Positions 1-42,042 of a DNA stretch of 42,042 nucleotides are shown here, piece by piece. The notes under the pieces were generated by a model. The model saw nothing but the letters and a program-made list of their open reading frames with translations, had not been told where the DNA came from and ran no database searches. Position numbers and translations under genes: made by a program. This DNA is from Escherichia phage Skarpretter, in the sequence record NC_048112.1, one strand, 5' to 3'. How positions within the stretch are numbered: the first letter of the stretch is position 1; each line of letters starts with the position of its first letter.

Positions 1-16
1 TAGCAAAAAGTGCTAT
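1..16 (-). promoter_or_regulatory. upstream half of the conserved promoter element (palindrome ATAGCAC-N4-TGCTA), truncated by window edge
   Basis: rc reads atagcactttttgcta, identical to the copy at 36884..36899; TATAGT half would lie beyond window start. Confidence 0.4.
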
Positions 17-42
17 CCAAAAAAAACGCCCCGGAGGGCGTT
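17..42 (-). terminator. rho-independent terminator after the 41..769 gene
   Basis: On minus strand: hairpin ACGCCC-tccgg-GGGCGT followed by T8; overlaps the stop codon of the 41..769 ORF. Confidence 0.7.
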
Positions 43-769
43 ATTTGTAGTTGGCGTCAAAGACGGCTTGCGCAAAGCCCCGTGGGGTGCAACTGCGTAT
101 GTTCTTTGTGCGTAGCGACTTGCCGCCGCAATGCTTCCAGCCGGGGTTGTGTTTCACACCGTCCACTGGCTTACGCTCCGGCATGGCAAAGCCACCGCCG
201 CACCAAATCCCGGTGAGTTTGTTGTAGCCGTCGCGGGGCGGGTAGACTTCGGGGTAAAGCGGGTGCGCGTCGTCCTCCGGCAAATAGCCGCCGTACTCGT
301 TCGGGTGGAATTTATGATCCGGGCGTCTCCACATCGTATTGAGTTTGGAGATCGCTGGGTTCTCAAGCATCCACGCGGGCATGGCGTTTGCTTTGAAACC
401 ATCCAGCCACCAGCAACGCCGGGCGACGCGGTAAACCAGTTTTGCGAGGTCTACGGCTTTCTCCTGGAATAGCGGATCAACCTTCGCTTTTGCAGGCCAC
501 CAGCGCGCCCCGGTGCAAGTAAGATCGGTACACTCGGCAAAGCTGGCGATAAACACAACGCCCTGGCCCACTGTCTTTGCGATCTCCGTCGCCTGGTACG
601 GATTGAACGGAGTAAACCAGGTGCCAACGCGCACCAGTAACGGGTTATGCTCGTCGCGGTGTACGCCTGGCGCGTGCTGCCCGTCGAATAACCAGCATTC
701 AACCCCGGCATTAAGCCAGGGTTGTGCCATTATTCCCGTGCGATCGAATAGGAATACGGCCTTTTTCAT
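41..769 (-). CDS. hypothetical protein; weak C5-cytosine-MTase-like resemblance, unconfirmed
   Basis: 242-aa ORF. N-terminus LFDRTGI...AGVECWLFD resembles C5-MTase motif I/II region and WMLENP resembles the ENV motif, but no PCQ motif (FNPYQ at the equivalent place). TAATG coupling with upstream ORF. Confidence 0.45.
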   Translation of the reverse strand: MKKAVFLFDRTGIMAQPWLNAGVECWLFDGQHAPGVHRDEHNPLLVRVGTWFTPFNPYQATEIAKTVGQGVVFIASFAECTDLTCTGARWWPAKAKVDPLFQEKAVDLAKLVYRVARRCWWLDGFKANAMPAWMLENPAISKLNTMWRRPDHKFHPNEYGGYLPEDDAHPLYPEVYPPRDGYNKLTGIWCGGGFAMPERKPVDGVKHNPGWKHCGGKSLRTKNIRSCTPRGFAQAVFDANYK

Positions 770-1005
770 TACGCCTTATCCTCTGCCTGATTGGTCGCTA
801 ATTCCTGCTCGCGCTCGGTGCCGGAGATAGTTACCCAGCCCATGATCCCCAGGTCTGCAAACTTGCGGATCTGGTTATCCCAAATCATATTGACGAGGAT
901 TTGATCCTCCCAGGTGGTGACGCTTTCGGCGGTTGCGTTTCCGCCTGCCTTTAGCTGGTTAAATTGGTCTACGGTAATGTCGCGGGTATTAATGGCGATT
1001 TTCAT
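769..1005 (-). CDS. hypothetical protein
   Basis: ORF with ATG at 1005 preceded by GTGAGG Shine-Dalgarno; stop overlaps the next start. Confidence 0.5.
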   Translation of the reverse strand: MKIAINTRDITVDQFNQLKAGGNATAESVTTWEDQILVNMIWDNQIRKFADLGIMGWVTISGTEREQELATNQAEDKA

Positions 1006-1237
1006 TTTTAGCCTCACTTAACTTTAATTCTACGTAGTCTTTTTCCAGCATCGCCGCCCATTCTGATTGCGGGCGCGGTTTATAATCCTGCTCGTAACTC
1101 ATATCTAATGAGTCGGCAAAATCTGCGGCATCTTCTACGCGTTTAAATTCACCTTTTGCCAGCATGAAGCCAACAACCATATATTTAAAGGTGAGCCATT
1201 GGACGTGCGCCCCGGTACTACGTTTAGCCGTTGCCAT
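989..1237 (-). CDS. hypothetical protein
   Basis: 82-aa ORF, ATG at 1237, same-strand operon context. Confidence 0.5.
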   Translation of the reverse strand: MATAKRSTGAHVQWLTFKYMVVGFMLAKGEFKRVEDAADFADSLDMSYEQDYKPRPQSEWAAMLEKDYVELKLSEAKNENRH

Positions 1238-1246
1238 TATTCCGCC

Positions 1247-1831
1247 TTATACACGAGCGGGCATTACGGCATATTCCGCAACGCCGTTTGTTGAATTGAT
1301 GGTAATAAACGCCGCGTCGGTTGCGTTTTGCAGCGTTATTTTAACGATACTGCTTTTCATTTTAAGCGCCTTGCAGATACGCGTTACCGTGGCGAAATAT
1401 TCCACGTTAAAGCCGATCTCCGTTACGCCTGCGCGGCCCTCTTTCGGCGTGATGAATACGCGGTTAAAGTCAGGGTAGCGCCCGTCTACAACGTCAACGG
1501 TGCCAACTGCAACGCGTGCGGCTTTCAGGTCTAACCCTTCCAGATCTTCGGCCTTGTCGTAAGGCATTGCCAGCCAGTACACGATCCCGGCGTCAGTGTC
1601 GATCGCCGCCGTCTCGATCCCGCGCATTGTTGGCACGGCGGAAAGTTTCAAAATGATCCCCTCGTCCGGCGCGTTGATCAGATCTTCGGTGATACGTAAA
1701 GCGCGGTGCCCGTCCGTTGCCTGCACCTGGTTTTTAATGAAGTGTAAGCCGTTCAGGTAGTAGCGCACGTCAAACTTAGCTTGCGCCAGCATAGCGGCTT
1801 TAATGGTTGCGGCCTTCGCATAAATCATCAT
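1247..1831 (-). CDS. DNA polymerase III beta sliding-clamp (DnaN) homolog, truncated: domains II-III only
   Basis: 194 aa; by-eye alignment to E. coli DnaN from ~residue 130 to the C-terminus: DVRYYLNG, ATDGHR, VDGRYPDF (DnaN VDGRFPDY), EIGFNV, AEYAVMPARV (DnaN AAYVVMPMRL). AGGAG SD 9 nt upstream of ATG. Confidence 0.7.
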   Translation of the reverse strand: MMIYAKAATIKAAMLAQAKFDVRYYLNGLHFIKNQVQATDGHRALRITEDLINAPDEGIILKLSAVPTMRGIETAAIDTDAGIVYWLAMPYDKAEDLEGLDLKAARVAVGTVDVVDGRYPDFNRVFITPKEGRAGVTEIGFNVEYFATVTRICKALKMKSSIVKITLQNATDAAFITINSTNGVAEYAVMPARV

Positions 1832-1877
1832 GGTTTTTACTCCTGCGTTTATTGCCCCGTTTCCGGGGCTTGTTGGT

Positions 1878-2549
1878 TTAAAACACGCTCGCTACTGCGT
1901 CGCGCATTTGCTGCTGGGTAATGTACTCGGTTTTAACGGCACCAGCCTTGCGGGGCCGGATTACAAACAAGGCGCTTGCCTTGCTGTTTTTGCTCGCTTC
2001 TGAGCCGTTGGCGGCGTTGACAAAAGCAACGCGCCCATTGAAAAACTTTGCTTCGCCTTTCTTGTCCGTGCCGTGGTAGCCCATAATGTTAACCACTTCA
2101 CTTGCGACGTTGATCAGCTCGTAAAACCATTCTGGCGAATGGTCATGATTCAGGAGCATAACCGTAGTGACGCCGTTTTGTTTTGCATTTCGTGCGGCGG
2201 CTTTTACCCACGGGAGCGGATCGGCGTAAGGAGGATTGCACCAGACAACATCCCCTTTCTTACCCCAAACCGTGTTGGGGTTTAACGCGTCTTGCTGTTC
2301 GTCGATAAACTCAACACAAAGGGCGTTGGCTTTCTCTGCCGCTACGTCACGCGCAAACGGCCCCCACTTCTGATCAGACCAATTAAAGAGCCATAACGGC
2401 GTGCGCCACTTCTGGCGGACTTTATCTGGCGTCTTACTGCCTGCAAAGCGACGGCCCGTTACGGCTGTATCTGCGGCGGCTGCTGCGTCCTCTGCGCCAG
2501 TGGTGCCGGACTCGTGATCAATGGTGGAGGTGTCGTTAGTGTCTTTCAT
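1878..2549 (-). CDS. DNA N6-adenine methyltransferase (phage Dam family)
   Basis: 223 aa with VVWCNPPYADP (NPPY motif IV of N6-adenine MTases). Confidence 0.8.
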   Translation of the reverse strand: MKDTNDTSTIDHESGTTGAEDAAAAADTAVTGRRFAGSKTPDKVRQKWRTPLWLFNWSDQKWGPFARDVAAEKANALCVEFIDEQQDALNPNTVWGKKGDVVWCNPPYADPLPWVKAAARNAKQNGVTTVMLLNHDHSPEWFYELINVASEVVNIMGYHGTDKKGEAKFFNGRVAFVNAANGSEASKNSKASALFVIRPRKAGAVKTEYITQQQMRDAVASVF

Positions 2550-2552
2550 GGT

Positions 2553-2996
2553 TTACGCCTTTTTGTTATCGGTTGAGCCAAAGCCGTTTGCGCCGCGTGC
2601 CGTTTTCTTTACGGTGTCAACTTCTGTTAACACTACGCGGGGCACTGGCACCAACATTGCCTGGGCTTGCGCTTTGGTGAGGTCGATCGGCGGATATTCG
2701 CCAGTAGGGCGATCGCATACCAGTTTGATCGCAACTTCTCCGGTGTAGTCTGAGTCAATGATCCCCACACAATTACTTAACCGGGTGTCGTTTTTGAAGC
2801 CCTGCCCGCTGCGGCTGTAAATCATCAGGGCGTAACCCTCCGGGATCTCGAAAACAAGCCCCGTTTCCAGGTAAATCGCGTTGTTGCGCTCGTCTGGCCT
2901 GGCGGCGATCGCGTAAATGTCGAAACATGCTGATCCCTCTGTTGCGTAGGTTGGCATTACTGCGTGGGGTGAGTTGCGCTTAACGTTTAACTGCAT
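2553..2996 (-). CDS. dut: dUTP diphosphatase (dUTPase)
   Basis: 147 aa; trimeric dUTPase motif GIIDSDYTGE, N-terminal PTYATEGSA; AGGAG SD. Confidence 0.85.
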   Translation of the reverse strand: MQLNVKRNSPHAVMPTYATEGSACFDIYAIAARPDERNNAIYLETGLVFEIPEGYALMIYSRSGQGFKNDTRLSNCVGIIDSDYTGEVAIKLVCDRPTGEYPPIDLTKAQAQAMLVPVPRVVLTEVDTVKKTARGANGFGSTDNKKA

Positions 2997-3011
2997 GGTT
3001 ATTTACTCCTG

Positions 3012-3036
3012 TTAAAAAGGGGGCCAAAGCCCCCAG
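3012..3036 (-). terminator. rho-independent terminator after SPFH gene
   Basis: Minus strand: GGGGGC-tttg-GCCCCC followed by TTTTT, between SPFH stop (3042) and dut start (2996). Confidence 0.7.
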
Positions 3037-3041
3037 GTTGT

Positions 3042-3893
3042 TTACTTAACGCTGATCATCGGGGTCGCTGCGCCGGGGATCATGGTTGCAGGTAATTTAC
3101 CATCCCACTTATCGGCTTTGGTGTATTCCACCAACTGCGGGTTAGCCTGCAACGCTTCGGATTTGGCTTTAATCGCTGCCGCTTCTGCGTCGCCTTTCAT
3201 CTTGATAGCGTCCGCCTCTGCCTGGGCGTTTGCACGTTTAGCATCGGCTGCGCCTTTTGCTTTGGTGCGGGCAATGTCTGCGCTGATCTGCTCTTTCTGC
3301 AAGTTCTGCTGTTGCGTGCGGATCTCGATCTCGGCTTTCATGTTCTCCTCGATCTTGTCGTTGTACTCTTTGGAGAATTGAACGTTTTCAATCTGCACGG
3401 AGTCGATCGTAAAGGCTTTGCTTACGCTGGCCTGCAAACCCTTCTGGAAGTCTGCCGCCAGGGCGTCACGCTTGATCACGCTGTCCGCTGCGGTGTACTT
3501 ACCAAAGGCCGATTGAAAACGGGCCGGAGCCTGGCGATCAATAATGCGCTCTACTGCGTTCTCCGCCGTGCGGTACTCGCTGTAAATGTAACCAACGCTC
3601 GCGGCTGGGATCGAGTAGGTCACGGAGTAACGCACCGTCGCGTGCTGCTGGTCGCGGCTGTTACCGTTGCCCTTTTCGAAAACGCGCGTATTCTGTTGCA
3701 CGCTGATTTTTTCCACGCTGTCCAGGAAAGGCGTTTTGAAGTGTAAGCCCGGCTCCGCCGTGCCAATCACCTTGCCGTTACGGAGGATTACGCCGCGCTC
3801 GCCCTGGTCGATAATGTACCAGCTACCCAGCGCCGCCATGAGGCCAATAATGATCAGGAGAATTAAACCGCCGCCAACAATCTTTAATTTCAT
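3042..3893 (-). CDS. SPFH/band-7 (HflC/HflK, prohibitin-like) membrane protein
   Basis: 283 aa; N-terminal TM helix (GGGLILLIIIGLMAALGSWYII), SPFH-like core, C-terminal Ala/Glu/Lys-rich coiled coil; own promoter element and own terminator. Confidence 0.75.
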   Translation of the reverse strand: MKLKIVGGGLILLIIIGLMAALGSWYIIDQGERGVILRNGKVIGTAEPGLHFKTPFLDSVEKISVQQNTRVFEKGNGNSRDQQHATVRYSVTYSIPAASVGYIYSEYRTAENAVERIIDRQAPARFQSAFGKYTAADSVIKRDALAADFQKGLQASVSKAFTIDSVQIENVQFSKEYNDKIEENMKAEIEIRTQQQNLQKEQISADIARTKAKGAADAKRANAQAEADAIKMKGDAEAAAIKAKSEALQANPQLVEYTKADKWDGKLPATMIPGAATPMISVK

Positions 3894-3937
3894 GGTGTTA
3901 CCCTTTTGTTTAATCCGGCACCGTTGCCGTGAGTTGA

Positions 3938-3982
3938 ACTATACACTTAAACGTGAATATCTGTTTTAGCAATTTGTGCTAT
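3938..3982 (-). promoter_or_regulatory. conserved promoter element driving SPFH gene
   Basis: Minus strand reads ATAGCACaaatTGCTAAA, 23 nt, TATAGT, tcaACTCAC, ~50 nt before ATG at 3893. Confidence 0.6.
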
Positions 3983-4035
3983 TTTATTAACTCCTGCATT
4001 TTTCTTTTGCGTTTACCTTAGCCAGCCAGCTAACA

Positions 4036-4066
4036 GCCGCCCCGTTTTGGACGCGGCTTTTTTTTA
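4036..4066 (+). terminator. possible rho-independent terminator (plus orientation)
   Basis: GCCGC-12 nt loop-GCGGC followed by T8; long loop, overlaps 3' end of the minus-strand primase gene. Confidence 0.35.
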
Positions 4067-4894
4067 CCCAAACGCCCCCACCAGATCCGCGCCAGCCATT
4101 ACCCGCCCGCAATCCCGGTATAAATAAACCTCGTCCGGGTCAAGCGCCACCATGCGGATCTCACGATCGCCAGTGTACCGCGCCGCAACCTCCCGGCAAT
4201 TCAGCGGAGTAAAGCCGATCCAGATCTCGCACCCCAGCGCCGGGCCTTTGTGCTCTGCCACTCGCACCGCCATTACCGGATCGCTGATAAGGTAGATTGG
4301 CCCATCTTCCAGCCCTTCGGCTGGGTGGATCATCGCAACCGCGCCCCAGGTGCGGAAACCTGCCGCAAACTTTACGGAGAAGTCAGGATCAACCCGCGCC
4401 AGATTGCAGAAGAAAGGCGACGCGCCAGCCTCGCCAACTTTCCGGCATGGTAGATAGGCTGATCCGGGCCTCCTCCCAGCGGTAGCCAGGTTTATTACGC
4501 GCTCGTGTGGGATCTCGGCACTGGCGGCACCCTGCTTTGATTTGGCAAGCGCTTTGGAGGCTTTGGCGATCTGATCCATCTTCGCCGGGGTCAGCCCGCC
4601 GATCCAATCCCCCAAATCATTTACCGCTTCGTTAAACTTCTGAGCGCGGGCACGCATAAACCAAAACATGCCGTCATGCGAGCCGCCGCAATCGCCGGAG
4701 CAATAGGCGAAACCCTCCTCACGCTGGCGCGGTTTCTTGTGCCCCCATCGGAAACGGTCAACGCCACCACATACCGGGCAAGCCTGGTGGTTGCCGTCAA
4801 ACGTCTTACGATCCCAGCCGCAAAGCTCCAATAAGGCTTGCTCCCAGCGGTTACGCATGGCGTTTAAAACTGTTTTCTTGTCGTGTATTGCCAT
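4064..4894 (-). CDS. DNA primase (zinc-ribbon plus TOPRIM-like)
   Basis: CPVCGG...CSGDCGG zinc-ribbon like primase Zn-binding domains; C-terminal acidic DPD motif (MVALDPDE) consistent with TOPRIM; likely ATG at 4894. Confidence 0.55.
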   Translation of the reverse strand: MAIHDKKTVLNAMRNRWEQALLELCGWDRKTFDGNHQACPVCGGVDRFRWGHKKPRQREEGFAYCSGDCGGSHDGMFWFMRARAQKFNEAVNDLGDWIGGLTPAKMDQIAKASKALAKSKQGAASAEIPHERVINLATAGRRPGSAYLPCRKVGEAGASPFFCNLARVDPDFSVKFAAGFRTWGAVAMIHPAEGLEDGPIYLISDPVMAVRVAEHKGPALGCEIWIGFTPLNCREVAARYTGDREIRMVALDPDEVYLYRDCGRVMAGADLVGAFG

Positions 4895-4916
4895 AATCAA
4901 CAAAGCCCGTTACTAT
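4888..4916 (+). promoter_or_regulatory. putative sigma70-type promoter for helicase operon
   Basis: TTGCCA-17 nt-TACTAT followed by a CTCAAAC element, ~40 nt upstream of helicase ATG. Confidence 0.35.
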
Positions 4917-4957
4917 TCACTCAAACGTGATTATGAATAAGCAGGAGACAAAACGCA

Positions 4958-6958
4958 ATGGTAATAACCCCCGTCAAGGAAACAAACTTTGCCTGGCAAC
5001 TCATGGAAACGATCGAGGAGCGCATAGCCCGCACGCCGATCGCGGAGTTAATGGCGAAATTTGGCCCAATGCCGCTTGATCCTTACCCGTACCAGTGGGC
5101 CGCTTATGAGGCGGTAGCGGAATGCCTGCGCAAGTACCCCGGCCCGATCATTGTCGAGGCCGCTGTAAGTGCTGGTAAAACGATCATGATCTCCATGCTG
5201 GCGCGGCGCATTGTCGAAATGAAACAACGGGCGCTGGTGATAAGCCGCCAGGCGGAGATCGTGGATCAGGACGCCACGGAGTTATGGAATTTTGACGTTA
5301 AAAACTCCGTGTTTTGCGCCGGGCTGAATAAGAAAAGCACGCATTACCCGGTGGTCTGCGGCTCGGAGAAAACCGTAGCCAACGCGATCGAGGGGAAGTT
5401 AAAAGACTTTGCCCCGCTCTTTCTGGTGATCGATGAATGCCACCAGGTAAACATTGACGATCTGATAGCCTCCGAAACTGCGGAGATCCTGGAGGTGATC
5501 GAGGAAAACGGCGAGCCTTACGAGCGCGTGCGCGTCGGGGAAACGCTGGAGGAAATGATCGCCAATAAGCGCAACTCCTACACGATAATCATTCGTGAAT
5601 TGCAAAGACGTTGCCAGGAGGTACACGGCACCCGCTTACGCGTGATCGGCTACACTGGCACGCCGTACCGGGGCACCGATTCGATCGTAAATGAGGACTA
5701 CGAAACGCCGGGTTTTTGGCGTAAGACGGTGATCCGCATTACAACGCCTTACCTGGTTAAAGTCGGCTCCGTTGTGCCAACGTTCTTTGGCTCCTCCGCG
5801 CTGGGTTACGATCTCTCTGAGTTTGACCAATTCAAGGAGGAGGGCTTAACGGACTTTAGCGACGAGCAATTAAAGGCCATGCAACGCAAGATAGCGCGTG
5901 AGAAGGATTTAACGCACGCAATCATGGCTGAGGTGTACGAGCTAACAAAACGCCGTAACGGCGTTCTGGTGACGTGCTCCGGCGTCGATCACTGCCACGA
6001 GGCCGCAAGCGCGTTACCGGAGGGCGTGACCTATGCGATCATCACGGAGAAAACCACAACCCGCGATCGAATGGACATTATCGCCGGGGCGAAATCCGGC
6101 GCGATAAAGTTTGTCTTTCAGGTCATGGCGCTTACAACTGGCGTTAACGTGCCACCCTGGGACACGTCCGTAATTCTGCGCCGTATCGGCTCGCTAACGC
6201 TGCTCGTGCAACTGCTGGGGCGCGGTATGCGCATTCTGAAAAAAGAGCATATAGCGGCGGGCATGGTGAAAAAAGATCACCTCGTTTTGGACTACTCCGG
6301 CACTATGGCGGCTATGGGTTCCCTGTTTGAAGATCCGATCCTGGAGGATTACACATACCAATCTGAGCAAGTGGGCGAGAAAACCAAAGAGTGCCCGGAC
6401 TGCTTAACGATGAATACAGAAAAGGCCCGCCGTTGCTCCGGGATCGTGAACGGTGAAAGGTGCTGGCATTTCTTCCAATCAAAGACCTGTGACGACGATG
6501 TAGACGGATCGACGGGTCGCATTCTCCGCCCAGGATGCGGGGCCGAAAATGACATAGTAGCCAAAAATTGCCGTTGCTGCGGTAAGCGGCTGATCGACTT
6601 TAACAAAAACCTGTCAGGCCAACATTACACGGAGGGGGATTATTGCAACGTGGTAGATTGGGAGCCGCAAGTAGGCCGGGGCGGCTCGTTTGCGATCCAG
6701 TACACGTTGGAGAAAGACGGGATCACGTTTAAGGCGTGGGAAATCCACTGGTTAACGTCCAACAATCCGGGCGCGTATCAGGTCTGGAAAACGTTTGTTA
6801 ATACCCACGTTTTCGACGAAACCGGACGTAAGACGCTGCGCAACTGCCGCACCCCGGAGGCGGTGTTAAAGAACGTGCATTACCTCATGAAGCCAAAGCG
6901 CGTTACGCACCGTAAGACGGGCGGCGGCAAAGATACCATTAACAAAAAGGTGTTTTGA
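4958..6958 (+). CDS. superfamily 2 DNA helicase (DEAH-type) with C-terminal Cys-rich zinc-binding region
   Basis: 666 aa; Walker A AVSAGKT, Walker B VIDECHQ, motif VI-like LLGRGMR; C-terminal CPDC...CRCCGK cluster. Confidence 0.8.
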   Translation: MVITPVKETNFAWQLMETIEERIARTPIAELMAKFGPMPLDPYPYQWAAYEAVAECLRKYPGPIIVEAAVSAGKTIMISMLARRIVEMKQRALVISRQAEIVDQDATELWNFDVKNSVFCAGLNKKSTHYPVVCGSEKTVANAIEGKLKDFAPLFLVIDECHQVNIDDLIASETAEILEVIEENGEPYERVRVGETLEEMIANKRNSYTIIIRELQRRCQEVHGTRLRVIGYTGTPYRGTDSIVNEDYETPGFWRKTVIRITTPYLVKVGSVVPTFFGSSALGYDLSEFDQFKEEGLTDFSDEQLKAMQRKIAREKDLTHAIMAEVYELTKRRNGVLVTCSGVDHCHEAASALPEGVTYAIITEKTTTRDRMDIIAGAKSGAIKFVFQVMALTTGVNVPPWDTSVILRRIGSLTLLVQLLGRGMRILKKEHIAAGMVKKDHLVLDYSGTMAAMGSLFEDPILEDYTYQSEQVGEKTKECPDCLTMNTEKARRCSGIVNGERCWHFFQSKTCDDDVDGSTGRILRPGCGAENDIVAKNCRCCGKRLIDFNKNLSGQHYTEGDYCNVVDWEPQVGRGGSFAIQYTLEKDGITFKAWEIHWLTSNNPGAYQVWKTFVNTHVFDETGRKTLRNCRTPEAVLKNVHYLMKPKRVTHRKTGGGKDTINKKVF

Positions 6959-7377
6959 TGAAAGTCACGGATAAGGGTTTATATCTGGAGTGGTACGCCG
7001 GGCCAACTGGCAAAAAGTCGCCGGAGGAAAAGGCGGATCAGAAAAGCACGGCGGGCTGGCTCCGCAAGTGGCACCCTGAAAAGCTCTTTTTTCATCCGGT
7101 CAATGAGTCGGGGAGCGGCGGGAGTAAACAGCGCGGCGCGGAGTTAAACGAAATGGGGCGCTTAACCGGGATCAGCGATTGGGTGATCCTGGAATCGTTC
7201 GGCGGGCACCCTTACGCGCTGATCGAGTTGAAGCGGGAGAACAAGGCGGACGCCTCGCCAGTGAGCGCGGAGCAAAAGGCCGTGTTTGAGAAAGCGCGGG
7301 CGCGTGGTGCATTTTGTGCGGTTTGCTACGGGCGGGAGGCTTTCAAGGCTTGCGCGTCGTATTACTTCACGTTATAG
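6958..7377 (+). CDS. VRR-NUC domain nuclease
   Basis: ~139 aa; PD-(D/E)xK-like GISDWVILE...ALIELKRE pattern typical of VRR-NUC; start overlaps helicase stop (TGATG). Confidence 0.6.
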   Translation: MKVTDKGLYLEWYAGPTGKKSPEEKADQKSTAGWLRKWHPEKLFFHPVNESGSGGSKQRGAELNEMGRLTGISDWVILESFGGHPYALIELKRENKADASPVSAEQKAVFEKARARGAFCAVCYGREAFKACASYYFTL

Positions 7378-7378
7378 T
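7350..7378 (+). promoter_or_regulatory. putative promoter for exonuclease-erf-ssb operon
   Basis: TTGCGC-17 nt-TATAGT-gaa-CATCAC, resembling the core of the conserved element. Confidence 0.3.
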
Positions 7379-7409
7379 GAACATCACGCAACAATGAGGA
7401 GTAAACGCA

Positions 7410-8414
7410 ATGAGTGATATTTACTGCCAGGTGTACCAGGCGGACGAGTTAACAAACGACGCCTATCACGAGGAAACGGATCACGTTTCCGGCTCCAGCC
7501 TGCATATGATGTTAAAAAACAGCATGGCGGGCTGGCGCTTCCAGAAGAAAAAAGACGAGGCCGAAAAAGCCAAAGAGAAGGAAAGCAACGGCGCGGCACA
7601 AAAGCCGCTGGCGTTCGGCACCACGGGCCATACGTGTATGCTTGAGCCGTCACGCTTTGAGGCTGAATTTTACCGGATGCCTGATCCTGCCGATTATCCA
7701 AAGGCTTTAACGTCCGTTGCTGCGGTCTGCTCATGGCTGAAAGAGAAAGGCGTAGGCGGTTACTCCGGTAAGAAAATGCCCGATCTTTATCCGCTCGTGG
7801 ATATGACCGGGGAAGATGTGATTATCTGGCAACGCCTTTGGGAGCAACACCAAAAGCTGGCGGGTGATCGTGAGCAAGTGCCAGCCAAAGACTACGATCG
7901 CGTCCTCATGATGCGTGAGGTGCTTTTAAACAACCACGATTACAGCCAGATCATTTATGACGGCGTGCCGGAGTTATCGATCTTCACTGAGATCGACGGC
8001 GTAAAAATCAAAGTGCGACTCGATCGCGTGACCAAAGACGCGGCATTAGTGGACTACAAAACCACGCAAAGCGCGGAGCCGGAGAAGTTCGGGCGGCTGG
8101 CGTTTGACAACGGCTACTGGTTAAAAATGGCGTTGCAACATGACGCTTTCGAAATCGCATACGGTCAAAAACCATCTTCCACCAACTTACTTGCCCAGGA
8201 AAAGGAGGAGCCTTATTTAGCGATGATGTACGCGCTAACCCCTGAGCAATTAATGGTGGGCCGGATGCAATATAAAACGGCGCTGCAAATGTATAAAGCG
8301 TGTCGTGATCTGGACGTTTGGCCCGGCTATGCTGGCGGCGTGGCGTCAATGAGTTTACCAACGCCCGGTTATATTCAGGCGCGTTACAAAGAATATTTTA
8401 AAGTTGAGGTTTGA
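7410..8414 (+). CDS. PD-(D/E)xK (RecB/YqaJ-like) recombination exonuclease
   Basis: 334 aa; LDRVTKD...VDYKTT nuclease motif; immediately upstream of erf and ssb. Confidence 0.65.
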   Translation: MSDIYCQVYQADELTNDAYHEETDHVSGSSLHMMLKNSMAGWRFQKKKDEAEKAKEKESNGAAQKPLAFGTTGHTCMLEPSRFEAEFYRMPDPADYPKALTSVAAVCSWLKEKGVGGYSGKKMPDLYPLVDMTGEDVIIWQRLWEQHQKLAGDREQVPAKDYDRVLMMREVLLNNHDYSQIIYDGVPELSIFTEIDGVKIKVRLDRVTKDAALVDYKTTQSAEPEKFGRLAFDNGYWLKMALQHDAFEIAYGQKPSSTNLLAQEKEEPYLAMMYALTPEQLMVGRMQYKTALQMYKACRDLDVWPGYAGGVASMSLPTPGYIQARYKEYFKVEV

Positions 8415-8416
8415 TC

Positions 8417-9097
8417 ATGGAAAACATTATTCATTTTTCGGAAACACGCGGCGCGTTTATGGCTGCATTCTTTGAAGCAAAAAAGAATATCGGCGTCATT
8501 GCAAAAAAGCGTGAAAATAAACACCTGAGTAGCAAATATGCAAACCTTACGGACTACCTGGACGCGATCGACTCCGCGATCGAGGATGCCGGGTTAATGG
8601 TTATCCAATCGCCGGGGAAATTCACGGCGGCGGGTGATCTGCCGATGGAAACGCGGATCGAGCATGTGGCAAGCGGTGAATTTATGGTTGCCCAAATGGA
8701 GATCCACGTAGACCGCAAAAACGCCCAGGGCGACGGCTCCGCGATCTCCTACGCTCGCCGCTACCATATCGGCGCATTGTTCGGCCTGTCTGCTGAGGAC
8801 GACGACGGCAACGGGGCCAAACGCAAGGCCAAAGACTACATGAAAGAGTTTGATCTGATCACCGATATCAAAGAGTTGAAAGACGAGGCACGCCGCGCCT
8901 TTATGGCTCTGCGGGGTAACGAGACGGAGCAAAACCTGATCCACACCTACGTGTCAAAACGTGAAGCTGATTTGACAATGAAGGGCGCAACCGGGTTTAA
9001 TCCGGCTCAACCGCGCAACGCTCGCCAGGCCCAAAAAGCGGAGCCAGCGCCAGCGCCAGCGGCGGAAGATAAACCAACACCCCCGGAGAAATTTTAA
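8417..9097 (+). CDS. erf: Erf-family single-strand annealing protein
   Basis: ISYARRY signature of the ERF family; likely ATG at 8417 with GAGGT SD; synteny exo-erf-ssb. Confidence 0.75.
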   Translation: MENIIHFSETRGAFMAAFFEAKKNIGVIAKKRENKHLSSKYANLTDYLDAIDSAIEDAGLMVIQSPGKFTAAGDLPMETRIEHVASGEFMVAQMEIHVDRKNAQGDGSAISYARRYHIGALFGLSAEDDDGNGAKRKAKDYMKEFDLITDIKELKDEARRAFMALRGNETEQNLIHTYVSKREADLTMKGATGFNPAQPRNARQAQKAEPAPAPAAEDKPTPPEKF

Positions 9098-9100
9098 TAT

Positions 9101-9637
9101 ATGGCTACTCGCGGAGTTAACAAAGTGATCCTCGTCGGTAACGTAGGGCAAGATCCAGAAATGCGTTACATGCCCAGCGGCGGGGCTGTCTGCAACCTTA
9201 CGATCGCCACCTCGGAAAGCTGGAACGATAAGCAAACCGGGGAGAAGAAAGAGCAAACCGAATGGCACCGGGTGGTGCTGTTTGGGAAAGTGGCGGAGGT
9301 TGCCGGGGAGTACGTCAAGAAAGGCACCCAGCTTTACATTGAGGGCCAATTACGCACGCGTAAGTGGACGGATCAAAGCGGCGTGGATCGTTACAGCACT
9401 GAGGTTGTTGTAAACGTTGGCGGCACAATGCAAATGCTCGGCGGCAATAAGCAAAGCGCGGCGGGTACTTCCTGGGGGGAGCCTCAACAACCTAGCGGCC
9501 CGGCTCAAAGTGGCGGTAATCGTCAGCGTGCGCCCCGTGGCGGCTCTAACGGCGGTCAGGGCGGTAATCGTCCATCTAATCAGGCTCAAGGCAATAACGA
9601 GCCTCCTATGGACTTTGACGATGACATCCCGTTTTAA
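9101..9637 (+). CDS. ssb: single-stranded DNA-binding protein
   Basis: 178 aa; OB-fold region, Gly/Gln-rich linker, canonical C-terminal tip MDFDDDIPF. Confidence 0.95.
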
Positions 9638-9692
9638 CTTTTAACCAGGTGCGGCCCTTCGGGGCCAATCCTCCCAGCCACGAGGCTTGCTA

Positions 9693-10079
9693 ATGAAAAC
9701 GTGCAAAAAATGTGGGGAATCAAAGCCGCTCGATCAATTCCATAACGACAAATCAAAGAAAGACGGCAAGCGGGCGAATTGTAAAGCCTGCCAGAATAAG
9801 CAAACGAAAGAGTATCAACACGGGGCGGGTAAGGATGTTGCCAACGCTTGCAAGGCGCGATACATGAAGAAACACGCCAAAAAGCGCCGGGCGCACATCA
9901 TGGTGAATAATGCGATCCGTGACGGCAAATTACAGCGCGGCCCCTGCGAGGTCTGCGGGGAGATCAAGGCGGTTGCCCATCACGACGATTACGATCACCC
10001 GCTGGTGATCCGCTGGCTCTGTGAGCCACATCATAAAGAATGGCATTGCGCCAACGGTGAAGCCCTCAACCCTGATTGA
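9693..10079 (+). CDS. HNH endonuclease-like protein
   Basis: CKKCG...CKAC and CEVCGE...HHDDY...WLCEPHHKEWH consistent with an HNH zinc-binding nuclease. Confidence 0.55.
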   Translation: MKTCKKCGESKPLDQFHNDKSKKDGKRANCKACQNKQTKEYQHGAGKDVANACKARYMKKHAKKRRAHIMVNNAIRDGKLQRGPCEVCGEIKAVAHHDDYDHPLVIRWLCEPHHKEWHCANGEALNPD

Positions 10080-10132
10080 CGGCGCAACCACTTTTAAGCC
10101 ATTATTAAGTGAATTGATTCGAGGGTGAAGTA

Positions 10133-10342
10133 ATGCAAATTATCATTTTGATCGCCAACGTGCGAAAAGACAAAGGCAAGAGCCAAAGCGACGTGGCAAC
10201 CGCAACTGGAATTGCGGAGCGCCAGTTAAGCCGATATGAAAACCAACACGAGATCCCGAAACTGCCAACACTGGCAAAAATCGCGGATTACCTGGGATGT
10301 ACGATCGAGGATCTTTACGAGGTCAAACAAGCCGGGGAATAA
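10133..10342 (+). CDS. XRE/Cro-like helix-turn-helix transcriptional regulator
   Basis: 69 aa; SQSDVATATGIAERQLSRYENQ HTH signature; followed by strong terminator. Confidence 0.7.
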   Translation: MQIIILIANVRKDKGKSQSDVATATGIAERQLSRYENQHEIPKLPTLAKIADYLGCTIEDLYEVKQAGE

Positions 10343-10346
10343 ATAA

Positions 10347-10372
10347 GGGGCCATAGCGGCCCCTTTTTTTTT
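10347..10372 (+). terminator. rho-independent terminator, likely bidirectional
   Basis: GGGGCC-atagc-GGCCCC followed by T9; lies between convergent HTH gene and tailspike gene. Confidence 0.8.
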
Positions 10373-12620
10373 ATGCCGGAGTAATGAAGGTGATCGGCTT
10401 GGTCGCGGCTAACTGAGTGCCCGCCGCCGTCGCCGTAGCGATAGGGTGAGCAATGTTAATGCGTACCGGGGAGGACGGCACGCCCTGCGAGGTGTTGTAA
10501 GGCCCACGCGTGATCCACGTCTGCAACGCTGCACCGCCAGCGCCAGCGCCCGGAATGGTGATACGGGTTCCCGGCGTTAACGGCTTGCCATACATCCACG
10601 GCGCGGAGGACTTGTTACCATCCCAATCTACGTTGCAATCAACGTAAGTGTTTCCCACGGTGGTTGCCTTGATCTGGAAATCAGCCGTTGCCGGAATGTA
10701 CGCCCCGGACACGGTGACACGGAAAAATTTTCCGTCCGCACGCTGCACCAGATCCCCGCGCTGAAACTCGCGCCCGGTAGGGAATGCGTTGCTGTCAAAG
10801 TTCGGGTAGTTCATTTCGTCCGGCGTCGGCATGGTGTAAATCTGGTTTACGTTCCCCACCTTCACACCGATCGAGCCGTCGATCCCGTTATACTGGCGCA
10901 TATCCGCGTACACGTTGGAGCCGATCGACGTGATGTTTGTATAGCTGCACTGGCTCCAGCCCTGATCCGCAAAGCCGTTTTCGTCGTAGAAATTCACGTT
11001 AATCATACGCAATACGGACTTACCACGGATAAAGCGCCCGTTTGACGTGGTGCCGCCTGCGGAGTCGTTGCCGATACAATCAAAAACGGTGCCCGTAATG
11101 TTGGACATGTTCAGCATTGACGCCACGCCAAAGAGCGTTAACTTGTAACAGCGGATATTTTCAAGGGTGTACGTGTTCGGCGTCACCATGATCCCGTTAC
11201 TGTCGGCGTTTGCTGCCACACCACAATAAACGCGGCCCTGTTTGGTGCTTACGTTGCGTACAACCATATCAAAGCACGGGTTAGACGGTGCGCCAGCGGT
11301 TACGCCCCACTCCAGCATAACAATACGCACATCATGAGGATCGGCGGTGGTTACTACTGGCTCGCCGTATACGCCGTCAATGGTGATCCGTTTGCAGCCG
11401 TAGGCGATCACGGTGGACATGGTAAGCCCGGTGCCGTTCGAAACGTTCTGGTTTGGGTCGCCGTGGATGTTCTCGATCGTACTGTCGCGGGTCACTTCCA
11501 GGTGTAGGATCTGGCGCACGCGGTTTGCAAAGACGTTGCGGATCGCAAAGTTTTTGGCGTATTGGCTGTCTGGAATATCCCAGCCGTAAGGCCCGGCCCC
11601 GGCGATACCGATCCCGATACCCCAGTTTGAGTTGGCGATCGGGGTTTGCCCGTTCACGTTCTCCATGTAGATCCCGTCAATGACGCAACCGTAATCAAAG
11701 TTGGCGTTAACTACGTTAAACTCCAGGCAATCGCCGCCCACATTGTAGAATGAAAGGTTACGGAATACGCCGCGCTGTACGTCGCCGCTACCCTGCATTA
11801 AGAAGCCGAACAAAGTATTTCGAAACTCGGTGTCGGTCAGTTCGAAAGAGTCGTTTGTAGTCGGTGAAGCCTGCGCCACGATCGAGCCTGCTTTAGACGC
11901 GGTTACTTCGCCGTCGATCAGGCAATCCCTGATCCGGTTGTTGCCACCCCAAAGCATGATGCGCAATTTATTGATGATCGCACCTTCTAACAGGATGTTG
12001 GTGATCCGCCAGTCTGCGGTGCCCTGCCAGGTGCCACCCTGGATCGTGATGCCGTCCGCCGTTACGGTGCTTTCAAGTGTGCCCGTCCAGCCATACGCAT
12101 AAACGATCTTTTTGTTGGCTTTGGCGTAATCAAACATGGCTTGAATTGCCGCGCTCGTGGTCGTGTACTCGTCGCGGCTGGTGAAATCCCACGGCGTAAC
12201 GAAACCTTGCAGGCGGGTTTTTAACGTGCCCTCGGTGGTGCCAACGTATTCCCAGCCCGTAGGGGATTGGATCACCTGCCACATTTGCGCCGCGTCGTAC
12301 TCTAACAGGTTGTCAAAGTAGTATTGCAACACGTTCTGGCGGTTATATACCGCCATGCTGCACCCGGTTTGAGTGACAAAGCGGCCTACGCTGCCCTGAT
12401 AAACAGGATAACCGGAGGCATTGATCTTGATCGGCTGCGGGATCGGGGTGAGGGTTAGATCCTCATTCTCCCAATACACTTGCACCTGGTTTGCTGGATC
12501 AACCGGGTTAGTGTCGGGCTTGCCGATATAAATATCACCGTCCGCAATAGCCGCGAATTTATCCACCTGGATAAACGGCGAGGACGGCATACGCACGGCG
12601 GCGTAAACGGTATCAACCAT
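10371..12620 (-). CDS. tailspike protein with P22-type head-binding N-terminal domain and beta-helix receptor-binding domain
   Basis: 749 aa; N-terminal ~110 aa aligns by eye with P22 gp9 head-binding domain (IYIGKPDTNPVDPANQVQVYWENED...SMAVYN vs P22 [25 protein letters not shown]...SMAIYD); remainder Gly/Asn/Thr-rich. Confidence 0.85.
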   Translation of the reverse strand: MVDTVYAAVRMPSSPFIQVDKFAAIADGDIYIGKPDTNPVDPANQVQVYWENEDLTLTPIPQPIKINASGYPVYQGSVGRFVTQTGCSMAVYNRQNVLQYYFDNLLEYDAAQMWQVIQSPTGWEYVGTTEGTLKTRLQGFVTPWDFTSRDEYTTTSAAIQAMFDYAKANKKIVYAYGWTGTLESTVTADGITIQGGTWQGTADWRITNILLEGAIINKLRIMLWGGNNRIRDCLIDGEVTASKAGSIVAQASPTTNDSFELTDTEFRNTLFGFLMQGSGDVQRGVFRNLSFYNVGGDCLEFNVVNANFDYGCVIDGIYMENVNGQTPIANSNWGIGIGIAGAGPYGWDIPDSQYAKNFAIRNVFANRVRQILHLEVTRDSTIENIHGDPNQNVSNGTGLTMSTVIAYGCKRITIDGVYGEPVVTTADPHDVRIVMLEWGVTAGAPSNPCFDMVVRNVSTKQGRVYCGVAANADSNGIMVTPNTYTLENIRCYKLTLFGVASMLNMSNITGTVFDCIGNDSAGGTTSNGRFIRGKSVLRMINVNFYDENGFADQGWSQCSYTNITSIGSNVYADMRQYNGIDGSIGVKVGNVNQIYTMPTPDEMNYPNFDSNAFPTGREFQRGDLVQRADGKFFRVTVSGAYIPATADFQIKATTVGNTYVDCNVDWDGNKSSAPWMYGKPLTPGTRITIPGAGAGGAALQTWITRGPYNTSQGVPSSPVRINIAHPIATATAAGTQLAATKPITFITPA

Positions 12621-12678
12621 TTTTAGTGCCTCATTAATGGGTTAGTGTCACGGGGTAGTGTATAGGCATTTGAGCCAC

Positions 12679-12699
12679 TAAAAAAGGGGCCGTAGCCCC
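12679..12699 (-). terminator. rho-independent terminator after ejection-protein gene
   Basis: Minus strand GGGGC-tacg-GCCCC followed by TTTTTT. Confidence 0.7.
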
Positions 12700-12704
12700 T
12701 TCGT

Positions 12705-15638
12705 TTACTGCTGCCCCTGCGGTTGGCTCTCCTGCGCCTCCTGCGCGTCCTCCTGAGCCGCCGCGCTTAATGGGGTGGCTAACCATCCCATAAGCCCAAC
12801 GCGTGCCACGTTGGCCCGCTGGCGCGGTGTGAGCGATTCGATAAACTCACGGGCCGTTGGTGATTGGCTTAACACTCGCTCGGCGTCTGCCGGGGTGCCA
12901 CCTCTCGCCACGATGCGCACCGCCTGATTTAGTGCGCCGCTGCTCATGAATCGATCCGCCACTTCTATTGCCGCTGGGCGTGCTGCGTAGGCCTGGCGGG
13001 CAACCTCTGCCATGATGTTACCAGCGCCACCCGGTAACATGGTTGCGGCACCCTGTAGCGCCAGCGTACCCAGGCGAGTATTAAACAGGCGATCAAGCGC
13101 CTTATTGCTGCCGCCGCCTAAACGCTTGTCAATATCCGCGATCTTGCCCGTGGCTTTGAAGCCCTCCGCCTCACGGCGTGCCGCTGCGGTGATCTTGGCA
13201 AAGTTGGTTAAACGCTTGTTCACGTCCTCCGGTAAATACCGGGTTAACTCGCCCAACTTGCCACTATTGCGGGCCTCATTGTACCAGCGGGCAAAGCCTG
13301 CAACGTCCAGATCTGCCCCGGTACGTTGACCGCCTTTAAACGCCGCGCCTAATGCCTGGCGGGCAACGTCGCCGCGTAGGCTTTTCGGCGTCTTGTCCAT
13401 CAGTTCGCGGAAGCCTTTAGGATCGCCGCCCGGTGTGCCCAGCTTGCGCACCTCGCCGTAAATGCGATTGGTAACAGATTTTGGACTATCAAGATCTTTG
13501 CCCAGCACTGCACGCATACGGGTTTGAGCCGCTACCCAAAGTTGATTAAGGCGCTTGGCCTGCTGCCAGCGATCCGCCACGCCAAATTGCGCCGCAACCT
13601 GCCCTTGATCGTCGGTGAGGCGGCTGTAAAGCTGGCCCAACAAACGGCGCTCGTTGCTGCCCGTCTGGTAGTTGCTCATGGCGTCACCAACTTTACGGCG
13701 GAGATCGTCGAGTCGGTTAAACGTCGCCCCGCCTACCTTGTCGGATGTAGGCTGCAAACGCTCTAACGCCTCTTTCTCAAGCGGTAGCATCCATTGCTGG
13801 CCTACCTCGTCCGCACGCTGCCAAAGGTGGTTAAGCGAGTTATCAACGCTAACGGGCGTTGCTGGGGGGATCTGTTTCAGCGATTCGCTATACGCTTTCT
13901 CTTTCGCCGCACCCAATCGATCGATCACGTTCTTCGACGTACTGTTAAACGTACTGTCAAAGGTCATATCGTCAACTTTGCCGCCCATATCATCGATCAC
14001 TTTCGCGGCCTGATCCTGCAAAGCGCGGTACTGTTTGCCGAAAGCCTCTTGTGACAAAGTGCCGTCTTTGCTTCGGATGTTCGCCAGCACGTCACGCACC
14101 GATTTATTTTGCATAAACAGGCCCGGCGTGAGGTCGTCCGTGATCCCTAACTCGTCGGCGGCGCGTACCAGATCGGGATCAACGTCCGCACGGCGTGCCA
14201 GGTCAACGGCTGCGGTTGGCGCGGTAATATCGTCAACGGTGGTTGTTGCTGCGCCGGGGCGCTGCGCTGCTCGTGCTGCGTCGCCTACGTCCTGCGCTGC
14301 GCTGTTAACGGCGGTTGCTGCGTCGTCGGCTGCTCCGCCTGCCGCTGGTGCCGGGCGGATTGAATCAACGATGTTACGCACTGCCGGGGCTGCTGCGCGG
14401 GCACCTGCTGCGGCGAGGTTTACGGCACCCTCTGCCACTGGCCCCAGCGCTACACCGATCGCGGCTTTGTCCTCGTCGCCCCCGGAGGCTGCGATCGCGC
14501 CAGGAGTCGCACGGGCTGCTGGTGCGGCGATCCGGTTCTCAACAAATCCACCCAGGCGGGAAAGAATGCTGGCAACTTCGGGGCTTGCAGTTCCGGCAAG
14601 CTCTGCAAGCTCGCGGGCAATGGCTGGGGCACGCGCTGCGGCACCCGATCCGCCTGCTGGCAACGTGGCAAAGCCTGAGATCAGATCAGCGCCCAGGCGT
14701 GCGCCCTCGCTCATATCCTGATCGCCAGTGATGCCCGGAATGCCGCCACGCGGGATCGGGGTGTAGGTGCCGTCACCGATCCCCAATTCGTTTGCGAGCC
14801 ATGCCACGCCGCTTTGGGTCATGTTGGCGAGGTCGATCGGGATGTTTAAAACGTTGGTGCCAGCGCGGGCAAATCCCTTGCCCATATCTGCGAGATCTTC
14901 CCCTAACGTTGTTGGGGGCTGATAGTCAGCATATGGCGACGATTCCGCCCCGGCTGGTTGTGCGGCTGTAGCTGGCTGATCTCCCGTAGCAGTTTGCGCG
15001 GGATCGGCTTGCTGCGGCTCTGCTGGGGCTGCGTTTTCCTCTGCTCGCGCTGGGCTGTAGTCGCCAAACTGATCAAATACGTTACCGCCTGTTTTTGCAG
15101 CGGTGGCGTACTGAGTAGGGTTAGCTGAGTCAGCGCCGTTAGCGCCGCCATTAGTCCACTGGTCGAAACGAGAATCAACATAGTTTGCCCCCTCCGGGCC
15201 GGGTGTATAGCGTCCTTGTAGCATAGCATCAGTGTTGCCTGGGCCATCGTGATATGCTTGTAAAGCGAGACGCCAATCACCATAACGGTTGTACATTTGG
15301 GATAAGTATTGCGCGGAGGCGTCCGCCTGCATAGCAGGATTATTCCGTAACTCGTCTACGTTGTAGCCCATACCCTGCGCCGTGGCGGGCATAACTTGCC
15401 CCAGCCCGATCGCCCCTTTGCTGGAAACTGCACCAGGCTTGCCGCCTGATTCTTTGGACATAAGCGCGGACATTAAGCCCTGGGGAATGCCCCAACGCTG
15501 CCCGGCCTCCTCCATGATTGAGCCGTGATCGCTGCCGTCCGTGGTTGCTGGCGCTGGCTGGTTTGGTAGGGCGCTTACGCGCCCGCCCGGTGCTGCCGCT
15601 GCCACGTCCTGATCAAACTGATCAAATACGTTAGCCAT
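12705..15638 (-). CDS. internal virion/ejection protein with N-terminal lytic transglycosylase (SLT) domain (P22 gp16 position)
   Basis: 977 aa; SLT motifs SKESGGKPGAVS, GLGQVMP, AYHDGPG in first ~180 aa; long Ala/Gly-rich region; last of the ejection-protein series before tailspike. Confidence 0.75.
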   Translation of the reverse strand: MANVFDQFDQDVAAAAPGGRVSALPNQPAPATTDGSDHGSIMEEAGQRWGIPQGLMSALMSKESGGKPGAVSSKGAIGLGQVMPATAQGMGYNVDELRNNPAMQADASAQYLSQMYNRYGDWRLALQAYHDGPGNTDAMLQGRYTPGPEGANYVDSRFDQWTNGGANGADSANPTQYATAAKTGGNVFDQFGDYSPARAEENAAPAEPQQADPAQTATGDQPATAAQPAGAESSPYADYQPPTTLGEDLADMGKGFARAGTNVLNIPIDLANMTQSGVAWLANELGIGDGTYTPIPRGGIPGITGDQDMSEGARLGADLISGFATLPAGGSGAAARAPAIARELAELAGTASPEVASILSRLGGFVENRIAAPAARATPGAIAASGGDEDKAAIGVALGPVAEGAVNLAAAGARAAAPAVRNIVDSIRPAPAAGGAADDAATAVNSAAQDVGDAARAAQRPGAATTTVDDITAPTAAVDLARRADVDPDLVRAADELGITDDLTPGLFMQNKSVRDVLANIRSKDGTLSQEAFGKQYRALQDQAAKVIDDMGGKVDDMTFDSTFNSTSKNVIDRLGAAKEKAYSESLKQIPPATPVSVDNSLNHLWQRADEVGQQWMLPLEKEALERLQPTSDKVGGATFNRLDDLRRKVGDAMSNYQTGSNERRLLGQLYSRLTDDQGQVAAQFGVADRWQQAKRLNQLWVAAQTRMRAVLGKDLDSPKSVTNRIYGEVRKLGTPGGDPKGFRELMDKTPKSLRGDVARQALGAAFKGGQRTGADLDVAGFARWYNEARNSGKLGELTRYLPEDVNKRLTNFAKITAAARREAEGFKATGKIADIDKRLGGGSNKALDRLFNTRLGTLALQGAATMLPGGAGNIMAEVARQAYAARPAAIEVADRFMSSGALNQAVRIVARGGTPADAERVLSQSPTAREFIESLTPRQRANVARVGLMGWLATPLSAAAQEDAQEAQESQPQGQQ
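15066..15085 (-). repeat. 20-bp direct repeat (copy 2), encodes NVFDQF downstream of SLT domain
   Basis: caaactgatcaaatacgtta identical to 15614..15633; coordinates +/-1. Confidence 0.7.
15614..15633 (-). repeat. 20-bp direct repeat (copy 1), encodes NVFDQF at protein N-terminus
   Basis: Identical 20-mer ~549 bp upstream (in gene orientation) of copy 2; the two repeats are in the same reading frame. Confidence 0.7.
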
Positions 15639-16882
15639 TAAATCCCCTCCGGTAAGTAACCGTATTTAGCGCGGAATTGCTCTTTCGTCGCATTGTCCGG
15701 GTTTTTGCGGAGGTAGTCCAGCGCCTGTTGTGGCACGCCACGATCCGCCGCTTCTACTTCGGCCTGATACTGTGCGGCGCGTCCGCCCTGCGAGGAGGTT
15801 AAACCCTGCTGGCGGTCTGCCAGGAATCGTTGCCAGTTCGTAACGGCTTTGCGGATCTGCGCCGGGCTGCTGTTTTCATCCAGCGCCAAAAACGCTTTTT
15901 GATACGCTTCGCCCTCTGCGTTGGAGATCGCGCCGCTGCCTTTGGTCTGCTGGACTGCCAGCAAACGCGCCTGGCCCTGCATCTGCTGCACATCGCGCCA
16001 AAAGTCTTTTTCCGGGTTATTGCCGGGTAGGTTGCGGGCAATCGTGCCGCTAACACCCGTTGCACCTTCTAAAAGCTCCTGGGGCACCTGTAACAGCTTT
16101 TGCGCGTCCTGCATGTACTGGTTAAGGTTCCCGGCCTGCTGGTTGTAGTTCTGGAGAAAGTCGCGCTTTGTGTTCAGGCTGTCGCTCTGCGCTTTCTGCT
16201 GCTGCTGGATCAACTGCTGGCGCTTAATATCGTTGGTTTCCTGCGCGATCTGCGTATTCAGACGATCGTTAACGATGCCCAAATAACGGAGGTTGCGATC
16301 GGCACCTTTCGCGGCGGCGTCGAGATCCTGGCCCCGGATCGTGGTGTTGTTTTTCATCACCTCTTGCGCGTAGCCTAACTGATCCTTTGACGTGTTCGCG
16401 GCAAGGCTCACGGCGTCTACGGTCTGCTTGAACGCGTCCGGGTTCTGCTGGTACTGCTGCCACGCGTCGTTGGGGTCGATCCCCAACTGCTGCAACGCCG
16501 GGGCGCTCTGTTGCAGGAATTGGCCTACCGCCTGCGGCCCCTGCGAAAGCGCGATGTTTGCAGCGTTGGCAACCTGCGCCATTTGACCGGATTTAATATC
16601 ATCCATCAGGCCCAAACGCTCTTTTAACTCCCCGATCATCTGCGGGTGTTTGTACGCCAGATCGGACAACTTCGCCGGGTCGCCTGCTGCCGCCTGCCAA
16701 TCCTGGTTAAACTGCTGGCGCTGCATCTGCGCGGCCTGCGCCGCTTCCAACTGGCGCTGGTTGTTCTGCGTGGTCTGCTCGGCCTGCACGTTTGATAAGG
16801 CGTTGTTATACATCTGCTGGCCCGCTAACACCTGAGCGTTAACGGGGGCCATTACTGAGCCAAAATCAAAGATCTGTGCCAT
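15638..16882 (-). CDS. ejection/internal virion protein (P22 gp20 position)
   Basis: 414 aa, Gln/Asn/Ala-rich; position in P22-like gene order. Confidence 0.55.
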   Translation of the reverse strand: MAQIFDFGSVMAPVNAQVLAGQQMYNNALSNVQAEQTTQNNQRQLEAAQAAQMQRQQFNQDWQAAAGDPAKLSDLAYKHPQMIGELKERLGLMDDIKSGQMAQVANAANIALSQGPQAVGQFLQQSAPALQQLGIDPNDAWQQYQQNPDAFKQTVDAVSLAANTSKDQLGYAQEVMKNNTTIRGQDLDAAAKGADRNLRYLGIVNDRLNTQIAQETNDIKRQQLIQQQQKAQSDSLNTKRDFLQNYNQQAGNLNQYMQDAQKLLQVPQELLEGATGVSGTIARNLPGNNPEKDFWRDVQQMQGQARLLAVQQTKGSGAISNAEGEAYQKAFLALDENSSPAQIRKAVTNWQRFLADRQQGLTSSQGGRAAQYQAEVEAADRGVPQQALDYLRKNPDNATKEQFRAKYGYLPEGI

Positions 16883-17514
16883 TAGACTTGCCCCCCGCCA
16901 AACATGCCCGCAACGCCGTTACCAACACTCATGATCGAGTTAGCGCCCGTCTGCCACGGCAACGCCGCTTTAGCCGCTTTAACCTGGCCCTGGTTGCCGT
17001 ATAGCGTCGCTAACTGCTGGCCCTGCCCGGTGGCATAGCCCGCTAACTGGTTGGACGCCTGCAAGCCCATATTTGCCAGCCCGTACTGGTTGTTAAATTG
17101 CTGCTGCTGCTGGTTGTACATATCCGCCAGATAGTTTTGGCCCAACTGCGCGGTAATCGATCCCAGGCGGTTTTGCATGGTGCTTGATCCCAGGGTGCCC
17201 GTTGCCTCGGCGGACGCTAACGCCTGGCGGTTGGCCTGGTTGCTCATGGTTTGATATTCCGCGCCGCCGTAGTAATCCTGCAAAAGCTGGTTACGATCAA
17301 GCGGGTTGTTTGCAATATCCTGAGCGGACGCAAGCGCGGCGGTGCCGCCCTGAGTGTAAGGCGTTAACAGCGTGGAGGCGGTGTTATAACCTTCTCGCAC
17401 CGCGTCCTTTTGCTGGTTGATCGCCTTTTCTTGCTGGTTCATCGCCTTGTTAGCGCCGATCGATCCGACGATCCCGCCAACTGCGTTTGTAACGCCGCTA
17501 ATTACGCTCCCCAT
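16882..17514 (-). CDS. ejection/internal virion protein (P22 gp7 position)
   Basis: 210 aa, Gly/Gln/Asn-rich low-complexity protein; synteny. Confidence 0.5.
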   Translation of the reverse strand: MGSVISGVTNAVGGIVGSIGANKAMNQQEKAINQQKDAVREGYNTASTLLTPYTQGGTAALASAQDIANNPLDRNQLLQDYYGGAEYQTMSNQANRQALASAEATGTLGSSTMQNRLGSITAQLGQNYLADMYNQQQQQFNNQYGLANMGLQASNQLAGYATGQGQQLATLYGNQGQVKAAKAALPWQTGANSIMSVGNGVAGMFGGGQV

Positions 17515-17893
17515 AAGGTAGCCTCCTCAAAAAAAACACGGTTGCGGTTGTGCCGTCGATTAAGGGCACCTCCTGCGGCTCCGATTCTACAAAGCCGCCC
17601 ATTTTAAGTACAACGTTTTTAACGTGGCGGCGGCTGATCTCAATCGGCACGCGGATCGGCAAGTGCCCCCACTTTTCGATAAATTCCCGGCACATCCTGC
17701 GGCTGTGATGCCGGAAGCCGGGAGCCATAGACATATGCCCATCGATCCCGCCCTCCTCGTTAGGATGCACGCAAAACACGCCCCGGCCCTCAAAGTGCCA
17801 GTATTCAGCGTCCGGCACATCTTCGGGCCATTCAGGAATGCCCCATTCCCGCATAAGTTGCGCCCCTAGCTGGGGGGAGATCCTAACCAACAT
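17498..17893 (-). CDS. hypothetical protein (P22 gp14 position)
   Basis: 131-aa ORF between needle and ejection genes; no recognisable motif. Confidence 0.45.
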   Translation of the reverse strand: MLVRISPQLGAQLMREWGIPEWPEDVPDAEYWHFEGRGVFCVHPNEEGGIDGHMSMAPGFRHHSRRMCREFIEKWGHLPIRVPIEISRRHVKNVVLKMGGFVESEPQEVPLIDGTTATVFFLRRLPYGERN

Positions 17894-17897
17894 TGCG

Positions 17898-18467
17898 TTA
17901 ACTCCCGATCAGGCCGTGGCTAAACAGCGCGTTAATCACGGCGGTTAACAACTGGCGGTTTTCTACTACCGCGTCCGCGATCGCCTGCATTTCTGCCTGG
18001 CTGTATGCCGCACCAACTGGCAAAGCCAGATCCCCGGAGCCGCCCTTTTTGGCTACTCCGGTGTTGTTCGTCCATCCGGGTTGCCGTGGCCCTACTACCT
18101 GCACGCCGTCGATCTGGAGTGGCCCGCCTAACCCCAGCGCACCCAGCAACGTTTGCAGCCCTGCATTACTGGTGCTTACGCTGTCGCTCTCCAGCGTCGT
18201 TACGCGCCCGCTGAGGTCGTTTACGCCCTCCTGTGCTGCGTTGGCGGTATCGTTGGCGGTGTTCGCGGTGTCCTGCGCTCCCGTCGCTGTCTCCTGCGCG
18301 GTGTTGGCGGTTCCCTCCGCCGTGTACGCCGTGCCCTGCGTGCCGTTGAGGGTGTCCAGCACGCGAAAGATAACGTCTTTAAATTCCTGCGGGGTGCCCG
18401 GTGGAAATGACCGGGCGTTTAATAAAAAGCGCGTAGGCTTTTTGGTGGTTGCTACTGGATCAGCCAT
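17898..18467 (-). CDS. tail needle protein (P22 gp26-like)
   Basis: 189 aa; MADP start, GRVTTLE, VVGPRQPGWTNNTGVAKKG (P22 VVGARQTGWTAATGTANKG), C-terminal SQAEMQAIADAV...HGLI (P22 TQTEIQAIANAL...HGLI). Confidence 0.8.
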   Translation of the reverse strand: MADPVATTKKPTRFLLNARSFPPGTPQEFKDVIFRVLDTLNGTQGTAYTAEGTANTAQETATGAQDTANTANDTANAAQEGVNDLSGRVTTLESDSVSTSNAGLQTLLGALGLGGPLQIDGVQVVGPRQPGWTNNTGVAKKGGSGDLALPVGAAYSQAEMQAIADAVVENRQLLTAVINALFSHGLIGS

Positions 18468-18476
18468 AGATCCCCC

Positions 18477-19940
18477 TTAACTTACGCGGGCACGCGCCAG
18501 CGCGATATTACACGGAGCCGCACCAACGGCACGAATACGGAAACCGATCCCGTAACGCACGCGGCCTACCTTCTGGATCAGTGAGCGTTTAAGCCACTGT
18601 TGCGGGCGGTTGTACTCGATCACCTTCTCGCCGTAATACGTCGCGCCGTCCTCGGTGGCGGCAATCCAAATGGTTTGCGCCTGGTTCAGCCCTGGCATGG
18701 TGCCGGGGTCGATCTCAAAGTCGTTTAGCATGGCGTCGCTGAGGTCTGCGATCTTCGTCCAGCACACGATCTCTTGCGGCTCGTCGTACTGGTTGGAGGT
18801 GGTCGGGTCGAGTACGCCCGCGATCGGGCTTTTACGATCGCCGCATGTGATTACGTTCCCCTCGTTGCAGAAGTCGATCGCCGTATATAGGCCATTCTGC
18901 AAACCGGATTTAAGCACGCTCCAAACGCGTTTGCCGTTCGCCGTGCTGGCGGTGTGATCGTAAACCAAAACACGATCAGGCAGGTGTACCAAAAGGAGTT
19001 GGTGATCTTCATAGCGTAGCTGCTCCAGTACAGCCGTTTTTAATTCGTCCTGCGTATAGCCGGAAAGGATGCGCCGGATCGTGTTACTGGCGAGATCCTC
19101 CCAGGATGCCCCGCCCGGATTCAGGTAGCCGATCGTGACAATTCCGCACGCCGGGGTGGTGATCATGGCGAAACTGTCCGCGTACTGGCAAACGGTGTGC
19201 GGGCCAAAGGTGCCAGCCTGCGTTGTGTAGGACTGCTGCACCTGGTAGATCTGGTCAGCGTCGCCAGTGAGCGCCCAATATTCAACCGTAGCGGTGCCAA
19301 AGGCGATCACGTAGTCGCGCCACGCCCTGATCGCTACAATGCCGTCCGGCATGGATTCAGCGCGGTATGCGGGGGCTACGGCGTCCGGCCTGCACTCGTT
19401 GAAAAGGTCGCTAACCCAAAACAGATCGCTATCTTTGGAGCAAAAAATATAACGTTGGCGGAGGTGGCAAACGTCCACAATATCGCCCCAATCAAAGCTG
19501 GTCGGATCTGCTGCCCCGCCGTTGTAGTCGTCGCTACTTTTCCAGTTCTGGAAAGCCTCGCGCCCGCCTGCGTATTTGTACATAACAAGCTGGTTTTCAT
19601 ACACAACCGCCTGGCTTGTGGTGCTGTGCGCCATAGGAGTACGATCCAGCCCGGCTACGCTGTCCACCACGTCGCGCCCCAGGTAAAGACTATTCCCCAT
19701 CACGCGATAAGGCTCATTCTTAACCGTATTCCAATGCACGCCACGCGATAAGCCGTCTACGTCCTGCTTTTGCGTCAGGCCGGGGAAGGTTCGCAGATAA
19801 CCGGACGATCCCCGAAAGCCAAACATGACCGCCAGGAGGTTTACGGGTAGGCGCTCAATATAAACGCCGTCTTTCGTGTCTACGCCGTCACCAAAGAGCA
19901 ACGGGAACTGGACATACTGCCCACGTTTGCCAACTGCCAT
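18477..19940 (-). CDS. tail hub protein (P22 gp10-like)
   Basis: 487 aa (P22 gp10 472 aa); position between gp4-like and needle genes. Confidence 0.55.
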   Translation of the reverse strand: MAVGKRGQYVQFPLLFGDGVDTKDGVYIERLPVNLLAVMFGFRGSSGYLRTFPGLTQKQDVDGLSRGVHWNTVKNEPYRVMGNSLYLGRDVVDSVAGLDRTPMAHSTTSQAVVYENQLVMYKYAGGREAFQNWKSSDDYNGGAADPTSFDWGDIVDVCHLRQRYIFCSKDSDLFWVSDLFNECRPDAVAPAYRAESMPDGIVAIRAWRDYVIAFGTATVEYWALTGDADQIYQVQQSYTTQAGTFGPHTVCQYADSFAMITTPACGIVTIGYLNPGGASWEDLASNTIRRILSGYTQDELKTAVLEQLRYEDHQLLLVHLPDRVLVYDHTASTANGKRVWSVLKSGLQNGLYTAIDFCNEGNVITCGDRKSPIAGVLDPTTSNQYDEPQEIVCWTKIADLSDAMLNDFEIDPGTMPGLNQAQTIWIAATEDGATYYGEKVIEYNRPQQWLKRSLIQKVGRVRYGIGFRIRAVGAAPCNIALARARVS

Positions 19941-20392
19941 TATTTATCGCTCCCGTCATAGTAAAAGCGGCCTGCCGGGTTCCAGGTCTTGTTGCCCTCG
20001 CCCGTGGGCATATCATTACGGCGTTTGAGGTCGGTTGGTTCCCAAAGCGCGGTTTTAAGCGCACGCATTGCCCGGCCTGCTCGCGCTGCAATGCCGTTGG
20101 GCACGTCGCGCTGGGCGTCGTCAATGATGCGGATCGCCAACTGATAACCGATCGCCGTTAAGTATTTTTCATCTAACCCGGAGTCGTCCGATCCGTCGAT
20201 CGCGTCGAGGTCAGCCGCAAAAATGTACGGGGTTTCCTTCACATCGTTGTGAAACTCCCGCATGTACAGATCCAGATCTTCCAACGCGTCCTGGATCTGC
20301 TGCGGCGTCGGCGGGCTTAACATGGTGTCGTCGCTAAACCCGGCCTTACGCAACCCGAAATTTACAAAAACGATCTTCTGTAAAGTCGCCAT
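19940..20392 (-). CDS. head-to-tail adaptor (P22 gp4-like)
   Basis: 150 aa; LRKAGFSDD and DMPTGEGN resemble P22 gp4 LRKLGVASD and RMPTGSGN. Confidence 0.6.
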   Translation of the reverse strand: MATLQKIVFVNFGLRKAGFSDDTMLSPPTPQQIQDALEDLDLYMREFHNDVKETPYIFAADLDAIDGSDDSGLDEKYLTAIGYQLAIRIIDDAQRDVPNGIAARAGRAMRALKTALWEPTDLKRRNDMPTGEGNKTWNPAGRFYYDGSDK

Positions 20393-20394
20393 GA

Positions 20395-20703
20395 TTATTT
20401 GCCTTTCTTGGCTGCTGGTTTCTTGGTTTTGGCTGGGGCTTTCTCTGTGGCGTCAGACGGCGCTTTAACAGCCTGGTAATGGGATTGCACCAGCGGGGCC
20501 GCTTCGTGCGATTCTGGCGCGGCTGGCTTAACATCCTGCGGCCTTACGTCGCCCGGTTGGGGTACTTCGGACGGGTGGCGATACCACTCGCCGGATTTGA
20601 GGGCTTTTTCTACGTCCTCGTCGGCAAAAACAGCACTTTTTGCAAAGTATTTATGCCAGTAATGTTTATTCTTACCTTCACGGTAAAGCACGGTATTAGA
20701 CAT
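20395..20703 (-). CDS. hypothetical protein with Pro/Lys-rich C-terminal tail
   Basis: Likely ATG at 20703 with GAGGT SD; C-terminus KAPAKTKKPAAKKGK; sits between coat terminator and gp4-like gene. Confidence 0.45.
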   Translation of the reverse strand: MSNTVLYREGKNKHYWHKYFAKSAVFADEDVEKALKSGEWYRHPSEVPQPGDVRPQDVKPAAPESHEAAPLVQSHYQAVKAPSDATEKAPAKTKKPAAKKGK

Positions 20704-20718
20704 GGTAATAACCTCATA

Positions 20719-20741
20719 TAAAAAAAGGGGCCGTAGCCCCT
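20719..20741 (-). terminator. rho-independent terminator after coat gene
   Basis: Minus strand GGGGC-tacg-GCCCC followed by T7. Confidence 0.75.
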
Positions 20742-20776
20742 TTATACACGAAACAATCAGGTTAATCACCTATGCC

Positions 20777-22051
20777 TTACGGCGTCGGCGCAACCTGGTT
20801 TGCGATCTCGATGCCTACATATTCCGGCACCAGGACGGACACGCCATACAGTGTAGTAAAGCGGGCCGTGGTTTTCCCGGTGATGTGGTTGAACGCGTAG
20901 GACATGATCAGGGTTGCGCCCTGCTTAGTCGTCGCGGTCATAACCTGCGGGCCTTGTCCGGTTGGGAATGCGAGTTTCCCGTACATCACCTCTACGGAGC
21001 CGTCAGCCCACAAAATGTTGGTGTTAGCTGCCACGGTGTTGATAACGGTCAGCGCTGCGCCGGAGGCCGGGTTAGCGGTTACGTTAGCATACGGGCGGCT
21101 CGGCTCGTCGGCGTTGTCCAGCGGGAGGATCTTCGGCGCAATGGTAATGGTGTTGCCACTAACTGCCAGCACGCGGAAAACCTGCTCTTTGTCGGTCGTC
21201 GCTTTGCCGATCAGGTGTACCATATCCACACCCTCGATCGTGAATGCGTCGCCCTGCTGCAAGCCGTGGGAGGCGGAAACCGTGATCGTGCCGTAGCGGT
21301 TATCTACTGGCATGTTGCTTACCGCGTCCATTGCTTCGACTTTGTGAGCCGGAGCCGCCGCCAGGGTGATCGCCGCTGCGGAGCCAGTAGGCACGCGCCC
21401 GGTTTGATCCACTTTGTAGGAGTCGAACGACGCCACGTTAGGGATCTGCGCACGTTCCCACGCGGCCTGGTTGATGCCGGAGGAGTAAGAGCGGCCCGCC
21501 AGTTCACCCGCCAGATCTTTATAATCGTAGGCGTTGAAGAAAGCGCGTTTAGTGATGCCCATCGGCACGCCGATCATGGTGAAATCGGCGTCAAGCTCTG
21601 CCGCACCATCCCAAAGATCTTTGCCTTTGGTGCCAGTGGAGTTATCGCCAACGGCTTTAACGTTGGTTGCCCAGCGGGAAGCCTCTACAACGGTGTCATA
21701 GTCGATCTTCGCTGCGAGGCGCTGGCCTGCTGCGCGGCCTGCGTCGGTTTTGTGCTCCGGGTCGCGCATTTCGCGGGCGTCCAGGGTGTACAGGATGTTT
21801 TGCGGCTCTTTAAAAGTCGCTGGCACCTGGCGCTGGACAAGCTCGGTTTGCGCTGCGGAGGTCAGATCCAGACCTTCCACAATATCCATGTGGTAGTGCT
21901 GCGGACGCCATACGGTATCGCCTGCACGCTGCATGGCGGTGTCGTCAGGTCGGAATTTCTTTGCCTGGCGTGATACTACGCAAGCGGCCTCAAAGCCTTC
22001 TACGTAGTTCTCGAACATAATTTCGAGGTCTTTCGTTAACTGGTTAGCCAT
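20777..22051 (-). CDS. major capsid (coat) protein, P22 gp5-like
   Basis: 424 aa; ITVSASHGLQQGDAFTIEGV (P22 [20 protein letters not shown]), PYANV, NILWADGSVEVM (P22 NVFWADDAIRIV). Confidence 0.85.
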   Translation of the reverse strand: MANQLTKDLEIMFENYVEGFEAACVVSRQAKKFRPDDTAMQRAGDTVWRPQHYHMDIVEGLDLTSAAQTELVQRQVPATFKEPQNILYTLDAREMRDPEHKTDAGRAAGQRLAAKIDYDTVVEASRWATNVKAVGDNSTGTKGKDLWDGAAELDADFTMIGVPMGITKRAFFNAYDYKDLAGELAGRSYSSGINQAAWERAQIPNVASFDSYKVDQTGRVPTGSAAAITLAAAPAHKVEAMDAVSNMPVDNRYGTITVSASHGLQQGDAFTIEGVDMVHLIGKATTDKEQVFRVLAVSGNTITIAPKILPLDNADEPSRPYANVTANPASGAALTVINTVAANTNILWADGSVEVMYGKLAFPTGQGPQVMTATTKQGATLIMSYAFNHITGKTTARFTTLYGVSVLVPEYVGIEIANQVAPTP

Positions 22052-22092
22052 TCTTTTAGCTCCCTAAAGCCGATGGACGAAACGCGGGTATG

Positions 22093-23046
22093 TTACCCGG
22101 CTTTCTTCGCCGCTTTCAACTTTTCTTTAAGTTGCATAACGGTTGTATAGTCGCCGGATTCGCGGGCTTTCTCTAATGCCGCCTCTAAACCGTGGATCGT
22201 GGTCTGCGTCGCGCCTGTTTTAACAGCCGGGGCACCCTTCGCCGTCGATTTAGCTTGCGGCCTAAAGCCTGCGCCTTTGTCAATTTCCGCTAACAGATAG
22301 CCCAGGGCTACCGGATCGCCGGAAACGTCTTGCAGTTGTTTACGCAAAGCGGCATTGCGGCCCAGGGCCAACACTGCACCAGCCGGGTTTTTGCTGTTCA
22401 TCAGCAAAGTAAGCTGGAGGTTTTGCGGGATCTCGGCGGCTACTACCTGCTCCGCACGTTCAAAGCCCGGCACCTTTAACACTTTGGCGCGTTCAGCGTT
22501 GTAATTCTGCGTGCGCTCGTTTAGCTTCGCCTGGAGTTTCTCGGCCTGCTGTGCTTTCGAGTGGTTGCGCTCCGTGATCGCGTCACGGGTCTTTAACCAT
22601 TCGGCGTGGGCGGCGTCGTACTTCTCTTGATCCCAATCGATCCCGGCGTCGCTCATTTTCGGAGCGGGTGGGATTTCTTCGGGCAAGTTCTGCGGCGCGG
22701 CCTGCTGCTGCTGGGCGGATTTTTCCTTAAACGCTGCTCGTTGCTCACGCAATTTACTACGCAAGTGTTTTACCAGGTCGGTGTCACCTTCCTGATCTTC
22801 GTCGTCGGCGGCTTGCGAGGCCAAAACTTCACCGTTAAAAGTAAACTCTAACGCTTCGTCGTCCGCTTCGGCGTTCTGCTGTCCGGGATCATCTTCCCCG
22901 TTGTCGTCGTCACCGTCGCCGCCGTCCTGGCCGTCGTCGTTGTCGTCGCGCTGGGTTTCCTGCTCCTGGTTCTGCATCTGCTCGTAAGCGCTCGCGCCTG
23001 CGTCGTCGTTTAAATCGGTGTTGTTCTCTGCATCATTTCCGAACAT
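22093..23046 (-). CDS. scaffolding protein
   Basis: 317 aa, very acidic Asp/Glu-rich N-terminus, coiled-coil, basic C-terminal helix KLKAAKKAG; immediately upstream of coat. Confidence 0.75.
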   Translation of the reverse strand: MFGNDAENNTDLNDDAGASAYEQMQNQEQETQRDDNDDGQDGGDGDDDNGEDDPGQQNAEADDEALEFTFNGEVLASQAADDEDQEGDTDLVKHLRSKLREQRAAFKEKSAQQQQAAPQNLPEEIPPAPKMSDAGIDWDQEKYDAAHAEWLKTRDAITERNHSKAQQAEKLQAKLNERTQNYNAERAKVLKVPGFERAEQVVAAEIPQNLQLTLLMNSKNPAGAVLALGRNAALRKQLQDVSGDPVALGYLLAEIDKGAGFRPQAKSTAKGAPAVKTGATQTTIHGLEAALEKARESGDYTTVMQLKEKLKAAKKAG

Positions 23047-23144
23047 GTTTTACTCTCCGTACAATACGCGATGTTTAGCCCCATCGGTGGGAACAAAACG
23101 GAGTGTAAAGCAAAGTTTGCGACATTGGCAAGGGGTGAATACAC

Positions 23145-23175
23145 GAAAAAATCCCCCCAGCACGGAGCCAGGGGG
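23145..23175 (-). terminator. rho-independent terminator ending the two-gene unit inserted between portal and scaffold
   Basis: Minus strand CCCCC-13 nt loop-GGGGG followed by ATTTTTTCG. Confidence 0.55.
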
Positions 23176-23188
23176 CAAGGGAGGTGGT

Positions 23189-23635
23189 TTATCTGTGGAA
23201 TATCCCAACGAATTTACCCAGGCGGACGATCTCCGGGGTTATCATTCCGGCGTTGGTTACAGCATCATGCGCGGCGTTGTTCATGCGGGTAAAGTAGCGG
23301 ATCATTTCGCGGGCTACTCTCTCCGGGTCGGTGCCCCAATCCTCCGGCACGCACGTTTTAACCTCGATCAAGCTGTCGGGATCATTCACGTCGCCCGGCC
23401 CCTCGATCACGTCCACGATCAGCGCCGTGTAAACGGTATCGGCTGGAGGGGTTGGCGCGTGCGCTGGTGATGCCCAGCCGCCCGTGCTGCTGGCGTCGTA
23501 TTTCCGGCGTGCTTCCATCCACTCGCTTACGGCTTTGTCGCTCGGCGGTAAACGAAACTCTTTTCCCATATCGCGGGGTAGTTGGTAGGTGCGCCCGTTA
23601 AGAGCGCCCCCGATCATTACGTAACGATATAACAT
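23189..23635 (-). CDS. hypothetical protein
   Basis: 148 aa, ATG at 23635 with GAGGA SD; second gene of promoter/terminator-bounded unit. Confidence 0.55.
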   Translation of the reverse strand: MLYRYVMIGGALNGRTYQLPRDMGKEFRLPPSDKAVSEWMEARRKYDASSTGGWASPAHAPTPPADTVYTALIVDVIEGPGDVNDPDSLIEVKTCVPEDWGTDPERVAREMIRYFTRMNNAAHDAVTNAGMITPEIVRLGKFVGIFHR

Positions 23636-23644
23636 GGCGTTTCC

Positions 23645-24100
23645 TCAAAATGGAATATCAAGATCAGGATCTTTCTTTGGTGCTGGCTCCACGATCTCCG
23701 CGTCCTCGGCGTCGATCTCCTGCTGTGGCTTGTCGTCTGCCGGGATGATCTCACTCTCAACCGGGCCTTTGTAGGCGATAGCCTTAAACCGGGCGATCTT
23801 GCCCTGCAACTGCGTTTCTGTCCGGTACGCGGCGGCACGGTGGCGGCTTAACTCGGTTTCGTACTTCTCGATCATATCCTTCGCTACGCTGTCGATCGGC
23901 GCTGGCTCGTATTCGATCTCAACGTCTTTAACGGCGAGTAGTGCCCAGGTGCCAAACATGCGGAGGCTGTCGGCGTTGCCGTTTGGGCCGTAGCTCTCGT
24001 GCTGCGGGTTGGTGAAAACTTCTACTTTGCCCTCGGTGCCCTGGTAGGTTCCGGCGTCAACGCACTGGCAAATGTAAAGGCGGGTCGTGATAGTCTGCAT
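23645..24100 (-). CDS. hypothetical protein with SSB-like C-terminal tip (..KKDPDLDIPF)
   Basis: ~151 aa from ATG at 24100 (GAGGAG SD); acidic disordered C-terminus ending DLDIPF, as in SSB. Confidence 0.6.
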   Translation of the reverse strand: MQTITTRLYICQCVDAGTYQGTEGKVEVFTNPQHESYGPNGNADSLRMFGTWALLAVKDVEIEYEPAPIDSVAKDMIEKYETELSRHRAAAYRTETQLQGKIARFKAIAYKGPVESEIIPADDKPQQEIDAEDAEIVEPAPKKDPDLDIPF

Positions 24101-24146
24101 GTTCTGATCTCCTCGGTTGGGTTCACGTTGTCGTGAATGTGAGGAG

Positions 24147-24191
24147 ACTATAGCCCCATCCGTGGGGCTTGTCTTTAGCAAAAAGTGCTAT
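24147..24191 (-). promoter_or_regulatory. conserved promoter element driving the 24100 unit
   Basis: Minus strand ATAGCACttttTGCTAAA, 23 nt, TATAGT, ctcCTCACAttcac. Confidence 0.6.
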
Positions 24192-26428
24192 TCCTGGTTT
24201 GCGCTCTGCGCCGCTGCATTCAGGAGGCGATCCGCGTTGCGCTCGTCGGCCTGCTGCTGGTCGCGGGTAAACTGCTGCATAAGCTGGATCACTTCCACCA
24301 GCTGATCGTGCTTAATGCCTGCGGTTTTGGCGATGGTTTCCAGCGTCTGCGCGTCGGTCAAGCGTCCATCTTTCGCGGCTTTCTCTGCGGTCACTTGCAG
24401 GTTAAGCGCTTTGATGTTCAGATCCTTATCTTTCAACGCCAGATCGGTTTGCTTGTTCTGCGCGTTCATCAGATCAGCCGTGGCTTTCTTGTCCTCTGCC
24501 ATTGCTGCAACCATCATTGGATCAGGCTGGTTCTGTTTCGCTTCCTGCGCCTGCTGCAACATCGCTTTTTCTTCGTCCGTTTCCGGCTGAATAATGCCGT
24601 TCATAATCATCTGATTACGGCTATATTCGCGGAAGTCCTGCAACCCTTCGCCGTCCATGTTCATCAGGATCAGGCTCATGACGATCGCCGCGTTAGGATC
24701 TTGCGGGTTCATGGATTGTAACAGGTTGGTGAGGTTGCGCACCGTCGCCTGGCGGCGGGTTTGGCTGCTCTCGCCTACGCTGCTCTCAACTTCGTATTTG
24801 CCTTTGGTCAGGTCGTTTAGCGCGATCTGCTGTTTGGTCTTACGGTCGATTACTGCGCCCTGTAACAACACCATATCGTCGCTGCCGTCCTCATTCACGA
24901 CGCGGACATAATCGACGGAGCCGTAAACCTCGCGGGCCATTTCGAGCCATACTTTGCCAGCGTGGCGCAAGGATTTTGCGAGGTTGTCCATATACAGCGC
25001 CCCTTGTCCGTCCATGCGGGCAAAGATTGCCTCCACGGTTTCGGTTGCAAGGTTCGACGGCATAGATTCAACCTGGCTTGCGCCTACGATCTGTTGAATG
25101 GTTCCGCCCGTGTACTGGAGGATCGCGGCAAGGTTCGCGTTTAGCGGCGCTGAGGGGGTATAACCCAGCACGCCACCCGGCGCAATGATATTGCCTTGAT
25201 CGTCGCGCAAGCTCTCAACCGGAAGGTAAGCCGGGCGCTCCTTGTTACGGTTGCCCCACGCGTTAGCCAGCGGGCCGGGCACCATGTTTACATCAAGGAT
25301 CGGGATATTGTCGCCGCCTGCCTGGGTGGCGTTGTCCGCCAGCATGGAAACGATCAGGTTTTCCAGGCGCTGCGCGTCGGTTGCCAGCGTGGCGTGCCCT
25401 GCGATCCTTTCCTGGTTGTCAACGAATGAGCGGCGAGCGTATACCGGGATCAGCGGAATGTAACACCCTGGGATGCGCTCCATTGGCTCCAGCCATTCGC
25501 CACCACTGAGGACGCCGCAATAGATACGAGGTTTTTTTACTTTGCGCTCTTTGCCCTTTTTAAACCCGGCGTCGCGTAACTCGTCCTCGATCTTGGCGAT
25601 CTGATCTTCCTCATAAACCGCCGTTTCTTGCGTCATGGGGTTTTGATAGCTGATCACGGTGACTTCCTCGATCCGCTTCTCATAGTAGCGGGCAAGGTAT
25701 ACCGCGTCCGGCGTACACCAATCAAATTGCTTGCCAGTGTCCAGCATTTCGAGGCTTTCCGGGGCCATAGCCGTTGGGTATTGCTCCTCGTATGCGTCCG
25801 GGTCAATGCTGAAAAGCTCCGTTGCCCACATAGCATCGCTGCGATCGTACTGCTTTGAGTTCTGATCAAAGAATACGCACGACGCCGGATCGTATACCGG
25901 GTGGAAAGTAATATGCCGCGCTTCGCTGTCCGGGTTGTACTCGTCCTCTAAACAGGTGTCCATGCGGAAGCAACCAAACCCGCCCGTTACCGCGTCGTCA
26001 AAGGCGTTATCGATCGCCTCGCACCCGCTGGACTCGTTGAAGTCGGCGCGAAATTTGCCGTTCAGCTTGTCGGCTAACTCCTCGGACGCTTCGCCGTCTT
26101 TCGGGCGATAGGTGACGTTTACGCGGTTTAGGCGGTAATCGGTGATAATGCGATCGACTTCACGCGCCAGCTTGTTAAGCTCAAAGCGCGGGTATTTTTT
26201 AAACCGATCGTCGTCCATGTTCCAGCCGGAGTTGGTCGATCCTTCCCATTGTGCGCCGGGCACGCGGACGAATCGCAACACCTCGATCATTTTCTTACGG
26301 CTGGTTTCCTCGTTCGCAAACTGCGTTGAGATACGTTTACGGGCGCGGGCGTGTTCCTTGTCCTCGCTCTTGCTCATTTTACGCGGGGTTTTCCCCTCGT
26401 TGGTTTCCAGGTCGTTACGGTCTGCCAT
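24188..26428 (-). CDS. portal protein (P22 gp1-like)
   Basis: ~746 aa; YRPKDGEASEELADKLNGKFRAD (P22 [22 protein letters not shown]), FFDQNSKQYDRSDAMW (P22 IWDSNSKLMDKSDARH); likely ATG at 26428 with AGGGGAG SD. Confidence 0.85.
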   Translation of the reverse strand: MADRNDLETNEGKTPRKMSKSEDKEHARARKRISTQFANEETSRKKMIEVLRFVRVPGAQWEGSTNSGWNMDDDRFKKYPRFELNKLAREVDRIITDYRLNRVNVTYRPKDGEASEELADKLNGKFRADFNESSGCEAIDNAFDDAVTGGFGCFRMDTCLEDEYNPDSEARHITFHPVYDPASCVFFDQNSKQYDRSDAMWATELFSIDPDAYEEQYPTAMAPESLEMLDTGKQFDWCTPDAVYLARYYEKRIEEVTVISYQNPMTQETAVYEEDQIAKIEDELRDAGFKKGKERKVKKPRIYCGVLSGGEWLEPMERIPGCYIPLIPVYARRSFVDNQERIAGHATLATDAQRLENLIVSMLADNATQAGGDNIPILDVNMVPGPLANAWGNRNKERPAYLPVESLRDDQGNIIAPGGVLGYTPSAPLNANLAAILQYTGGTIQQIVGASQVESMPSNLATETVEAIFARMDGQGALYMDNLAKSLRHAGKVWLEMAREVYGSVDYVRVVNEDGSDDMVLLQGAVIDRKTKQQIALNDLTKGKYEVESSVGESSQTRRQATVRNLTNLLQSMNPQDPNAAIVMSLILMNMDGEGLQDFREYSRNQMIMNGIIQPETDEEKAMLQQAQEAKQNQPDPMMVAAMAEDKKATADLMNAQNKQTDLALKDKDLNIKALNLQVTAEKAAKDGRLTDAQTLETIAKTAGIKHDQLVEVIQLMQQFTRDQQQADERNADRLLNAAAQSANQE

Positions 26429-26478
26429 TCTCGGCGCTCCCCTTGTTGATTCTGGCAAAGTCTAACATGATGCGAAAA

Positions 26479-26522
26479 ATAGCACGAATTGCTAAAGCAT
26501 TTCACGTTAAAGTGATTATAGT
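26479..26522 (+). promoter_or_regulatory. conserved promoter element driving the 3-gene cassette
   Basis: ATAGCACgaatTGCTAAA, 22 nt, TATAGT, aatCTCACAttcac, ~35 nt before ATG at 26557. Confidence 0.6.
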
Positions 26523-26556
26523 AATCTCACATTCACGAACAAATGAGGGCTTTAAA

Positions 26557-26763
26557 ATGTTAACTTTCGTAATCGTTGTTGCGGCGCTGTCCTGGATCGT
26601 CTGCTCATGGCTCGTTGGCGCGGCTGCTGGGCGGTACTTCGCCAGCCCGGTTTGCGCGTGGGTCTACCTGGGCGTTTCGCTGGTGCTGTCGCCGCTGGTG
26701 GGCCTGCTGGTGCTGTTTGGCTCTCACCTGCTGGACTACATCGAATCGCGGGGCCGCGCATGA
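26557..26763 (+). CDS. small membrane protein (two predicted TM helices)
   Basis: 68 aa, two hydrophobic helices; GAGGG SD; ATGA overlap with next ORF. Confidence 0.55.
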   Translation: MLTFVIVVAALSWIVCSWLVGAAAGRYFASPVCAWVYLGVSLVLSPLVGLLVLFGSHLLDYIESRGRA

Positions 26764-26933
26764 AACGTAAAGAGCGGTTAAGCCTGCTGGCAGTGCGCAA
26801 CCTCGCGGCGGGCTGTCCGCCGTCAAAGATCCCCGGCCCTGCGTCGCGCATGGACTGCGAGGAAATTATAACGGAGTTGGCCCAGCGTTACGTGCGGCTC
26901 CTGGATAAAGTCAACGCTATGAAATACAGGTGA
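26760..26933 (+). CDS. small hypothetical protein
   Basis: 57 aa, translationally coupled (ATGA); shares ELAQR motif with following ORF. Confidence 0.45.
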   Translation: MKRKERLSLLAVRNLAAGCPPSKIPGPASRMDCEEIITELAQRYVRLLDKVNAMKYR

Positions 26934-26937
26934 TAAG

Positions 26938-27123
26938 ATGGACGAAATAACGATAAGCATTATCGATCAGCTTGCGGACGGCGTGCCGTTTTACGATCTC
27001 CTCTCCGGGTACGATAGCGAATCGCTGATCCAGGAGTTGGCCCAACGCTTACGCGATGCCAACGACGAGATCGAAAGCCTGGGTTATGAGGTGATGGAAT
27101 TACAAGATCCGGGGAGTTCATGA
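26938..27123 (+). CDS. small acidic hypothetical protein
   Basis: 61 aa, AGGTGATAAG SD, followed by terminator. Confidence 0.5.
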   Translation: MDEITISIIDQLADGVPFYDLLSGYDSESLIQELAQRLRDANDEIESLGYEVMELQDPGSS

Positions 27124-27124
27124 A

Positions 27125-27152
27125 AACAGGGGCCATTGCGGCCCCTTTTGCG
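27125..27152 (+). terminator. rho-independent terminator (bidirectional position)
   Basis: GGGGCC-attgc-GGCCCC followed by TTTTG; between convergent cassette and terL 3' end. Confidence 0.7.
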
Positions 27153-28793
27153 TTAGTAGTTGCTCGGTACGTTGTACCCGGAGTAATCCGGCTTGATCAC
27201 CTTCTGCGGCGGCTGCATCGTCATGATCAGGCTATCCGCCATGCCCGGCGATTTGATTTTCAGCTTTGTACGCATCTGAGGCTTAGGCATGCGGGAAAAC
27301 TTGCCGTTTGCGTTGTAGATCCTCGGAATGCGGCAAAGCTCCGCACGTAGCTTGCTCATGTACTCCCCGATCCCGTCGCTGTCCAGGCTGATCAACTCGT
27401 CCGGGTTGATGTAAAGCGTTTCGCCTTTGTCCAGTGCTGCTATCACCTGGGCGGTTTTCTCAAAGCGTCGGCGTAACAGGTAAATATCTTGCGATCCACG
27501 GTTGGCGAATACGTCGCTATTGCTGCTCGCGTTCTTCCCTTCGGTTGGGTTGTTCAGCCACTTATCAAGCTCTACGGGGGCGTCCGGGAATTTCACGCCG
27601 TCGCCTGCGTTGTAGCCCTCAACCATTACCGGAGTGTTGGCGTAAGCGTCAGTAAGCTGGCGGCGCAAGCCTGCGCCCAAACCTGCCCTATCCCACATCA
27701 GCGCGTCAACGTGCGCGGCTTTGGACTCTGCGATCGCCACGTCTGCGGCGTCGTTCGCGTCACCCTCCAGCCAGGACAAACCACGAGTAACCACGGAGCC
27801 GTGCCGGACGATAAACGCTTTGTTATCCTCGCCAACGTCTGCCGGGTCGAGTGCGCCAATCTTCATGCCGGACGGCTTAAACCCGATCCGCTTGTGGGCG
27901 TCGATCGCTGCATCAAACCATTCAGCCGGGATAATCGCATCCGGCACGGAGTCATTGAAAGCGCCTTTCCAGATATGATCGAACAACGCACGGGAAAGCG
28001 TTTTAAAGTCGTATTCCATTTCAGCCCGGAGCGACGCCGGAAACCACGGGTTTTTGTCGTAGTTCACTTTGATCACGAGGTGTAGATCGTCCTCGTAGAT
28101 CCCGTCTTTGTCCAGGGCGTCCGTAAACGGCACGATGAAACGTTTACTAAATGGATCTTCACTGCTGCCGGGGTTGGCGGTGAAGATCATATAGCCCCCT
28201 TCCTCACGCATGGTTGGGGTCAGCTTGCGTAATGACTCCTCGGAAAAGGTCTGCGCCTCCTCACCCCAAAAGCGTTTAAACCCATAGGACGATTTCACGC
28301 CGTCCGGGTCGCGGGCCATACCTTTAAAGACGTGCAAGCCGCCGTTGACGTGGCGGATCTCGTCTTTCATCACTTCGAAACCGTCATACCCGGCACGCTC
28401 GATCATCTGCGAAAGTAGCGGGTGTACGGAGTATTTAATAGCGGTCTGAAACTCGCGGAGGTTCATCACCTTTACGGCGTCGTCGTTCACGTCACCGTTA
28501 AGGATCATCCCGGTTGAGTCGGATTTACCGGAGCCACGGCCCCCGATCACGATGTTAAAGCGTTTGGGGCGCGTTAAGAGCGGCTCCAGCACTTCGGGGA
28601 TCGTGACGTGGTGAGGCTTATCGGTTTCCACCCAGCGGTGGCCCTTTTTGGTGATGTTCTTTACGTGTTCCGGCAAGCCGTTTGCGCCGGGTCGGTAAAT
28701 GCCATAAACCGTGCGGGTGTAGGTGCTAATGTGTCGCGCTTTGGCCTCTGCTGTCGCCATGCGCTGCATGATCTGCTTTAGGTTACGCCCCAT
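27153..28793 (-). CDS. terL: terminase large subunit
   Basis: 546 aa; Walker A IVIGGRGSGKSDS, acidic nuclease-domain residues; directly upstream of portal. Confidence 0.85.
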   Translation of the reverse strand: MGRNLKQIMQRMATAEAKARHISTYTRTVYGIYRPGANGLPEHVKNITKKGHRWVETDKPHHVTIPEVLEPLLTRPKRFNIVIGGRGSGKSDSTGMILNGDVNDDAVKVMNLREFQTAIKYSVHPLLSQMIERAGYDGFEVMKDEIRHVNGGLHVFKGMARDPDGVKSSYGFKRFWGEEAQTFSEESLRKLTPTMREEGGYMIFTANPGSSEDPFSKRFIVPFTDALDKDGIYEDDLHLVIKVNYDKNPWFPASLRAEMEYDFKTLSRALFDHIWKGAFNDSVPDAIIPAEWFDAAIDAHKRIGFKPSGMKIGALDPADVGEDNKAFIVRHGSVVTRGLSWLEGDANDAADVAIAESKAAHVDALMWDRAGLGAGLRRQLTDAYANTPVMVEGYNAGDGVKFPDAPVELDKWLNNPTEGKNASSNSDVFANRGSQDIYLLRRRFEKTAQVIAALDKGETLYINPDELISLDSDGIGEYMSKLRAELCRIPRIYNANGKFSRMPKPQMRTKLKIKSPGMADSLIMTMQPPQKVIKPDYSGYNVPSNY

Positions 28794-29235
28794 CGAATAG
28801 CGCCCCCATTGCCTTAAAACCTTCTGTTGCTACCAGTTCAGTAAAATATGCCTGGTGCTCGTCGTTGTTGGTGTCCAGCCGCACGCCGTGGTGCTCAAAG
28901 GTCATGTTGACAATATGCACGGCCTCGTGAACAACGCGCCCGCAAAGCACGTTGGGATCGGGGTGGTGGTGGAAGCCCGCCAGGATCAGATAAAGATCAT
29001 CATCCGTGAAATATTCCGTAACCTTTGCGCCGCACGGCCCGCCCTCGGCTGGATCGTAGTCAATCCCGGCAACCTTTAACGGCTCCGGGTTGTCAATGTC
29101 ATACCACACAACGATCGTGCGGTAGGGCTGGCACGGCGTCCACTGTAACCGGGCCTTTTTCAGCCCGGCGAAAGTGTTAGCTTTGCGCTTCGTCGTCTGC
29201 ATTTGCTGCGGCTTTGTGCGCTTCGGCTTGTTCAT
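28783..29235 (-). CDS. hypothetical protein with HExxH motif (possible zinc metallopeptidase-like)
   Basis: ~150 aa from ATG at 29235; basic N-terminus, GFHHHPDPN...VVHEAVHIV...EHH; located between putative terS and terL. Confidence 0.5.
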   Translation of the reverse strand: MNKPKRTKPQQMQTTKRKANTFAGLKKARLQWTPCQPYRTIVVWYDIDNPEPLKVAGIDYDPAEGGPCGAKVTEYFTDDDLYLILAGFHHHPDPNVLCGRVVHEAVHIVNMTFEHHGVRLDTNNDEHQAYFTELVATEGFKAMGALFDGA

Positions 29236-29734
29236 CGATCCGGTTCTCCAGTTCTGCCAGGCGTTCAAGGATGCCGCTGATCTCCTGCACCTCTGCGCCT
29301 TTCTTGAAAATGTCGATCAGGGAGTGCGCCACGTCTACGGCGATCTCACCTGCTGCAACGGCTTTCATGATCGCGTCGATCCGCTCGTTCGGCGTCCAGT
29401 TCGGATCAAAGTCAAATTGCACTTGCGGCATGGTGGGGCGGGAGTACGGGATCAGGCGTGCCAAAATATCCCGGTACATGCTCGGATCGCGCATCGCCAT
29501 TTCGATCCCGCGTTGGATAAATGCGGCCTCGGTTAAGGTCTGCTCTTTGCGCTCGCCTGTCTCCGGGTCGGTGGTCTGGTATTTGACCGTTTTCAACGCC
29601 TCAAGTAACAGGGTGCGGAATTGTGGCCCGCGTGGTGCGCGTCCGGTTGGCTTGTTGTCAGGGCCAAAGGGCTTGCCTTTGCCGCGTCCTGCTTTGCCGC
29701 CCTCGATCAGCGGGTCTTTATCGTGCTGGCTCAT
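29177..29734 (-). CDS. putative terminase small subunit
   Basis: 185 aa; Gly/Lys/Pro-rich basic N-terminus, coiled-coil C-terminus; position upstream of terL; no diagnostic motif. Confidence 0.45.
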   Translation of the reverse strand: MSQHDKDPLIEGGKAGRGKGKPFGPDNKPTGRAPRGPQFRTLLLEALKTVKYQTTDPETGERKEQTLTEAAFIQRGIEMAMRDPSMYRDILARLIPYSRPTMPQVQFDFDPNWTPNERIDAIMKAVAAGEIAVDVAHSLIDIFKKGAEVQEISGILERLAELENRIDEQAEAHKAAANADDEAQS

Positions 29735-29797
29735 GGTTGATTCACTCTCTCATGATTACATGGTTAACGCGGATTATCAGCCATGAGCCGTGCAAAA

Positions 29798-30109
29798 TCA
29801 ATGGCGAGCGCCTACCGGGCCAACGGTGCCCGTGCTGAGGTCGCGGGCCAACTCCTCCGGCGTGAAGTCGCGCAACGGTGCGCCACGGTGGTTAAACGCC
29901 AGGGGATCGGCGCTCTTGGCCTTGTAGCCGTTTTTGGCCTTGCCTTTGCCGATAGCGTTACGGCTGCACACCACGCAACGCCCGCTGGCAGTATAGCGCC
30001 CCTCGTTGTGCCCCATCTCGCACCCGCGCCCGTCATTGTATCGGGGCAATCCTCTTAACCTCGCCTCGGCTTTCGTCCTGGGCATGATTGCGATCGGGTT
30101 GTCCGCCAT
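29798..30109 (-). CDS. hypothetical small protein, possible zinc ribbon
   Basis: 103 aa with GCEMGH...CVVC. Confidence 0.4.
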   Translation of the reverse strand: MADNPIAIMPRTKAEARLRGLPRYNDGRGCEMGHNEGRYTASGRCVVCSRNAIGKGKAKNGYKAKSADPLAFNHRGAPLRDFTPEELARDLSTGTVGPVGARH

Positions 30110-30211
30110 TGTCGTTTGTCTCCTCGTTGATTACTGTAAACTCGCCGTCGATCGTGATCCCGTCCTGAATGCGGGAATGCCGGGGCGTGCCCGGCTTAAT
30201 GATTGCGCCCA

Positions 30212-30751
30212 TTACTTGCGCTGCTTGCGCCGCTGGTCGTGGCGGTGCTTGTTCGGTGTAACCTGCTTGCCGTTCTCGCCTATCACCTGCCCGATCACCG
30301 TGTCGCCGTTGTAGATCTGCGCGTCTTTGTTTGGTTCGAACAACCAACGGCCTGATCCACCTTTGGAGATCGGGTCATAAACGATCTGACCAATCACGGC
30401 TGGGCTTTCGGTAATGCGTGGCCCCTTGTACGCTTTGGCGTTCTGGATCTCCTGCTCGATCGCCTGGACGTTGCAGGCCGGGAGAATGTACGGCGTTTGA
30501 TAGCCCGTTTGGTTGGCGATCCGCTGGTACGCGTCCAGCAAGTCGATCCGGCGCTCTGCGTCGCGTAAGTCGCGCTCGCTATTGGCAAGGCTGTTTGACT
30601 TGGCGAGGATCTCCGCTACGTAGATCTCATTGAGTGCGCGGGCCTCTGCTGCCTGGCGCTGCCAGTAGGCGAGGATCTCCGCCGTCAGCTTTGCCGGGTC
30701 GCTGTGCTCTGCCACGAGGCGATCGTAGCGCTCTTTGTCCGGGTTTCTCAT
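30212..30751 (-). CDS. hypothetical protein
   Basis: 179-aa ORF; ends basic HRHDQRRKQRK. Confidence 0.5.
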   Translation of the reverse strand: MRNPDKERYDRLVAEHSDPAKLTAEILAYWQRQAAEARALNEIYVAEILAKSNSLANSERDLRDAERRIDLLDAYQRIANQTGYQTPYILPACNVQAIEQEIQNAKAYKGPRITESPAVIGQIVYDPISKGGSGRWLFEPNKDAQIYNGDTVIGQVIGENGKQVTPNKHRHDQRRKQRK

Positions 30752-31053
30752 GCTTTAGCGTCCTGTTTTGCGAGGTGGTAGGAGCGGCGGGCGACTTTCT
30801 CCGCCTGCTTGCGGGTGAGGCCCATCGACATTAAGCGGACTGTGCCGCGTGCAATTAGTCGGGCTTTGCGCTCGCGCTCTGTCTCCTCGGCCTGGGCGTA
30901 CCCGGTCAGGCTGCGTTGCATGGCTGCGCGGTTGCCAGTGATCCCGGCGTCGCGTGCCATGATCTTACGGACTTCACCAGCCACGGCTGGATCGTATGGC
31001 TCGGCGGGTAAGCTGCTGCGGATCGCCGCTGCAAGTGGTGTGGTGCTGGTCAT
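30748..31053 (-). CDS. hypothetical protein
   Basis: 101-aa ORF, coupled to downstream ORF. Confidence 0.45.
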   Translation of the reverse strand: MTSTTPLAAAIRSSLPAEPYDPAVAGEVRKIMARDAGITGNRAAMQRSLTGYAQAEETERERKARLIARGTVRLMSMGLTRKQAEKVARRSYHLAKQDAKA

Positions 31054-31090
31054 GTTGTAGCCTCATGCTCAAGTGATTTCATGGTGTAGT

Positions 31091-31120
31091 GTATAACAAG
31101 GGGCCGCATTTGCAAGCCCC
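31091..31120 (-). terminator. possible terminator or stem-loop
   Basis: GGGGC-11 nt loop-GCCCC; weak U-tract. Confidence 0.3.
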
Positions 31121-31142
31121 ATCCTCCCAGCGTGCCGGGCTT

Positions 31143-32117
31143 TTATTCGCTCGGCTGGCTGTGCTCAATGTATCGGCGCTCGCTGGCGATCAGGTCGTCA
31201 GTAACCCAAATCATGCCGCGATGGTATGCGGCTGTAAACGCCTCGGATAGCTCGTAACCGTTCTCAACGGCTTTCGTGATTACGTCCAGGTCTGCGCGTC
31301 GCTGGGCTTGATTCTCGCGCACCTTTGCCATGAGTTGATAAGCGATATGGATCGGGTTTGGCCCGGTTGGTGCTGGCGGTAGCGTCACGGTGCGCACTGG
31401 CCCGCCGTCATACTCGATCGCGCTCTCGATCTCCGCCTCAACTGTGGTTGTGCCCTCGATCGGGATCTGGCGCTCGTCTGCCTGCACGCCACCAGCGCCC
31501 GCCAGCTTGCGGAGGTCTTGCGCCAGTTCAGCGCCCCATGCCTCCCACTCGTCCGGCAATCCGTTTGCGCTGCCCTCGATATGCACCGCCAGCTTATACG
31601 CTGCCTCGCGCATGTTGCTTACCTGCTCGCGCCAGGTGTCGTTGTCGGTCTGGATCTGCGTGCGGATCTCCTCAACCTCGGCGCGTAGCTCTTTGATCAC
31701 GGTGTCACGCTGCCCGCAACGAATGCGCATAGCTTCGCGGTCGTCGTTGGCCTGGTTAAGCGATTTCAGGTAGCGTTGCGCCTCGGCGTGCTCCTGGGTG
31801 ATCTGCTTGTTGGCTGATCGCAATTGGGCTTTGGTGTACTCGTGCGCTTTCTCCTCGGCCTTAATGCACGCTTGCGCGTCCTGCATACGGTCGTACACGT
31901 CGCGGCGGTCTGCTAACCAATCTTGCTTGTTGTGGAGGTTGATCAGGTTAAACACCGTGAAGCCCACAACGGAGGAAAACACCAGCGCAAAGAATACCAG
32001 CCAGCCAGCCGCGCCAGTGAGCCAGGTTAAGCCGCCCGCCAGCATACAGACCAGGCACAACACAAACGCCGCGCCACCAGCGATCGCAGACCATTTCAAG
32101 CCGTTATTATTAAACAT
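31143..32117 (-). CDS. membrane protein with N-terminal TM helices and long coiled-coil domain
   Basis: 324 aa; two hydrophobic segments then Gln/Glu/Arg-rich heptad-like region; AGGAG SD; preceded by hairpin terminator and TATAAT box. Confidence 0.6.
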   Translation of the reverse strand: MFNNNGLKWSAIAGGAAFVLCLVCMLAGGLTWLTGAAGWLVFFALVFSSVVGFTVFNLINLHNKQDWLADRRDVYDRMQDAQACIKAEEKAHEYTKAQLRSANKQITQEHAEAQRYLKSLNQANDDREAMRIRCGQRDTVIKELRAEVEEIRTQIQTDNDTWREQVSNMREAAYKLAVHIEGSANGLPDEWEAWGAELAQDLRKLAGAGGVQADERQIPIEGTTTVEAEIESAIEYDGGPVRTVTLPPAPTGPNPIHIAYQLMAKVRENQAQRRADLDVITKAVENGYELSEAFTAAYHRGMIWVTDDLIASERRYIEHSQPSE

Positions 32118-32204
32118 GTTAATTATTCTCCTGCTTATTATATCGAAAGCTGGCAGACGTAAAGCCAGCTATACACTTTAGCGTCATGCTGTACATGATC
32201 GCCG

Positions 32205-32238
32205 TACATAACAATAAACCGGGCATCAAAACCCGGTT
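32205..32238 (-). terminator. rho-independent terminator
   Basis: Minus strand AACCGGG-8 nt loop-CCCGGTT followed by TTATTGTTATG. Confidence 0.5.
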
Positions 32239-32314
32239 AGGCAAAAAGTGCTATATGTTCATCAGCAACGCGATCCACAAAAACCAAAGAAGCATTAACG
32301 TTGATCCGTCCATC

Positions 32315-32482
32315 TTAAAAGCTCCTCGTGACCAGCCACGATCCCAGCCACGACAACAAAAACGACGCCAGCGCCAGGAATGGGATCACCGTCCATTCAT
32401 TCAGCCCATACGCCGCAACCAATCCGCCAGCCACCAGGGCAACGGCAATCACTCCGGCAATAACGCAAGATTCAACACCCAT
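32315..32482 (-). CDS. small membrane protein
   Basis: ~55 aa from ATG at 32482 (AGGAGG SD); hydrophobic. Confidence 0.45.
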   Translation of the reverse strand: MGVESCVIAGVIAVALVAGGLVAAYGLNEWTVIPFLALASFLLSWLGSWLVTRSF

Positions 32483-32588
32483 CGTAAAACCTCCTGTAAC
32501 GCGCTCTAAGCGCCTCAAACGAAAAAGGCAGGCAATCACCTTACCCGCCCCCAAATTCCCGCGCATACGTGAGGACACGCGGCGACGT

Positions 32589-32774
32589 TTACGCCTCGCT
32601 CCTGTCCGTTTGCTTTTGCGCTGCTTTTCGGAAGATGTGCGACGAAATGACGCCGCCTATCACATCCACGCTTATTGCCAGCGCTGCGGCGCTCCACCAG
32701 TCGAACGAGTAGCGGATCAGTGCTGCCAGTACGACAAAGCGGATAAGCCAGTAAGGCCAAAACCGTTTGATCAT
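32589..32774 (-). CDS. small membrane protein
   Basis: ~61 aa from ATG at 32774; one TM helix, basic C-terminus. Confidence 0.45.
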   Translation of the reverse strand: MIKRFWPYWLIRFVVLAALIRYSFDWWSAAALAISVDVIGGVISSHIFRKAAQKQTDRSEA

Positions 32775-32877
32775 CGTTTCCCCCTTTTGCGTTCTGAGTC
32801 GATCAGGGCTTTGGCAAATAGCGTTAAACCAATGCCAGCCACCAGCCCCAACACGAACATAACAAACAAGCCTGCGA

Positions 32878-33093
32878 TCATAAGATACCCTCCAGATTAA
32901 GCGCCACCAGTGCGCCCCATATACCCAGCGTTGCGCCACCTCCGACAACGCACCAGACGATCATTAAGCAATTCCACAACCCGTACTTTTCGATCCAGTA
33001 GTCGCGCCACTCGGTGAAACGGTTTGTTTTCTTCTCCGGCGTTGGTGGTGTGCCACGATGATCCGGGAAATTGCCTGCGATAACGTTACTCAT
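32878..33093 (-). CDS. small membrane protein
   Basis: 71 aa, GAGGAG SD, C-terminal hydrophobic helix. Confidence 0.5.
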   Translation of the reverse strand: MSNVIAGNFPDHRGTPPTPEKKTNRFTEWRDYWIEKYGLWNCLMIVWCVVGGGATLGIWGALVALNLEGIL

Positions 33094-33401
33094 ACTTTAT
33101 TCACTCCTCAATGAATGTACAACATCGCACAAAAGTTGTTTTGTCTTTTCGTGCTGTCGGCCTTTACCGCTTCCGGCAATCGCTAACATCGCCAACGCAC
33201 AATAAGCCCGCAAGGGCGTTTGGGTGCGGTGGTGTGCGTAGCGAGTGGCGAGCGTAGCGAGTTAACACGATAGTGTTTTATATATATAAGGGCGCACTCT
33301 TGTTGTTGTGCATATTAAACCCTTGATTTATATAGCCTTTTCACCACTCCCGCACAATAATAAGTTTTGTGCGGGTTATGTTATTGAAATACAAAGAAAA
33401 A

Positions 33402-34973
33402 TCAGCGTTCAGCCAGCGGCGGCGGCGATGCGTCGTTAGCCGTCAAAATCTCCTCGCCGTCATTGTTGATAAACGAGCGGATCAGCTGCTTTTTGATCGC
33501 GTTCTCGATCGAGCGCTTGATCTGGTATGGCGTTTTCGCGGTGCGCTCCGCCATTTGGTTTGTGGTGTCCATGCGTTCATGCTGCCCGCCGCGTGCCATG
33601 AGGAAATCGATCACGTCCTGCTCGCTGTTGCTCGGCCTGGTGAGTCTCGGATCTGGCTTGTTCTTCGACTCGCCGCGCTGCGCTTTCTTCTGCTCCTCCT
33701 GCTGCGCTACCAGTTCAGCGGCTAACGTCGCCTCGTCCACCAGTTCGCACGCGTTCAGGTAGCCACCACAAAACAGCGGGTCAATCGGGTTAAGTCCTTT
33801 CAGCGGCTGCGCTGGGCGGATCGAATCCTCAAACTCTGCGAGATATTCCGCCCGGTGCGCTTCTGCTTCGTCGTCCGGGAAGATCTGCATTGTCCGTTTA
33901 GTCAGGCGCAAGAGTTGGGCGATCCCCCCACCACGGCGCTTGCCTGCTGCCATGATGATTTTATCCGGCTGGGTTTTGTCCTGCGTGAGCGAAAACGTTT
34001 TCCAAACCGCACCCTTTGCCGCGCCACCTCCGCGTGACTCCAGCACGAGATAAGGCGATCGCTCGGCCTCCTTGCTTACGTGGGGAATGAAGATCCCGCA
34101 CGCTCCCAGCGCCAGGGCAAAGCGATAACCGCAAAACGTAATGTACTGCTGATCGTCGTTGCTGTTTTCGTCCAGGGGTTTACCGTTGCGCTCGGCGCTG
34201 GATAGGTGAAAACTCTTTGAGTCATAAACAACCATGCACACCTGGCGATCCCCGGCAAAGTCTTTGATCTGGCGGATCTGGCGTAATGCGTTCTCACCCC
34301 ATACCGGGCGATCGAGTTGTACGACGCGCTCAACCTCGCGCCCGTCCGGGCCGATCTCTTTCACGGTCTTAACTTTGGTTGTGTCGGTCAGCGCTGCGGG
34401 GTGCTCGCAGATCAGGACGTGATCCAGGATGTTTTCGCCCCACTCCAGTTGCCAGGCGGAAAGGCAGTTAGTGACGGTTTCGGCGTCCTCGGTAAAAAAC
34501 ACGCTGATCCCTTTCTTCACCATGAAAGCATCCAGGAAAGGTCTACCCGTTGCCACGCACGCCGCCAGCATGGACAAGAGCGTAGTTTTGCCCACGCCTG
34601 GCCCGGCGTTGATCTCGTTGATCGTGTTCATGTTAAACAGGTATTGCACAAACGGCTTTGGGATCTTCGGTTTCGGGTTCTCAATGAATACGGAGGCGGG
34701 CTTACGCTCCGGCTTTGGCTGCTGCGGGCCTGCGTCCTCGTTGTCCGGCTCGTCCACCTGCTCGGAGTGATCGGCAAGGCGTGCTAACTCCGCGTCGCTA
34801 TAGTCGGGAGCCTGCGCCGCTAACCACTCCTCCGGCATGTCCGGCACGGTGTCGCCCAACTCTCCCCAGGTCTGCATGTCCTCGTAATCCGGCTCGAATT
34901 GCTCCGGCTCCGGGGTTGGCTCCTGCTGCTGTAAAGAGCCGTTGCCACGGTGTTTTGTGGGGTCGAATTTCAT
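33402..34973 (-). CDS. P-loop NTPase (RecA/DnaB-like Walker A), possible replicative ATPase/helicase
   Basis: 523 aa; acidic disordered N-terminus, Walker A NAGPGVGKTTL, Walker B-like VCMVVYDS; first gene of leftward operon. Confidence 0.65.
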   Translation of the reverse strand: MKFDPTKHRGNGSLQQQEPTPEPEQFEPDYEDMQTWGELGDTVPDMPEEWLAAQAPDYSDAELARLADHSEQVDEPDNEDAGPQQPKPERKPASVFIENPKPKIPKPFVQYLFNMNTINEINAGPGVGKTTLLSMLAACVATGRPFLDAFMVKKGISVFFTEDAETVTNCLSAWQLEWGENILDHVLICEHPAALTDTTKVKTVKEIGPDGREVERVVQLDRPVWGENALRQIRQIKDFAGDRQVCMVVYDSKSFHLSSAERNGKPLDENSNDDQQYITFCGYRFALALGACGIFIPHVSKEAERSPYLVLESRGGGAAKGAVWKTFSLTQDKTQPDKIIMAAGKRRGGGIAQLLRLTKRTMQIFPDDEAEAHRAEYLAEFEDSIRPAQPLKGLNPIDPLFCGGYLNACELVDEATLAAELVAQQEEQKKAQRGESKNKPDPRLTRPSNSEQDVIDFLMARGGQHERMDTTNQMAERTAKTPYQIKRSIENAIKKQLIRSFINNDGEEILTANDASPPPLAER

Positions 34974-35007
34974 CGTTTTTACTCCTGCGGGTTATCATTG
35001 CCAAATG

Positions 35008-35036
35008 AATATACGCTAACGGGATGTATTACACAA
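35008..35036 (-). promoter_or_regulatory. putative sigma70-type leftward promoter (TTGTGT-17-TATATT) for ATPase operon
   Basis: Minus strand TTGTGT, 17 nt spacer, TATATT, ~30 nt upstream of ATG at 34973; -35 overlaps a 9-bp inverted repeat. Confidence 0.45.
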
Positions 35037-35061
35037 CAAAACTTTAAAACTATTGTTGTGT
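35031..35061. repeat. perfect 9-bp inverted repeat ACACAACAA-N13-TTGTTGTGT (candidate operator)
   Basis: In divergent control region between ATPase operon and plus-strand early island; overlaps -35 of leftward promoter. Confidence 0.6.
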
Positions 35062-35074
35062 AAGTTTTGTGTGA

Positions 35075-35118
35075 ATAGCACGAATTGCTAAAACAGCTTT
35101 ATGAATACTATGTATAGT
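35075..35118 (+). promoter_or_regulatory. conserved promoter element driving plus-strand island
   Basis: ATAGCACgaatTGCTAAA, 22 nt, TATAGT, tatCTCACAccaac, 32 nt before ATG at 35151. Confidence 0.6.
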
Positions 35119-35150
35119 TATCTCACACCAACGAATTGAGGCAAAACAAA

Positions 35151-35696
35151 ATGACTACAGCAATCACAATGAAAGTAACCCTCGGCGCACTGGCTGGCCT
35201 GATCTCCTACTGCGAAAACAAAAAAATGAAAATGGCAAAGATTCAGGCGCACGTTTCTAACATCGCCTTTATCGAACTGAATCACCCGGCCTTTGCTTAC
35301 GCTAAAGACCTGCTCAACGAGGCCGCTGATAAGCGCCGCACCTTCTCCGGCGTTGCTAACTGCATCCAGGCGGCGATTACTGAGATCAACCGCGTGATCG
35401 ACGCTGCGCACGCTGAGGCCCTGGAAATGGACGCGGTAGTAAATGATTGCGTAACCCGTTTCAAATACTGCATCGATCACTATCAGGCTGAATGCAACGT
35501 TAAAAACGAGATCCACGGCCTCGTGATTGCGAAAGGCTACGCGCTCGGCTGGACGGCTCGCATGATGGTTAAAATGGTGGCTAACGTGTGGCGTTTGGGT
35601 GAGGCGGCGGCAAAGGCACACCGCGCACATACTGCGGCAATGCTGGCGGCGGCTCCGGCTAATGGCTCAATCCCTGATTATGATCTCCCGTTTTAA
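35151..35696 (+). CDS. hypothetical protein with SSB-like C-terminal tip (..SIPDYDLPF)
   Basis: ~181 aa from ATG at 35151 (GAGG SD); C-terminus IPDYDLPF. Confidence 0.6.
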   Translation: MTTAITMKVTLGALAGLISYCENKKMKMAKIQAHVSNIAFIELNHPAFAYAKDLLNEAADKRRTFSGVANCIQAAITEINRVIDAAHAEALEMDAVVNDCVTRFKYCIDHYQAECNVKNEIHGLVIAKGYALGWTARMMVKMVANVWRLGEAAAKAHRAHTAAMLAAAPANGSIPDYDLPF

Positions 35697-35710
35697 CTCC
35701 GGGGCGGCGA

Positions 35711-35754
35711 ATAGCACGAATTGCTAAACGCCGCGTCTAAATACTATGTATAGT
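35711..35754 (+). promoter_or_regulatory. conserved promoter element
   Basis: ATAGCACgaatTGCTAAA, 22 nt, TATAGT, tatCTCACAccaac, before ATG 35788. Confidence 0.6.
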
Positions 35755-35787
35755 TATCTCACACCAACAAACAACGGAGTAAACGAA

Positions 35788-36102
35788 ATGAAAACTTTAA
35801 CAATCGCTCAACATGCTTCACTGGCTCGTGTATGCACCGCGTTACGCCTGGCAATCAGTAAAGGTAACATCACCGTAAGCAACGCGATCCGCCTGCTGTC
35901 CGGTGACGCAACAACCGCCGCTGGCGAGTTGGGCTTAACCCTCACCCGCCGCCAGGGGTCAACAACTCATGACCTGGACACGGTGGAGGTTGTGGAGTAC
36001 GCCTTAATGGCGCTGGCGTCCGGCTTTAAGCGTGACGTGCTGGAAGCGCTGAAAGAGTTACGCGCCGATAGTCACGCCGCTATTGACCGCGCCAAAATCT
36101 AA
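35788..36102 (+). CDS. hypothetical protein
   Basis: ~105 aa from ATG at 35788 (GGAG SD). Confidence 0.55.
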   Translation: MKTLTIAQHASLARVCTALRLAISKGNITVSNAIRLLSGDATTAAGELGLTLTRRQGSTTHDLDTVEVVEYALMALASGFKRDVLEALKELRADSHAAIDRAKI

Positions 36103-36144
36103 CCAGCCCGGCCCCTGCGGGGGCCATAACCCGGAGTAATTACC

Positions 36145-36426
36145 ATGCGTTACAATGAAGAAAAAGCCCTCTACTTTGCGGATCAGGATAAAGGTTTACA
36201 CGTCGCGCCGGACGAGGCAACGCGCAAAACTGATCTGCACATCCTGGTAACTCGCGCCCTGGACAAAGGGCACATTAAACAGGTTGCGTCCGATGATTCC
36301 GGGGTGTACTACCGGACAACGCCCGCTGGCGTCCGCCGCCTGCTGAATCTGCAAATCTCATGGCGTGAGAAAAACGGCAAAGACTGCGACGCGCACCGCG
36401 CCCGCCTGGCTCAATTGACGGAGTAA
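36145..36426 (+). CDS. hypothetical protein
   Basis: 93 aa, GGAG SD. Confidence 0.55.
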   Translation: MRYNEEKALYFADQDKGLHVAPDEATRKTDLHILVTRALDKGHIKQVASDDSGVYYRTTPAGVRRLLNLQISWREKNGKDCDAHRARLAQLTE

Positions 36427-36431
36427 GACCG

Positions 36432-36887
36432 ATGAAACCACAAGAGATCAAAAAGGCGGGCATCTTCTCAAAGGATGATATTCACTGCTTCACTGACTGC
36501 GGCTACAACTGCAAGGCAAAGGTAAGGGCTGATCTTGAGGCGCATTACGCGCCAATCGCTGCGGCGCTGGGTAACGGCTGGCGCGTTAACATCTGGCACA
36601 ACGGCGGCTGGCACGCTAACCTGGCGCATGATGAATCACAATTTTACCTGAGCGATCGAGCGGTGCGCGGCGGTATCAGTGCAATGAAGGTGGACGCCGA
36701 TCGGTTTGAGGACAACGTAAACCGCTTTGAGGTGTTCAATTACGAATACCCGGAGGGCACCAGCCAGGTTTGGGTGTACGGTAACGATCCGAAAGACGCG
36801 ATCCGCAACGCCTTTAACGCCGTGTCGGAGCGGGTAGTAGCCTACATGGTGCAACAACAAAAGATCCTGGACGCTTTCCCCGGATAG
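36432..36887 (+). CDS. hypothetical protein
   Basis: 151 aa, Trp/Asn/Gly-rich; stop codon lies inside next promoter palindrome. Confidence 0.55.
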   Translation: MKPQEIKKAGIFSKDDIHCFTDCGYNCKAKVRADLEAHYAPIAAALGNGWRVNIWHNGGWHANLAHDESQFYLSDRAVRGGISAMKVDADRFEDNVNRFEVFNYEYPEGTSQVWVYGNDPKDAIRNAFNAVSERVVAYMVQQQKILDAFPG

Positions 36888-36927
36888 CACTTTTTGCTAA
36901 ACGCTCCTCGTAAATACTTGGTATAGT
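36884..36927 (+). promoter_or_regulatory. conserved promoter element
   Basis: ATAGCACttttTGCTAAA, 22 nt, TATAGT, tctTTCACAccaac, before ATG 36959. Confidence 0.6.
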
Positions 36928-36958
36928 TCTTTCACACCAACACGAGGAGCGAAACAAA

Positions 36959-37180
36959 ATGGCTAAATCAACAATCCGCGTTACCAACGATAAAGGCTTT
37001 GGCGGTTACTACGGCAACCTCCGCAAGTGGGAAGGTCTGAAACGTAAAGACCTGGCCTGGAAAGACGAGGATTTAACCGGAGAAAGCGCGGCGCACGATC
37101 CCGACTTCTGGATCGACGAGTACACCACGCAAGCGGAAATTGACTACCGCAACCGCGCACACCGCGCAAAGTTTGACTAA
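36959..37180 (+). CDS. hypothetical protein
   Basis: 73 aa, GAGGAG SD. Confidence 0.55.
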   Translation: MAKSTIRVTNDKGFGGYYGNLRKWEGLKRKDLAWKDEDLTGESAAHDPDFWIDEYTTQAEIDYRNRAHRAKFD

Positions 37181-37222
37181 CGGCCCCACGGGGCCAAATC
37201 CACCCAGCACGAGGGGCATTTT

Positions 37223-37579
37223 ATGACCGACAAGAAAGTAACCGTTATCACCCGCTGGCCTACGGCGGAGGATGCACACCAGGACGCGGAGCGCGTGGCG
37301 CTCATGCTGAAATTTCCGGGCACCGTGAAGATCGAAACGTTCACCCGTGAGGAAAAATACGGCGGCGGCTTTGGCTACACCATCGCGGACGGCGGGAGGA
37401 TCTCCGTTTCATGCTTGGGGATCACCCGTTACAAGGCGCGTTATCATGGCATTGACGGGCACGATCGGGAGGTTGACGGCCTCACGGCTGAGGATGCGAT
37501 CACCACGCTTAAAAACGAGTTGGCGGAGCATTGCAACGCCATGATCGAGGGTTTCAGGACTTTACAGGGCGGTGAATAA
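37223..37579 (+). CDS. hypothetical protein
   Basis: 118 aa, GAGGGG SD. Confidence 0.55.
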   Translation: MTDKKVTVITRWPTAEDAHQDAERVALMLKFPGTVKIETFTREEKYGGGFGYTIADGGRISVSCLGITRYKARYHGIDGHDREVDGLTAEDAITTLKNELAEHCNAMIEGFRTLQGGE

Positions 37580-37839
37580 TGCACCAGGTTAAGCAAGTTG
37601 GTTGGGCTGGCCCGAAAAAAAATAAAGCCGTTTACTCTGTCGTCCTCGGCGGACGCCTGCCGGAGTATTTTTATTGCGCCGGGCAAATGCACTACATCAA
37701 AGAGCGCCGGAATAATCGCGGGGCGATCGTTCGCCGTCCACTCCCGGTTGTGTCCAGCGTCACCCGAAAGCTGATCGAGGACGCCGTAAGGGCGTACCAG
37801 GTCGAGGAGATCAAGGCCAATGAGAAAGCCGGGGATTGA
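37579..37839 (+). CDS. hypothetical protein
   Basis: 86 aa, start overlaps previous stop (TAATG). Confidence 0.5.
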   Translation: MHQVKQVGWAGPKKNKAVYSVVLGGRLPEYFYCAGQMHYIKERRNNRGAIVRRPLPVVSSVTRKLIEDAVRAYQVEEIKANEKAGD

Positions 37840-38071
37840 TTACAGTAAACGCGTGCCCCGTATGTGGTTAAACGATATGGGGCCTGGTGGGCGCGTATTC
37901 TGCCGCGTGCGGAGCGCGTCAAAGGAGGCGTTGATCAAGTGGAGCAAAGAGCGCCGTTTGTTCTCGCTGTCCGGGTTGTACCTGCTGAATATTAACCGCC
38001 TGCCGCTGAAACGCTACCGGGCGGAGATCGCGGCGGGATCTTTGTTTGTTCACACTGGCTATAAAAGGTAA
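37820..38071 (+). CDS. hypothetical protein
   Basis: 83 aa, basic; GAGGAG SD; 20-nt overlap with previous ORF. Confidence 0.4.
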   Translation: MRKPGIDYSKRVPRMWLNDMGPGGRVFCRVRSASKEALIKWSKERRLFSLSGLYLLNINRLPLKRYRAEIAAGSLFVHTGYKR

Positions 38072-38076
38072 ATATC

Positions 38077-38379
38077 ATGGAAAATCAAAAGGCTGTAACC
38101 GTTGAAAAATTCGCCCGTTTGTATGAGGTACACGGGCGGCAATTCCTGGTTAAGAAGGGTAAAGACTCGGACGACAACCCGAAATTATCCATCATTACCC
38201 AAATTGACGGCGCGGAAGTTGATTTTGGTTTCTGCTTCCCGGACAACGATCAGGGCTGGGAAGGTCTGGATCATGCTTTCGCCAAAGAGCCGGAGATCCT
38301 GGAGGTTGTCAACGGATTTGGTGAGAAGATTAAAGACTGCAAAACCGCAATAGAAGTGATGTTTGCTTTAAGGTCGTAA
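38077..38379 (+). CDS. hypothetical protein
   Basis: 100 aa, acidic; last gene before terminator. Confidence 0.5.
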   Translation: MENQKAVTVEKFARLYEVHGRQFLVKKGKDSDDNPKLSIITQIDGAEVDFGFCFPDNDQGWEGLDHAFAKEPEILEVVNGFGEKIKDCKTAIEVMFALRS

Positions 38380-38400
38380 GTTAAAATTATGTTTCAACAT

Positions 38401-38430
38401 TAACCGCCCTTTGTGGCGGTTTTCTTTTTG
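38401..38430 (+). terminator. rho-independent terminator ending the early island
   Basis: AACCGCC-ctttgt-GGCGGTT followed by TTCTTTTTG. Confidence 0.7.
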
Positions 38431-38462
38431 GTGTTATATTCCCCTCGTTCACTAATCTTGCA

Positions 38463-38822
38463 ATGAGGGATCTCCGAATGTCAGACACGCCGCTAACCCT
38501 GCATCAGTTATTCATGATGTATCGAACTGAGTTAGGGTATTCATTCATCGCCGCCGTTGTGGCGGTCTTTCGTCACTGGCAATTGCGGCACCCTTTCCGG
38601 GATATGGTAACGAGCGCCGTTATCTGCGCCGCTTTTGCTTTCGGTATGAAATCAATTTTAGAATTTTTCAAAATCGACGGCGGGTTATGGGGTTATCTGG
38701 CCTCGGTCATGCTGGGCTATATGGGTGTCGAAACCCTGTTAGACTACGCCAGCGAAAAGATCCCATTCCTGCGCCGTTCCCCCCGTAAAACTGAGGAGTT
38801 AAACGACAATGGCAAAGCGTGA
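38463..38822 (+). CDS. S: holin, lambda S-like, with dual-start motif
   Basis: 119 aa; begins MRDLRM (two Met separated by charged residues, like lambda S107/S105); TM segments; LGYMGVETLLDYASEKI resembles lambda S IGYIGTDSIGSLIKRF. Confidence 0.7.
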   Translation: MRDLRMSDTPLTLHQLFMMYRTELGYSFIAAVVAVFRHWQLRHPFRDMVTSAVICAAFAFGMKSILEFFKIDGGLWGYLASVMLGYMGVETLLDYASEKIPFLRRSPRKTEELNDNGKA

Positions 38823-39282
38823 AGTCACACCACAACGCAAGGCGTTTTTGGACGCGATCGCCGTGGGCGAGGGCACCGATAATGGACGCCAGCAAACCGC
38901 CAATCATGGCTATGACGTGATTGTAGGCGGTAGCCTGTTTACTGACTACAGCGATCACCCGCGTAAGCTGGTGGTGCTCAATCCCAAACTGAAAAGCACG
39001 GCGGCGGGCCGCTATCAGCTTTTGAGCCGCTATTACGATTCGTATAAAAAATCCCTGGGCCTGCCGGACTTCTCGCCGGAAAGCCAGGATCAGATCGCCC
39101 TCCAGCAAATCGCGGAGCGCGGGGCGCTGGCGGACGTGGACGCGGGCCGGATCAAAGACGCCGTGAAGAAATGCCGCACTATTTGGGCCTCCATGCCGGG
39201 ATCGCCATACGGGCAACGCACGGAGACTATGGCGGACTTTCTGGAATACTTCACCGCTGCGGGCGGTAAGGTAGCCGCGTAA
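38809..39282 (+). CDS. R: endolysin, lambda R-like lytic transglycosylase
   Basis: 157 aa, near-colinear with lambda R: QRKAFLD, EGTDNGRQ, NHGYDVIVGG, LFTDYSDHPRKLV, LNPKLKST, AGRYQLLSR. Confidence 0.9.
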   Translation: MAKREVTPQRKAFLDAIAVGEGTDNGRQQTANHGYDVIVGGSLFTDYSDHPRKLVVLNPKLKSTAAGRYQLLSRYYDSYKKSLGLPDFSPESQDQIALQQIAERGALADVDAGRIKDAVKKCRTIWASMPGSPYGQRTETMADFLEYFTAAGGKVAA

Positions 39283-39833
39283 TGTGGGGCGCGATCCTGG
39301 CCCTCCTGCGCCGATACTGGAAGCCGATCGCCGTAATCCTCCTCGTGCTGCTGGCGCTGGGGGGATCTTACCTTAAAGGCTCGGCTGATAAGGATCAGGA
39401 ATGGCAAGCGCGATGGACACAACGCGATCTGGACGATTCCACCCAGAAAGGGATCGATAATGTAGCCGCCCGGATAATTGAACAAGGCCGGGCCATTGAA
39501 CGCCAGGAGGCGATCGAGGATGCACAAAAACGGGAAGCCGCCGCGCTGGCTGCTGCTGATCGGTTGCGTGGTACTGTTGACGGCCTGCAACAACTCGCCA
39601 ACAAATACGCGGCCCAACTGGACGCCCAGCGGGCAACCACTGATCTTGCCGCTGCCGTCGCAAGCAAAACAAAAGCCCAGGGGGCCGGAGTGCTCGCCGT
39701 CATGCTCGGAAGCGTTGCAAAGGAAGCTGAATATTATGCTAAACGATCTGACGAAAGCTACGACGCCGGGCTAACCTGCGAGCGGCTTTACGAGTCGGTG
39801 AGGGTGACGCAAGAAAAAGTCAAGGGGCCATAA
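39282..39833 (+). CDS. Rz: i-spanin (Rz-like)
   Basis: 183 aa; N-terminal TM helix, periplasmic coiled-coil; TAATG coupling with R. Confidence 0.7.
   Translation: MWGAILALLRRYWKPIAVILLVLLALGGSYLKGSADKDQEWQARWTQRDLDDSTQKGIDNVAARIIEQGRAIERQEAIEDAQKREAAALAAADRLRGTVDGLQQLANKYAAQLDAQRATTDLAAAVASKTKAQGAGVLAVMLGSVAKEAEYYAKRSDESYDAGLTCERLYESVRVTQEKVKGP
39520..39774 (+). CDS. Rz1: o-spanin (Rz1-like) lipoprotein embedded in +1 frame of Rz
   Basis: ~84 aa from internal ATG; signal peptide with lipobox (LIGC / LTAC), Pro-rich mature region. Confidence 0.55.
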   Translation: MHKNGKPPRWLLLIGCVVLLTACNNSPTNTRPNWTPSGQPLILPLPSQAKQKPRGPECSPSCSEALQRKLNIMLNDLTKATTPG

Positions 39834-39848
39834 CGGCCCCTTTTTTTA
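39822..39848 (+). terminator. rho-independent terminator (bidirectional position)
   Basis: GGGGCC-ataac-GGCCCC followed by T7; between Rz and convergent Ig-like gene. Confidence 0.8.
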
Positions 39849-40583
39849 TGCTGCTGGGTTGACGGTTAACACGCAATTGGTGCTTTGCGCCGTCTTGTTG
39901 TTGGCGTCTTTGACGATAACATAATACGTGCCAGCATCACCCGCAACGGCTGCGGCCTTGCTGTACGTTGCGGAGGTTGCGCCGGAGATCGCGGCCCCGT
40001 CTTTGTACCACTGATAAGTGCGGGCGGGTTTGCTGGTGGTTGCTGCCGCTGCCACGATCGAGATCGCCGCCCCGGTGTCAACTGCCAGCGTTGCGGGCGG
40101 CTGCGTGCTAAAGCTCGGCAAGCGGTAGGAGGTGACGGGCATCACGTTAGACGTGATCGCGGTTCCTTCTGCGTCCGTTACCACGCATGACCAGTTATAG
40201 GTGCCGTTGCTTGGGAAAACATCATCAACGTTGCTTGGGCCAAATGTCGGTGAGTTCGATCCCACGTTGGACGCGCTGCGCTTCCACTGGTAAGTGTAAG
40301 GGGCAACGCCGCCAGTAACGGCAACCGTGAGCGGGCCGAATGTTTCCCCGTTGCTTAGGTACACGTCGGCGTGACTTGTGGCAATGTTGGTGGTAAACGC
40401 CAGCGGCTTAACCAGGCGCGGATCAAGCTCAATATAAAACATCCCGGTAGGGTCGAGATCTGCCGGGTCGGTATCAAGCCAGATAATATCTTTTTGCGGG
40501 GTGTGCCCGCTCGCTGGATCTTCGATGCGGGTTACTTTCCACCCTAACAGATCCTTGCGGTAGTATCGGTGCCAAAAGCCCAT
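39846..40583 (-). CDS. protein with two predicted Ig-like domains
   Basis: 245 aa; two repeats with Ig-like signature (YTYQWKRS...GTYNWSCVVTD and YQWYKDGAAISGATSATY...GTYYVIVKD...CVLTV); AAGAGG SD. Confidence 0.6.
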   Translation of the reverse strand: MGFWHRYYRKDLLGWKVTRIEDPASGHTPQKDIIWLDTDPADLDPTGMFYIELDPRLVKPLAFTTNIATSHADVYLSNGETFGPLTVAVTGGVAPYTYQWKRSASNVGSNSPTFGPSNVDDVFPSNGTYNWSCVVTDAEGTAITSNVMPVTSYRLPSFSTQPPATLAVDTGAAISIVAAAATTSKPARTYQWYKDGAAISGATSATYSKAAAVAGDAGTYYVIVKDANNKTAQSTNCVLTVNPAA

Positions 40584-40635
40584 GATTTTTGCCTCTTTGT
40601 TGATTGCAATCGGGAGGATGATAAACCAACACCCC

Positions 40636-40664
40636 GTTAAACGAAAGGAGCCGCGTTTTGCGGC
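40636..40664 (-). terminator. rho-independent terminator
   Basis: Minus strand GCCGC-aaaac-GCGGC followed by TCCTTTCGTTT. Confidence 0.5.
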
Positions 40665-40674
40665 CCCTTCTCGG

Positions 40675-41007
40675 TTACTGCGTTATCTTGCCAGCCTTAA
40701 CCCATTTAACGCGCCTGTTAGCCACTGAGGCAAGCGGACGCTCTAAACGTGCGGCAATCTCTTTGGTTGTTACGCCCTCGTTTGCCAACTCGATCAACGC
40801 CTGATCCTCCGTGCTTTTCCAGTATTCGAAAGATCGGGCCGCTTTCATGTCGAGGCCCAAATAGCGCCCCCGATTCTGGATCGAGTTGAGCGGACGGCCC
40901 AACTTGTGCGCAAGCTGTTTGGCGGTTAAGCGCTCCTCTTTCGGCAATGCCGCGTTACTGATCAGCGCCTGATCCTCTGCTGCGGTGTACTGTTTCCCGT
41001 TTGGCAT
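40675..41007 (-). CDS. DNA-binding protein with two tandem Myb/SANT-like HTH repeats
   Basis: 110 aa; repeats AEDQALIS...TAKQLAHKLGRPLNSIQNR and TEDQALIEL...TTKEIAARLERPLASVANRR resemble the Myb repeat W-x-EDQ-x-IEL...IA..L...R. Confidence 0.5.
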   Translation of the reverse strand: MPNGKQYTAAEDQALISNAALPKEERLTAKQLAHKLGRPLNSIQNRGRYLGLDMKAARSFEYWKSTEDQALIELANEGVTTKEIAARLERPLASVANRRVKWVKAGKITQ

Positions 41008-41009
41008 TA

Positions 41010-41162
41010 TTCATCCTCCGCAAAGCGCAAAGCCTTTTGGCGGGTGATCTCTTTCGCCAGCGTTTTGATCAGGTCTGCCCAATCGAACGTGCCACGGATC
41101 ACGCTCTCCGGGTTCGCGCCTTTGGCGAGCGCCTGGATCTGCTTGTGGGTTAATTTCTTCAT
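41010..41162 (-). CDS. small hypothetical ORF (50 aa), translationally coupled
   Basis: Not in supplied ORF track; ATG overlaps upstream stop (ATGA), stop overlaps downstream ATG; supported only by coupling. Confidence 0.3.
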
Positions 41163-41419
41163 AAGCCTTTAAGCCTCTTTGGGTTGTGGTTGGTTTTAAT
41201 GGCGGCTTTAAACTCCGCCTTTGTCTGCTGCGTGCCGGGAACGATCCGCACGTAACGCTGGGGTTTATTGTGTAAGAAGGTGCAAACCCCGTCTTTGATT
41301 ACTGCAATGTCGGCTATGTCGCCGTCAAACGCGGCGGAGATCCGCTTTATGTCCTCCGCCATGCCTGCGGCTTTCACCGCCTCCCATACCTCCGCCTTAC
41401 TGCCGTTTTTGTAATGCAC
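41159..41419 (-). CDS. hypothetical protein
   Basis: 86-aa ORF in coupled operon. Confidence 0.5.
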   Translation of the reverse strand: MHYKNGSKAEVWEAVKAAGMAEDIKRISAAFDGDIADIAVIKDGVCTFLHNKPQRYVRIVPGTQQTKAEFKAAIKTNHNPKRLKGL

Positions 41420-41795
41420 GGGTTAACGCCTCCGCGTGCCGGACAACCCGATCGCACGTCTCCACATCAAACAACCCTATGTGGCATTGCGATTTGGGGA
41501 TCTCCAGGAGTTTAGCGAGCCACGCGTAAGCCTGACTCCGTTTCTTCCATCCGTTGCGCCAGATAGGATCAAAGGCCGCATGAGCCTTGTTACGGGCGCG
41601 TTTTGTCGCTTTGTCCGCCGTATTCCCCAGCGGGCGATCGGTGTCTTTGTGGCAACCCACGCTGGCACCGCACGGGCAAATGTAGCATTTCAGGTGATGC
41701 AAATCCGGGCGTTTTGGGTAAAGCGCTGCGGCACTGCTCAAAACTGCGGAGGCAACGCCCCCGCAAATTGCACAATCAATGGCTTTATTTTCCAT
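41397..41795 (-). CDS. zinc-finger (Cys-rich) hypothetical protein
   Basis: ~133 aa from ATG at 41795; CAICGG...CYICPCG...CH Cys clusters. Confidence 0.5.
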   Translation of the reverse strand: MENKAIDCAICGGVASAVLSSAAALYPKRPDLHHLKCYICPCGASVGCHKDTDRPLGNTADKATKRARNKAHAAFDPIWRNGWKKRSQAYAWLAKLLEIPKSQCHIGLFDVETCDRVVRHAEALTRALQKRQ

Positions 41796-42000
41796 ATGCA
41801 CCCCGCAAAGCGTCGCGGGCGTTTTCTTCGGCCTGGGCCGCTTCACGTTTCAGGGCGGCAACTGCTGCCGGGCCTGCATGGTACATTTTCAGGCGGTTAC
41901 GGAGACGGCAAGCCAGATCCGCCAGCACATGAGCCTGAGCCAGTAACAGCGGGGAAACGATCTGCGCTTTGTTGCTTTTGGTGATTAGTAAAGTTTGCAT
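41785..42000 (-). CDS. hypothetical protein
   Basis: ~71 aa from ATG at 42000 with GAGGAG SD, directly downstream of promoter element at window edge. Confidence 0.45.
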   Translation of the reverse strand: MQTLLITKSNKAQIVSPLLLAQAHVLADLACRLRNRLKMYHAGPAAVAALKREAAQAEENARDALRGAYGK

Positions 42001-42013
42001 CGTTGTTGCTCCT

Positions 42014-42042
42014 CTTGTTGGTGTGAGGTCACTATACAAAGT
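42014..42042 (-). promoter_or_regulatory. downstream half of conserved promoter element (TATAGT-N3-CTCACACCAAC), truncated by window edge
   Basis: Minus strand reads tatagtgacCTCACAccaac then GAGGAG SD and ATG at 42000. Confidence 0.5.

Follow-up and report, generated by a model that had tools for sequence, protein, structure and literature searches.

Between terL, the gene for the large subunit of terminase, and the portal gene of Escherichia phage Skarpretter (NC_048112.1), both of which are on the minus strand, lies a plus-strand unit of three small genes, as a preliminary description of this DNA had already pointed out. The features of this cassette and its flanks are collected in Table 1, where "the window" means the whole stretch that was analysed, 42,042 nucleotides in length. 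The cassette begins with a promoter-like element, goes on with a gene for a small membrane protein with two predicted transmembrane (TM) segments (ORF1) and with two genes for small soluble proteins (ORF2 and ORF3, called gp31 and gp32 below from their HOU67 names), and ends at a hairpin which it has in common with terL on the opposite strand. In the list of open reading frames the portal gene starts from a TTG at 26458; the true start is likely to be the ATG at 26428 (MADRNDLE...), which is situated 8 nt 3' of GGGGAG and gives a product of 746 aa, the same as in relatives. As for structured RNA, neither an Rfam family nor a tRNA was found in the region, and the fold of the portal leader RNA is not better than those of shuffled sequences.

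Table 1. Features of the three-gene cassette and its flanks (positions of the window, NC_048112.1)
Feature	Position	Strand	Remarks
portal (downstream flank)	24188-26428	-	P22_portal 1e-159
cassette promoter-like element	26480-26533	+	repeated motif; putative promoter
candidate divergent portal promoter, perfect TATAAT	26515-26520	-	read from sequence; complement of ATTATA
ORF1 Shine-Dalgarno GAGGG	26545-26549	+	7 nt 5' of ATG
ORF1, 68-aa membrane protein, predicted two TM	26557-26763	+	constant first gene of the unit
ORF2 = HOU67_gp31, module B, 57 aa	26760-26933	+	start overlaps ORF1 stop in ATGA
ORF3 = HOU67_gp32, module C, 61 aa	26938-27123	+	AGGTGA Shine-Dalgarno; 100% identity to HOU67_gp32
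bidirectional intrinsic terminator hairpin (predicted)	27128-27146	both	AGGGGCC-ATTGC-GGCCCCT; called on both strands
terL, terminase large subunit (upstream flank)	27153-28793	-	Terminase_3 2e-26, phrog_2

Is such a unit an old part of the packaging module, or was it added to it? The preliminary description held that portal directly follows terL in P22-like modules, and this is the case in six phages of neighbouring groups (Sortsne, IME279, KMB41, IME_EC2, Kc166B and AH02; the comparison covered Sortsnevirus, Murrayvirus, Kosakonia phage Kc166B and Pseudomonas phage AH02), where the portal gene starts 0-37 bp after terL. In Skarpretter this adjacency is interrupted, and the distance between the terL stop and the start of portal is 724 bp. 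The presence of the unit was also compared across relatives, as that description had proposed: it was found in C130_2, in STP9 and in every Skarpretter-like contig examined, so that it is restricted to Skarprettervirus and Hungariovirus. Because portal adjoins terL in the neighbouring groups, the unit is an insertion specific to these two genera and stands outside core morphogenesis. On the other side, the base composition of the cassette is native, with a GC content of 57.5% vs 55.8 +/- 3.3% for the genome, and with GC3 values of 0.63-0.77 in its genes vs 0.70-0.71 in terL and portal. A foreign origin is thus ruled out as far as composition is concerned, and there is no sign of a recent one.

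All three ORFs show substitutions against their homologs that concentrate at the third codon positions of the plus-strand frames, and dN/dS over the three ORFs ranges from 0.02 to 0.72, with one saturated pair undefined; ORF1 spans this whole range, and ORF2 gives 0.14-0.17. Judged from this codon-position pattern and from dN/dS, ORF1, ORF2 and ORF3 are confirmed to be real genes under purifying selection. Two ORFs of 99 aa and 73 aa, which overlap the cassette on the minus strand, were discounted, since the substitutions track the plus-strand codon phase.

Comparison of about 20 related loci revealed that the TM gene is present in all of them, Skarpretter-like and C130_2-like, and that the genes downstream of it are shuffled among five module types. 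The contents found are TM+B+C (Skarpretter), TM+B, TM+C, TM+A+C, TM+A+Lar+E, TM'+E, TM'+A and TM' alone; in the locus where the TM gene stands alone (L036), it is placed directly before the terminator. Despite these swaps, the 600 nt of portal and terL next to the unit remain 89-96% identical. One of the five modules is a gene for restriction alleviation, Lar, which fills the slot in the Skarpretter-like contigs L012-L016, whose flanks are about 93-95% identical. The ORF concerned (L012:4380-4586) matches PF14354 with 2.5e-12 and 47.3 bits vs a cut-off of 28.6, and also phrog_599, while none of ORF1-3 of Skarpretter has a PF14354 match or a CxxC...CxxC zinc ribbon and no Lar gene is found in the window. 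Module A, a small mobile gene, also occurs in Vibrio phages, ICP1 and Lumpael, at other positions. Since gene content varies in this way between close relatives, the cassette is not a core assembly set conserved universally among related phages, the outcome which the preliminary description had set against its own accessory view.

What kind of proteins are encoded here? For ORF1, the description as a 68-aa protein with two TM segments holds well: there are two hydrophobic peaks with Kyte-Doolittle 17-residue means of 2.54 and 2.48, and the loop between them contains Arg. The second TM segment and the tail are highly conserved, and so is AATGAGG at the ribosome-binding site in a three-way alignment. 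Homologs of ORF1 form only three clusters among 5.8 billion proteins, and all of them are located at the terL-portal junction. An exhaustive HMM search with the ORF1 profile among 1.8 billion representatives gave only two real matches, both being junction orthologs; the third match was a spurious 2919-aa protein, and the TM protein of the C130_2 type was not reached. BLASTP links ORF1 with this C130_2-type counterpart only via a 13-residue stretch, VG-AAGR. The exact sequence of ORF1 is absent from a collection of 15 billion proteins, and ORF1 is apparently unannotated and missing from the public record.

The two soluble proteins differ sharply in charge. ORF2/gp31 is basic (pI 9.9, charge +5.5), and ORF3/gp32 is very acidic (pI 4.05, net charge -13.5 at pH 7 over its 61 aa). 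AlphaFold2 models both as mostly helical, gp31 with a pLDDT of 90 (helices 9-16, 27-30 and 33-55) and gp32 with a pLDDT of 76 (helices 3-13, 18-21 and 27-56). Homologs of either protein occur only at the terL-portal junction. The ELAQR motif noticed earlier in both of them is indeed shared, with a nearly identical repeat of 15 nt, GGAGTTGGCCCA[G/A]CG, as its coding sequence; hhalign relates the B and C families with 70% probability and an E-value of 4e-5 over 43 columns. ORF2 and ORF3 are, judging from their sequences, diverged paralogs. Searches of ORF1-3 against Pfam, PHROGs, NCBIfam and PADLOC stayed at noise level, the B and C family profiles met only coiled-coil noise among PDB sequences, and Foldseek with the gp31 and gp32 models against PDB and BFVD returned no relative beyond the self-match. 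ORF1 and ORF3 likewise had no match by megablast and tblastn in a phage collection that does not include Skarpretter itself. Thus, within these databases the three proteins have no detectable similarity to characterised anti-defence, exclusion or other proteins; for ORF1, no homology to known exclusion proteins appeared in Pfam, PHROGs or NCBIfam, and the profile search gave junction orthologs only.

The cassette was said to have its own promoter element and a terminator. Both elements are present, but the promoter-like one is neither a sigma-70 consensus promoter nor a foreign or generic element; rather, it belongs to a clade-specific motif which the phage repeats, and the terminator is likewise of the phage's standard kind. 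The element consists of TAGCACGAATTGCTAAA (26480-26496), which contains the dyad TAGCA-N5-TGCTA, then 20 nt, TATAGT (26517-22), 4 nt and TCACA. Transcription would be expected to begin some 6-8 nt beyond TATAGT, near 26529, and to end at 27146; a candidate for the factor that binds the dyad is a 110-aa HTH protein encoded at 40675-41007 on the minus strand. Six copies of the motif are found in the window vs 0.26 expected, with contexts that align over about 50 bp, and C130_2 has seven copies at syntenic sites, while none was found in Sortsne. The intergenic stretch of the cassette is 84% identical to that of C130_2 and 89-98% identical to those of Skarpretter-like loci, which exceeds the conservation of ORF1. 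A reading as a sigma-70 promoter was rejected, as the spacing from TTGCTA to TATAGT is 22-23 bp and a consensus scan of the region, including the upstream part of the cassette, found no promoter. A sigma-54 reading of TAGCAC-N3-TTGC was rejected too: AG replaces GG, the elements are 2 bp too close, and the conserved TATAGT lies 22 bp downstream. Other copies of the motif precede the head genes after portal and the plus-strand block that contains the lysis genes, and because of these positions the cassette may be expressed in the middle or late period. Such timing is not classic for anti-restriction.

At the same place, but on the minus strand, a perfect TATAAT overlaps the plus-strand TATAGT and points toward portal. 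Among the copies of the motif, only the one at the junction has the form ATTATAGT, which both clades have kept. Although the corresponding -35 is weak (TTGTTC with a 16-nt spacer), this TATAAT is a candidate for a divergent promoter of portal. The terL-portal operon was split by the insertion, for which the divergent promoter seems to have compensated. At the other end, the predicted terminator hairpin has a 7-bp GC stem of about -15 kcal/mol and is conserved in C130_2, L008 and STP9. Its motif occurs three times in the window (10346, 27128 and 39823), all at convergent junctions, vs 0 expected.

The locus is a moron-like accessory hotspot. The explanation towards which we lean, with moderate confidence, is that the region is a self-contained, non-core unit of the moron kind, whose genes have the host, and not virion assembly, as their target. 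It would have arisen by a single insertion between terL and portal in the ancestor that Skarprettervirus and Hungariovirus share. The phage's own promoter motif would be followed by a strong ribosome-binding site, by the constant ORF1, probably a two-TM protein of the inner membrane, and by a slot for interchangeable small cytoplasmic genes, filled in Skarpretter by gp31 and gp32, and the unit would end at the standard bidirectional terminator. These genes are supposed to act independently of one another. At the inner membrane, ORF1 would most likely exclude a superinfecting phage or neutralise a membrane-associated host factor, and the soluble modules may be small inhibitors of host defence or of host nucleic-acid enzymes, analogous to the Lar of sister phages. 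Membrane topology, promoter activity and timing, and every function assigned here are what we infer. Against this explanation, the TM gene is never missing within the clade, so that it may serve instead for housekeeping in this lineage.

How does this unit compare with known systems? The moron concept is reportedly connected with Hendrix and Juhala and with lambdoid and HK97-like phages. In HK97, gp15 is a small membrane protein that gives superinfection exclusion. Like morons, the cassette is extra DNA between genes that are adjacent in relatives, codes for small accessory proteins outside the virion, the first of them a small membrane protein, and would be transcribed as a separate unit, from a putative promoter to a predicted factor-independent terminator. 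Unlike morons, its signals are the phage's own repeats and not a sigma-70 moron promoter, its base composition is not deviant, and it is a multi-gene slot shuffled among close relatives. Another difference is that Skarpretter, a lytic isolate (PMC7552041), is virulent and so has no expression in a prophage state. Among exclusion proteins of phages generally known, T4 Imm and P22 SieA resemble ORF1 in being phage-encoded membrane proteins that are not needed for particle structure, and Skarpretter has DNA-ejection proteins of the P22 type, while ORF1 is small like Imm; however, ORF1 has no detectable homology to either.

A role of the cassette in anti-defence or superinfection exclusion, as the preliminary description had suggested, is plausible, though its support is indirect. 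The anti-defence idea gains indirect support because sister phages carry Lar in the same slot and because ORF3 is extremely acidic. The Lar gene (PF14354, known as Lar or RalR and found in the Rac prophage) suggests the type of gene taken up by the slot, but the Skarpretter proteins do not themselves match this family; the link is positional, and guilt by association of this type is weak evidence. Anti-defence gene clusters and hypervariable early regions are known from virulent phages, an example being genes 0.3-0.7 of T7, which include the acidic DNA mimic Ocr. Clusters of the T7 type are also made of small, non-essential and quickly exchanged genes, vary in content between near-identical genomes, and may contain a small protein of very high acidity as well as small proteins associated with the membrane; the Skarpretter cassette differs in lying inside the packaging and head module instead of at the genome's leading end. 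Similarly, gp32 has the strong acidity of the DNA mimics Ocr and ArdA, but neither sequence nor fold similarity to Ocr, ArdA or solved structures.

A bolder proposal, possible though rather unlikely in our estimate, goes further: ORF1 together with gp31 and gp32 would be founders of new families for counter-defence or exclusion, and the slot would be a site into which anti-defence genes are plugged under a clade-specific, activator-dependent promoter system. ORF1 would then block the entry of related podoviruses or disarm a membrane-bound host defence, and the acidic gp32 and the basic gp31 would be diverged inhibitors of different defence proteins that target nucleic acids.

Could ORF1 instead serve lysis? 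As a protein resembling a holin, pinholin or antiholin it might tune the timing of lysis, with the soluble partners as modulators. ORF1 and its C130_2-type counterpart are both of 66-69 aa with two TM segments, the counterpart has a Gly-rich second TM segment and a strongly basic C-terminal tail as in class II holins (the tail of Skarpretter ORF1 is net neutral), and the plus-strand block which has lysis genes at its downstream end is also preceded by a copy of this promoter motif. However, genes for holin/antiholin, lysozyme and endopeptidase make up a separate lysis cassette of Skarpretter at about 38.5-39.8 kb, a holin and an endolysin are encoded by C130_2 as well, and phages of the Sortsne type lyse without any ORF1. 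No endolysin adjoins ORF1, no holin family in Pfam or PHROGs matches it, and the positive charges in the loop between its TM segments conflict with the topology of pinholins. We regard a role in lysis as unlikely.

A helper of assembly or packaging specific to this lineage, for example one that tethers assembly to the membrane and aids packaging or portal incorporation, is quite unlikely in our view. The unit does sit within the head and packaging module, its promoter motif also precedes the head genes after portal, and the TM gene is kept in every clade member examined. Yet the unit is wholly missing from sister genera whose terL (64-67% aa identity), portal and coat genes are homologous, and its soluble genes are interchangeable or not there at all. 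Moreover, ORF1 (72-92% nt identity across relatives) diverges faster than the flanks (89-96%), unlike partners of conserved proteins.

Still less probable, we think, is that the insertion is mainly regulatory, with a terminator and a divergent promoter that uncouple transcription of portal and head genes from terS-terL and with the ORFs as passengers. This would suit the intergenic promoter region, which is the best conserved part (84-98%), the predicted bidirectional hairpin, which would also stop terL transcription, and the perfect minus-strand TATAAT toward portal, unique to this copy of the motif and kept in both clades; but the ORFs are under purifying selection, ORF1 is never lost, and the repeated gain of different small genes including Lar would not be accounted for. 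Hardly credible, finally, is the membrane toxin with an antitoxin that had been among the first suggestions, or a module like those of abortive infection, with ORF1 as the toxin and one of the proteins encoded behind it as the neutralising partner. The gene order would fit, since a small hydrophobic protein comes first and small proteins, one basic and one acidic, follow it with coupled translation (ATGA overlap). Against this reading, the partner of the TM gene is not constant (B, C, B+C, A, A+C, A+Lar+E, E or none), an ORF1 nearly identical to that of Skarpretter (dN 0.007) being found with C only in L020 and other versions with B only, with A+Lar+E or alone (L036), and PADLOC gave no match.

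The locus shows how this clade is wired, with a putative standard promoter in six copies and a standard bidirectional terminator in three. Its three tiny orphan proteins are under purifying selection, Skarpretter grows on E. coli K-12, which makes testing easy, and natural swap variants of the cassette exist for comparison. If the functions prove ordinary, the value would mainly be a better annotation. Still, some of the best pointers to undiscovered anti-defence proteins are hypervariable slots which lie between conserved genes and take up known anti-restriction genes, and the cassette is a candidate of this kind, a reasonable place to look for new proteins of host takeover or anti-defence.

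Between the minus-strand terL and portal genes, which are recognised by their Terminase_3 and P22_portal matches, Skarpretter carries three plus-strand ORFs, in agreement with the preliminary description. Are such short ORFs genuine genes? Differences from their orthologs are concentrated at codon position 3 when read in the plus-strand frames (1/0/14 at positions 1/2/3 for ORF1 against the related locus L020, and 4/3/17 for ORF2 against L025), and dN/dS is 0.02-0.72. By this coding signature all three are judged to be genuine genes, and non-coding or artefactual ORFs are ruled out. ORF2 and ORF3 are HOU67_gp31 and HOU67_gp32 (the latter with 100% identity), both annotated as hypothetical proteins. 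The exact 68-aa sequence of ORF1 was not found in a collection of 15 billion proteins in which gp31 and gp32 are present, which suggests that the public record of Skarpretter lacks an annotation for ORF1. Its two hydrophobic stretches (Kyte-Doolittle 17-residue means of 2.54 and 2.48), with an Arg-containing loop between them, bear out the two-TM protein described before. The portal most likely starts at an ATG (MADRNDLE...) 8 nt after a GGGGAG Shine-Dalgarno sequence, which yields 746 aa as in relatives, so that the intergenic region is 26429-26556; the longest ORF, from TTG 26458 (756 aa), is probably wrong. Gene calling breaks the portal of one Skarpretter-like contig (L022) into two ORFs that overlap (394 and 325 aa), probably because of a frameshift or an assembly error.

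Features of the terL-portal junction, the repeated signals and related loci (window coordinates unless a locus or phage is named)
Feature	Position	Strand	Remarks
Portal	start 26428	-	P22_portal 1e-159
Promoter-like element	26480-26533	+	TAGCACGAATTGCTAAA-N20-TATAGT-N4-TCACA
ORF1	26557-26763	+	68 aa; charge +0.6, pI 7.8; GAGGG Shine-Dalgarno 7 nt upstream
ORF2 (gp31)	26760-26933	+	57 aa; charge +5.5, pI 9.9; ATGA overlap with ORF1
ORF3 (gp32)	26938-27123	+	61 aa; charge -13.5, pI 4.05; AGGTGA Shine-Dalgarno
Terminator hairpin	27128-27146	both	AGGGGCC-N5-GGCCCCT; terminator call
Hairpin copy	10346-10364
Hairpin copy	39823-39841
terL	27153-28793	-	Terminase_3 2e-26
Motif copy	3965-3981	-	repeat search
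Motif copy	24174-24190	-	directly after portal stop
Motif copy	26480-26496	+	cassette junction
Motif copy	35076-35092	+	repeat search
Motif copy	35712-35728	+	repeat search
Motif copy	36885-36901	+	repeat search
Spacer hairpin and motif	24147-24190	-	C130_2 (L019): near 34796 (-)
110-aa protein	40675-41007	-	candidate factor for the motif
Lar ORF	L012:4380-4586	+	same position in L013-L016
Split portal	L022:1704-3832	-
Module A match	Vibrio phage Ares1 54932-55096
Module A match	ICP1 60056-60163
Module A match	Lumpael 36793-36936

How did these genes come to lie there? The gap between terL and portal is 0-37 bp, without an intervening gene, in Sortsne, IME279, KMB41, IME_EC2, Kc166B and Pseudomonas phage AH02, and in P22 itself the portal follows terL directly as well. 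This presence in the Skarpretter/C130_2 clade and absence from six phages of other groups supports the proposed insertion, for which one event in the common ancestor of Skarpretter and C130_2 is the simplest history. Judged by these genomes, the cassette is an insertion and not core, and the head and packaging machinery that these phages share should work without it.

The published Skarpretter genome, of a phage isolated on E. coli K-12 MG1655, has 42,042 bp and 55.8% GC, as the window does, and its nearest relative is C130_2 (PMC7552041; bioRxiv 10.1101/2020.01.19.911818), with which it is reported to form a monophyletic pair (bioRxiv 10.1101/2020.01.19.911818). In the BLAST phage collection, which excludes Skarpretter itself, the closest records are Hungariovirus C130_2 and Stutzerimonas phage STP9 (about 74% nucleotide identity in head genes, 71% amino acid identity in terL), followed by Sortsnevirus and Murrayvirus (64-67% amino acid identity in terL) and Kosakonia phages (about 50% identity). 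The STP9 record (OR754315.1; L004/L005), marked UNVERIFIED_ORG and unannotated, in essence describes an enterobacterial phage of the C130_2 kind, with a TM protein that shares 92.5% identity with the C130_2 one. The record is linearised exactly within the cassette terminator, by which its follower gene, module A (described below), is split across the record ends.

All homologs found for ORF1-3 sit at the terL-portal junction. For ORF1, 5.8 billion proteins yielded only three homolog clusters, and 1.8 billion representatives searched with a profile only two real matches; non-self clusters number two for ORF2 and four for ORF3. The first gene is constant across the junctions read: a TM protein of 65-69 aa, either of the Skarpretter type (TM) or of a very divergent C130_2 type (TM'), equal in length, position and promoter and sharing only the stretch ...VG-AAGR.... 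Five follower modules were found behind it: A (55-58 aa; RYRC...GDCMEKDPQG-WV...LRQRIAKLEKQ; phrog_35516, 3e-14), B (gp31 type), C (gp32 type, 50-72 aa), D (a 68-aa Lar restriction-alleviation protein; PF14354 2.5e-12, 47.3 bits against a cut-off of 28.6; phrog_599) and E (43-44 aa). The window has TM+B+C; other loci have TM+B (L017, L025, and L026, where about 50 nt of ORF3-like sequence follow at the contig end), TM+C (L018, L020), TM+A+C (L022, L023), TM+A+D+E (L012-L016), TM'+E (C130_2), TM'+A (L008, STP9, L034) or TM' alone with the terminator directly after it (L036). The Lar ORF was missed by gene callers throughout L012-L016, as was module E in L012 and L013. Where Skarpretter-like loci differ in content, their flanks (600 nt of portal and terL) still match the window at 89-96% identity and ORF1 at only 72-92%, and conservation is highest in the promoter region (89-98%). 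Module A, a widely dispersed small phage gene that unrelated Vibrio phages also carry, is absent from the window and lies at a different genome position in Murrayvirus. It also occurs at unrelated positions in Vibrio siphophages of about 80 kb, ICP1 and Lumpael (among matches H89-H107), which suggests that the slot recruits mobile small genes.

gp31 and gp32 are paralogs, of which gp31 has turned strongly basic and gp32 strongly acidic. Their families align end to end (helix, LA-G-P, loop, D-E--I-ELAQR, long helix; hhalign probability 70%, E 4e-5, 43 columns), and the AlphaFold2 models share this architecture (gp31: pLDDT 90, helices 9-16, 27-30 and 33-55; gp32: pLDDT 76, helices 3-13, 18-21 and 27-56). 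The ELAQR noticed earlier in both proteins corresponds at the DNA level to a 15-nt repeat that has a single mismatch. Since each is found without the other, they are not obligate partners.

The cassette had been credited with its own promoter element, and a repeated motif does lie upstream of ORF1, although a sigma-70 scan found nothing in the region scanned, the cassette upstream region included. The motif has the form TAGCAC-N3-TTGCTAAA-N20/21-TATAGT-N4/5-TCACA; the window has six copies of its 17-mer where 0.26 would be expected, and the copies align along about 50 bp, each with a Shine-Dalgarno sequence and ATG directly downstream. Seven copies occupy syntenic positions in C130_2, and the whole genome of Sortsne has none. 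TTGCTA lies 22-23 bp from TATAGT and so does not qualify as a -35 hexamer. As in activator-dependent promoters, the dyad TAGCA-N5-TGCTA would have its centre around -41/-42, and spacing and dyad together suggest a clade-specific promoter class of this kind. Likeness to a sigma-54 promoter is superficial and does not fit. The motif is found ahead of genes for DNA metabolism, of head genes and of the block containing lysis genes, and may be a signal of general use or one for middle/late expression. A candidate for its factor is a 110-aa protein whose position corresponds to C130_2 gp16, annotated 'transcriptional regulator'; its Sigma70_r4_2/HTH matches are below threshold (22.7 bits).

The junction copy alone reads ATTATAGT, a form kept in both clades, which creates a perfect minus-strand TATAAT pointing to portal. 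With the insertion, terL and portal came to be separated by a bidirectional terminator, and it is reasonable to infer a divergent portal promoter that would compensate for it. In the copy after the portal stop, the spacer holds a GC hairpin, which differs between the clades by compensatory changes (GCCCCAcggaTGGGGC vs GCCCGCttcgGCGGGC), and a terminator for portal appears to overlap the next promoter there. The terminator described at the cassette end is predicted on both strands and folds with a 7-bp GC stem; the three near-identical copies of its hairpin lie each at one of the genome's three convergent gene-block junctions. Thus promoter and terminator are probably the phage's own standard parts. 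As the GC content of the cassette is 57.5% and its GC3 matches neighbouring genes, it is well integrated and not a compositionally foreign island.

What does the cassette do? ORF1-3 showed no likeness to characterised proteins in Pfam, PHROGs, NCBIfam and PADLOC, nor did gp31 and gp32 by sequence in PDB or by fold in PDB and BFVD, so the functional reading rests on context. Strong conservation of the second TM (AWVYL-VSLVLSPL-G) and tail (DY-E-RG) of ORF1 suggests a specific interaction and not a passive anchor. Given dispensability, rapid turnover, Lar in the slot of sister phages, an extremely acidic small protein and a small membrane protein as first gene, we lean towards an accessory host-interaction unit, for anti-defence and/or superinfection exclusion. 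Within it, ORF1 might tentatively be an exclusion protein or an inhibitor of a membrane target, and gp32, just as tentatively, an acidic inhibitor or decoy. Lysis control by a holin- or antiholin-like ORF1 is improbable, since a lysis cassette is present elsewhere in the window, ORF1 has no holin-family match and its loop charges do not fit. We give slightly less credit to a lineage-specific assembly helper: the cassette is missing in sister genera with homologous head genes, and follower genes are interchangeable or absent. Even less is to be said for a regulatory insertion with the ORFs as passengers, for they show purifying selection and ORF1 is never lost. The toxin-antitoxin role once proposed is very improbable, as the TM gene has no constant partner and stands alone in L036.

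As a host-interaction unit, the cassette may work like a moron or an anti-defence hotspot. It resembles a moron in position, and at the sequence level a putative promoter and a predicted terminator bracket its genes, but its composition is not deviant, its phage is virulent and its signals are phage-specific. None of the tests run placed the cassette among toxin-antitoxin systems or in the families of Lar, holins, Ocr/ArdA or Imm/SieA, and no discussion of this cassette was found in the literature searched. It is a hypervariable accessory cassette built of orphan proteins. A locus of such a type would not surprise a specialist; still, in a phage of K-12 it offers a clean and easily testable candidate source of small proteins, so far undescribed, for anti-defence or exclusion.

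Follow-up and report, generated by a model that had tools for sequence, protein, structure and literature searches.

To our knowledge, organization of replication or packaging at the inner membrane has so far been documented mainly for phi29-type phages. The phi29 protein p16.7 is laid out as an N-terminal membrane anchor, a coiled coil, and a small helical C-terminal domain that faces the cytoplasm. Elsewhere, many lambdoid phages carry their lysis genes just upstream of the terminase genes, and lambdoid morons are accessory genes, equipped with a terminator or promoter of their own, that are inserted between conserved genes. Together with p1, p16.7 has been associated with membrane anchorage of phage DNA replication (PMC4974454). 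The P22 protein SieA, of 162 to 164 aa, is predicted to have three TM segments and carries the motif FxRYPxEAxxFNK in its cytoplasmic part; it is expressed from the prophage, and its gene is flanked by gene 16 and the tailspike gene (PMC10883804).

The inner-membrane gene set of phage Skarpretter

The locus described here is a lineage-specific inner-membrane gene set of Escherichia phage Skarpretter (NC_048112.1, analyzed as one stretch of 42,042 nucleotides, hereafter the window). It runs from gp44 to gp40, and is preceded by a helicase-like gene and followed by TerS-like and TerL genes, with five genes between gp40 and the large terminase gene (Table 1). Its products are four very small membrane proteins and a coiled-coil protein anchored in the membrane, all annotated as "hypothetical protein" and present in NCBI as the exact products HOU67_gp40 to HOU67_gp44. 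The first-pass annotation had placed three small membrane proteins and a 324-aa protein in this interval, and the coordinates of all four ORFs were borne out. The three small ORFs are indeed genes with TM segments, but a fourth small TM gene, gp43, had been overlooked. Kyte-Doolittle hydropathy agreed with the TM segments claimed, placing one in gp44, one clear and one weaker in gp42, two in gp41, and two in gp40.

The cluster ORFs are real genes, not chance ORFs. Their small size (36 to 71 aa) and lack of a database family might suggest that the small ones are chance hydrophobic frames, but conserved synteny and dN/dS values of 0.2 to 0.28 across nine genomes refute this explanation, and start-stop coupling, good SD sequences on all cluster ORFs, and an excess of third-position variation also argue against it; we give it almost no credence. 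The genes for gp44, gp42, and gp40 are syntenic in eight related contigs (dN/dS, 0.24 to 0.42). The 55-aa gp41, in contrast to what the first-pass grouping implied, is no conserved member of the cluster: it sits in a variable slot, and it is not syntenic in relatives because other genes occupy the slot there.

Three overlapping genes, gp44, gp43, and gp42, are kept in all nine Skarpretter-like genomes compared, where they are under purifying selection (dN/dS of 0.24, 0.20, and 0.28, respectively) and joined by ATGA overlaps at both junctions. The gp44 protein consists of a conserved N-terminal domain of ~40 aa (FPDHRGTPP...W.DYW.EKYG.WN), predicted to be cytoplasmic, and one Gly/Ala-rich C-terminal TM segment (hydropathy window, residues 45 to 63). 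Homologues occur in C130_2 (gp03), STP9, Sortsne (gp62), and Murrayvirus, and in Skarpretter-, Hungario-, Sortsne-, and Murrayvirus genomes alike, a gp44-family gene invariably comes directly after an AAA_25 primase/helicase-like gene; a profile search returned eight clusters, every one within this phage group. The TM segment of gp43 reaches a hydropathy (KD19) of 2.54, and gp42 has two invariant intramembrane residues, R12 and D37, and no match outside Skarpretter-like genomes. Both gp43 and gp42 are missing from Hungariovirus and Sortsnevirus, so the shared modules for replication and packaging do not depend on them.

The largest product, gp40, combines a TM hairpin (residues ~9 to 60), a long helix extending to residue 186, a further helix (189 to 208), a variable disordered linker (211 to 254), and a conserved helical C-domain (255 to 320) with 12 invariant residues. 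The earlier claim of a coiled coil was supported by AF2 modeling, which gave a helix over residues 34 to 186 (pLDDT, ~85) whose a/d positions are 61% hydrophobic, versus 35% overall; the C-domain was modeled with a pLDDT of 93. C84 is invariant. The C-domain is acidic (pI 5.5), which counts against direct DNA binding. Conserved in two genera, gp40 has 27 homologues, all on phage-sized contigs; its profile retrieved only 9 matches from 1.84 billion representatives, all from the same family or fragments of it, and one fragment from IMG/VR. There was no match in GTDB genomes and no fold match to the AF2 models. At a dN/dS of 0.42, versus 0.075 for TerL, gp40 is under the weakest constraint among the tested genes of the neighborhood, and its linker is mosaic, a combination more typical of host- or phage-interaction genes.

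Families of the cluster are confined to Skarpretter-, Hungario-, Sortsne-, and Murrayvirus-type phages: gp44 is fixed in four genera, gp40 in two, and gp43 and gp42 in every Skarpretter-like genome compared. The proposal that the cluster has no P22 counterpart held, with a tblastn search of 50,697 phage records returning only C130_2 and STP9. A search of 185,579 species genomes yielded no relative, and for this reason the phages look virulent. Pfam, PHROG, NCBIfam, PADLOC, PDB, and fold searches of the cluster proteins gave no meaningful match; Pfam, PHROGs, NCBIfam, and PADLOC scans of the five proteins and their neighbors returned sub-threshold coiled-coil noise alone (DUF3450, SMC, JetC, ZorA, and HpsJ). 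A literature search found no functional data for genes of Skarpretter, C130_2, or Sortsne, and the function of the five genes cannot be read from sequence or fold.

Table 1. Features of the gp44 to gp40 locus and of the lysis cassette in the Skarpretter window
Feature	Position	Strand	Remarks
Whole cluster	31143..33093	-	gp44 to gp40
p71 = HOU67_gp44	32878..33093	-	Tail-anchored membrane protein; SD GAGGAG; exact NCBI match
p36 = HOU67_gp43	32771..32881	-	36 aa; N-terminal TM, basic C-tail (KALIDSERKRGKR); SD GGAGG; exact NCBI match
p61 = HOU67_gp42	32589..32774	-	61-aa putative TM hairpin, basic C-tail; exact NCBI match
p55 = HOU67_gp41	32315..32482	-	55-aa two-TM protein in hypervariable cassette slot; annotated as 83 aa
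p324 = HOU67_gp40	31143..32117	-	TM hairpin, long helix, helical C-domain; exact NCBI match
Conserved non-coding region upstream of p71	33094..33401	-	No Rfam family
Helicase-gene hairpin	33349..33375		Within the region upstream of p71
Palindrome TTATATATATAA	33278..33289		Within the region upstream of p71; unique
Tandem 16-nt repeat	33229..33260		Within the region upstream of p71
Terminator-like hairpin with T tract	32524..32552	-	Between p61 and the slot; called by terminator scan
Repeated phage motif ATAGCACTTTTTG, copy	32242..32254	-	Downstream edge of the slot, upstream of p324
Terminator-like hairpin AACCGGG-N-CCCGGTT with TATTGTT	32217..32238	-	After the slot; called by scan; nearly invariant in eight genomes
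Inverted repeat AGCTGGC-N9-GCCAGCT	32148..32170	-	Perfect and unique in the window; overlaps candidate p324 promoter
TATAAT	32137..32142	-	20 nt from p324 ATG; TAACAAT or TAACAGT instead in L002, L003, and L010
GC hairpin GGGGCTTGCAAATGCGGCCCC	31100..31120	-	After p324; TTGTTATACA and the next gene's leader come next
Lysis cassette	38463..39833	+	Holin, endolysin, Rz, embedded Rz1 candidate
Rz with Rz1 candidate	39282..39833	+	Rz1 candidate at 39520

The gp41 slot and non-coding elements

The SD of gp41 (AGGAGG) falls within the annotated 83-aa frame, the upstream part of which is not conserved; one GenBank start, that of gp41, is probably wrong. In relatives, the gp41 slot is taken by unrelated soluble genes of 63 to 70 aa, at least four in all. 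The nine Skarpretter-like genomes have five occupant types among them, and C130_2 and STP9 add further types; the genomes are otherwise collinear. A Hungariovirus-like contig has homologues of gp41 itself (64 to 85% identity; four clusters in the homology search) at the corresponding slot, so that the cassette moves between lineages as expected of a moron. The slot also has signals of its own, since it is flanked by two conserved hairpins and by a copy of the repeated motif ATAGCACTTTTTG. The hairpin on the gp42 side exists in two variants, GGCGGG/CCTGCC and GGCGGGG/CCCCGCC, with stem and T run kept in both. The window has four exact copies of ATAGCACTTTTTG, each located at a gene boundary and oriented along the local direction of transcription, a count that no shuffle reached; C130_2 has seven copies, one of them upstream of its gp40 homologue. 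By eye, the slot gene of two relatives (L006 and L010) looks like Sortsne gp60. The slot thus resembles lambdoid morons in being bounded by hairpins, in receiving unrelated occupants in collinear genomes, and in sharing a gene with the slot of another genus, and differs from them in that the Skarpretter-type hosts of these genes appear virulent.

Two transcription signals had been assigned to gp40, and neither stood in full. A conserved GC hairpin does follow the gene and shows one compensatory change, C-G to U-A, between genome groups, but its T tract is weak and it was not called by the terminator scan; the homologous position in C130_2 lies inside the 285-bp terminal direct repeat of that phage. 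The TATAAT box is present, but it is not kept in three of the nine genomes and ends 20 nt before the ATG, and its transcript would therefore miss most of the SD; a scan for sigma-70 sites found them no more common than in shuffles. The arms of the inverted repeat upstream of gp40 are conserved in the genomes compared, with a single first-base mismatch in one genome, and the element could be an operator or a second hairpin. Upstream of gp44, the conserved non-coding region holds, besides the elements listed in Table 1, a conserved ACAGCACGAAAAG. An Rfam search of positions 30900..33500 found nothing, and RNAalifold gave no covariation support for an RNA structure in the region upstream of gp44.

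Candidate roles of the gene set

Basic residues flank the predicted cytoplasmic sides of the cluster proteins, and the loops predicted to lie in the periplasm are short and carry no charge. From this charge distribution, we infer an N-in orientation for gp44, a C-in orientation for gp43, and both ends in for gp42, gp41, and gp40, with nearly all of the soluble mass facing the cytoplasm; by the positive-inside rule, periplasmic exposure would amount to ~1 to 8 residues per protein. Our best guess, possible but not one that we would expect to prove right, is that the cluster provides a cytoplasm-facing membrane scaffold or tether and that gp41 is an exchangeable accessory gene. In such a model, the Gly/Ala-rich TM helices would assemble in the membrane, and gp40 would oligomerize via its ~125-residue helix (~18 nm) and in this form present its conserved C-domain to a cytoplasmic partner, by which the conserved part (gp44, gp40, and perhaps gp43 and gp42) would serve some phage process as its scaffold or tether at the membrane. 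The likeliest such process would be replication or packaging, because genes for both flank the cluster; gene neighborhood is weak evidence in mosaic phage genomes. The gp41 gene would be a separate moron-type accessory gene and the best candidate for an exclusion or anti-defense role. Purifying selection, the placement of gp44 after the AAA_25 gene, conservation of gp40, and the confident models of its helix and C-domain support the scaffold model, as do the charge distribution, the variability of the gp41 slot, the precedent of phi29 p16.7 and p1, and the Sortsne-type counterpart of gp40 with its shared 48-aa module (see below). Against it stand the acidic C-domain, the weak constraint and mosaic linker of gp40, and the absence of gp43 and gp42 from Hungariovirus and Sortsnevirus; moreover, neither p16.7 nor any DNA-binding or replication protein resembled the cluster proteins in sequence or fold.

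The first-pass annotation had set the cluster apart from the lysis genes, and a complete cassette was indeed identified 5.7 kb away on the other strand, comprising a holin (phrog_126), an endolysin that is soluble and has no SAR domain, Rz, and a candidate for an embedded Rz1. The small proteins might nevertheless be holin-, antiholin-, or pinholin-like accessories that modulate the timing of lysis by the canonical holin. They lie just upstream of the terminase genes, as many lambdoid lysis genes do, and gp43, with one TM segment and a basic tail, loosely fits a class III holin, although this description is not holin specific. Likewise, gp42 resembles class II holins and pinholins such as S21 in its size (61 aa), two TM segments, predicted N-in/C-in topology, and basic C-tail, but it is not beside the endolysin gene, its phage already has a canonical cassette, and it has no dual start. 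No dual-start motif was found for the small proteins generally, nor any holin-family match in Pfam, PHROG, or NCBIfam, and C130_2 and Sortsne carry the same lysis cassette yet are without gp43 and gp42. Lysis timing and a SieA-like mechanism both fail their sequence-based tests, and we consider the former very unlikely. Superinfection exclusion or injection blocking, suggested in the first-pass annotation, would have the inner-membrane proteins interfere with the ejection-protein conduit of an incoming P22-type virion in the manner of P22 SieA. This is unlikely to be the role of the set, although several observations speak for it. All five products are membrane proteins, as SieA is; the relative C130_2 is annotated with P22-type ejection proteins, which ORFs of the window match in size and order; gp41, in its variable hairpin-bounded slot typical of morons, fits the pattern of an accessory or exclusion gene; and gp40 has a mosaic linker and a relatively high dN/dS. 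Against it, none of the Skarpretter products (36, 55, 61, 71, and 324 aa), which have one or two TM segments apiece, is similar to SieA, and a six-frame search of the window found neither the FxRYPxEAxxFNK motif nor its sub-patterns. There is no ORF at the SieA position, where the gap between the gene-16 homologue and the tailspike gene (12621..12704) measures 84 bp and lies ~18 kb from the cluster. The minimal predicted periplasmic exposure counts against a periplasmic blocker, PADLOC returned nothing beyond the coiled-coil noise, and gp44 and gp40 do not vary by strain but are fixed in the core of more than one genus. As virulent-looking phages, moreover, they would lack the prophage setting in which most exclusion genes act.

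Alternatively, the proteins may serve host takeover or anti-defense, inhibiting host inner-membrane proteins (division, transport, or proteases) or countering membrane-acting abortive infection as T4 rII does. Small hydrophobic proteins with invariant intramembrane charges (those of gp42) and GxxxG-like, Gly/Ala-rich TM segments would suit such a role, as would the relaxed constraint on gp40 and the accessory-gene hot spot within the cluster, which has a parallel in the Sortsne interval, likewise rich in small accessory genes. This explanation also seems improbable to us: none of the proteins has homology to any known inhibitor or anti-defense protein, no target can be named, and the conservation of gp44 beside a helicase gene is left unexplained. 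Interference with cell division, also suggested in the first-pass annotation, found no homology that speaks for or against it.

For the present, the result is mostly one of clean-up, in that the ORFs are real, one gene has been added, and one GenBank start is questioned. If the conserved part is a replication or packaging scaffold, small coliphages would organize these steps at the inner membrane, and five orphan genes shared by four genera would gain roles. The hairpin-bounded slot offers a ready place to seek new exclusion or anti-defense genes.

Comparison with known systems

A positional counterpart of gp40 is found in Sortsne- and Murrayviruses, in which a soluble helical protein of 312 to 319 aa is encoded at the gp40 position by a gene whose stop overlaps the start of a gene for a tail-anchored protein of 74 to 93 aa. 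Sortsne gp52 and gp51 (and similarly gp48/gp47 of IME_EC2, gp05/gp04 of Lumpael, and gp50/gp49 of IME279) thus resemble gp40 in pairing a helical protein of ~315 aa with a membrane anchor and in genomic position, upstream of the Zn-ribbon, TerS-like, HExxH, and TerL genes. They differ in that the anchor is a separate tail-anchored protein and in that profile-profile similarity to gp40 is not significant overall; a 48-aa module is common to the gp40-family member P0019 and the Sortsne-type protein (56% identity; E, 7e-15). Since a soluble protein with a coupled tail anchor stands in place of the gp40 hairpin, membrane attachment is kept by two architectures. We also considered Sortsne gp52 as a fusion of the gp40 C-domain, p101, and p179 and rejected it, as the C-domain was not significant by hhalign or hmmsearch (E, 0.006 to 0.19; probability, <6%); the match of gp52 to p179 was no more than suggestive (probability, 29%; E, 6e-4), and of these links the 48-aa module shared with P0019 is the only solid one. 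The same Sortsne interval contains about nine small accessory genes, 2-TM proteins among them.

A broader proposal is that the whole Skarpretter-, Hungario-, Sortsne-, and Murrayvirus group of virulent podophages, whose virions are of the P22 type, keeps a dedicated inner-membrane platform holding genome replication or packaging at the membrane, formed by the tail-anchored protein encoded right after the helicase-like gene and by the ~320-aa helical protein, which has either a TM hairpin fused to it or a separate anchor coupled to it. We think it doubtful that this will prove correct; we know of no such organizing system described for Gram-negative tailed phages of the Skarpretter type.

Among described proteins, the i-spanin Rz is like gp40 in having, behind a membrane anchor, a long coiled coil that contains conserved Cys residues (C84 being invariant in gp40). 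Rz, however, has a single N-terminal TM segment and a periplasmic coiled coil, in contrast to the TM hairpin and predicted cytoplasmic C terminus of gp40, and Skarpretter already has a true Rz with its Rz1 candidate, the latter identified by a regex scan run on the true Rz only. ORFs in and around gp40, read by eye, included no lipobox partner that could serve as an o-spanin.

Based on AF2 modeling and hydropathy, gp40 has the same order of parts as phi29 p16.7, from anchor to coiled coil to a small helical C-domain predicted to be cytoplasmic, and its gene is also near replication genes. The two proteins differ in that gp40 has two TM segments, forming a hairpin, versus one, in that it is 324 aa long versus ~130 aa, and in that its C-domain is acidic and without sequence or fold homology to p16.7; Skarpretter also lacks the protein-primed replication of phi29. 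In the scaffold reading, the Skarpretter set would work in the way that p16.7 and p1 do, the two systems being unrelated.

Gene content and coding status

We showed that the inner-membrane proteins of the Skarpretter cluster form a conserved set that is lineage-restricted and contains a variable slot. Skarpretter (MK105855) is a virulent podophage of E. coli K-12 with a genome of 42,042 bp and a G+C content of 55.8% (table in PMC7552041). Its portal is of the P22 type, and its ejection proteins are probably P22-type as well, judging from ORF sizes, order, and the annotation of relatives. Three small transmembrane (TM) ORFs and a 324-aa protein had been listed in the first-pass annotation, and these ORFs and their TM segments were confirmed by hydropathy and the gene map, but a fourth small gene, p36, had been overlooked; the earlier observation was largely right but incomplete. 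A good SD precedes every gene of the cluster, and ATGA overlaps join p71 to p36 and p36 to p61. Exact protein look-up identified p324, p61, p36, and p71 as HOU67_gp40, gp42, gp43, and gp44, while p55 is contained in the annotated 83-aa HOU67_gp41; GenBank labels all five products "hypothetical protein," and one BFVD entry is 100% identical to p324.

Features in and around the membrane-protein cluster of Skarpretter, with median dN/dS and TM segments by hydropathy
Feature	Position	Strand	dN/dS	TM	Remarks
ATAGCACTTTTTG	4-16; 24179-24191	-
ATAGCACTTTTTG	32242-32254	-			upstream of p324
ATAGCACTTTTTG	36884-36896	+
Lysis cassette	38463..39833	+			holin phrog_126, soluble endolysin phrog_90, Rz phrog_312, embedded Rz1 candidate with lipobox
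AAA_25 helicase-like gene	33402..34973	-	0.33		then hairpin; conserved non-coding stretch of 308 bp
Conserved non-coding block	33094-33401
TTATATATATAA palindrome	33278-33289
Tandem 16-nt repeat	33229-33260
p71 (gp44)	32878..33093	-	0.24	1
p36 (gp43)	32771..32881	-	0.20	1	not in first-pass list
p61 (gp42)	32589..32774	-	0.28	1 clear, 1 weaker
Terminator-like hairpin	32524..32552	-
gp41 as annotated	32315-32566
p55	32315..32482	-		2
Second hairpin	32217..32238	-
p324 (gp40)	31143..32117	-	0.42	2
Conserved hairpin 3' of p324	31100..31120	-
Counterpart of C130_2 terminal repeat	about 31046..31330
p101, p179, p103, p185, p161, TerL	down to 27153	-			gene order
p103	29798-30109	-			Zn-ribbon
p185			0.145		TerS-like
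p161	28783-29268	-			HExxH
TerL	27153..28793	-	0.075

Gene order was identical in all eight related phage contigs retrieved through p324 homologues. These eight also all carry p71, p36, and p61, the last skipped by gene callers in two, and their variable sites cluster at third codon positions. Constraint on p324 was the weakest among the neighbourhood genes tested. The cluster ORFs are genuine protein-coding genes.

A complete lysis cassette was located elsewhere in the genome, so the earlier placement of the cluster outside it held and the cluster was rejected as a lysis cassette. Identity of any product with SieA was also rejected, since the size (162-164 aa), three TM segments, FxRYPxEAxxFNK motif, and genomic position between gene 16 and the tailspike gene that characterize SieA (PMC10883804) are all absent.

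Within the neighbouring packaging module, unannotated p161, whose gene separates TerL from the TerS-like gene, appears to be metallopeptidase-like; its HExxH motif (VHEAVH...NNDEHQAY) is kept in Sortsne gp47 (AHEVIH...NNDEPEAY). Conserved in all four genera is the gene for the Zn-ribbon-like protein p103 (CxxC, phrog_1081), immediately upstream of the gene for the TerS-like protein.

Comparison across genera and the p55 slot

The closest records in the BLAST collection were C130_2 (Hungariovirus) and the unverified "Stutzerimonas" phage STP9. The STP9 record (OR754315.1) is flagged UNVERIFIED_ORG; STP9 is collinear here with coliphage C130_2, their p71 and p324 homologues are very alike by eye, and its host assignment looks doubtful. 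In the phages compared, relatives of p71 are always tail-anchored, and their gene is always the next one after the AAA_25 primase/helicase-like gene; they occur in C130_2 (gp03, 83 aa), STP9, Sortsne (gp62, 55 aa), and the Murrayviruses (62 aa). Restricted to Skarpretter-like genomes are p36 and p61, and p324 is common to Skarpretter-like phages and Hungariovirus. It is absent in Sortsne- and Murrayviruses, where its position is occupied by a helical protein that is soluble, 312-319 aa long, and encoded with a stop that overlaps the start of a 74-93 aa tail-anchored protein; at this locus a helical protein of ~320 aa would therefore be membrane-attached in four genera through two architectures. 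A 48-aa linker module (WIVWEW...VEI...G..N.LE..VV.W..V..YR) in one p324-family member, P0019 (residues 229-276; L002 6001-7095), has 56% identity (E 7e-15) to the C-terminal end of the gp52 family, the soluble helical proteins of Sortsne- and Murrayviruses (L015 4501-5460; L013 38036-38986), and Skarpretter p324 retains just a remnant of it. The module points to domain shuffling between positional analogues; apart from it, similarities between p324 and the gp52 family were not significant.

At the position of p55, relatives encode soluble 63-70 aa proteins of at least four unrelated kinds, further occupant types come from C130_2 and STP9, and the flanking DNA is conserved on both sides. The upstream edge carries a hairpin and T run in two sequence variants, with pairing possible in both, and the downstream edge carries motif ATAGCACTTTTTG, the second hairpin, and an inverted repeat (AGCTGGC-N9-GCCAGCT) that is perfect in the window. 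A few other contigs carry relatives of p55 (64-85% identity), and one in a Hungariovirus-like contig sits at the same slot. Gene content and flanking DNA indicate an exchangeable accessory-gene pattern, and p55 is best treated apart from the cluster, as a moron-type accessory gene. For gp41, a start giving 55 aa is more likely than the annotated 83 aa; the 28 extra codons cross the conserved terminator-like hairpin and SD, and their frame is not kept in relatives. By eye, the slot protein of two Skarpretter-like contigs (L006 4472-4669 and L010 5680-5877; …RPADEDDIAEIGRRV.DDI) is like Sortsne gp60 (L013 41137-41325; …RPATEDDVAALGRKVDDDLA), which suggests that accessory cassettes may be exchanged between genera.

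Regulatory signals and the genome end

Motif ATAGCACTTTTTG occurs in four exact copies in the window, a number reached by no shuffle, all at gene boundaries and along the local direction of transcription. C130_2 has seven copies, likewise at gene boundaries and oriented with transcription, and one of them precedes the p324 homologue. After each copy come a variable spacer, which sometimes contains a GC hairpin, and then a TATAGT-like box, a CA-rich leader, and an SD. The motif, with the fuller form ATAGCACTTTTTG(C/T)TAAA, is probably a phage-specific promoter or regulator-binding box and presumably resembles the T4 MotA box. The TATAAT box previously noted at p324 is present but makes a poor promoter candidate, because it lacks conservation and stops 20 nt short of the ATG.

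Between p71 and the AAA_25 gene, the non-coding block contains a tandem repeat and a TTATATATATAA palindrome, the latter unique in the genome and both kept in all relatives, together with a conserved ACAGCACGAAAAG; it gave no Rfam match and no covariation. Either a late-type promoter together with its leader or an origin of replication beside the helicase-like gene could account for this block. The 285-bp terminal direct repeat of C130_2 (L001 1-285, 41491-41775) takes in the spacer downstream of the p324 homologue as well as that gene's 3' end, and by homology the physical end of the Skarpretter genome may therefore lie just after p324; in the linear molecule, p324 and the packaging genes would then be split apart.

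Membrane topology and possible function

A search of 5.8 billion clustered proteins gave a p324 family of 27 members, and a search of 1.84 billion representatives gave 9 matches; assemblies and metagenomes are the source of the 27, of which roughly half sit on phage-sized contigs of ~40-43 kb and the others on shorter ones. Modelled by AF2 with the family alignment, p324 has a TM hairpin (helices 5-27 and 34-60), a helix continuous to residue 186 (pLDDT ~85), a further helix (189-208), a disordered linker of variable length (211-254), and a three-helix C-domain (pLDDT 92.8 alone) with 12 invariant residues, including N17, Q18, R21, R22, G35, and Y36. Fold searches with p324 and its C-domain returned no similar solved or predicted structure, and Pfam, PHROG, NCBIfam, and PADLOC gave no family above threshold, the p324 matches being coiled-coil noise. 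Close to the hairpin, basic residues are limited to K8, which precedes TM1, and K64, R71, and R72, which follow TM2, and the inter-TM loop (GGLTWLTGAAG) is uncharged. By the positive-inside rule, both ends of p324 are predicted to be cytoplasmic, as are the N-domain of p71, the tail of p36, and the two termini of p61 and of p55; thus, only ~1-8 residues per protein are predicted to be periplasmic.

We tentatively favour a reading in which the conserved gp44-gp40 members may serve replication or packaging as a membrane scaffold or tether that faces the cytoplasm, because they belong to the fixed core genes and lie between the helicase-like gene and the terminase genes, gp44 keeps its link to the helicase gene in four genera, and gp40-type membrane attachment survives a change of architecture. 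Against it stand the acidic C-domain of gp40, its high dN/dS and mosaic linker, and the absence of p36 and p61 from sister genera, and these features keep rival readings alive: that the cluster is an exclusion module, which we consider unlikely, that it serves anti-defence or host take-over, which is similarly doubtful, or that its products are lysis-timing proteins, which seems quite improbable.

As a set of orphan phage membrane genes the locus is of modest interest, and its most useful leads are the cassette slot and the conservation across genera both of gp44 and of a membrane-attached product at the gp40 position. The scaffold or tether reading is also favoured because the order of parts in gp40 resembles that of phi29 p16.7, a membrane anchor of replication (PMC4974454); this likeness is one of possible mode of action, not of family.

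Follow-up and report, generated by a model that had tools for sequence, protein, structure and literature searches.

Escherichia phage Skarpretter (MK105855) is a lytic isolate on E. coli MG1655 (PMC7552041). The whole stretch of its DNA that we analysed, referred to as the window, comprises 42,042 bp with a G+C content of 55.8%. It encodes the morphogenesis set of a P22-like podovirus, with the portal, scaffold, major capsid, head-closure and adaptor proteins as well as the tail needle, the ejection proteins and the tailspike, and it also carries lysis genes. The replication and recombination set consists of primase, helicase, exonuclease, Erf, SSB, dUTPase and methylases, and the primase gene (4064-4903) is separate from the gene of the ATPase described below. 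In addition, the window encodes a Cro-like HTH protein (10133-10342), the only Cro-like one present, and a D5-like regulator (40675-41007). Neither an integrase nor a CI-type repressor is found among the annotated ORFs of the window, which fits a lytic phage. Bacterial genome contigs were also searched and contained no relatives, thus providing no evidence for a prophage form.

An intergenic spacer of 177 nt (34974-35150) separates the start of the leftward ATPase gene (33402..34973, minus strand) from the first rightward gene (35151-35696, plus strand). The ATPase, a protein of 523 residues with a Pfam AAA_25 match, is a putative replicative helicase of the RepA/DnaB type and a putative initiator. 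Within and around the spacer, the segment 35021-35120 has the highest A+T content of any 100 nt in the genome. We tried to locate an origin by cumulative GC skew, whose minimum lies at about 36.4 kb; the skew mirrors gene orientation and is therefore uninformative on the origin position. Rfam gave no match at the gathering score over the whole window, and nothing on regulatory regions in this phage group turned up in the papers searched.

The closest annotated relatives are Escherichia phage C130_2 (Hungariovirus) and Stutzerimonas phage STP9. Since megablast of 33-38 kb against phage records returned short matches only, the relatives were gathered via homologues of the ATPase protein. The comparison set contains twelve further loci with an ATPase homologue, drawn from C130_2, STP9, a metagenome mosaic (L006) and ten contigs. 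With the window this makes 13 loci, among which there are perhaps 8-9 independent lineages.

The inverted repeat and the two predicted promoters beside it

The original prediction described a perfect 9-bp inverted repeat in the spacer, and our analysis confirmed it, with ACACAACAA at 35031-35039, TTGTTGTGT at 35053-35061 and 13 nt in between. The extent of the repeat had been slightly understated. The perfect match runs to 11 bp, TTACACAACAA-N13-TTGTTGTGTAA (35029-35063), and no other perfect inverted repeat of the 42-kb window with a spacer of at most 20 nt is as long. The proximal arm, which faces the ATPase promoter, reads TTACACAACAA on the plus strand (35029..35039), and on the opposite strand it includes the leftward -35 hexamer TTGTGT (35036..35031). 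The A+T-rich spacer AACTTTAAAACTA (35040..35052) is 13 nt long and is conserved in length, not in sequence. It is followed by the distal arm TTGTTGTGTAA (35053..35063). A third site, TTCACACAAAACTT, locates at 35062..35075 on the minus strand and abuts the rightward palindrome; its TTGTGT core, on the plus strand at 35067-35072, lies 11 bp beyond the second arm. An 11-nt deletion has removed this third site in one relative (L017), and an 11-mer of the site, CACAAAACTTA, recurs in an arm of the inverted repeat downstream of the ATPase gene.

Judged against random sequence, finding such a repeat is no more than moderately surprising. A first-order Markov simulation of the whole window produced 0.33 such repeats per genome, with at least one in 23.5% of the simulated genomes. 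When the simulation was run at the local A+T-rich composition of the 177-nt spacer, the repeat appeared in 67 of 20,000 cases (0.3%). It is the conservation among relatives, rather than the chance odds, that indicates a real element.

Several other readings of the repeat were considered and rejected. An intrinsic terminator does not agree with the A+T-rich stem, the loop of 13 nt and the absence of a T run, and a terminator scan of 34700-35400 was negative. As single-stranded DNA, the repeat folds at only -8.9 kcal/mol. Because this fold is weak and both predicted starts lie downstream of the repeat, we also rejected a hairpin or RNA reading. The readings as a CRP site, an IHF site or a DnaA box were rejected by eye; moreover, a host factor of fixed specificity, such as these three, cannot account for the five lineage-specific words that occupy this position in different phages.

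The sequence of the leftward promoter that had been claimed for the ATPase gene, TTGTGT-17-TATATT, is present, with its -35 within the proximal arm, and AGGAG and the ATG at 34973 follow. Its -10 hexamer TATATT (35008..35013, minus strand) lies 17 nt beyond the -35, which leaves 34 nt to the ATG. The -10 is part of a segment, GTATATTCATT, that does not vary among four phages. With a spacer of 17 nt, the promoter matches the sigma70 consensus weakly, at 8 of 12 positions, and at only 3 of 6 in the -35. A strict sigma70 scan of 34700-35400 detected no promoter at the repeat, so the promoter call depends on positional conservation. In all 13 loci, the best sigma70-like promoter matches at 8-10 of 12 positions, and its -10 ends 32-36 nt before the ATG; the matches in the relatives (9-10 of 12) are better than that in the window. 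At most loci, a TTG-led -35 is carried by the type-specific repeat, and the spacing from the repeat to the -10 is steady at 16-18 nt across loci. At one locus (L018), the repeats sit between and after the promoter hexamers and not on the -35.

On the other side of the repeat, a rightward promoter-like element extends over 35075..35118 (plus strand). It consists of ATAGCACGAATTGCTAA (35075-35091), a gap of 21 nt and TATAGT (35113-35118). As had been stated, its palindrome TAGCACGAATTGCTA starts 14 nt past the 9-bp repeat, at 35076. The consensus of the element is ATAGCAC-N3-TTG[CT]TAA, 21-22 nt, TATA[GCA]T, and it precedes most operons. We counted seven copies of the element in the window, seven in C130_2 and six in STP9. 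Judged by its sequence, this bipartite palindrome element is a general promoter type of the phage group, which neighbours the repeat and appears to be a separate system. A sigma54 reading of the palindrome was rejected, because GCAC-N3-TTGC is 2 nt under the sigma54 spacing and AG replaces GG.

We notice that natural recombination junctions fall exactly between the palindrome and the repeats. Meanwhile, the distances from the palindrome to the leftward -10 are 50, 55, 58, 58, 61 and 68 nt and show no helical phasing. Comparison of the loci gave no support for a functional link between the repeat and the rightward promoter. In the window phage, a protein on the third site (35062-75) might still sterically affect the abutting palindrome.

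Repeat types at the promoter and downstream of the ATPase gene

Comparing the loci revealed five repeat types at one position. The CACAA type is present in the window, L011, L012 and L017. The TATCA type, with TTATCA heptads and their inverse, is found in STP9, L006, L016 and L014, and the ATCAA type, with AATCAA / TTGATT, in C130_2, L019, L013 and L015. The CTCAA type (TTGAGGAG / CTCCTCAA) occurs in L018 and the ATCAT type (ATGATT) in L020.

In the four phages of the CACAA type, the arm cores CACAACAA/TTGTTGTG are invariant, and L017 shares them although its ATPase is only 62% identical. The spacer between the arms varies at 5 of 13 positions among the four phages and always keeps its length of 13 nt, and the 15 nt from the proximal arm to the -10 are scrambled. 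In L017, the outermost base is altered in both arms (A to G, T to C), by which the dyad is kept. The whole intergenic region is 89% identical among these phages, so part of the conservation reflects recent ancestry.

At all loci, the repeat word of each phage reappears downstream of its own ATPase gene. A non-coding stretch of 250-310 nt extends from the ATPase stop codon onward, and its layout is common to the loci. In the window, the core recurs in a second inverted repeat, CCCGCACAA-N9-TTGTGCGGG (33349..33375), which lies 27 nt past the stop codon. Among the short-range inverted repeats of the window it ranks second in length, and type-specific equivalents are co-located in all relatives. 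The putative origin core (33262..33311, minus strand) comprises a further type-specific site GCACAACAACAA (33300-33311), the A+T tract TTATATATATAAAA (33276-33289), and a degenerate site in opposite orientation, TCGTGTTAA (33262-33270). Beside the core, a block of CTCGC repeats, CTCGCTACGCTCGCCACTCGCTACGC (33236..33261, minus strand), is kept in all related loci whatever their repeat type. A small G+C hairpin is also part of the common layout. The arrangement of oppositely oriented sites around an A+T centre (33262-33375 in the window) has type-specific equivalents in all 13 loci.

The recurrence of the word was also assessed by a location-free scan, in which all 7-mers of the control region were scored over every 150-nt window of the genome. 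In the three complete genomes, namely the window, C130_2 and STP9, the downstream region ranks first genome-wide. A 13 x 13 matrix of control regions against downstream regions gave a mean of 22.0 shared 6-mer positions for the same type versus 9.5 for different types; both regions are among the most A+T-rich of the genome, which inflates this word sharing, and words of the TATCA and ATCAA types match each other to an appreciable extent. To control in part for composition, we examined the words of other types in the regions of the window and STP9, where they are not enriched. The promoter sites of the window read ACACAA and the downstream sites GCACAA, and the motif was widened to RCACAA after both regions had been viewed.

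Based on these sequence features, the downstream region is the probable replication origin. In the Klebsiella (T1-like) phages with homologues of the ATPase core, the gene is not followed by a non-coding region, and the arrangement therefore does not simply extend to them.

The ATPase C-terminus and the repeat type

The only Pfam match of the ATPase is AAA_25 (1.9e-9), and PHROG helicase-primase families match as well. The best fold match of the core is the hexameric helicase RepA of RSF1010 (1g8y). This match is weak, since the full-length AlphaFold model has a mean pLDDT of 60 and is low in confidence outside the C-terminus, including the core. Residues 1-100 are acidic, predicted to be disordered and hypervariable.

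At the C-terminus, residues 447-523 (33405..33635, minus strand) are predicted to form a winged-helix domain. AlphaFold models residues 449-512 in the order H-b-H-H-b-b, with a pLDDT of 80-87 in the full-length model and 84.7 for the domain alone. Foldseek comparison of the C-terminal domain with the PDB returned winged helices that bind DNA, from MepR and other MarR proteins, MecI/BlaI, Fur-family regulators, ORC and STIV F93, at TM-scores of 0.6-0.7. Sequence searches of the PDB gave no significant match, and the weak ones (eS25, cullin WH-B, MarR and the MCM C-terminal domain) are all winged-helix proteins. The model thus confidently predicts the ATPase C-terminus to be a winged helix and its third helix to be the recognition helix. 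The predicted recognition helix PYQIKRSIENAIK (residues 482-494, 33492-33530) differs by repeat type.

In order to relate the ATPase to the repeats, identity matrices were calculated separately for its N-terminus (residues 1-100), core (101-440) and C-terminus (447-523). Only the C-terminus, a part of about 75 residues, follows the repeat type, which the core and the N-terminus do not. The helix reads KPRSNVLRSIKRLIEKHQ in all three loci of the TATCA type, [AS]HRSNILRSIR[TN]LIEKQY in all four of the ATCAA type, YQI[KG]R in all four of the CACAA type and YNVQR in L018, of the CTCAA type. Single-base changes of the word (CACAA to CTCAA, TATCA to ATCAA) are paired with three to six substitutions in the recognition helix. 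The comparison of L017 (CACAA) and L018 (CTCAA) displays this relation in close relatives: identity between their ATPases is 97% for the core and 66% for the C-terminus, and both the helix and the repeat differ. In L015, a TATCA-like core (86-87%) is joined to an ATCAA-like C-terminus, and the repeats at the promoter and in the downstream region are of the ATCAA type. The promoter, the gene and the downstream region are physically linked, and the covariation may partly be cassette inheritance; this linkage is broken only in a few recombinants (L015, L017/L018 and L006).

The other candidate proteins behave differently. Between C130_2 and STP9, most of the genome is 91-96% identical, and divergence is seen in the ATPase gene (78%, with a 5' end that has no detectable similarity) and the control region. 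Both phages encode the same Cro-like HTH protein and nearly the same D5-like regulator, yet C130_2 has ATCAA and STP9 has TATCA repeats, so these proteins cannot explain the repeats. Nor does the first rightward gene follow the repeat type. L006 carries repeats and an ATPase of the STP9 type beside a rightward gene of the C130_2 type, and the ATCAA repeats of L015 stand beside a rightward gene 98% identical to that of the window.

A possible role of the repeat and its relation to known systems

Taking together the anatomy of the repeat, its conservation, the recurrence of the word at both places and the covariation with the recognition helix, we propose that the repeat provides iteron-like sites for the winged helix of a self-encoded initiator-helicase, at its own promoter and at the probable origin. 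We assign this reading a probability of roughly 0.6. The ATPase would be a helicase of the RepA/DnaB type that doubles as the replication initiator, and we infer that its winged helix binds and reads a word of 5-6 nt, RCACAA in the window phage. The same protein would read the word downstream, where opposed sites flank the TATATATA tract beside the CTCGC block, at the probable origin. Since the -35 of the ATPase promoter falls within one arm, accumulating ATPase would occupy its own promoter, and the most probable outcome is repression, as with plasmid Rep proteins. The repeat would then act as an autoregulatory operator of the initiator gene. As for the presumed direction of regulation, the poor -35 of the window (3 of 6) means that activation also fits, not just repression. 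The repeat could double as an auxiliary melting site.

The same binding protein would be involved if the repeat itself were an origin, or a second one, in which the inverted sites bracket a 13-bp A+T stretch that is melted for self-loading of the helicase. The overlap with the promoter would then be incidental or serve the transcriptional activation of the origin, and autoregulation would be compatible with it. We notice that its layout repeats, on a small scale, that of the downstream core and of the SaPI origin as described (PMC9371898), that the A+T peak of the genome (35021-35120) coincides with it, and that the GC-skew minimum is nearby. However, the downstream region looks far more origin-like: its non-coding DNA spans about 300 nt, the sites are more numerous, the TATATATA tract is longer, and the CTCGC block is conserved in 13 of 13 loci. 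The repeat keeps its place with respect to the -10 in every lineage, which indicates a promoter-linked role. An origin at the repeat thus seems possible and rather unlikely. A still smaller chance is left to explanations that need no dedicated protein, such as an UP-element-like or curved A+T stretch, a site of a host nucleoid protein, or a chance repeat kept by ancestry. They would agree with the 11-bp repeat in 23.5% of the simulated genomes and with the 89% intergenic identity in the CACAA phages. On the other hand, the figure falls to 0.3% at the local composition of the 177-nt region, and the variation among the four phages sits in the spacer and the flanks while the arm cores are spared. 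Five words at one position, each recurring downstream, are also beyond what a fixed host factor can explain. We consider this group of explanations very unlikely.

In the original prediction, the region looked like a compact switch at which one or two DNA-binding proteins could coordinate the two operons, with the HTH proteins of the phage as those to be checked; we considered it in the form of an operator for a separate HTH repressor or activator. One part of this model holds, as a conserved operator-like element does overlap the -35 of the leftward promoter, upstream of both predicted starts. The divergent intergenic location, the third core that abuts the rightward palindrome, and the Cro-like HTH protein and D5-like regulator of the phage would be in line with such a switch. 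Our comparison, however, gives no support to the separate HTH protein and the coordination of two operons: the repeat belongs to the replication cassette, identical Cro-like and near-identical D5-like proteins accompany different repeats in C130_2 and STP9, and the repeat type goes with the ATPase C-terminus and not with the first rightward gene. In addition, the junctions divide the palindrome from the repeats, the distances of 50-68 nt are unphased, and a repressor gene is not adjacent. Little probability therefore remains for the two-operon switch.

Starting from the iteron-like sites of the ATPase, a further scenario can be drawn, which we regard as speculative and probably wrong in its full form. 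A self-loading helicase-initiator with a RecA fold would have diversified into at least five iteron types, equivalent to replication-specificity groups, and its hexamer would bridge the promoter and the origin in a handcuff-like manner. If this is true, replication-specificity groups would exist among co-infecting lytic P22-like podoviruses, and a handcuff-like loop between sites about 1.7 kb apart, which bracket the gene, would couple initiator synthesis to origin firing.

The proposed reading gives a putative function to a gene that is hypothetical in C130_2, as its homologue in the window is read as an initiator-helicase. It also locates a candidate origin and a candidate early replication promoter in poorly studied lytic coliphages (Skarprettervirus and Hungariovirus relatives). 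The set of five repeat types and their matching helix variants, with near-isogenic pairs such as L017/L018 (97% motor identity) among them, offers material on how winged-helix specificity changes. The same set is suited to asking whether replication specificity limits recombination or cross-complementation among co-infecting phages.

Among the known systems, the lambdoid OR/OL regions with Cro/CI resemble the locus in that dyad sites overlap a promoter in a divergent intergenic region. They differ from it because here no repressor gene is adjacent, no equivalent set of 17-bp operators is present, and the Cro-like protein does not covary. The alpha protein of satellite phage P4 is a superfamily-3 helicase fused to a primase, has a C-terminal origin-binding domain, and acts with repeats at ori and crr. 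It shares with the ATPase the combination of a replicative helicase and a C-terminal DNA-binding domain (predicted here), as well as short repeats at two loci. In contrast to P4 alpha, the primase is here encoded by a separate gene (4064-4903), and the second cluster lies on the gene's own promoter.

Iteron plasmids come closer to the arrangement, and examples are the RepA proteins of pPS10 and pSC101, R6K pi and F RepE. Their initiators also recognize DNA through a winged helix, and an inverted repeat of the initiator's word lies inside the initiator promoter, the word being found at the origin (here putative) as well. Plasmid Rep dimers repress their own synthesis through such inverted repeats inside the rep promoter (PMC5397158). 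The initiators differ in their build, which is WH1-WH2 of the Rep_3 type in the plasmids and an AAA_25 RecA-fold helicase with a single C-terminal winged helix here. Furthermore, the plasmid systems serve a plasmid replicon, whereas Skarpretter is a lytic podovirus, and the monomer/dimer switch belongs to the plasmids.

The Rep helicases of SaPIs bind iterons of 5-6 nt through a C-terminal winged helix, and these iterons follow rep directly and face opposite ways on the two sides of an A+T-rich centre (PMC9371898). The Rep-origin pairs are element-specific and diverge between relatives (PMC9371898). The SaPI/PICI Rep proteins and the ATPase are alike in being helicases with a C-terminal winged helix, predicted here by AlphaFold, and in having iterons right after the gene. 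However, SaPI Reps belong to an AAA+ MCM-like clade with a pre-sensor II insert, while the ATPase has an AAA_25 domain with a weak fold match to RSF1010 RepA, and an iteron pair on the rep promoter is not described in PMC9371898. Our reading overturns nothing, because its logic is already that of iteron plasmids and SaPI Rep-origin modules; what differs from both is the motor family, a RecA-fold AAA_25 protein.

Separate exchange of the replication and early cassettes

Two loci related to the window, L006 and L015, are independent natural recombinants, and in both the junction falls precisely between the palindrome of the rightward promoter-like element and the type-specific repeats that overlap the leftward promoter of the ATPase gene. 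The junction lies at about 2780-2800 in L006 and at about 2400-2410 in L015, where it directly follows GTGCTAT. The position of these junctions indicates that the replication cassette, comprising the repeats, promoter, ATPase and putative origin, is swapped as a module separate from the rightward early cassette.

Variable and constant parts of the replication cassette

The N-terminal 100 or so residues of the ATPase, a putative replicative helicase and initiator, are strongly acidic and predicted to be disordered (residues 1-100, 34674-34973, minus strand; pLDDT <50). This segment is hypervariable, with 14-86% identity among relatives and no link to repeat type, and it may serve as a tail that interacts with host proteins. 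In the 5' leader of the ATPase mRNA, the segment GGCAATGATAACCCGCAGGAG (34986-35000) is near-invariant in the four phages of the CACAA repeat type, despite their highly divergent ATPase N-termini. We notice that it includes TGATAAC, which serves as the core word in TATCA-type repeats.

At the putative origin, a CTCGC-repeat block, CTCGCTACGCTCGCCACTCGCTACGC (33236-33261, minus strand), occupies the same position in 12 related loci, with a small G+C hairpin after it (33206-33218). Both are conserved in all 12 loci independently of repeat type, and the block may belong to the origin as a component common to all types, for instance in priming or helicase loading.

Possible early operons and putative terminators

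A plain sigma70-like promoter that lacks the palindrome (TTGCCA-17-TACTAT, 4888-4916, plus strand) sits before the rightward helicase-exonuclease-Erf-SSB operon, whose final gene encodes the only Cro-like HTH protein of the window (10133-10342). From this arrangement, we speculate that the true early genes may be those of the two replication operons, with the HTH protein as a possible activator of the palindrome promoters.

Five near-identical G+C hairpins, GGGGCC-N4-GGCCCC (10345-10370, 12680-12701, 20721-20742, 27127-27152 and 39822-39847), lie between convergent or tandem operons with A runs and T runs alongside, and look like canonical intrinsic terminators, partly bidirectional.

The bipartite promoter-like element

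A bipartite promoter-like element, in which ATAGCAC-N3-TTGCTAA is separated by 21-22 nt from TATAGT-N4-TCACA, occurs seven times in the window. Four copies are on the plus strand (26479-26537, 35075-35133, 35711-35769 and 36884-36942) and two on the minus strand (24191-24130 and 3982-3920). The seventh, also on the minus strand, is cut by the window ends (16-1 plus 42042-42000). When the ends are joined, its palindrome and TATAGT are only 5 nt apart, versus the usual 21-22, so either about 16 nt are absent at the junction or these are the real genome ends.

A ribosome-binding site and ATG follow every copy about 35-45 nt downstream, and the element is kept in the related phages C130_2 (seven copies) and STP9 (six). 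A degenerate form, ACAGCACGAAAAGACAAAAC ... TACATT (33102-33157, minus strand), is located downstream of the putative origin, preceding small membrane-protein genes, and persists in several relatives; a second imperfect copy, ATAGCACTTTTTGCCTAA, lies near 32245-32262.

The asymmetry of the palindrome (GCAC..TTGC) is constant in all copies of the bipartite element. The element resembles the -24/-12 element of sigma54 promoters, but its spacer is 2 nt too short. A more probable reading is an activator site whose centre lies near -42, upstream of a sigma70 -10 element.

Follow-up and report, generated by a model that had tools for sequence, protein, structure and literature searches.

A repeated promoter element of Escherichia phage Skarpretter is probably a marbox standing in for the -35 box

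The promoter at positions 35,075 to 35,118 of the Escherichia phage Skarpretter record NC_048112.1 (42,042 nucleotides, analysed over its whole length and referred to here as the window) raises the question of what reads the conserved block upstream of its TATAGT hexamer. A sequence-only reading had described a conserved, repeated promoter element, and the repetition stood up to a window-wide motif search: allowing up to one mismatch, TAGCACNNNNTGCTA occurs at seven sites (14 strand-counts) where 0.35 would be expected by chance, a number equalled in none of 100 shuffles. Each site comprises TAGCAC-N4-TGCTA (one truncated at the window edge) with TATAGT 22–23 nt downstream. The six complete copies lie exactly where they had been placed (Table 1), with TATAGT following after 22 nt in four and after 23 nt in two (24176 and 3967). 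On the 3' side of TATAGT are N3 (N4 in the 3967 copy) and CTCAC or TTCAC, then a Shine-Dalgarno sequence (SD) and a start codon; the distance from box to ATG is 75–78 nt in four copies and 89–91 nt in two.

The halves reported at both window edges are those of one promoter divided by the contig end; if the genome is circular, the gap at the junction amounts to 16–17 nt of this promoter. Two weaker copies had escaped the sequence-only reading, and there are two further orphan or antisense candidates. As had been proposed, copies of the element stand in front of the early island, of the SPFH gene and of the cassettes within the structural module. Matches to canonical sigma70 promoters show no enrichment in the window (8 vs 10.7 and 11 vs 8.2). 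In five syntenic promoter pairs shared with Hungariovirus C130_2, identity is 90% in the 20-nt box, 36% in the 30 nt upstream and 51% in the spacer.

Table 1. Predicted class II marbox promoters and related features of the window (coordinates in the direction of transcription where descending; +1, predicted transcription start).
Feature	Coordinates	Strand	TAGCACNNNNTGCTA site	Box	Spacer and -10	+1	Gene	Remarks
Flagged promoter	35075-35125	+	35076-35090	35075-35094 ATAGCACGAATTGCTAAAAC	18 nt; TATAGT 35113-35118	A 35125	CDS 35151-35696	
Promoter	35711-35761	+	35712-35726	35711-35730 ATAGCACGAATTGCTAAACG	35749-35754	35761	CDS 35788-36102	0 mismatches to 20-mer consensus
Promoter	36884-36934	+	36885-36899	36884-36903 ATAGCACTTTTTGCTAAACG	36922-36927	36934	CDS 36959-37180	0 mismatches
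Promoter, small + cassette between portal and terminase genes	26479-26529	+	26480-26494	26479-26498	26517-26522	26529	CDS 26557-26763	TTCACGTTAAAGTGA palindrome in spacer (26501-26515); imperfect copy in leader (26532-26546)
Promoter at portal gene 3' end, heads head/tail module	24140-24191	-	24176-24190	24191-24172	19 nt with hairpin GCCCCACGGATGGGGC; 24152-24147	24140	CDS 24100-23645	TTCACGACAACGTGA in leader (24137-24123)
Promoter, SPFH/lipoprotein-like gene and operon behind	3931-3982	-	3967-3981	3982-3963 ATAGCACAAATTGCTAAAAC	19 nt; 3943-3938		CDS 3893-3042	
Truncated marbox at window start	1-16	-	1-15	16-1, upstream 16 nt ATAGCACTTTTTGCTA				Terminator 42-25 precedes on - strand
Downstream half of edge promoter	42000-42036	-			TATAGT 42036-42031		CDS 42000-41785 (-)	CTCACACCAAC leader, SD, ATG 42000
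Weaker promoter	33107-33157	-		33157-33138 ACAGCACGAAAAGACAAAAC	18 nt; TACATT		CDS 33093-32878	2 mismatches
Weaker promoter	32204-32254	-		32254-32235 ATAGCACTTTTTGCCTAACC	18 nt; TATTGT		upstream of CDS 32117-31143	1 mismatch
Candidate antisense promoter	20630-20679	+		20630-20649 ACAGCACTTTTTGCAAAGTA	17 nt; TATTCT			Within - gene 20395-20703
Marbox-like site in Dam methylase gene	2148-2198	-		2198-2179	weak TATGCT			Possibly a chance match
Helicase/recombination operon promoter, for contrast	4888-4930	+			canonical TTGCCA-17-TACTAT		helicase/recombination operon	No marbox; TTCACTCAAACGTGA palindrome (4916-4930) overlaps start region

What is conserved is a 20-mer without symmetry, ATAGCAC-nnW-TTG(C/T)TAAAAc. 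The earlier proposal of a palindrome bound by a dimer fails on a set of 175 non-redundant copies from 57 sources, where A1, C7, T11 and A17-18 are kept without symmetric partners. At the position that symmetry would pair with the invariant G4, 125 copies have C, 47 have T and three have A. Position 14 is a pyrimidine in 98% of copies (T in 27%), and the nnn is A/T-rich (TTT, GAA, TAA or AAA; in the window copies, GAA and TTT three times each and AAA once). The asymmetry is that of the marbox, whose 20-mer consensus is reportedly AYnGCACnnWnnRYYAAAYn (attributed to Martin et al. in 1999) and which binds MarA, SoxS and Rob, stress activators of enterobacteria, as well as RamA. Such asymmetry fits a monomeric reader with two helix-turn-helix (HTH) units. 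The complete copies show no or one mismatch to this 20-mer. The published marbox core, 5'-GCAnnWWnTGnnAAA-3' (PMC12052159), is fitted at all ten specified positions; it occurs in exact form eight times in the window, where 0.43 would be expected, and six of these occurrences are complete promoter copies. MarA reads GCAC with helix 3 and AAA, seven bases apart, with helix 6, and RamA on micF is centred at about -41 (PMC8811837). On the basis of sequence and geometry, we conclude that the element is probably a near-perfect marbox that stands in for the -35 box. The phage box is tighter than the host consensus, A3 and T11 being almost invariant; this extra constraint could reflect an optimal site, or another reader.

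Comparisons with host sites point the same way. Read forward, the E. coli marRAB marbox ATGCCACGTTTTGCTAAATC is identical to window boxes at 15 of 20 positions and to a Drexlerviridae box at 17 of 20; the micF and mar boxes share a mere 10 of 20. The ChIP-seq sites of SoxS, RamA, Rob or MarA in Salmonella include GCACTATTTGCTAAA, GCATTTTTTGCTAAA and CCACGATTTGCTAAA (PMC10268841), from which the window cores differ, by sequence comparison, at one or two nucleotides. A scan of a genome collection found the exact 20-mer ATAGCACTATTTGCTAAAAC at the yeeY/yeeZ-plaP locus of Citrobacter, Kluyvera, Enterobacter and others, the orthologue of the Salmonella SoxS ChIP site '(yeeY)' and of E. coli ATCGCACTATTTGCTAAAAT. 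A reading of these Enterobacteriaceae matches as coding artefacts was dropped: they represent one orthologous locus, made up of the yeeY 3' end and the yeeZ-plaP spacer.

The arrangement around the box is equally specific. Box and -10 are separated by 18 bp in four window copies and by 19 bp in two; in E. coli K-12 the boxes of micF, sodA and nfo lie 18 bp from the -10, the micF start being taken from its annotation. From TTGnTA to the -10 there are 22 nt in 151 of the 175 copies, 21 nt in 13 and 23 nt in 11. It had been argued that TTGCTA, at 22–23 nt from TATAGT, is of no use as a -35 hexamer, and that with TATAGT as the -10 the centre falls at the class II activator position; both points hold, the centre lying at about -41/-42. 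Every copy with a -10 faces forward, its AAA end nearer to the -10 than its GCAC end, as in micF and as forward is defined for class II marbox promoters (PMC12052159). TTGACA is matched at three or fewer of its six positions in 151 of 175 copies, and class II marbox promoters without a recognisable -35 are found in the ChIP study too (PMC10268841). The -10 itself is TATAGT, CATAAT or TATTAT, with A2 and T6. An extended -10 (TGn) occurs in 35% of copies and G at -14 in 72%, frequencies at which many copies could fire without an activator; among the six complete window copies, four lack both, the 36884 copy has TGn, and the 24191 copy has G at -14 only.

How widely is the element distributed? 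A scan for AYnGCACnnWnnRYYAAAYn with up to two mismatches and a -10 at 17–19 nt yielded 10 promoters in the window against 0.07 in shuffles, 8 against 0.13 in C130_2, 6 against 0.07 in IME_EC2, 4 against 0.07 in Kc166B and 19 against 0.5 in T1; Sortsne has none (0.13 in shuffles). The single phage-specific regulon that had been suggested is not supported: the element is common to Drexlerviridae (T1, TLS), Hungariovirus, Murrayvirus, Kc166B and host mar/sox/rob promoters. The identified carriers all infect Enterobacteriaceae, the family in which MarA, SoxS, Rob and RamA occur (PMC10268841); the hosts of relatives are E. coli, Salmonella, Kosakonia and Klebsiella. Sortsne infects E. coli K-12 using canonical promoters, which shows that the marbox arrangement is not obligatory.

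The carriers are of different kinds. The window belongs to a podophage: its portal, ejection and tailspike genes are P22-like, and it shares synteny with Hungariovirus C130_2. A near-identity search against phage records gave no match for its structural region, and its likeness to T1 is restricted to replication and recombination genes. In T1, the element heads the early small-gene regions at both genome ends. Some T1 copies lack a -10 or are antisense, suggesting that the box may serve beyond promoter activation; a few stand directly before start codons or inside genes. Drexlerviridae copies show strong structure between box and +1 (mean z -2.45). A DNA or RNA hairpin was nonetheless rejected as the key feature, being present in one of six window copies and thus not part of the core element here.

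One alternative is that the phage makes its own activator for the box: either a dimer on TAGCA-N5-TGCTA or a bipartite monomer such as the Myb-like tandem-HTH protein encoded at 40675-41007, the likeness to marboxes being convergent. We regard this as unlikely. The inverted repeat is a perfect 5 bp in all seven window copies, A3 and T11 vary less than the host consensus would allow, and a protein of 110 aa with two HTH units and a flexible linker could cover a bipartite site of about 20 bp; yet the symmetry is lost in relatives that carry T at position 14, and the flanks are asymmetric. The sequence-only reading had named this protein and the HTH_3 protein (10133-10342) as candidate regulators, a role that is supported for neither, since both have homologues in Sortsne, with no such promoters, and none in T1, with 19. 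For the HTH_3 protein, a more plausible target is the second, window-specific palindrome TTCAC-N6-GTGAA. A search with a structure model of the tandem-HTH protein gave no match at E <= 0.001 and did not place MarA or Rob among the top 50 PDB entries, which also counts against it as a reader; its best, non-significant matches are Myb-like or bipartite DNA binders. The marA and rob sequences of E. coli K-12 were retrieved, and phmmer (--max) found no homologue of MarA or of the Rob N-terminal domain (E > 4) in the six-frame ORFs of the window, T1, C130_2, Sortsne and Kc166B. Proteins shared by the window and T1 are limited to enzymes of replication and recombination, which Sortsne has too; no small DNA-binding protein is among them, and no phage gene follows the distribution of the element. 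The presence of the box on early T1 genes weighs further against a phage-made activator, which cannot yet be present when these are transcribed. A phage activator would, moreover, leave sequence, orientation and 18-bp spacing to coincide with those of host class II promoters.

Two further explanations dispense with an activator. Direct reading by host RNA polymerase, an upstream or UP-like element making up for the absent -35, would accord with the resemblance of TTGnTA to a -35 hexamer, with the many extended -10s and with the good growth of T1 in unstressed cells. Class II MarA targets, besides, often keep activator-independent activity (PMC12052159), and a UP element is among the options listed for the repeat in phage TLS, together with a stoperator or an enhancer site (PMC11447400). 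It is nevertheless improbable: at 22 nt from the -10, TTGnTA is beyond sigma region 4, the box is not A/T-rich as UP elements are and has ATAGCAC as its best-conserved block, the window copies that lack both TGn and G at -14 are in the majority, and the point-by-point match to the marbox is left unexplained. That the boxes are negative elements, stoperator-like or operators for a repressor, seems to us very improbable. They are co-oriented with transcription, MarA and SoxS can repress where a box overlaps the core promoter (PMC12052159), and a few T1 copies stand immediately 5' of start codons or within genes without a -10; against this, 86% of copies keep one exact spacing to the -10 in promoters that lack a -35, the signature of activation, and no repressor gene co-occurs with the element.

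Several other promoter types were considered and rejected. A sigma54 promoter (TGGCAC-N5-TTGC) has GG at -24, GC at -12, a fixed N5 and a start about 12 nt downstream; here the sequence is TAGCAC-N3-TTGC, with AG for GG, 2 bp short, and with a sigma70 -10 at a fixed distance. A sigma32 reading of the CCCCAT downstream in T1-like copies was dismissed because the distance is wrong and CCCCAT is not in the window, and a T4 MotA-box reading of TTGCTAAA because it lies 22 nt, not about 12, from the -10. An extended -10 fails as the whole explanation, TGn being a minority feature found in a single window copy (36884), and no conserved partner hexamers were found for an alternative -10 within the box or on its other strand.

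We thus return to the marbox and to what it would do. Each copy would be a sigma70 promoter of the class II mar/sox/rob type, in which a forward marbox centred at about -41 and ending 18–19 bp before TATAGT takes the place of the -35. One monomer of a host MarA-family activator (Rob, MarA or SoxS; RamA in Klebsiella and Salmonella) would bind it, with one HTH on GCAC and the other on AAA seven bases downstream, and would recruit host RNA polymerase by contacting sigma70 region 4 and an alpha-CTD. Transcription is predicted to start at the A of CTCA, 7 nt past the -10, giving short CA-rich leaders that end in the SD. A single host-read promoter type would in this way serve early genes, several small cassettes and the head/tail module, while phage-specific operators in some spacers and leaders (TTCAC-N6-GTGAA here) would probably add phage-encoded negative control. 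From the match in sequence, orientation and spacing we infer binding by Rob, MarA or SoxS, and the phage and its T1-like fellow carriers probably owe much of their transcription to these activators.

T1-like phages grow well in unstressed laboratory cells. In such cells MarA and SoxS are scarce, and Rob is abundant yet mostly aggregated and inactive (PMC10268841). Taken together, the two observations count against reading by a host activator.

It is quite possible, if short of probable, that two virulent lineages (all Drexlerviridae including T1, and the P22-like podophages Hungariovirus, Murrayvirus, Kc166B and the window) have wired most of their promoters to MarA, SoxS, Rob or RamA. In that case, the development of these phages would be tied to the state of the host as regards antibiotics, oxidative stress and bile sensing, and cells mutated in marA, soxS and rob (ramA) would support them poorly. 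With hundreds of phage genomes replicating, each carrying 10–25 consensus marboxes, the activators could also be titrated off the genes for efflux and porins on which intrinsic antibiotic resistance depends. Operators in the spacers (TTCAC-N6-GTGAA here, TTATCAAATGTTGT in IME_EC2) would then add temporal control over a shared host-read promoter.

A practical interest attaches to the marbox reading. The 2024 re-annotation of TLS reported three canonical promoters only, together with a 21-nt repeat (PMC11447400); taking this repeat as a class II marbox provides a concrete, testable model for T1-like transcription, for which standard strains and proteins suffice. If it is correct, infection by a large and much-used group of phages, among them therapy candidates against Klebsiella and E. 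coli, would be tied to the mar/sox/rob/ram regulon, which governs efflux, porins and clinical multidrug resistance. Resistant states that overexpress MarA or RamA might then favour these phages, and loss of the regulators might protect cells. As compact, near-consensus class II marbox promoters, the phage boxes could also make sensitive reporters.

The closest known systems are the class II MarA/SoxS/Rob/RamA promoters of the host (micF, sodA, nfo, fumC; lpxC, lpxL, rfaY), which likewise have a forward, asymmetric 20-bp marbox over the -35 position, 18–19 bp from box to sigma70 -10, no recognisable -35 and a centre at about -41; the micF box ACAGCACTGAATGTCAAAAC has its AAAAC end in common with the phage box. 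The phage set differs in that it lies on a virulent genome in 7–11 copies (at least 19 in T1), is much nearer consensus than most host sites, and is predicted to drive most transcription units rather than a stress regulon. Other phages also replace the -35 of sigma70-dependent promoters. In T4 middle promoters, the MotA box (a/t)(a/t)TGCTT(t/c)A at -30, used with AsiA, stands 11–13 bp from the -10 and, like the present element, contains TGCT; TTGCTA here is 22–23 bp from the -10, and MotA and AsiA homologues were not seen. Lambda cI at PRM, Mu Mor at Pm and Mu C at late promoters act near -42 on -35-less promoters, as phage-encoded dimers on symmetric sites. In these the site of the activator, which makes contact with RNA polymerase, overlaps or abuts the -35 of a sigma70 promoter, as the box does here. 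The window site, by contrast, is asymmetric and matches that of a host activator working as a monomer, and the analysis turned up no phage activator.

Literature searches on marbox and phage, on Drexlerviridae and MarA, and on transcript mapping in Drexlerviridae returned nothing relevant, and the literal repeat was traced to the TLS paper only. There it is the 21-nt direct repeat aaATAGCACnnnTTGnTAAAA, present also in T1, Rtp and Rogue1 (German et al. 2024, PMC11447400). The window element is this repeat: consensus, orientation with transcription, the distance of about 76 nt to start codons and the AAA/TTT/GAA subgroups all agree. The TLS paper left its function open and tied it neither to a -10 at fixed distance nor to the marbox (PMC11447400). 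Its carrier here, in contrast to the T1-like siphoviruses (Drexlerviridae), is a podophage with a P22-like virion module.

With up to one mismatch allowed, the window has seven matches to TAGCACNNNNTGCTA, compared with 0.35 expected by chance. Six of the seven are complete (named here by box start: 3982(-), 24191(-), 26479(+), 35075(+), 35711(+) and 36884(+)), with TATAGT lying 22 nt past this pattern in four and 23 nt past it in two, followed in order by 3-4 bases, CTCAC or TTCAC, a CA-rich leader, an SD and a start codon. Matches to canonical -35/-10 promoters in the window show no enrichment over shuffled sequence. On these counts and spacings the sequence-only reading described the repeated element accurately. 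The seventh copy is divided between the window ends: the box occupies 16-1(-), the -10 lies at 42036-42031(-), and joining the ends would leave the spacer short by about 16-17 nt. The ends (1-16 and 42000-42042) probably mark a contig break inside a repeated promoter element, the genome being nearly complete. Relatives measure 41-42 kb, and the 284-bp terminal repeats of phage C130_2 lie elsewhere in its own map.

The element resembles the marbox, the asymmetric 20-bp site of the host activators MarA, SoxS, Rob and RamA. The published marbox core, 5'-GCAnnWWnTGnnAAA-3', is non-palindromic and oriented (PMC12052159). None of the six complete copies departs from it at any specified position, and exact matches in the window number eight, against 0.43 expected. 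The classical 20-mer of Martin et al. 1999 is reportedly AYnGCACnnWnnRYYAAAYn, from which the window copies differ by 0-1 mismatches. Taken from the E. coli K-12 genome, the marRAB marbox is GATTTAGCAAAACGTGGCAT (forward reading ATGCCACGTTTTGCTAAATC); it is identical to the window boxes at 15/20 positions and to one Drexlerviridae box at 17/20, and micF and mar, both genuine host boxes, share only 10/20. Salmonella ChIP-seq sites of SoxS, RamA, Rob or MarA include GCACTATTTGCTAAA, GCATTTTTTGCTAAA, CCACGATTTGCTAAA (mar) and GCATTATTTGCTAAA (yeeY), and the window cores GCACTTTTTGCTAAA and GCACGAATTGCTAAA are 1-2 substitutions from such sites (PMC10268841).

Scanning one genome per bacterial species with ATAGCACNNNTTGCTAAAAC gave 86 matches, about two dozen of them in Enterobacteriaceae. 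One orthologous locus, the yeeY 3' end or yeeZ-plaP spacer, accounts for 17 of the 20 Enterobacteriaceae matches inspected closely; the proteins it encodes share 82-87% identity with E. coli PlaP, YeeY and YeeZ, and it corresponds to the Salmonella SoxS ChIP-seq site '(yeeY)' (PMC10268841). A host marbox is conserved here upstream of plaP, inside or just past yeeY/yeeZ (scanned loci L142, L140, L161 and other Enterobacteriaceae loci), and E. coli K-12 reads ATCGCACTATTTGCTAAAAT at the yeeY 3' end (L218:6376-6395). In Citrobacter, Kluyvera, Enterobacter, Pseudocitrobacter and Scandinavium the phage 20-mer equals the plaP-upstream marbox at all specified positions.

The geometry is likewise that of host promoters. 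At class II marbox promoters the box is forward and overlaps the -35 (PMC12052159); on the class II micF promoter RamA is centred at about -41, and MarA reads GCAC with helix 3 and, seven bases apart, AAA with helix 6 (PMC8811837). In E. coli K-12 micF (its start set by the annotated RNA 5' end), sodA and nfo, exactly 18 bp separate the end of the 20-bp box from the -10 (TAGAAT, TATAAT and TATCAT, respectively). Measured in the same way, the distance to TATAGT is 18 bp in four window copies and 19 bp in two, and the box centre falls 40.5 nt upstream of the predicted start, which upholds the earlier placement of the element at a class II activator position. The class II promoters of the mar/sox/rob regulon have no recognisable -35, and sigma region 4 no longer sits at the -35 when Rob or SoxS is in complex with micF (PMC10268841); the hexamer at this position is AAAACA both in micF and in the copy at 35075. 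Judged by sequence and spacing, we take the phage element to be a marbox close to consensus, arranged exactly as in the class II promoters of the host mar/sox/rob regulon.

To define the anatomy of the box we used 175 non-redundant copies from 57 sources. ATAGCAC, TTG and TAAA each carry near 2 bits, the base between TTG and TA about 1 bit (C 125, T 47, A 3), and the central triplet is rich in A/T (TTT 82, GAA 57, TAA 15, AAA 8). Of the 175, 151 have 22 nt between TTGnTA and the -10-like hexamer, 13 have 21 nt and 11 have 23 nt. An inverted repeat bound by a dimer had been proposed; however, the conserved 20-mer is asymmetric, with no mirror-image counterpart to A1, C7, T11 or A17-18, and the supposed palindrome is disrupted in about a quarter of copies. 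A3 and T11 are under tighter constraint than in the host consensus. At the -35 position 151/175 copies match TTGACA at three or fewer of six bases. The -10 is a good sigma70 hexamer, with G at -14 in 72% of copies and the full TGn in 35% (in the window, the 36884 copy only); the many Drexlerviridae copies with extended -10 motifs might be partly activator-independent.

The virion module of the window phage is P22-like, and its replication module comprises a helicase, RecE, Erf and SSB. Its nearest phages are Escherichia phage C130_2 (Hungariovirus, syntenic), Sortsne, Lumpael, IME_EC2 and Kosakonia phage Kc166B; likeness to T1 is limited to replication and recombination proteins, at 28-47% identity. 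Other phages carry the element too. It stands at syntenic positions in C130_2, where identity to the window is 90% over the 20-nt box, 51% over the spacer and only 36% over the 30 nt upstream. A scan of IMG/VR for ATAGCACNNNTTGCTAAA found more than 119 loci, including many contigs of about 50 kb with two to five copies each in the same architecture; these are Drexlerviridae, T1-like phages, and T1 itself has about 25 copies, a few of them antisense or without a -10. The 2024 re-annotation of phage TLS, a genome with only three canonical promoters, describes a 21-nt direct repeat, aaATAGCACnnnTTGnTAAAA, whose 21 copies run in the direction of transcription about 76 nt ahead of start codons; it has AAA, TTT and GAA subgroups and is present also in T1, Rtp and Rogue1. 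The authors, undecided, considered a stoperator, an enhancer site or a UP element (PMC11447400). The window copies share all of these descriptors: the window element is the T1/TLS repeat.

A joint scan for AYnGCACnnWnnRYYAAAYn (up to two mismatches) with a -10 at 17-19 nt, compared with shuffles, found 10 sites in the window (0.07 expected), 8 in C130_2 (0.13), 6 in IME_EC2 (0.07), 4 in Kc166B (0.07) and 19 in T1 (0.5), against none in Sortsne (0.13). Sortsne, isolated on E. coli K-12, uses canonical promoters instead: its syntenic post-portal promoter (~31900-31990(-); window counterpart 24140-24191(-)) is TTTACA-17-TATTCT. Ahead of it comes ATATCACTTTCGTTAAAA, apparently a decayed marbox (G to T in GCAC, and a 1-nt deletion), which suggests that the Sortsne lineage swapped host-activated promoters for constitutive ones.

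Features of the window, with the search or context that defines them
Feature	Position	Strand	Basis or context
Extra promoter	33157	-	20-mer + -10 scan
Extra promoter	32254	-	20-mer + -10 scan
Doubtful site	2198	-	20-mer + -10 scan
Doubtful antisense site	20630-20679	+	marbox with 2 mismatches, TATTCT at 17 nt
TTCAC-N6-GTGAA, perfect	4916-4930		start region of canonical helicase promoter
TTCAC-N6-GTGAA, perfect	7366-7380		upstream of recE
TTCAC-N6-GTGAA, perfect	24122-24136		leader of 24191 promoter
TTCAC-N6-GTGAA, perfect	26501-26515		spacer of 26479 promoter
TCAC-N6-GTGA	9995-10008		inside gene
TCAC-N6-GTGA	20239-20252		inside gene
TTCAC-N6-GTGAA, imperfect	3942-3957		spacer of 3982 promoter
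TTCAC-N6-GTGAA, imperfect	26532-26546		leader of 26479 promoter
Portal	24188-26458		PHROG
Hc3	18477-19940		PHROG
Major head protein	20777-22051		PHROG
Ejection proteins			PHROG
Colanic-acid-degrading tailspike	10371-12620		PHROG

The doubtful antisense site opposes the 5' part of gene 20395-20703(-) and heads toward a bidirectional hairpin (20727-20742); it may drive an antisense RNA or have arisen by chance. The T1 late region also has antisense box copies (18850-, 15086-). T1-like copies (loci L009, L029, L058, L074, L083, L088, L098 and, for T1, L124) have GC-rich dyads with compensatory changes between marbox and +1, some within the spacer (GCCCGGCGAAAGTCGGGC|ATAAT) and others flanking the -10 (GGGGTT gcgatatagt AACCCC). 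The 36-nt dyad region has a mean MFE of -9.8 kcal/mol and a mean z of -2.45 (z < -2 in 60% of copies); the dyads possibly protect the 3' end of the upstream mRNA or aid promoter melting. In the window only the 24191 copy has one (24153-24168). Three near-identical bidirectional terminator hairpins (10345-10365, 27128-27146 and 39822-39842; AAGGGGCC-N3-5-GGCCCCTT), with T-runs on both strands, are sited where convergent transcription units meet. The 9-mer CTGGGGGGA (window 9472(+), 13862(+), 17870(+), 39357(+) and 23160(-); Sortsne 14 copies, Kc166B 10, C130_2 6, T1 none) is much in excess within genes on either strand of these podophages (5-14 copies against <1 expected), and G6 runs overall are depleted about five-fold (8 in the window against 42 expected); the 9-mer is possibly a Chi-like or modification/restriction-related site.

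The CTCACA(TT/CC) region, earlier included in the element, corresponds to the leader with its start site and, in two copies, continues into a separate palindrome, TTCAC-N6-GTGAA. Perfect TCAC-N6-GTGA occurs at six window sites (12 strand-counts against 1.3 expected), and at none in C130_2, Kc166B or T1. Sortsne has a related ATCACGAAAGCGTGAT over core promoters and IME_EC2 its own spacer motif, TTATCAAATGTTGT. All three look like phage-specific operators, the window palindrome plausibly bound by a phage repressor such as the conserved XRE/HTH_3 protein (10133-10342).

The candidate readers of the box put forward from the sequence, the HTH_3 protein and a tandem-HTH protein (40675-41007(-)), fail a phyletic comparison: both have homologues in Sortsne, with 0 marbox promoters, and none in T1, with 19. 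The tandem-HTH protein has 110 aa and two internally repeated HTH units (…EDQALI…TxKE(I/L)AxxLxRPLxS(I/V)xNR… twice), modelled as three-helix units joined by a flexible or disordered linker (pLDDT 82, pTM 0.44). Against the PDB the model has no significant match and no MarA or Rob among the top 50, its weak top matches being bipartite or Myb-like DNA binders; the sequence matches phrog_323 ('transcriptional regulator, D5-like'), with weak Sigma70_r4_2 and HTH_23 matches, and has only five homologues among 5.8 billion sequences. Nor did phmmer --max, run on ORFs of at least 30 aa in all frames of the window, T1, C130_2, Sortsne and Kc166B, find a homologue of MarA or of the Rob DNA-binding domain (all E >4). 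Boxes stand at the head of the early clusters of small genes at either end of the T1 genome, and of its helicase, dam and lysis units; an activator made by the phage cannot be there when the first of them are transcribed. Every identified carrier infects Enterobacteriaceae, a family that possesses MarA, SoxS, Rob and RamA (PMC10268841). For these reasons a host MarA-family protein seems the most economical choice of reader.

Among such readers Rob would be the natural first guess: it is constitutive and has the highest marbox affinity; its inducers include bile salts and decanoate. One point tells against a host reader: unstressed cells contain little MarA or SoxS, and most of their Rob is inactive, yet T1 multiplies well under ordinary culture conditions. 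Rob is largely aggregated until induction by dipyridyl (PMC10268841). On the host-reader account, a MarA-family activator would read a common phage promoter on which phage-specific operators are overlaid. The marbox reading implies that two phage lineages depend on MarA, SoxS, Rob or RamA, a dependence that is directly testable. Promoters of this type were already known, as was the repeat; a search of the available literature turned up no report of the phage element as a marbox, or of phages dependent on MarA, SoxS, Rob or RamA.

Follow-up and report, generated by a model that had tools for sequence, protein, structure and literature searches.

In bacterial genome maintenance, the C-terminal tip of SSB serves as a central docking peptide; it is also a target for antibiotics, and to our knowledge its natural carriers have so far been the SSBs themselves. 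Among phages, a precedent for a non-SSB protein that bears the terminal-Phe tail of an SSB and addresses the same partner comes from T7, in which gp2.5 (SSB) and gp4 (helicase-primase) reportedly both have an acidic tail that ends in Phe and binds the same sites on the polymerase. For the bacterial tip, the SSB-Ct octapeptide DFDDDIPF recruits SSB-interacting proteins, and SSB function depends on the IPF motif within it (PMC10143822). Crystal structures with ExoI and RecO resolve only the IPF or DIPF portion of the SSB-Ct, and the DIPF tetrapeptide is 10-20-fold weaker than the octapeptide, with an IC50 of ~100 uM for ExoI and ~45 uM for RecO compared with ~4.5 uM for the octapeptide (PMC10143822). 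Contacts of SSB with ExoI, RecO and DnaG are inhibited by synthetic mimetics of the SSB-Ct, both peptides and small molecules (PMC10143822; PMC5872125). The phage SSB-like protein Bas52_0087, with an FDDDIPF tip, triggers the DRT10 defence and has been linked to host ExoI/SbcB (bioRxiv 10.64898/2026.04.29.721553). Finally, DdrB has an SSB-like C-terminal motif that was found dispensable for radioresistance. SSB-Ct docking, the sharing of tails in T7 and synthetic mimetics are already known; what is new here is a family of phage proteins that carries the tip and the breadth of that family.

Escherichia phage Skarpretter (MK105855) is a podovirus with a genome of 42,042 bp and 55.8% GC; it is the type species, and the sole one, of Skarprettervirus and was isolated on E. 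coli K-12 MG1655 (PMC7552041). The window, the whole stretch of 42,042 nucleotides analyzed here, features a P22-like morphogenesis block (terminase, portal, scaffold at 22093..23046, coat, adaptor/closure proteins, needle, ejection proteins and colanidase tailspike) and a T1-like replication-recombination block. The latter encodes primase, an SF2 helicase (4958..6958), a RecE-like exonuclease (7410..8414), Erf (8411..9097) and SSB (9101..9637, + strand), and also holds a RusA-like resolvase, dUTPase and methyltransferases. No Rfam families or tRNAs were found in the window, and among its scanned ORFs none was recognized as a DNA polymerase gene; because of the latter, Skarpretter replication presumably relies on host Pol III. 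The phage SSB has an OB fold, matches NF006533 at 278 bits (above the cut-off) and ends ..MDFDDDIPF, a tip identical to that of E. coli SSB. To judge from its sequence, it is nearly a copy of the E. coli protein.

The gene at 35151..35696 (+ strand, stop codon included) encodes a 181-aa protein that corresponds to UniProt A0A3G8F2X8, an “uncharacterized protein” of Skarpretter recovered at 100% sequence identity as a Foldseek match of the predicted structure. Its C-terminus reads ...AAAPANGSIPDYDLPF followed by the stop codon, and the ORF is as the earlier note had described it, with 181 codons and an ending in ..IPDYDLPF. The start ATG lies 8 nt past a GAGG ribosome-binding site at 35139-35142. 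A TTG at 35136, taken as the start by the ORF finder, was rejected because MTTAITMK is the N-terminus in all orthologs. The gene is the first on the + strand past a 177-bp divergent intergenic region, on the far side of which lies the - strand gene of a 523-aa RepA-like AAA_25 helicase (33402..34973). The description of this locus as the first gene of an “early island” stands with respect to its position, and the word “early” is not justified by the data.

Three proteins of the window had been said to end in D-(I/L)-P-F, and a count over the 851 stop-to-stop frames of at least 30 aa recovers exactly these three. A PF ending occurs in four of the 851 frames and D[IL]PF in three, all of which are genuine genes: SSB, gp28 (23645..24100, - strand) and the 35151..35696 gene. 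They are also the only three real genes of the window with a [DE][IL]PF ending. Under the window's own amino-acid composition this ending has a probability of 2.2e-5 per protein, such that 0.0012 endings are expected by chance in 57 genes and P(>=2) is 8e-7; the claim that two non-SSB occurrences are not chance is upheld on this basis. Across Skarpretter and five related genomes, spurious [DE][IL]PF endings amount to 1 in 4,870 frames.

Scans of Pfam, PHROG and NCBIfam returned no family match for the 181-aa protein, PDB sequence profiles gave nothing below E = 0.05, and a Foldseek search of its model against BFVD recovered only the Skarpretter protein itself and one weak relative. The AlphaFold2 model, built on 14 orthologs with a mean pLDDT of 76.6, is entirely helical, with seven helices and no OB fold. 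Helices 2-23, 28-42, 46-60 and the start of 65-105 form a confidently predicted four-helix bundle (pLDDT 85-92 over aa 11-80) that makes up the N-terminal domain (~aa 1-80; 35151..35390, + strand), and the later helices span aa 108-116, 120-131 and 136-167. The conserved C-terminal module (aa 82-167; 35394..35651, + strand) consists of an HxEAL helix, two short helices and a long basic helix. The HxEAL motif itself is H87-A-E-A-L91 (AHAEALEMD; 35409..35423, + strand), and the basic amphipathic helix, H7 (aa 136-167; 35556..35651, + strand), has a net charge of +4 and a pI of 11.7. In 18 sampled members of the family, the 36 residues before the last 14 carry a net charge of +1 to +8, and at least +3 in 17 of the 18.

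Only ~14 residues follow the last helix, and the long Gly/Pro/Gln-rich linker of SSB is absent. This C-terminal stretch (aa 168-181, APANGSIPDYDLPF; 35652..35693, + strand) has no predicted secondary structure from aa 168 on, falls below a pLDDT of 50 over aa 177-181 and carries a net charge of -2. It ends in an SSB-Ct-type tip, D178-L-P-F181, with a free C-terminal carboxylate (35682..35693, + strand): Phe is at -1, Pro at -2, L179 at -3 and the acidic D178 at -4. The P-D-Y-D ahead of L-P-F provides one aromatic and two acidic residues. According to the model, the tip sits in a disordered, solvent-exposed context. Since the model is all-helical and no family match was obtained, the 181-aa protein is not a bacterial or phage SSB (PF00436, TIGR00621) but a helical protein whose C-terminus, short and flexible, finishes with the SSB hook.

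A word-indexed search with the 181-aa protein yielded 18 relatives. All 15 full-length orthologs, at 58-93% identity, end in [DE][IL]PF, including that of Kosakonia phage Kc166B (..VLKDSELPF), and the five residues that lead into the tip vary among them (IPDYD, TPDYD, ILGYE, IKGYD, IPGYE, LKDSE and IPENE). An index-free profile search covered 1.8 billion representatives, and the matches that align through to the C-terminus in this search also carry the tip. The two halves of the protein are found apart from each other. Joined to other C-termini and lacking the tip, the N-domain (aa 1-80) is found in several prophage proteins (P0016-18, P0020 and P0022), and unrelated N-domains precede the C-terminal module (aa 82-181) in further proteins (P0021, P0023-26 and P0028-33), each of which ends in [DEG]IP[FY]. 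P0030, a member of 120 aa, comprises little more than the C-module, and the N-domains of P0036 and P0058 are stand-alone genes in phiEco32-like and phAPEC8-like phages. Because of these stand-alone forms, the pattern is one of fused, independent effector modules that are independently mobile.

At 24-30% identity between C-modules, the five invariant columns are the H, E, A and L of H-x-E-A-L and the tip Pro, and the I/L and F/Y columns of the tip are nearly invariant. A profile search with the C-module gave 77 matches. The tip, as [ED][IL]P[FY], ends every one of the 46 that contain a complete module (E <= 4e-22), and it is present in none of the 31 weaker matches (0/31), which mostly hold HxEALEMN repeats only. 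Such repeats, in up to six copies, are found in Enterobacter, Salmonella and Citrobacter prophages, and the HxEAL copy number in related phage and prophage proteins ranges from 1 to 6. After clustering at 90% identity, a C-terminal [ED]-[IL]-P-[FY] is present in 56 of the 56 database clusters with the module, plus the window protein. The expectation that homologs keep the C-terminal PF is thus confirmed in orthologs and complete-module matches alike, with neighboring linker residues free to vary; the opposite outcome, a motif absent in homologs, was looked for and is decisively contradicted.

A logo of 55 distinct tails places this conservation at the very end of the protein. Position -2 is Pro in 55/55 tails (4.3 bits), -1 is F in 54 and Y in one (4.2 bits), -3 is I in 46 and L in nine (3.7 bits), and -4 is E in 46, D in eight and G in one (3.6 bits), whereas positions -5 to -11 reach only 1.0-1.9 bits each. 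Exact DIPF is found in eight of the 55. The last ten residues of the family tails have a mean net acidity of 1.9, and positions -5 to -8 are poorly conserved. Purifying selection on the tail is confined to its last four residues. Judged by sequence comparison, the modular family of HxEAL, basic helix and tip, with N-domains swapped between lineages, appears to be previously undescribed, and no published non-OB phage protein with an SSB tip was found in the literature searched for SSB-tip mimics.

Relative to the bacterial SSB-Ct, the phage-family tip has the same location at the extreme C-terminus, the same acidic-I/L-P-F-COOH arrangement and the same disordered context. Several family members feature the exact DIPF that is used by the host, E. 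coli K-12, and by the phage SSB. The family-invariant residues (I/L, P and F-COOH after an acidic residue) are those bound in the SSB-Ct/ExoI and SSB-Ct/RecO structures. The Skarpretter carrier differs in that it is all-helical and not an OB-fold tetramer, and no clear counterpart of the proximal DFDD segment is seen in the family tip. Three counterpoints to the resemblance concern the composition and reach of the tip: (i) its last ten residues include 1-3 acidic residues compared with four in the last eight of SSB, (ii) E is preferred over D at -4 in the family tails, and (iii) ~14 aa lie between the last helix and the tip compared with the ~56-aa SSB linker, so that reach and multivalency differ.

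The other systems differ from the Skarpretter protein in their own ways. Whereas the T7 tails are described as long acidic runs without I-P-F that bind the phage's own polymerase, the Skarpretter tip copies a host motif, its last 14 aa have a net charge of only -2, and the phage has no polymerase gene that we could find among the scanned ORFs. Bas52_0087 is likewise a phage-encoded protein with an SSB-type tip proposed to interfere with host ssDNA-processing enzymes, and its link to SbcB and DRT10 shows that the SSB tip/ExoI axis matters during infection. It is, however, an SSB variant with two predicted OB folds and a full acidic tip; the Skarpretter protein lacks an OB fold and is unrelated to it in sequence. 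Synthetic SSB-Ct mimetics resemble the Skarpretter protein in the proposed action, the occupation of the IPF pocket in competition with SSB, but they are artificial, whereas the Skarpretter product would be a natural protein with an attached specificity domain. As further counterpoints, ExoI and RecO bind DIPF alone weakly, and a general SSB-Ct competitor would also disturb the phage's own SSB. Like the Skarpretter protein, DdrB lacks an OB fold and has a disordered, SSB-like C-terminus; the two have no sequence relation, and tip conservation is far stricter in the phage family. By analogy, DdrB serves as a warning that an SSB-like tail can be dispensable, and resemblance to the SSB tip is not, by itself, proof of function.

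We propose, with about even confidence, that the 181-aa product is an accessory host-takeover protein, a mimic of the SSB tip whose docking site is the SSB-Ct pocket of an SSB-interacting protein in the host. The exposed tip would copy the distal DIPF/IPF part of the bacterial SSB-Ct, and its terminal Phe and carboxylate would dock in the SSB-Ct pocket of an E. coli SSB-interacting protein. Because the tip is less acidic and DIPF alone is weaker than the octapeptide, the folded C-module (HxEAL helix and basic helix), ~14 residues away, may make the contact bipartite, adding the affinity that is lacking and determining which partner is bound. The net effect would be that the host enzyme is competitively displaced, or captured away, from SSB-coated DNA. 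Candidate partners are ExoI/SbcB, RecJ and RecQ, which are attractive because the phage relies on Erf/RecE intermediates with 3' ssDNA tails; one example of a gain for the phage would be the protection of the 3' ssDNA intermediates of Erf/RecE-type recombination-dependent replication. What we infer is that an SSB-Ct pocket is bound, which partner it belongs to and that the outcome is inhibition rather than recruitment.

The distribution of the family bears on whether the protein could instead be a part of the phage replisome. Members are found in phages of Escherichia, Klebsiella, Kosakonia, Enterobacter and Pantoea, and complete members occur in cultured Klebsiella phages of ~48 kb, Enterobacter phages ATCEA23 and ATCEA85 and Pantoea phage PSKM, all of them annotated as hypothetical. 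Klebsiella phage Haden_MM8 harbors Skarpretter's replication module along with a family member, in the order AAA_25 helicase, small ORF, tip protein, small ORFs and lysis genes, and has no DNA polymerase annotated. Two metagenomic contigs (L007 and L008) have the same gene order, and the layout, with the first small ORF as a variable element, recurs in T1-like Klebsiella phages. The AAA_25 helicase gene adjoins the tip gene in Skarpretter, Kc166B, both of these contigs and Haden_MM8. In other lineages (L009, L011, L012, L013 and L014), the tip gene sits within clusters of small uncharacterized ORFs, and AAA_25 is not its neighbor.

Such a neighborhood could be that of a replisome adaptor that binds the AAA_25 helicase or, by way of its basic helix, the origin or DNA and whose tip recruits chi-psi, DnaG or PriA, coupling the host polymerase to a polymerase-less phage replisome. 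The lack of a polymerase gene among the scanned ORFs of the window and in the annotation of Haden_MM8 would agree with this role, as would the recurrent position beside the helicase, a conserved basic helix that could bind DNA and the layout of a variable N-domain joined to a constant C-module. However, the tip gene is absent from the nearest relatives of Skarpretter, namely C130_2, STP9, sortkaff and IME_EC2, which have the same helicase/primase/exonuclease/Erf/SSB module. Because these relatives share the replication module and lack any such ORF, the tip gene is accessory and its product is not a core replisome part. Adjacency to AAA_25 had been considered as independent evidence for a replisome role and was downgraded to inherited synteny of one layout because other lineages do without it. 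Moreover, the 120-aa member lacks the N-domain, and the phage SSB already offers a full tip to chi and DnaG. We consider the adaptor unlikely. With its accessory status, modular build and position among small ORFs, the gene looks more like one for a host-takeover effector than one for a core replisome part.

The second non-SSB carrier, gp28 (HOU67_gp28; 23645..24100, - strand), is a 151-aa protein that ends ..KKDPDLDIPF and is encoded between the portal and scaffold genes. A weak match to phrog_2932 had suggested a scaffolding protein; this assignment was rejected because the true scaffold gene lies at 22093..23046 (phrog_648, 1.5e-58). As the earlier note had supposed, gp28 and the 181-aa protein are unrelated: in a single BLASTP comparison, 94 aa align at 20% identity (E = 0.002), and their predicted folds differ, that of gp28 being a beta domain followed by a long helix and a disordered tail of ~40 aa. 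Homologs of gp28 at ~30% identity in C130_2, STP9 and sortkaff keep the DIPF ending, which is thereby represented in Hungariovirus, Sortsnevirus and STP9. Close homologs retain IPF across a linker indel, and the homolog of Kc166B ends in NVPF.

The two genes also share a promoter class. Upstream of the tip gene, a phage-specific 63-bp cassette (35073..35135, + strand) comprises the dyad TAGCAcgaatTGCTA (35076-35090), TATAGT (35113-35118) and TCAC. It is repeated almost exactly before the next gene, at 35709-35771, and variants are present at four further intergenic sites, one of them upstream of gp28 (dyad at 24176-24190). The six intergenic cassettes follow the pattern ATAGCAC-N3-TTGCTAAA, ~20 nt, TATAGT, N4-5, TCAC, each ~75 nt before a start codon, and the same cassette is found in C130_2, STP9 and IME_EC2. 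A plain sigma-70 promoter (TTGCTA/TATAGT) was rejected because its spacer of 21-22 nt is too long. The TAGCA-N5-TGCTA dyad is centered near -41.5, a geometry that suggests a class-II activator site and an activator-dependent cassette. Separately, a 17-nt inverted repeat in the divergent intergenic region (TTACACAACAAAACTTT/AAACTATTGTTGTGTAA; 35029..35063) is a possible operator. Since they have the same cassette, the tip gene and gp28 are probably co-expressed.

Three phage proteins with a common tip, two of them in a common promoter class, could be read as tail sharing of the T7 kind, in which the tips of the 181-aa protein, gp28 and the phage SSB all bind one phage receptor (the SF2 helicase, the RecE-like exonuclease or Erf) and so order the hand-offs in phage recombination and replication. 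Skarpretter does encode an SF2 helicase, an exonuclease and an annealing protein, classes with SSB-tail-binding counterparts; cellular SSB-tail binders include RecQ, RecG, PriA and RadD, and the Sak4 of HK620 is said to be stimulated by its cognate SSB. Yet the tip is identical to that of the host and the phage SSB is a near copy of E. coli SSB; nothing marks a code of the phage's own. Family members also occur in phages with quite different replication modules, and the gene is accessory. Tail sharing among the phage's own proteins is, in our assessment, distinctly unlikely.

The strict conservation of [ED]-[IL]-P-F might alternatively reflect a function unrelated to SSB-Ct pockets, such as a beta-clamp peptide, a degradation or chaperone tag, or a latch on the basic helix. 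Hydrophobic peptides at the C-terminus, such as those of Pol II and Pol IV, are bound by the beta clamp; the acidic tip lies beside a strongly basic helix onto which it could fold back; and the tip is less acidic than the SSB-Ct. C-terminal clamp motifs take the form QLxLxL or QL[SD]LF, however, and the tail logo has neither a conserved Gln nor a Leu at the clamp position (-6 is D/G/C and -5 is S/Y/N). The Pro that is invariant at -2 is a hallmark of the SSB-Ct, in which the ssb113 mutation is P176S, and is no feature of clamp motifs. The clamp reading of the tip is accordingly disfavored by the aligned tails, and the occurrence of exact DIPF both in the family tails and in gp28 with its homologs of C130_2, STP9 and sortkaff counts against any function apart from SSB-Ct pockets; we regard such a function as highly doubtful. 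Coincidence, an ending without function, has nothing but the shortness of the motif in its favor and is effectively refuted by a tip that is kept across the family while its flanking residues vary, in addition to the very low probability of two chance endings.

The proposed mimicry of the SSB tip by an accessory takeover protein may extend beyond a single gene. At least two unrelated families carry the tip: the HxEAL/basic-helix family, whose 56 clusters are spread over several groups of phages, and that of gp28 in Skarpretter-like podoviruses. It is conceivable, at a confidence that falls just short of even, that enterobacterial phages have repeatedly copied the SSB tip onto non-SSB scaffolds and that these proteins act as natural inhibitors or hijackers of the SSB interactome, in which an IPF hook is combined with a specificity domain that selects the enzyme, for example ExoI/SbcB. 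The system is tractable, as Skarpretter plates on E. coli K-12 MG1655 and the gene is non-core, and it could reveal which host enzyme limits these phages most, with ExoI/SbcB an attractive candidate given its reported role in the control of DRT10. If true, the phage family would be the first in which a natural protein mimics the SSB tip, on a helical scaffold that does not wrap DNA. Phages would then act on the network of SSB partners by mimicking its docking motif, as viruses of eukaryotes mimic the linear motifs of their hosts, and the family would represent a new class of host-takeover or counter-defence proteins and a natural template for antibacterials against the SSB hub.

Exact TAGCA-N5-TGCTA dyads occur seven times in the window, against 0.65 expected by chance, and all seven are intergenic (1-15, 3967-3981, 24176-24190, 26480-26494, 35076-35090, 35712-35726 and 36885-36899). 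Six of them form part of a conserved cassette, in which ATAGCAC-N3-TTGCTAAA is followed after ~20 nt by TATAGT and then TCAC, with the start codon ~75 nt downstream. Because the dyad is centered near -41.5 relative to TATAGT, the arrangement suggests a putative class of activator-dependent phage promoters. The same cassette is found in the related phages C130_2, STP9, and IME_EC2.

The copy of the cassette that follows the gene for the 181-aa protein (tactATGtatagt) encloses ATG 35746, with which the ORF of the next gene (35746..36102, plus strand) opens. The true start of this gene is probably ATG 35788 instead, which has the ribosome-binding site GGAG and gives a product beginning MKTLTIAQ. 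On the other side, the divergent region that separates the gene for the 181-aa protein from that of the AAA_25/RepA-like helicase (33402..34973, minus strand) contains an inverted repeat at 35029..35063, with 17-nt arms (TTACACAACAAAACTTT and AAACTATTGTTGTGTAA) and a 1-nt spacer, that may be an operator or origin element. The helicase itself carries a highly acidic, Pro/Glu/Asp-rich N-terminal extension of ~95 aa (MKFDPTKHRGNGSLQQQEPTPEPEQFEPDYEDM...) that looks disordered.

An H-x-E-A-L-E-M-N/D helix motif, for which Pfam has no covering family, is repeated up to six times in otherwise unannotated proteins from Enterobacter, Salmonella, and Citrobacter prophages (P0064-P0093, from the C-module profile search; e.g., the gene at 7001-7909 of sequence L017). 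In one Enterobacter lambdoid prophage, the repeat gene lies immediately after a cI-like repressor gene and heads a leftward operon with kilR and a RecE-like gene.

The ORF at 1247..1831 (minus strand, 194 aa) matches over its full length a PHROG named "RusA-like resolvase", with weak, short matches to polymerase and processivity-factor PHROGs as well. A 193-aa ORF of IME_EC2 (5755..6336), its counterpart by position, is annotated as a "putative beta-clamp protein".

No DNA polymerase gene, tRNA, or Rfam family was detected in the whole window. The genes for replication and recombination (encoding a primase, an SF2 helicase, a RecE-like exonuclease, Erf, and an SSB) form a block common to Skarpretter and T1-like Klebsiella siphoviruses; the virion module is nonetheless P22-like.

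Follow-up and report, generated by a model that had tools for sequence, protein, structure and literature searches.

An accessory-gene island of Escherichia phage Skarpretter lies behind marbox-type promoters that host MarA/SoxS/Rob proteins may activate

Class II promoters of the Escherichia coli MarA/SoxS/Rob family carry a forward box that overlaps the −35 position, clustering at −41, and have a canonical −10 without a −35 hexamer (PMC12052159; PMC10268841; PMC8811837). The marbox consensus is given as AYNGCACNNWNNRYYAAAYN (PMC2064960) or as gcannwwntgnnaaa (PMC12052159). Besides micF, the literature places lpxC P2, lpxL P1 and rfaY P1 in this class, and micF, as read from the E. coli genome, comprises a 20-bp marbox, 18 bp, the hexamer TAGAAT, 7 nt and the +1. 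Host marboxes are notoriously degenerate. The middle promoters of phage T4, which use MotA and the AsiA appropriation of sigma, likewise pair a good −10 with an activator site where the −35 would be, namely the MotA box (a/t)(a/t)TGCTT(t/c)A, and recur many times over a lytic genome. At the level of gene content, the T7 class I region (with Ocr), the T5 pre-early region and the T4 early small ORFs place small, poorly conserved non-structural genes behind strong promoters for host RNA polymerase.

The window analysed here is the whole 42,042-nt stretch of DNA from Escherichia phage Skarpretter (NC_048112.1), a virulent podovirus, and all coordinates are counted from its first letter. Its fast-evolving, hypervariable accessory-gene block, referred to below as the island, is a set of real genes. 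As in the E. coli class II promoter of micF, an asymmetric 20-bp forward marbox-type box takes the place of the −35; 18 bp separate it from a sigma-70 −10, the start is predicted 7–8 nt further on, and the box centre lies near −41. The phage boxes differ from the host examples in lying on virulent genomes, in numbering 9–16 copies per genome, in being near-identical to each other and near-consensus, and in carrying added fixed positions (A3, T11 and T12) together with an A-rich flank and leader. The Skarpretter-type box has TGCT in common with the MotA box, but the latter is centred at −30, 11–13 bp from the −10, and is read by a phage protein, whereas the former is centred at −41 and stands 18–19 bp away; the phage proteins scanned include no homologue of MotA or AsiA. 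The island resembles the T7, T5 and T4 early regions in its small, poorly conserved, non-structural genes and strong host-type promoters, but none of its products matches a takeover or anti-defence protein already described, and its promoter type, common to replication, methylase and head-gene units, by itself defines no temporal class.

The preliminary description of this region had proposed nine small plus-strand ORFs of 73–181 aa with no recognisable catalytic motif. All nine are present, each preceded at 6–10 nt by a Shine-Dalgarno-like GGAG or GAGG, and every family search left them non-catalytic. Since homologues of every one occur in one or more other phages, we take all nine to be real genes. 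ORF1 (35151–35696, 181 aa) and ORF2 (35788–36102, 104 aa) form a pair with a homologue in Kosakonia phage Kc166B, at ~63% identity across two pieces. ORF3 (36145–36426, 93 aa; PHROG 27118) is 91% identical in amino acids to CSG01_048 of the Cronobacter T1-like phage SG01, and its gene and cassette are ~90% identical to SG01 in DNA, as judged by eye from the alignment. ORF4 (36432–36887, 151 aa) belongs to an uncharacterised family without a Pfam match, and an alignment with 41 relatives shows the conserved motifs CxxxCGxxC and GWxxRVWxNxGWH. ORF5 (36959–37180, 73 aa) is 68% identical to gp07 of phage C130_2, with relatives also in Sortsne and Murrayvirus-group phages, and tblastn pieces from Kc237 and Murrayvirus-type phages appear to span ORF6 (37223–37579, 118 aa). 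ORF7 (37579–37839, 86 aa) is 44% identical to C130_2 gp09; the basic ORF8 (37820–38071, 83 aa) overlaps its end and, by sequence comparison, probably has a homologue in the C130_2-like record STP9. ORF9 (38077–38379, 100 aa; PHROG 19244) is Skarpretter gp54, and is found directly 5′ of the holin in several phage genera.

The island closes at an intrinsic terminator on the plus strand (38402–38430, AACCGCCC-loop-GGCGGTT plus a T run), the stem-loop of which (38402–38421) reaches a z of −2.5 against shuffles and has the features of a Rho-independent terminator. Genes for a holin (Pfam Phage_holin_3_1), a lambda-R-like endolysin and spanins come next, which bears out the earlier placing of a terminator just before the lysis cassette. 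Between these limits we see a hypervariable mosaic in a genome that is syntenic elsewhere: C130_2 has homologues of ORF5 and ORF7 alone, and the remaining ORFs show patchy sharing with Kc166B, Cronobacter T1-like phages and the Sortsne- and Murray-viruses, all within a frame, from an AAA-ATPase gene to the lysis cassette, that is conserved across four phage genera.

Three near-identical promoter copies had been proposed to drive these genes, and they correspond to the three island copies of a repeat family, D1 (35072–35133, 35708–35769 and 36881–36942), which are 79–82% identical to the reference copy. Each follows one design, comprising a 20-bp asymmetric box ATAGCAC-NNW-TTGCTAAA, 18–19 bp, TATAGT and a predicted +1 A, without a −35 hexamer. 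P1 has the forward, marbox-type box ATAGCACGAATTGCTAAAAC at 35075–35094 and, 18 bp after it, TATAGT at 35113–35118, with a predicted +1 A at 35125 and a 26-nt leader. The P2 box ATAGCACGAATTGCTAAACG (35711–35730) is followed by TATAGT at 35749–35754 and a predicted +1 A at 35761; the P3 box ATAGCACTTTTTGCTAAACG (36884–36903), which contains the TAG stop codon of ORF4, precedes TATAGT at 36922–36927 and a predicted +1 A at 36934. All lie on the plus strand. The start sites are predicted from an A that 133 of 143 related sites conserve 7 nt past the hexamer. The hexamer found 17 bp 5′ of TATAGT is AAACGC, AAAACA or AAAGCA, and TTGCTA stands 22 bp from the −10, so we see no usable −35 hexamer in the box promoters. 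A consistent extended −10 is also absent. The canonical −10 is present, and a sigma-70 consensus scan misses the island promoters; promoters of the ordinary sigma-70 consensus type show no enrichment across the window. The spacer between box and hexamer is fixed in length and not conserved in sequence.

Comparison with the marbox consensus suggested what might read these boxes. The genome's boxes agree with AYNGCACNNWNNRYYAAAYN at 12–14 of its 14 specified positions, with 13 for P1 and all 14 for both P2 and P3, and the asymmetric 20-bp box of each island promoter fits the marbox consensus. Exact matches to gcannwwntgnnaaa occur eight times in the window, compared to 0.21 in shuffles, and six of them coincide with promoter boxes, those of the three island promoters among them (0 mismatches). 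The box lies in forward orientation over the −35 near −41, a centre that rests on the predicted start. With a 20-bp box, 18–19 bp, TATAGT, 6 nt and A, the geometry of the phage promoters is identical to that of micF.

The promoter is not specific to the island. A uniform scan gave nine copies in the window against 0.25 in shuffles, plus one copy split over the window ends (box at 1–16, minus strand; −10 hexamer and leader at 42002–42036), and we see copies heading transcription units across the whole genome. One on the plus strand (26479–26522), kept in C130_2 (+37099), precedes a 108-aa ORF that is flanked by the portal and terminase genes and runs in the opposite direction to them. Others lie on the minus strand. 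The copy before the head genes (24147–24191) has the portal stop codon within its box and the portal terminator hairpin within its 19-bp spacer, an arrangement kept in both C130_2 and Kc166B. A further copy (3938–3982) heads an operon of SPFH, dUTPase, methylase and RusA genes. A weaker copy (33114–33157; 12/14 positions, −10 TACATT) precedes a 71-aa gene at 32878–33093, and the degenerate copy TTGCCTAAC (32211–32254, −10 TATTGT), which has a counterpart in C130_2 (−1345), precedes a 324-aa gene.

The same design recurs in other phages. We count 9 promoters in Skarpretter, 8 in C130_2, 4 in Kc166B and 16 in T1, compared to 0–0.6 in shuffles; the same scan found no copy in Sortsne. In C130_2 and Kc166B the design is found at sites matching those of Skarpretter: Kc166B keeps the P1-ORF1 arrangement and has a box at the place equivalent to P2 (+2485), and C130_2 keeps the P3-ORF5 arrangement, with a box (+4736) before gp07. 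More than 119 IMG/VR stretches, apparently T1-like for the most part, hold the pattern, and both of the stretches checked are T1-like phages. Across 143 unique sites, the positions left free in the search are A1 in 90%, Y2 in 94% and W10 in 98%. Within the boxes of Skarpretter, C130_2, Kc166B and T1, GCAC and YTAAA are invariant and variation falls mainly at consensus-free or degenerate positions (2 T/C, 3 A/C, 8–12 and 14 C/T), an asymmetry that speaks against binding of a dimer to a palindrome. The A-rich flank on the 5′ side of the phage boxes and the leader are conserved as well. In T1 the spacing is always 18 bp, and the −10 (TATAGT, TATAAT, TATGAT, TAGAAT or TATTAT) varies as sigma-70 hexamers do (TAnnnT). 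T1 carries the promoter type in its small-gene and replication regions, and its late structural block has no sense-strand copy with a usable −10 hexamer, a placement that fits early or middle expression.

These observations point to a sigma-70 promoter with a good −10, TATAGT, in which a near-consensus forward marbox near −41 would replace the −35. A monomer of the host MarA/SoxS/Rob family would bind the box and recruit host RNA polymerase, as at E. coli micF, with Rob the most likely activator in unstressed cells. Transcripts would begin with the A 7 nt past the hexamer and carry leaders of 25–27 nt, and the island would form three nested units, with P1 serving ORF1, P2 serving ORF2–ORF4 and P3 serving ORF5–ORF9 as far as the terminator. 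With three promoters within 1.8 kb, it could be among the most strongly transcribed parts of the genome. Because only host proteins would be needed, the box units may fire on DNA entry. We find no AraC-type protein, sigma factor or RNA polymerase among the phage proteins scanned with Pfam (part of the window's ORFs), and neither a phage RNA polymerase nor a phage sigma factor is annotated in the syntenic C130_2, Sortsne and Kc166B or in T1; on this coverage the promoters do not appear to be of the kind served by phage-encoded enzymes or sigma factors, be they T7-like or phiEco32-like. T1 and Skarpretter have no DNA-binding protein in common, and since no phage DNA-binding protein tracks the box across the phage groups, we infer activation by a host factor. 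That the island is an accessory block of three units activated by host MarA/SoxS/Rob through its marbox-type promoters is, judging from sequence, the explanation we lean towards, with slightly better than even confidence. The wider proposal, that T1-like siphoviruses (T1 included) and the Skarpretter, C130_2 and Kc166B podoviruses have ceded −35 recognition at most of their non-structural units to host MarA/SoxS/Rob (and RamA), we hold to be evenly balanced between true and false.

Several observations run against a host factor. The box is tighter than the host consensus requires, with A3 in ~97% and T2 in ~84% of related sites and with T11/T12 unvarying in Skarpretter, in C130_2 and at most sites of T1, and it contains a TAGCA-N5-TGCTA dyad; the extra constraint and the dyad suggest that a second or different protein may read it. 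Position 19 is often A or G rather than Y. In unstressed cells most Rob is sequestered and little MarA or SoxS is present, yet phages of the Skarpretter and T1 types plaque on K-12 in ordinary media; if they depend on these factors, the sites would have to bind with high affinity or the infection itself would have to induce the factors. A 110-aa tandem-HTH protein (40678–41007, minus strand) is found only in box-carrying podoviruses and could itself occupy the −35 position, in the manner of T4 MotA or of a substitute for sigma region 4, in which case the box units, the island included, would be middle and not immediate-early genes. Its homologues are confined to the box-bearing C130_2, STP9 and Kc166B and are absent from the box-less Sortsne; its two HTH-like repeats give sub-threshold matches to Sigma70_r4_2 and HTH_23, it weakly resembles 2lvs_A (both halves of the query align to this 105-residue chain), and a dedicated reader would account for the additional constraint on the box. 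We nevertheless regard this as unlikely, as BLAST detects no homologue in T1 or in the hundreds of T1-like phages in which box and spacing are the same, and as the protein is only ~33% identical between Skarpretter and C130_2 although the box is identical in both. Its gene lies in an operon that is itself headed by a box promoter, and thus something else must start its expression; no other recognisable promoter class is enriched. The dyad, which forms a perfect 5+5 repeat within the box in Skarpretter, C130_2 and T1, raises the question of whether the box is instead an operator, bound by a dimeric phage repressor that shuts off promoters able to fire without an activator. Small Cro-like HTH proteins are encoded by both phage groups, and the repressor candidates under such a scheme are a Cro/CI-type HTH_3 protein (10133–10339) or T1 gp23. 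This is a very improbable account of the box: unaided firing is hard to reconcile with the 22-bp distance of TTGCTA and the lack of a consistent extended −10, the dyad flanks are conserved asymmetrically (A-TAGCA-C against T-TGCTA-AA), Kc166B has lost the left arm (ACCGCAC) while GCAC and YTAAA remain, substitutions at positions 12 and 14 have no matching ones at 6 and 4, and Sortsne has the HTH_3 protein but not the box. An operator layer could still act alongside activation, as a shut-off.

It could also be argued that the promoter-plus-leader repeat is chiefly a patch of homology at which cassettes are shuffled between phages and that its likeness to the marbox is incidental. Unrelated phage families do share conservation between about −50 and +15, a span that takes in the leader, cassette boundaries fall at boxes or hairpins, and stop codons of upstream genes are embedded in the box. 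We find this scarcely credible, given that a spacer of fixed length (18 bp) and free sequence is the signature of a bipartite signal read by a protein and not of a recombination patch, that the −10 of T1 varies within sigma-70 rules, and that, by shuffles, it is very unlikely for 13–14 of 14 positions to fit by chance with both orientation and distance correct. A separate question is what the proteins do. The arrangement had been likened to an early host-takeover region, and to the extent that the island is non-structural, dense in promoters, hypervariable and bounded by a terminator, the likeness stands; it fails in that the promoters are not special to the island, since head and DNA-metabolism genes have them too, and a box promoter before the head genes means that the promoter type alone cannot place the island in an early class. 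Small non-structural proteins without known domains, hypervariable content in a conserved frame (AAA-ATPase gene to lysis cassette, four genera), the recent exchange of one cassette with an unrelated phage family and the high promoter density would all suit a dedicated early takeover or anti-defence module, in which one or more of the nine products would block an enzyme or a defence system of the host. Searches of Pfam, PHROGs, NCBIfam and PADLOC (the last of which holds defence rather than anti-defence proteins) gave nothing informative for the nine ORFs. The preliminary description had suggested a search for defence-related folds, but family searches of all nine ORFs show no similarity to Ocr, ArdA, anti-CRISPR, kinase or ADP-ribosyltransferase families, and the two ORFs modelled, ORF4 and ORF9 (pLDDT ~90), give confident models without a significant PDB neighbour; across the nine products searched and the two modelled, no relative of known takeover or anti-defence proteins or folds turned up. 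The same searches found no virion component among the products, in line with the earlier proposal. As the features listed would equally fit superinfection exclusion, accessory roles in replication or selfish cargo, we consider a dedicated takeover module possible but doubtful. The label of an early accessory region is plausible from the sequence, and the proteins are best called accessory, with host-directed, anti-defence or exclusion roles among the possibilities.

If activation by host MarA/SoxS/Rob proteins is correct, infection would be wired to the bile, oxidative or antibiotic stress state of the host, and promoter-gene cassettes such as those of the island could pass freely among phages with the common promoter type. 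In this respect the island resembles the morons of lambdoid phages, as self-contained mobile promoter-gene cassettes, and we see P1-ORF1 and P2-ORF2 in common with Kc166B, P3-ORF5 with C130_2, and ORF3 with SG01. Unlike the promoter-gene-terminator units of morons, however, the island cassettes lie on a virulent genome, lack full terminators of their own, and sit in a common transcription unit rather than in a repressed prophage.

Finally, GC hairpins without U tracts had been proposed to separate the promoter copies, and two are located on the plus strand, each directly 3′ of a stop codon. The hairpin GGCCCC-UGCG-GGGGCC (36110–36125; 6-bp stem, −15.3 kcal/mol) lies at the 5′ edge of the ORF3 cassette, and GGCCC-CACG-GGGCC (37182–37195) has a 5-bp stem. 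Against shuffled versions of this GC-rich sequence their stability is ordinary (z −0.4 and −0.9, respectively), and with a stem but no U tract neither qualifies as a Rho-independent terminator. They may instead be cassette-edge or RNA-end structures and not full terminators. The hairpin at 36110–36125 also occurs at the cassette edge in SG01.

The nine plus-strand small genes of the island (ORF1 to ORF9, 35151-38379) lie at the coordinates given in the preliminary description, and its three promoter copies, P1, P2 and P3 (predicted +1 at 35125, 35761 and 36934), form a single repeat family, D1. These copies do not mark a special early unit as had been proposed, since the same promoter type occurs genome-wide, with full copies outside the island at 26479 (+), 24191 (-), 3982 (-), 33157 (-) and 32254 (-). 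Every copy begins with a 20-bp box, ATAGCAC-NNW-TTGCTAAA-NN, and continues through a spacer of exactly 18 or 19 bp, not conserved in sequence, to TATAGT, a pyrimidine-rich 6-mer and an A, always in that order. The leader after this A is 25-27 nt long and contains the ribosome-binding site.

The box resembles the binding site of the host regulators MarA, SoxS and Rob. Compared with the marbox consensus AYNGCACNNWNNRYYAAAYN (PMC2064960), the boxes of P1, P2 and P3 agree at 13/14, 14/14 and 14/14 of the specified positions, respectively, and none of them has a mismatch to the newer definition gcannwwntgnnaaa (PMC12052159). Exact matches to the latter number 8 in the window, compared to 0.21 in shuffled sequences, and six of the eight are promoter boxes. 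In class II promoters, a forward marbox overlaps the -35 region, with positions clustered at -41, and there is a normal -10 element with no recognisable -35 hexamer (PMC12052159, PMC10268841, PMC8811837). For the paradigm class II promoter micF on the E. coli chromosome, we read ACAGCACTGAATGTCAAAAC, 18 bp, TAGAAT, 7 nt and then the first base of micF RNA, a geometry that is the same to the base pair as that of the phage box promoters. The box promoter is the general promoter type of the phage, built in the host class II marbox form and common to T1-like phages, and we regard the promoters as a more notable result than the island itself.

Several other promoter classes were considered and rejected. 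The sigma-54 element TGGCAC-N5-TTGC is superficially similar to TAGCAC-N3-TTGC in the box, but the spacing is 2 bp short, AG replaces GG, and there is a conserved -10 hexamer 22 bp downstream. An ordinary sigma-70 promoter is contradicted by the position of TTGCTA, which cannot act as a -35 element because it lies 22 bp from the hexamer, and no alternative hexamer is conserved at 17 bp from the -10; a sigma-70 consensus scan misses the box promoters and detects nowhere in the genome more ordinary promoters than expected. The CCCCAT of T1-type leaders recalls sigma-32, but comes with no matching -35 and does not occur in Skarpretter, and a T4 MotA box would sit at the wrong distance from the -10 hexamer.

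Skarpretter (42,042 bp, GC 55.8%) was published as MK105855 with E. coli K-12 MG1655 as host (PMC7552041), and ORF9 is 100% identical to its gp54. Escherichia phage C130_2 is syntenic with it, with proteins 30-75% identical, and the two share a frame comprising a P22-like structural block, a T1-like replication/recombination block and an AAA-ATPase gene, followed by a plus-strand run of small genes that leads into the lysis cassette. The same frame is found in Sortsne and in Kosakonia phage Kc166B. With phage T1, Skarpretter has in common the replication and recombination proteins primase, helicase, VRR-NUC nuclease, ExoVIII and Erf, as well as a Dam methylase and one 86-aa protein.

Using a uniform criterion (box, 18-19 bp, TAnnnT), each genome was compared with its own shuffles. 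This gave 9 box promoters in Skarpretter (shuffle mean 0.25), 8 in C130_2 (0.10), 4 in Kc166B (0), 16 in T1 (0.6) and none in Sortsne (0), despite the common frame of the last. In C130_2 the boxes occupy syntenic positions, among them those before gp05 and gp07, the island counterparts, and Kc166B has boxes before its homologues of ORF1 and ORF2. Variation across these genomes falls mainly at consensus-free or degenerate positions (2 T/C, 3 A/C, 8-12 variable, 14 C/T), while GCAC and YTAAA are invariant. A palindromic operator would account for the TAGCA-N5-TGCTA dyad embedded in the box, but the changes are not mirrored across it, and its left arm is lost in Kc166B. Such asymmetric conservation leaves the operator a minor rival, and an asymmetric monomer such as MarA would fit better than a symmetric dimer. 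The record of phage STP9 (OR754315.1, 'Stutzerimonas phage vB_SstS_STP9') shares C130_2-type genes, but was rejected as a test of host range, as it is flagged UNVERIFIED_ORG and has box promoters near-identical to the coliphage C130_2 ones, so it carries no independent host information; the assignment of this phage to Stutzerimonas looks doubtful.

T1 itself (NC_005833) matches the marbox core exactly at 17 sites, where 0.62 would be expected. Its box promoters stand directly 3' of the stop codons of preceding genes, both in the small-gene region at the left end and in the replication/methylase region, and their hexamers vary in the manner of sigma-70 elements, with spacing fixed at 18 bp. No sense-strand box copy with a usable -10 hexamer was found in the T1 late structural block. 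The T1 record annotates terminators, and no promoters. A scan of IMG/VR with the pattern box, 18-19 bp, TATAGT gave, among the matches listed, more than 119 stretches, mostly in contigs of 45-52 kb; both of the two checked are T1-like siphoviruses. Across the 143 unique sites among these listed matches, marbox positions left free in the pattern were nonetheless constrained (A1 90%, Y2 94%, W10 98%), and there is a conserved A 7 nt past the hexamer.

The phage proteins scanned yielded neither an AraC-type protein nor a sigma factor or RNA polymerase. The 86-aa protein (41162-41419) was rejected as a box-linked factor; T1-like phages have it, but so do the boxless Sortsne and IME279. Its T1 homologue is an unannotated 90-aa ORF at 40239-40511 (38% identity to Skarpretter 41159-41419, E 3e-10), and 392 phage records contain this small protein. 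One further candidate, a 110-aa protein carrying two HTH motifs, might read the box or modulate it, and among podoviruses it is found only in those that carry the box. By BLAST, however, it is absent from T1-like phages, phages with identical boxes have versions of it that are only ~33% identical, and a box promoter heads its own operon. Because no phage reader was found, the 86-aa protein does not track the box and the 110-aa candidate is thus weakened, we favour host MarA, SoxS or Rob as the proteins that read the box. Given its abundance, Rob would probably be the one to act in unstressed cells. The additional invariant positions (A3, T11 and T12) and the embedded dyad leave some room for another protein at the box, or for a phage repressor competing for the same site.

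In the literature covered, there was no relevant report of phage marbox-type promoters, of T1 promoters, or of a part played in phage transcription by Rob, MarA or SoxS. If host MarA, SoxS or Rob do drive the box promoters, the way in which T1, a classic phage without annotated promoters, organises its transcription could be tested directly with strains and proteins already available. Phage growth would be tied to the regulators behind clinical multidrug resistance, and strains overexpressing marA, ramA or soxS might be better hosts, which bears on phage-antibiotic combinations. Promoters and accessory cassettes could also be located by a simple rule in Drexlerviridae and related genomes, of which there are hundreds.

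One box promoter is cut in two by the window ends, with its parts at 1-16 and 42002-42042 on the minus strand. When the ends are joined as a circle the box stands only 2-6 bp from TATAGT, compared with 18-19 bp elsewhere, so that the deposited sequence seems to lack ~16 bp at its ends, unless the two ends are not contiguous. In the head-gene promoter (24147-24191, minus strand) the portal TAG stop lies inside the box (ATAGCAC) and the portal terminator hairpin inside the 19-bp spacer, an arrangement kept in C130_2 (~34770-34813) and Kc166B (~32450-32496); the P3 box likewise holds the ORF4 stop. Box promoters at 26479 (+), at 20630 (+, weaker) and at T1 18850 (-) point against late structural genes. 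The 108-aa ORF behind the first of these (26479-27152) converges on terminase-to-portal transcription and has a bidirectional terminator at its end. Such opposing promoters might act by transcriptional interference or have an antisense role in timing. A minus-strand gene for an SPFH/Band 7 membrane protein (3042-3893, Pfam E 5e-33), with a box promoter directly 5', is present in Kc166B (annotated as membrane protease family protein) and absent from C130_2.

Within the island, P1 precedes ORF1; P2 precedes ORF2, a hairpin, ORF3 and ORF4; and P3, whose box contains the ORF4 stop codon, precedes ORF5, a hairpin, ORF6 to ORF9 and the terminator. Each ORF has a Shine-Dalgarno-like sequence. The two GC hairpins without U tracts, at 36110-36125 and 37182-37195 after the ORF2 and ORF5 stops, are present as described earlier, and are no more stable than shuffles of the same composition. 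The terminator (38402-38421) is well supported and is indeed followed by the lysis genes, namely holin, lambda-R-like endolysin and spanins. Near-identical bidirectional terminators (GGGGCC-loop-GGCCCC) stand at operon ends at 10345-10370, 27127-27152, 39822-39847, 12680-12701, 20721-20742 and 3014-3035; the island hairpins have the same core, but without T runs.

All nine ORFs have a homologue in some other phage. No family library searched, including PADLOC and NCBIfam, gave a function for any of them. Rfam and tRNA scans gave no matches, nor did megablast of the island against the phage collection. The ORF4 family is uncharacterised and comprises 41 representative clusters with CxxxCGxxC and GWxxRVWxNxGWH motifs, and in some members the domain is the C-terminal part of larger proteins, on which Pfam found no match; the structural model (pLDDT 90) has no PDB neighbour. 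Comparison showed no paralogy between ORF4 and ORF6, or between ORF2 and the first gene after the split promoter. ORF1 and ORF2 are common to Kc166B, ORF3 and ORF4 to Cronobacter T1-like phages, ORF5 and ORF7 to C130_2, and ORF5, ORF9 and probably ORF6 to Sortsne- and Murrayvirus-type phages. When 36040-36460 is compared with 2390-2830 of Cronobacter phage SG01, the ORF3 cassette shows ~90% DNA identity, which spans ORF3, the GC hairpin before it and the initial 20 nt of ORF4, and falls beyond. The genomes of Skarpretter, a podovirus, and SG01, a Drexlerviridae siphovirus, are otherwise unrelated, and the match indicates recent exchange between phage families that have the promoter type in common. 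The island is a mosaic of mobile cassettes, and so a sensible but unproven place to seek host-directed or anti-defence proteins. Its description as an early accessory region is plausible; the evidence speaks neither for nor against an anti-defence role.

An 11-bp perfect inverted repeat (35029-35063, TTACACAACAA-N13-TTGTTGTGTAA) lies between P1 and the AAA-ATPase gene divergent from it; the repeat looks like an operator and overlaps a putative leftward sigma-70 promoter, TTGTGT-17-TATATT. At this position C130_2 carries another repeat, made of TTGAT units. Just 3' of the island terminator there is an extended -10-like TGtTATATT (38432-38440), and the start of the holin gene (38463-38480) encodes MRDLRM, which may be a dual start of the holin/antiholin type by analogy with lambda S.
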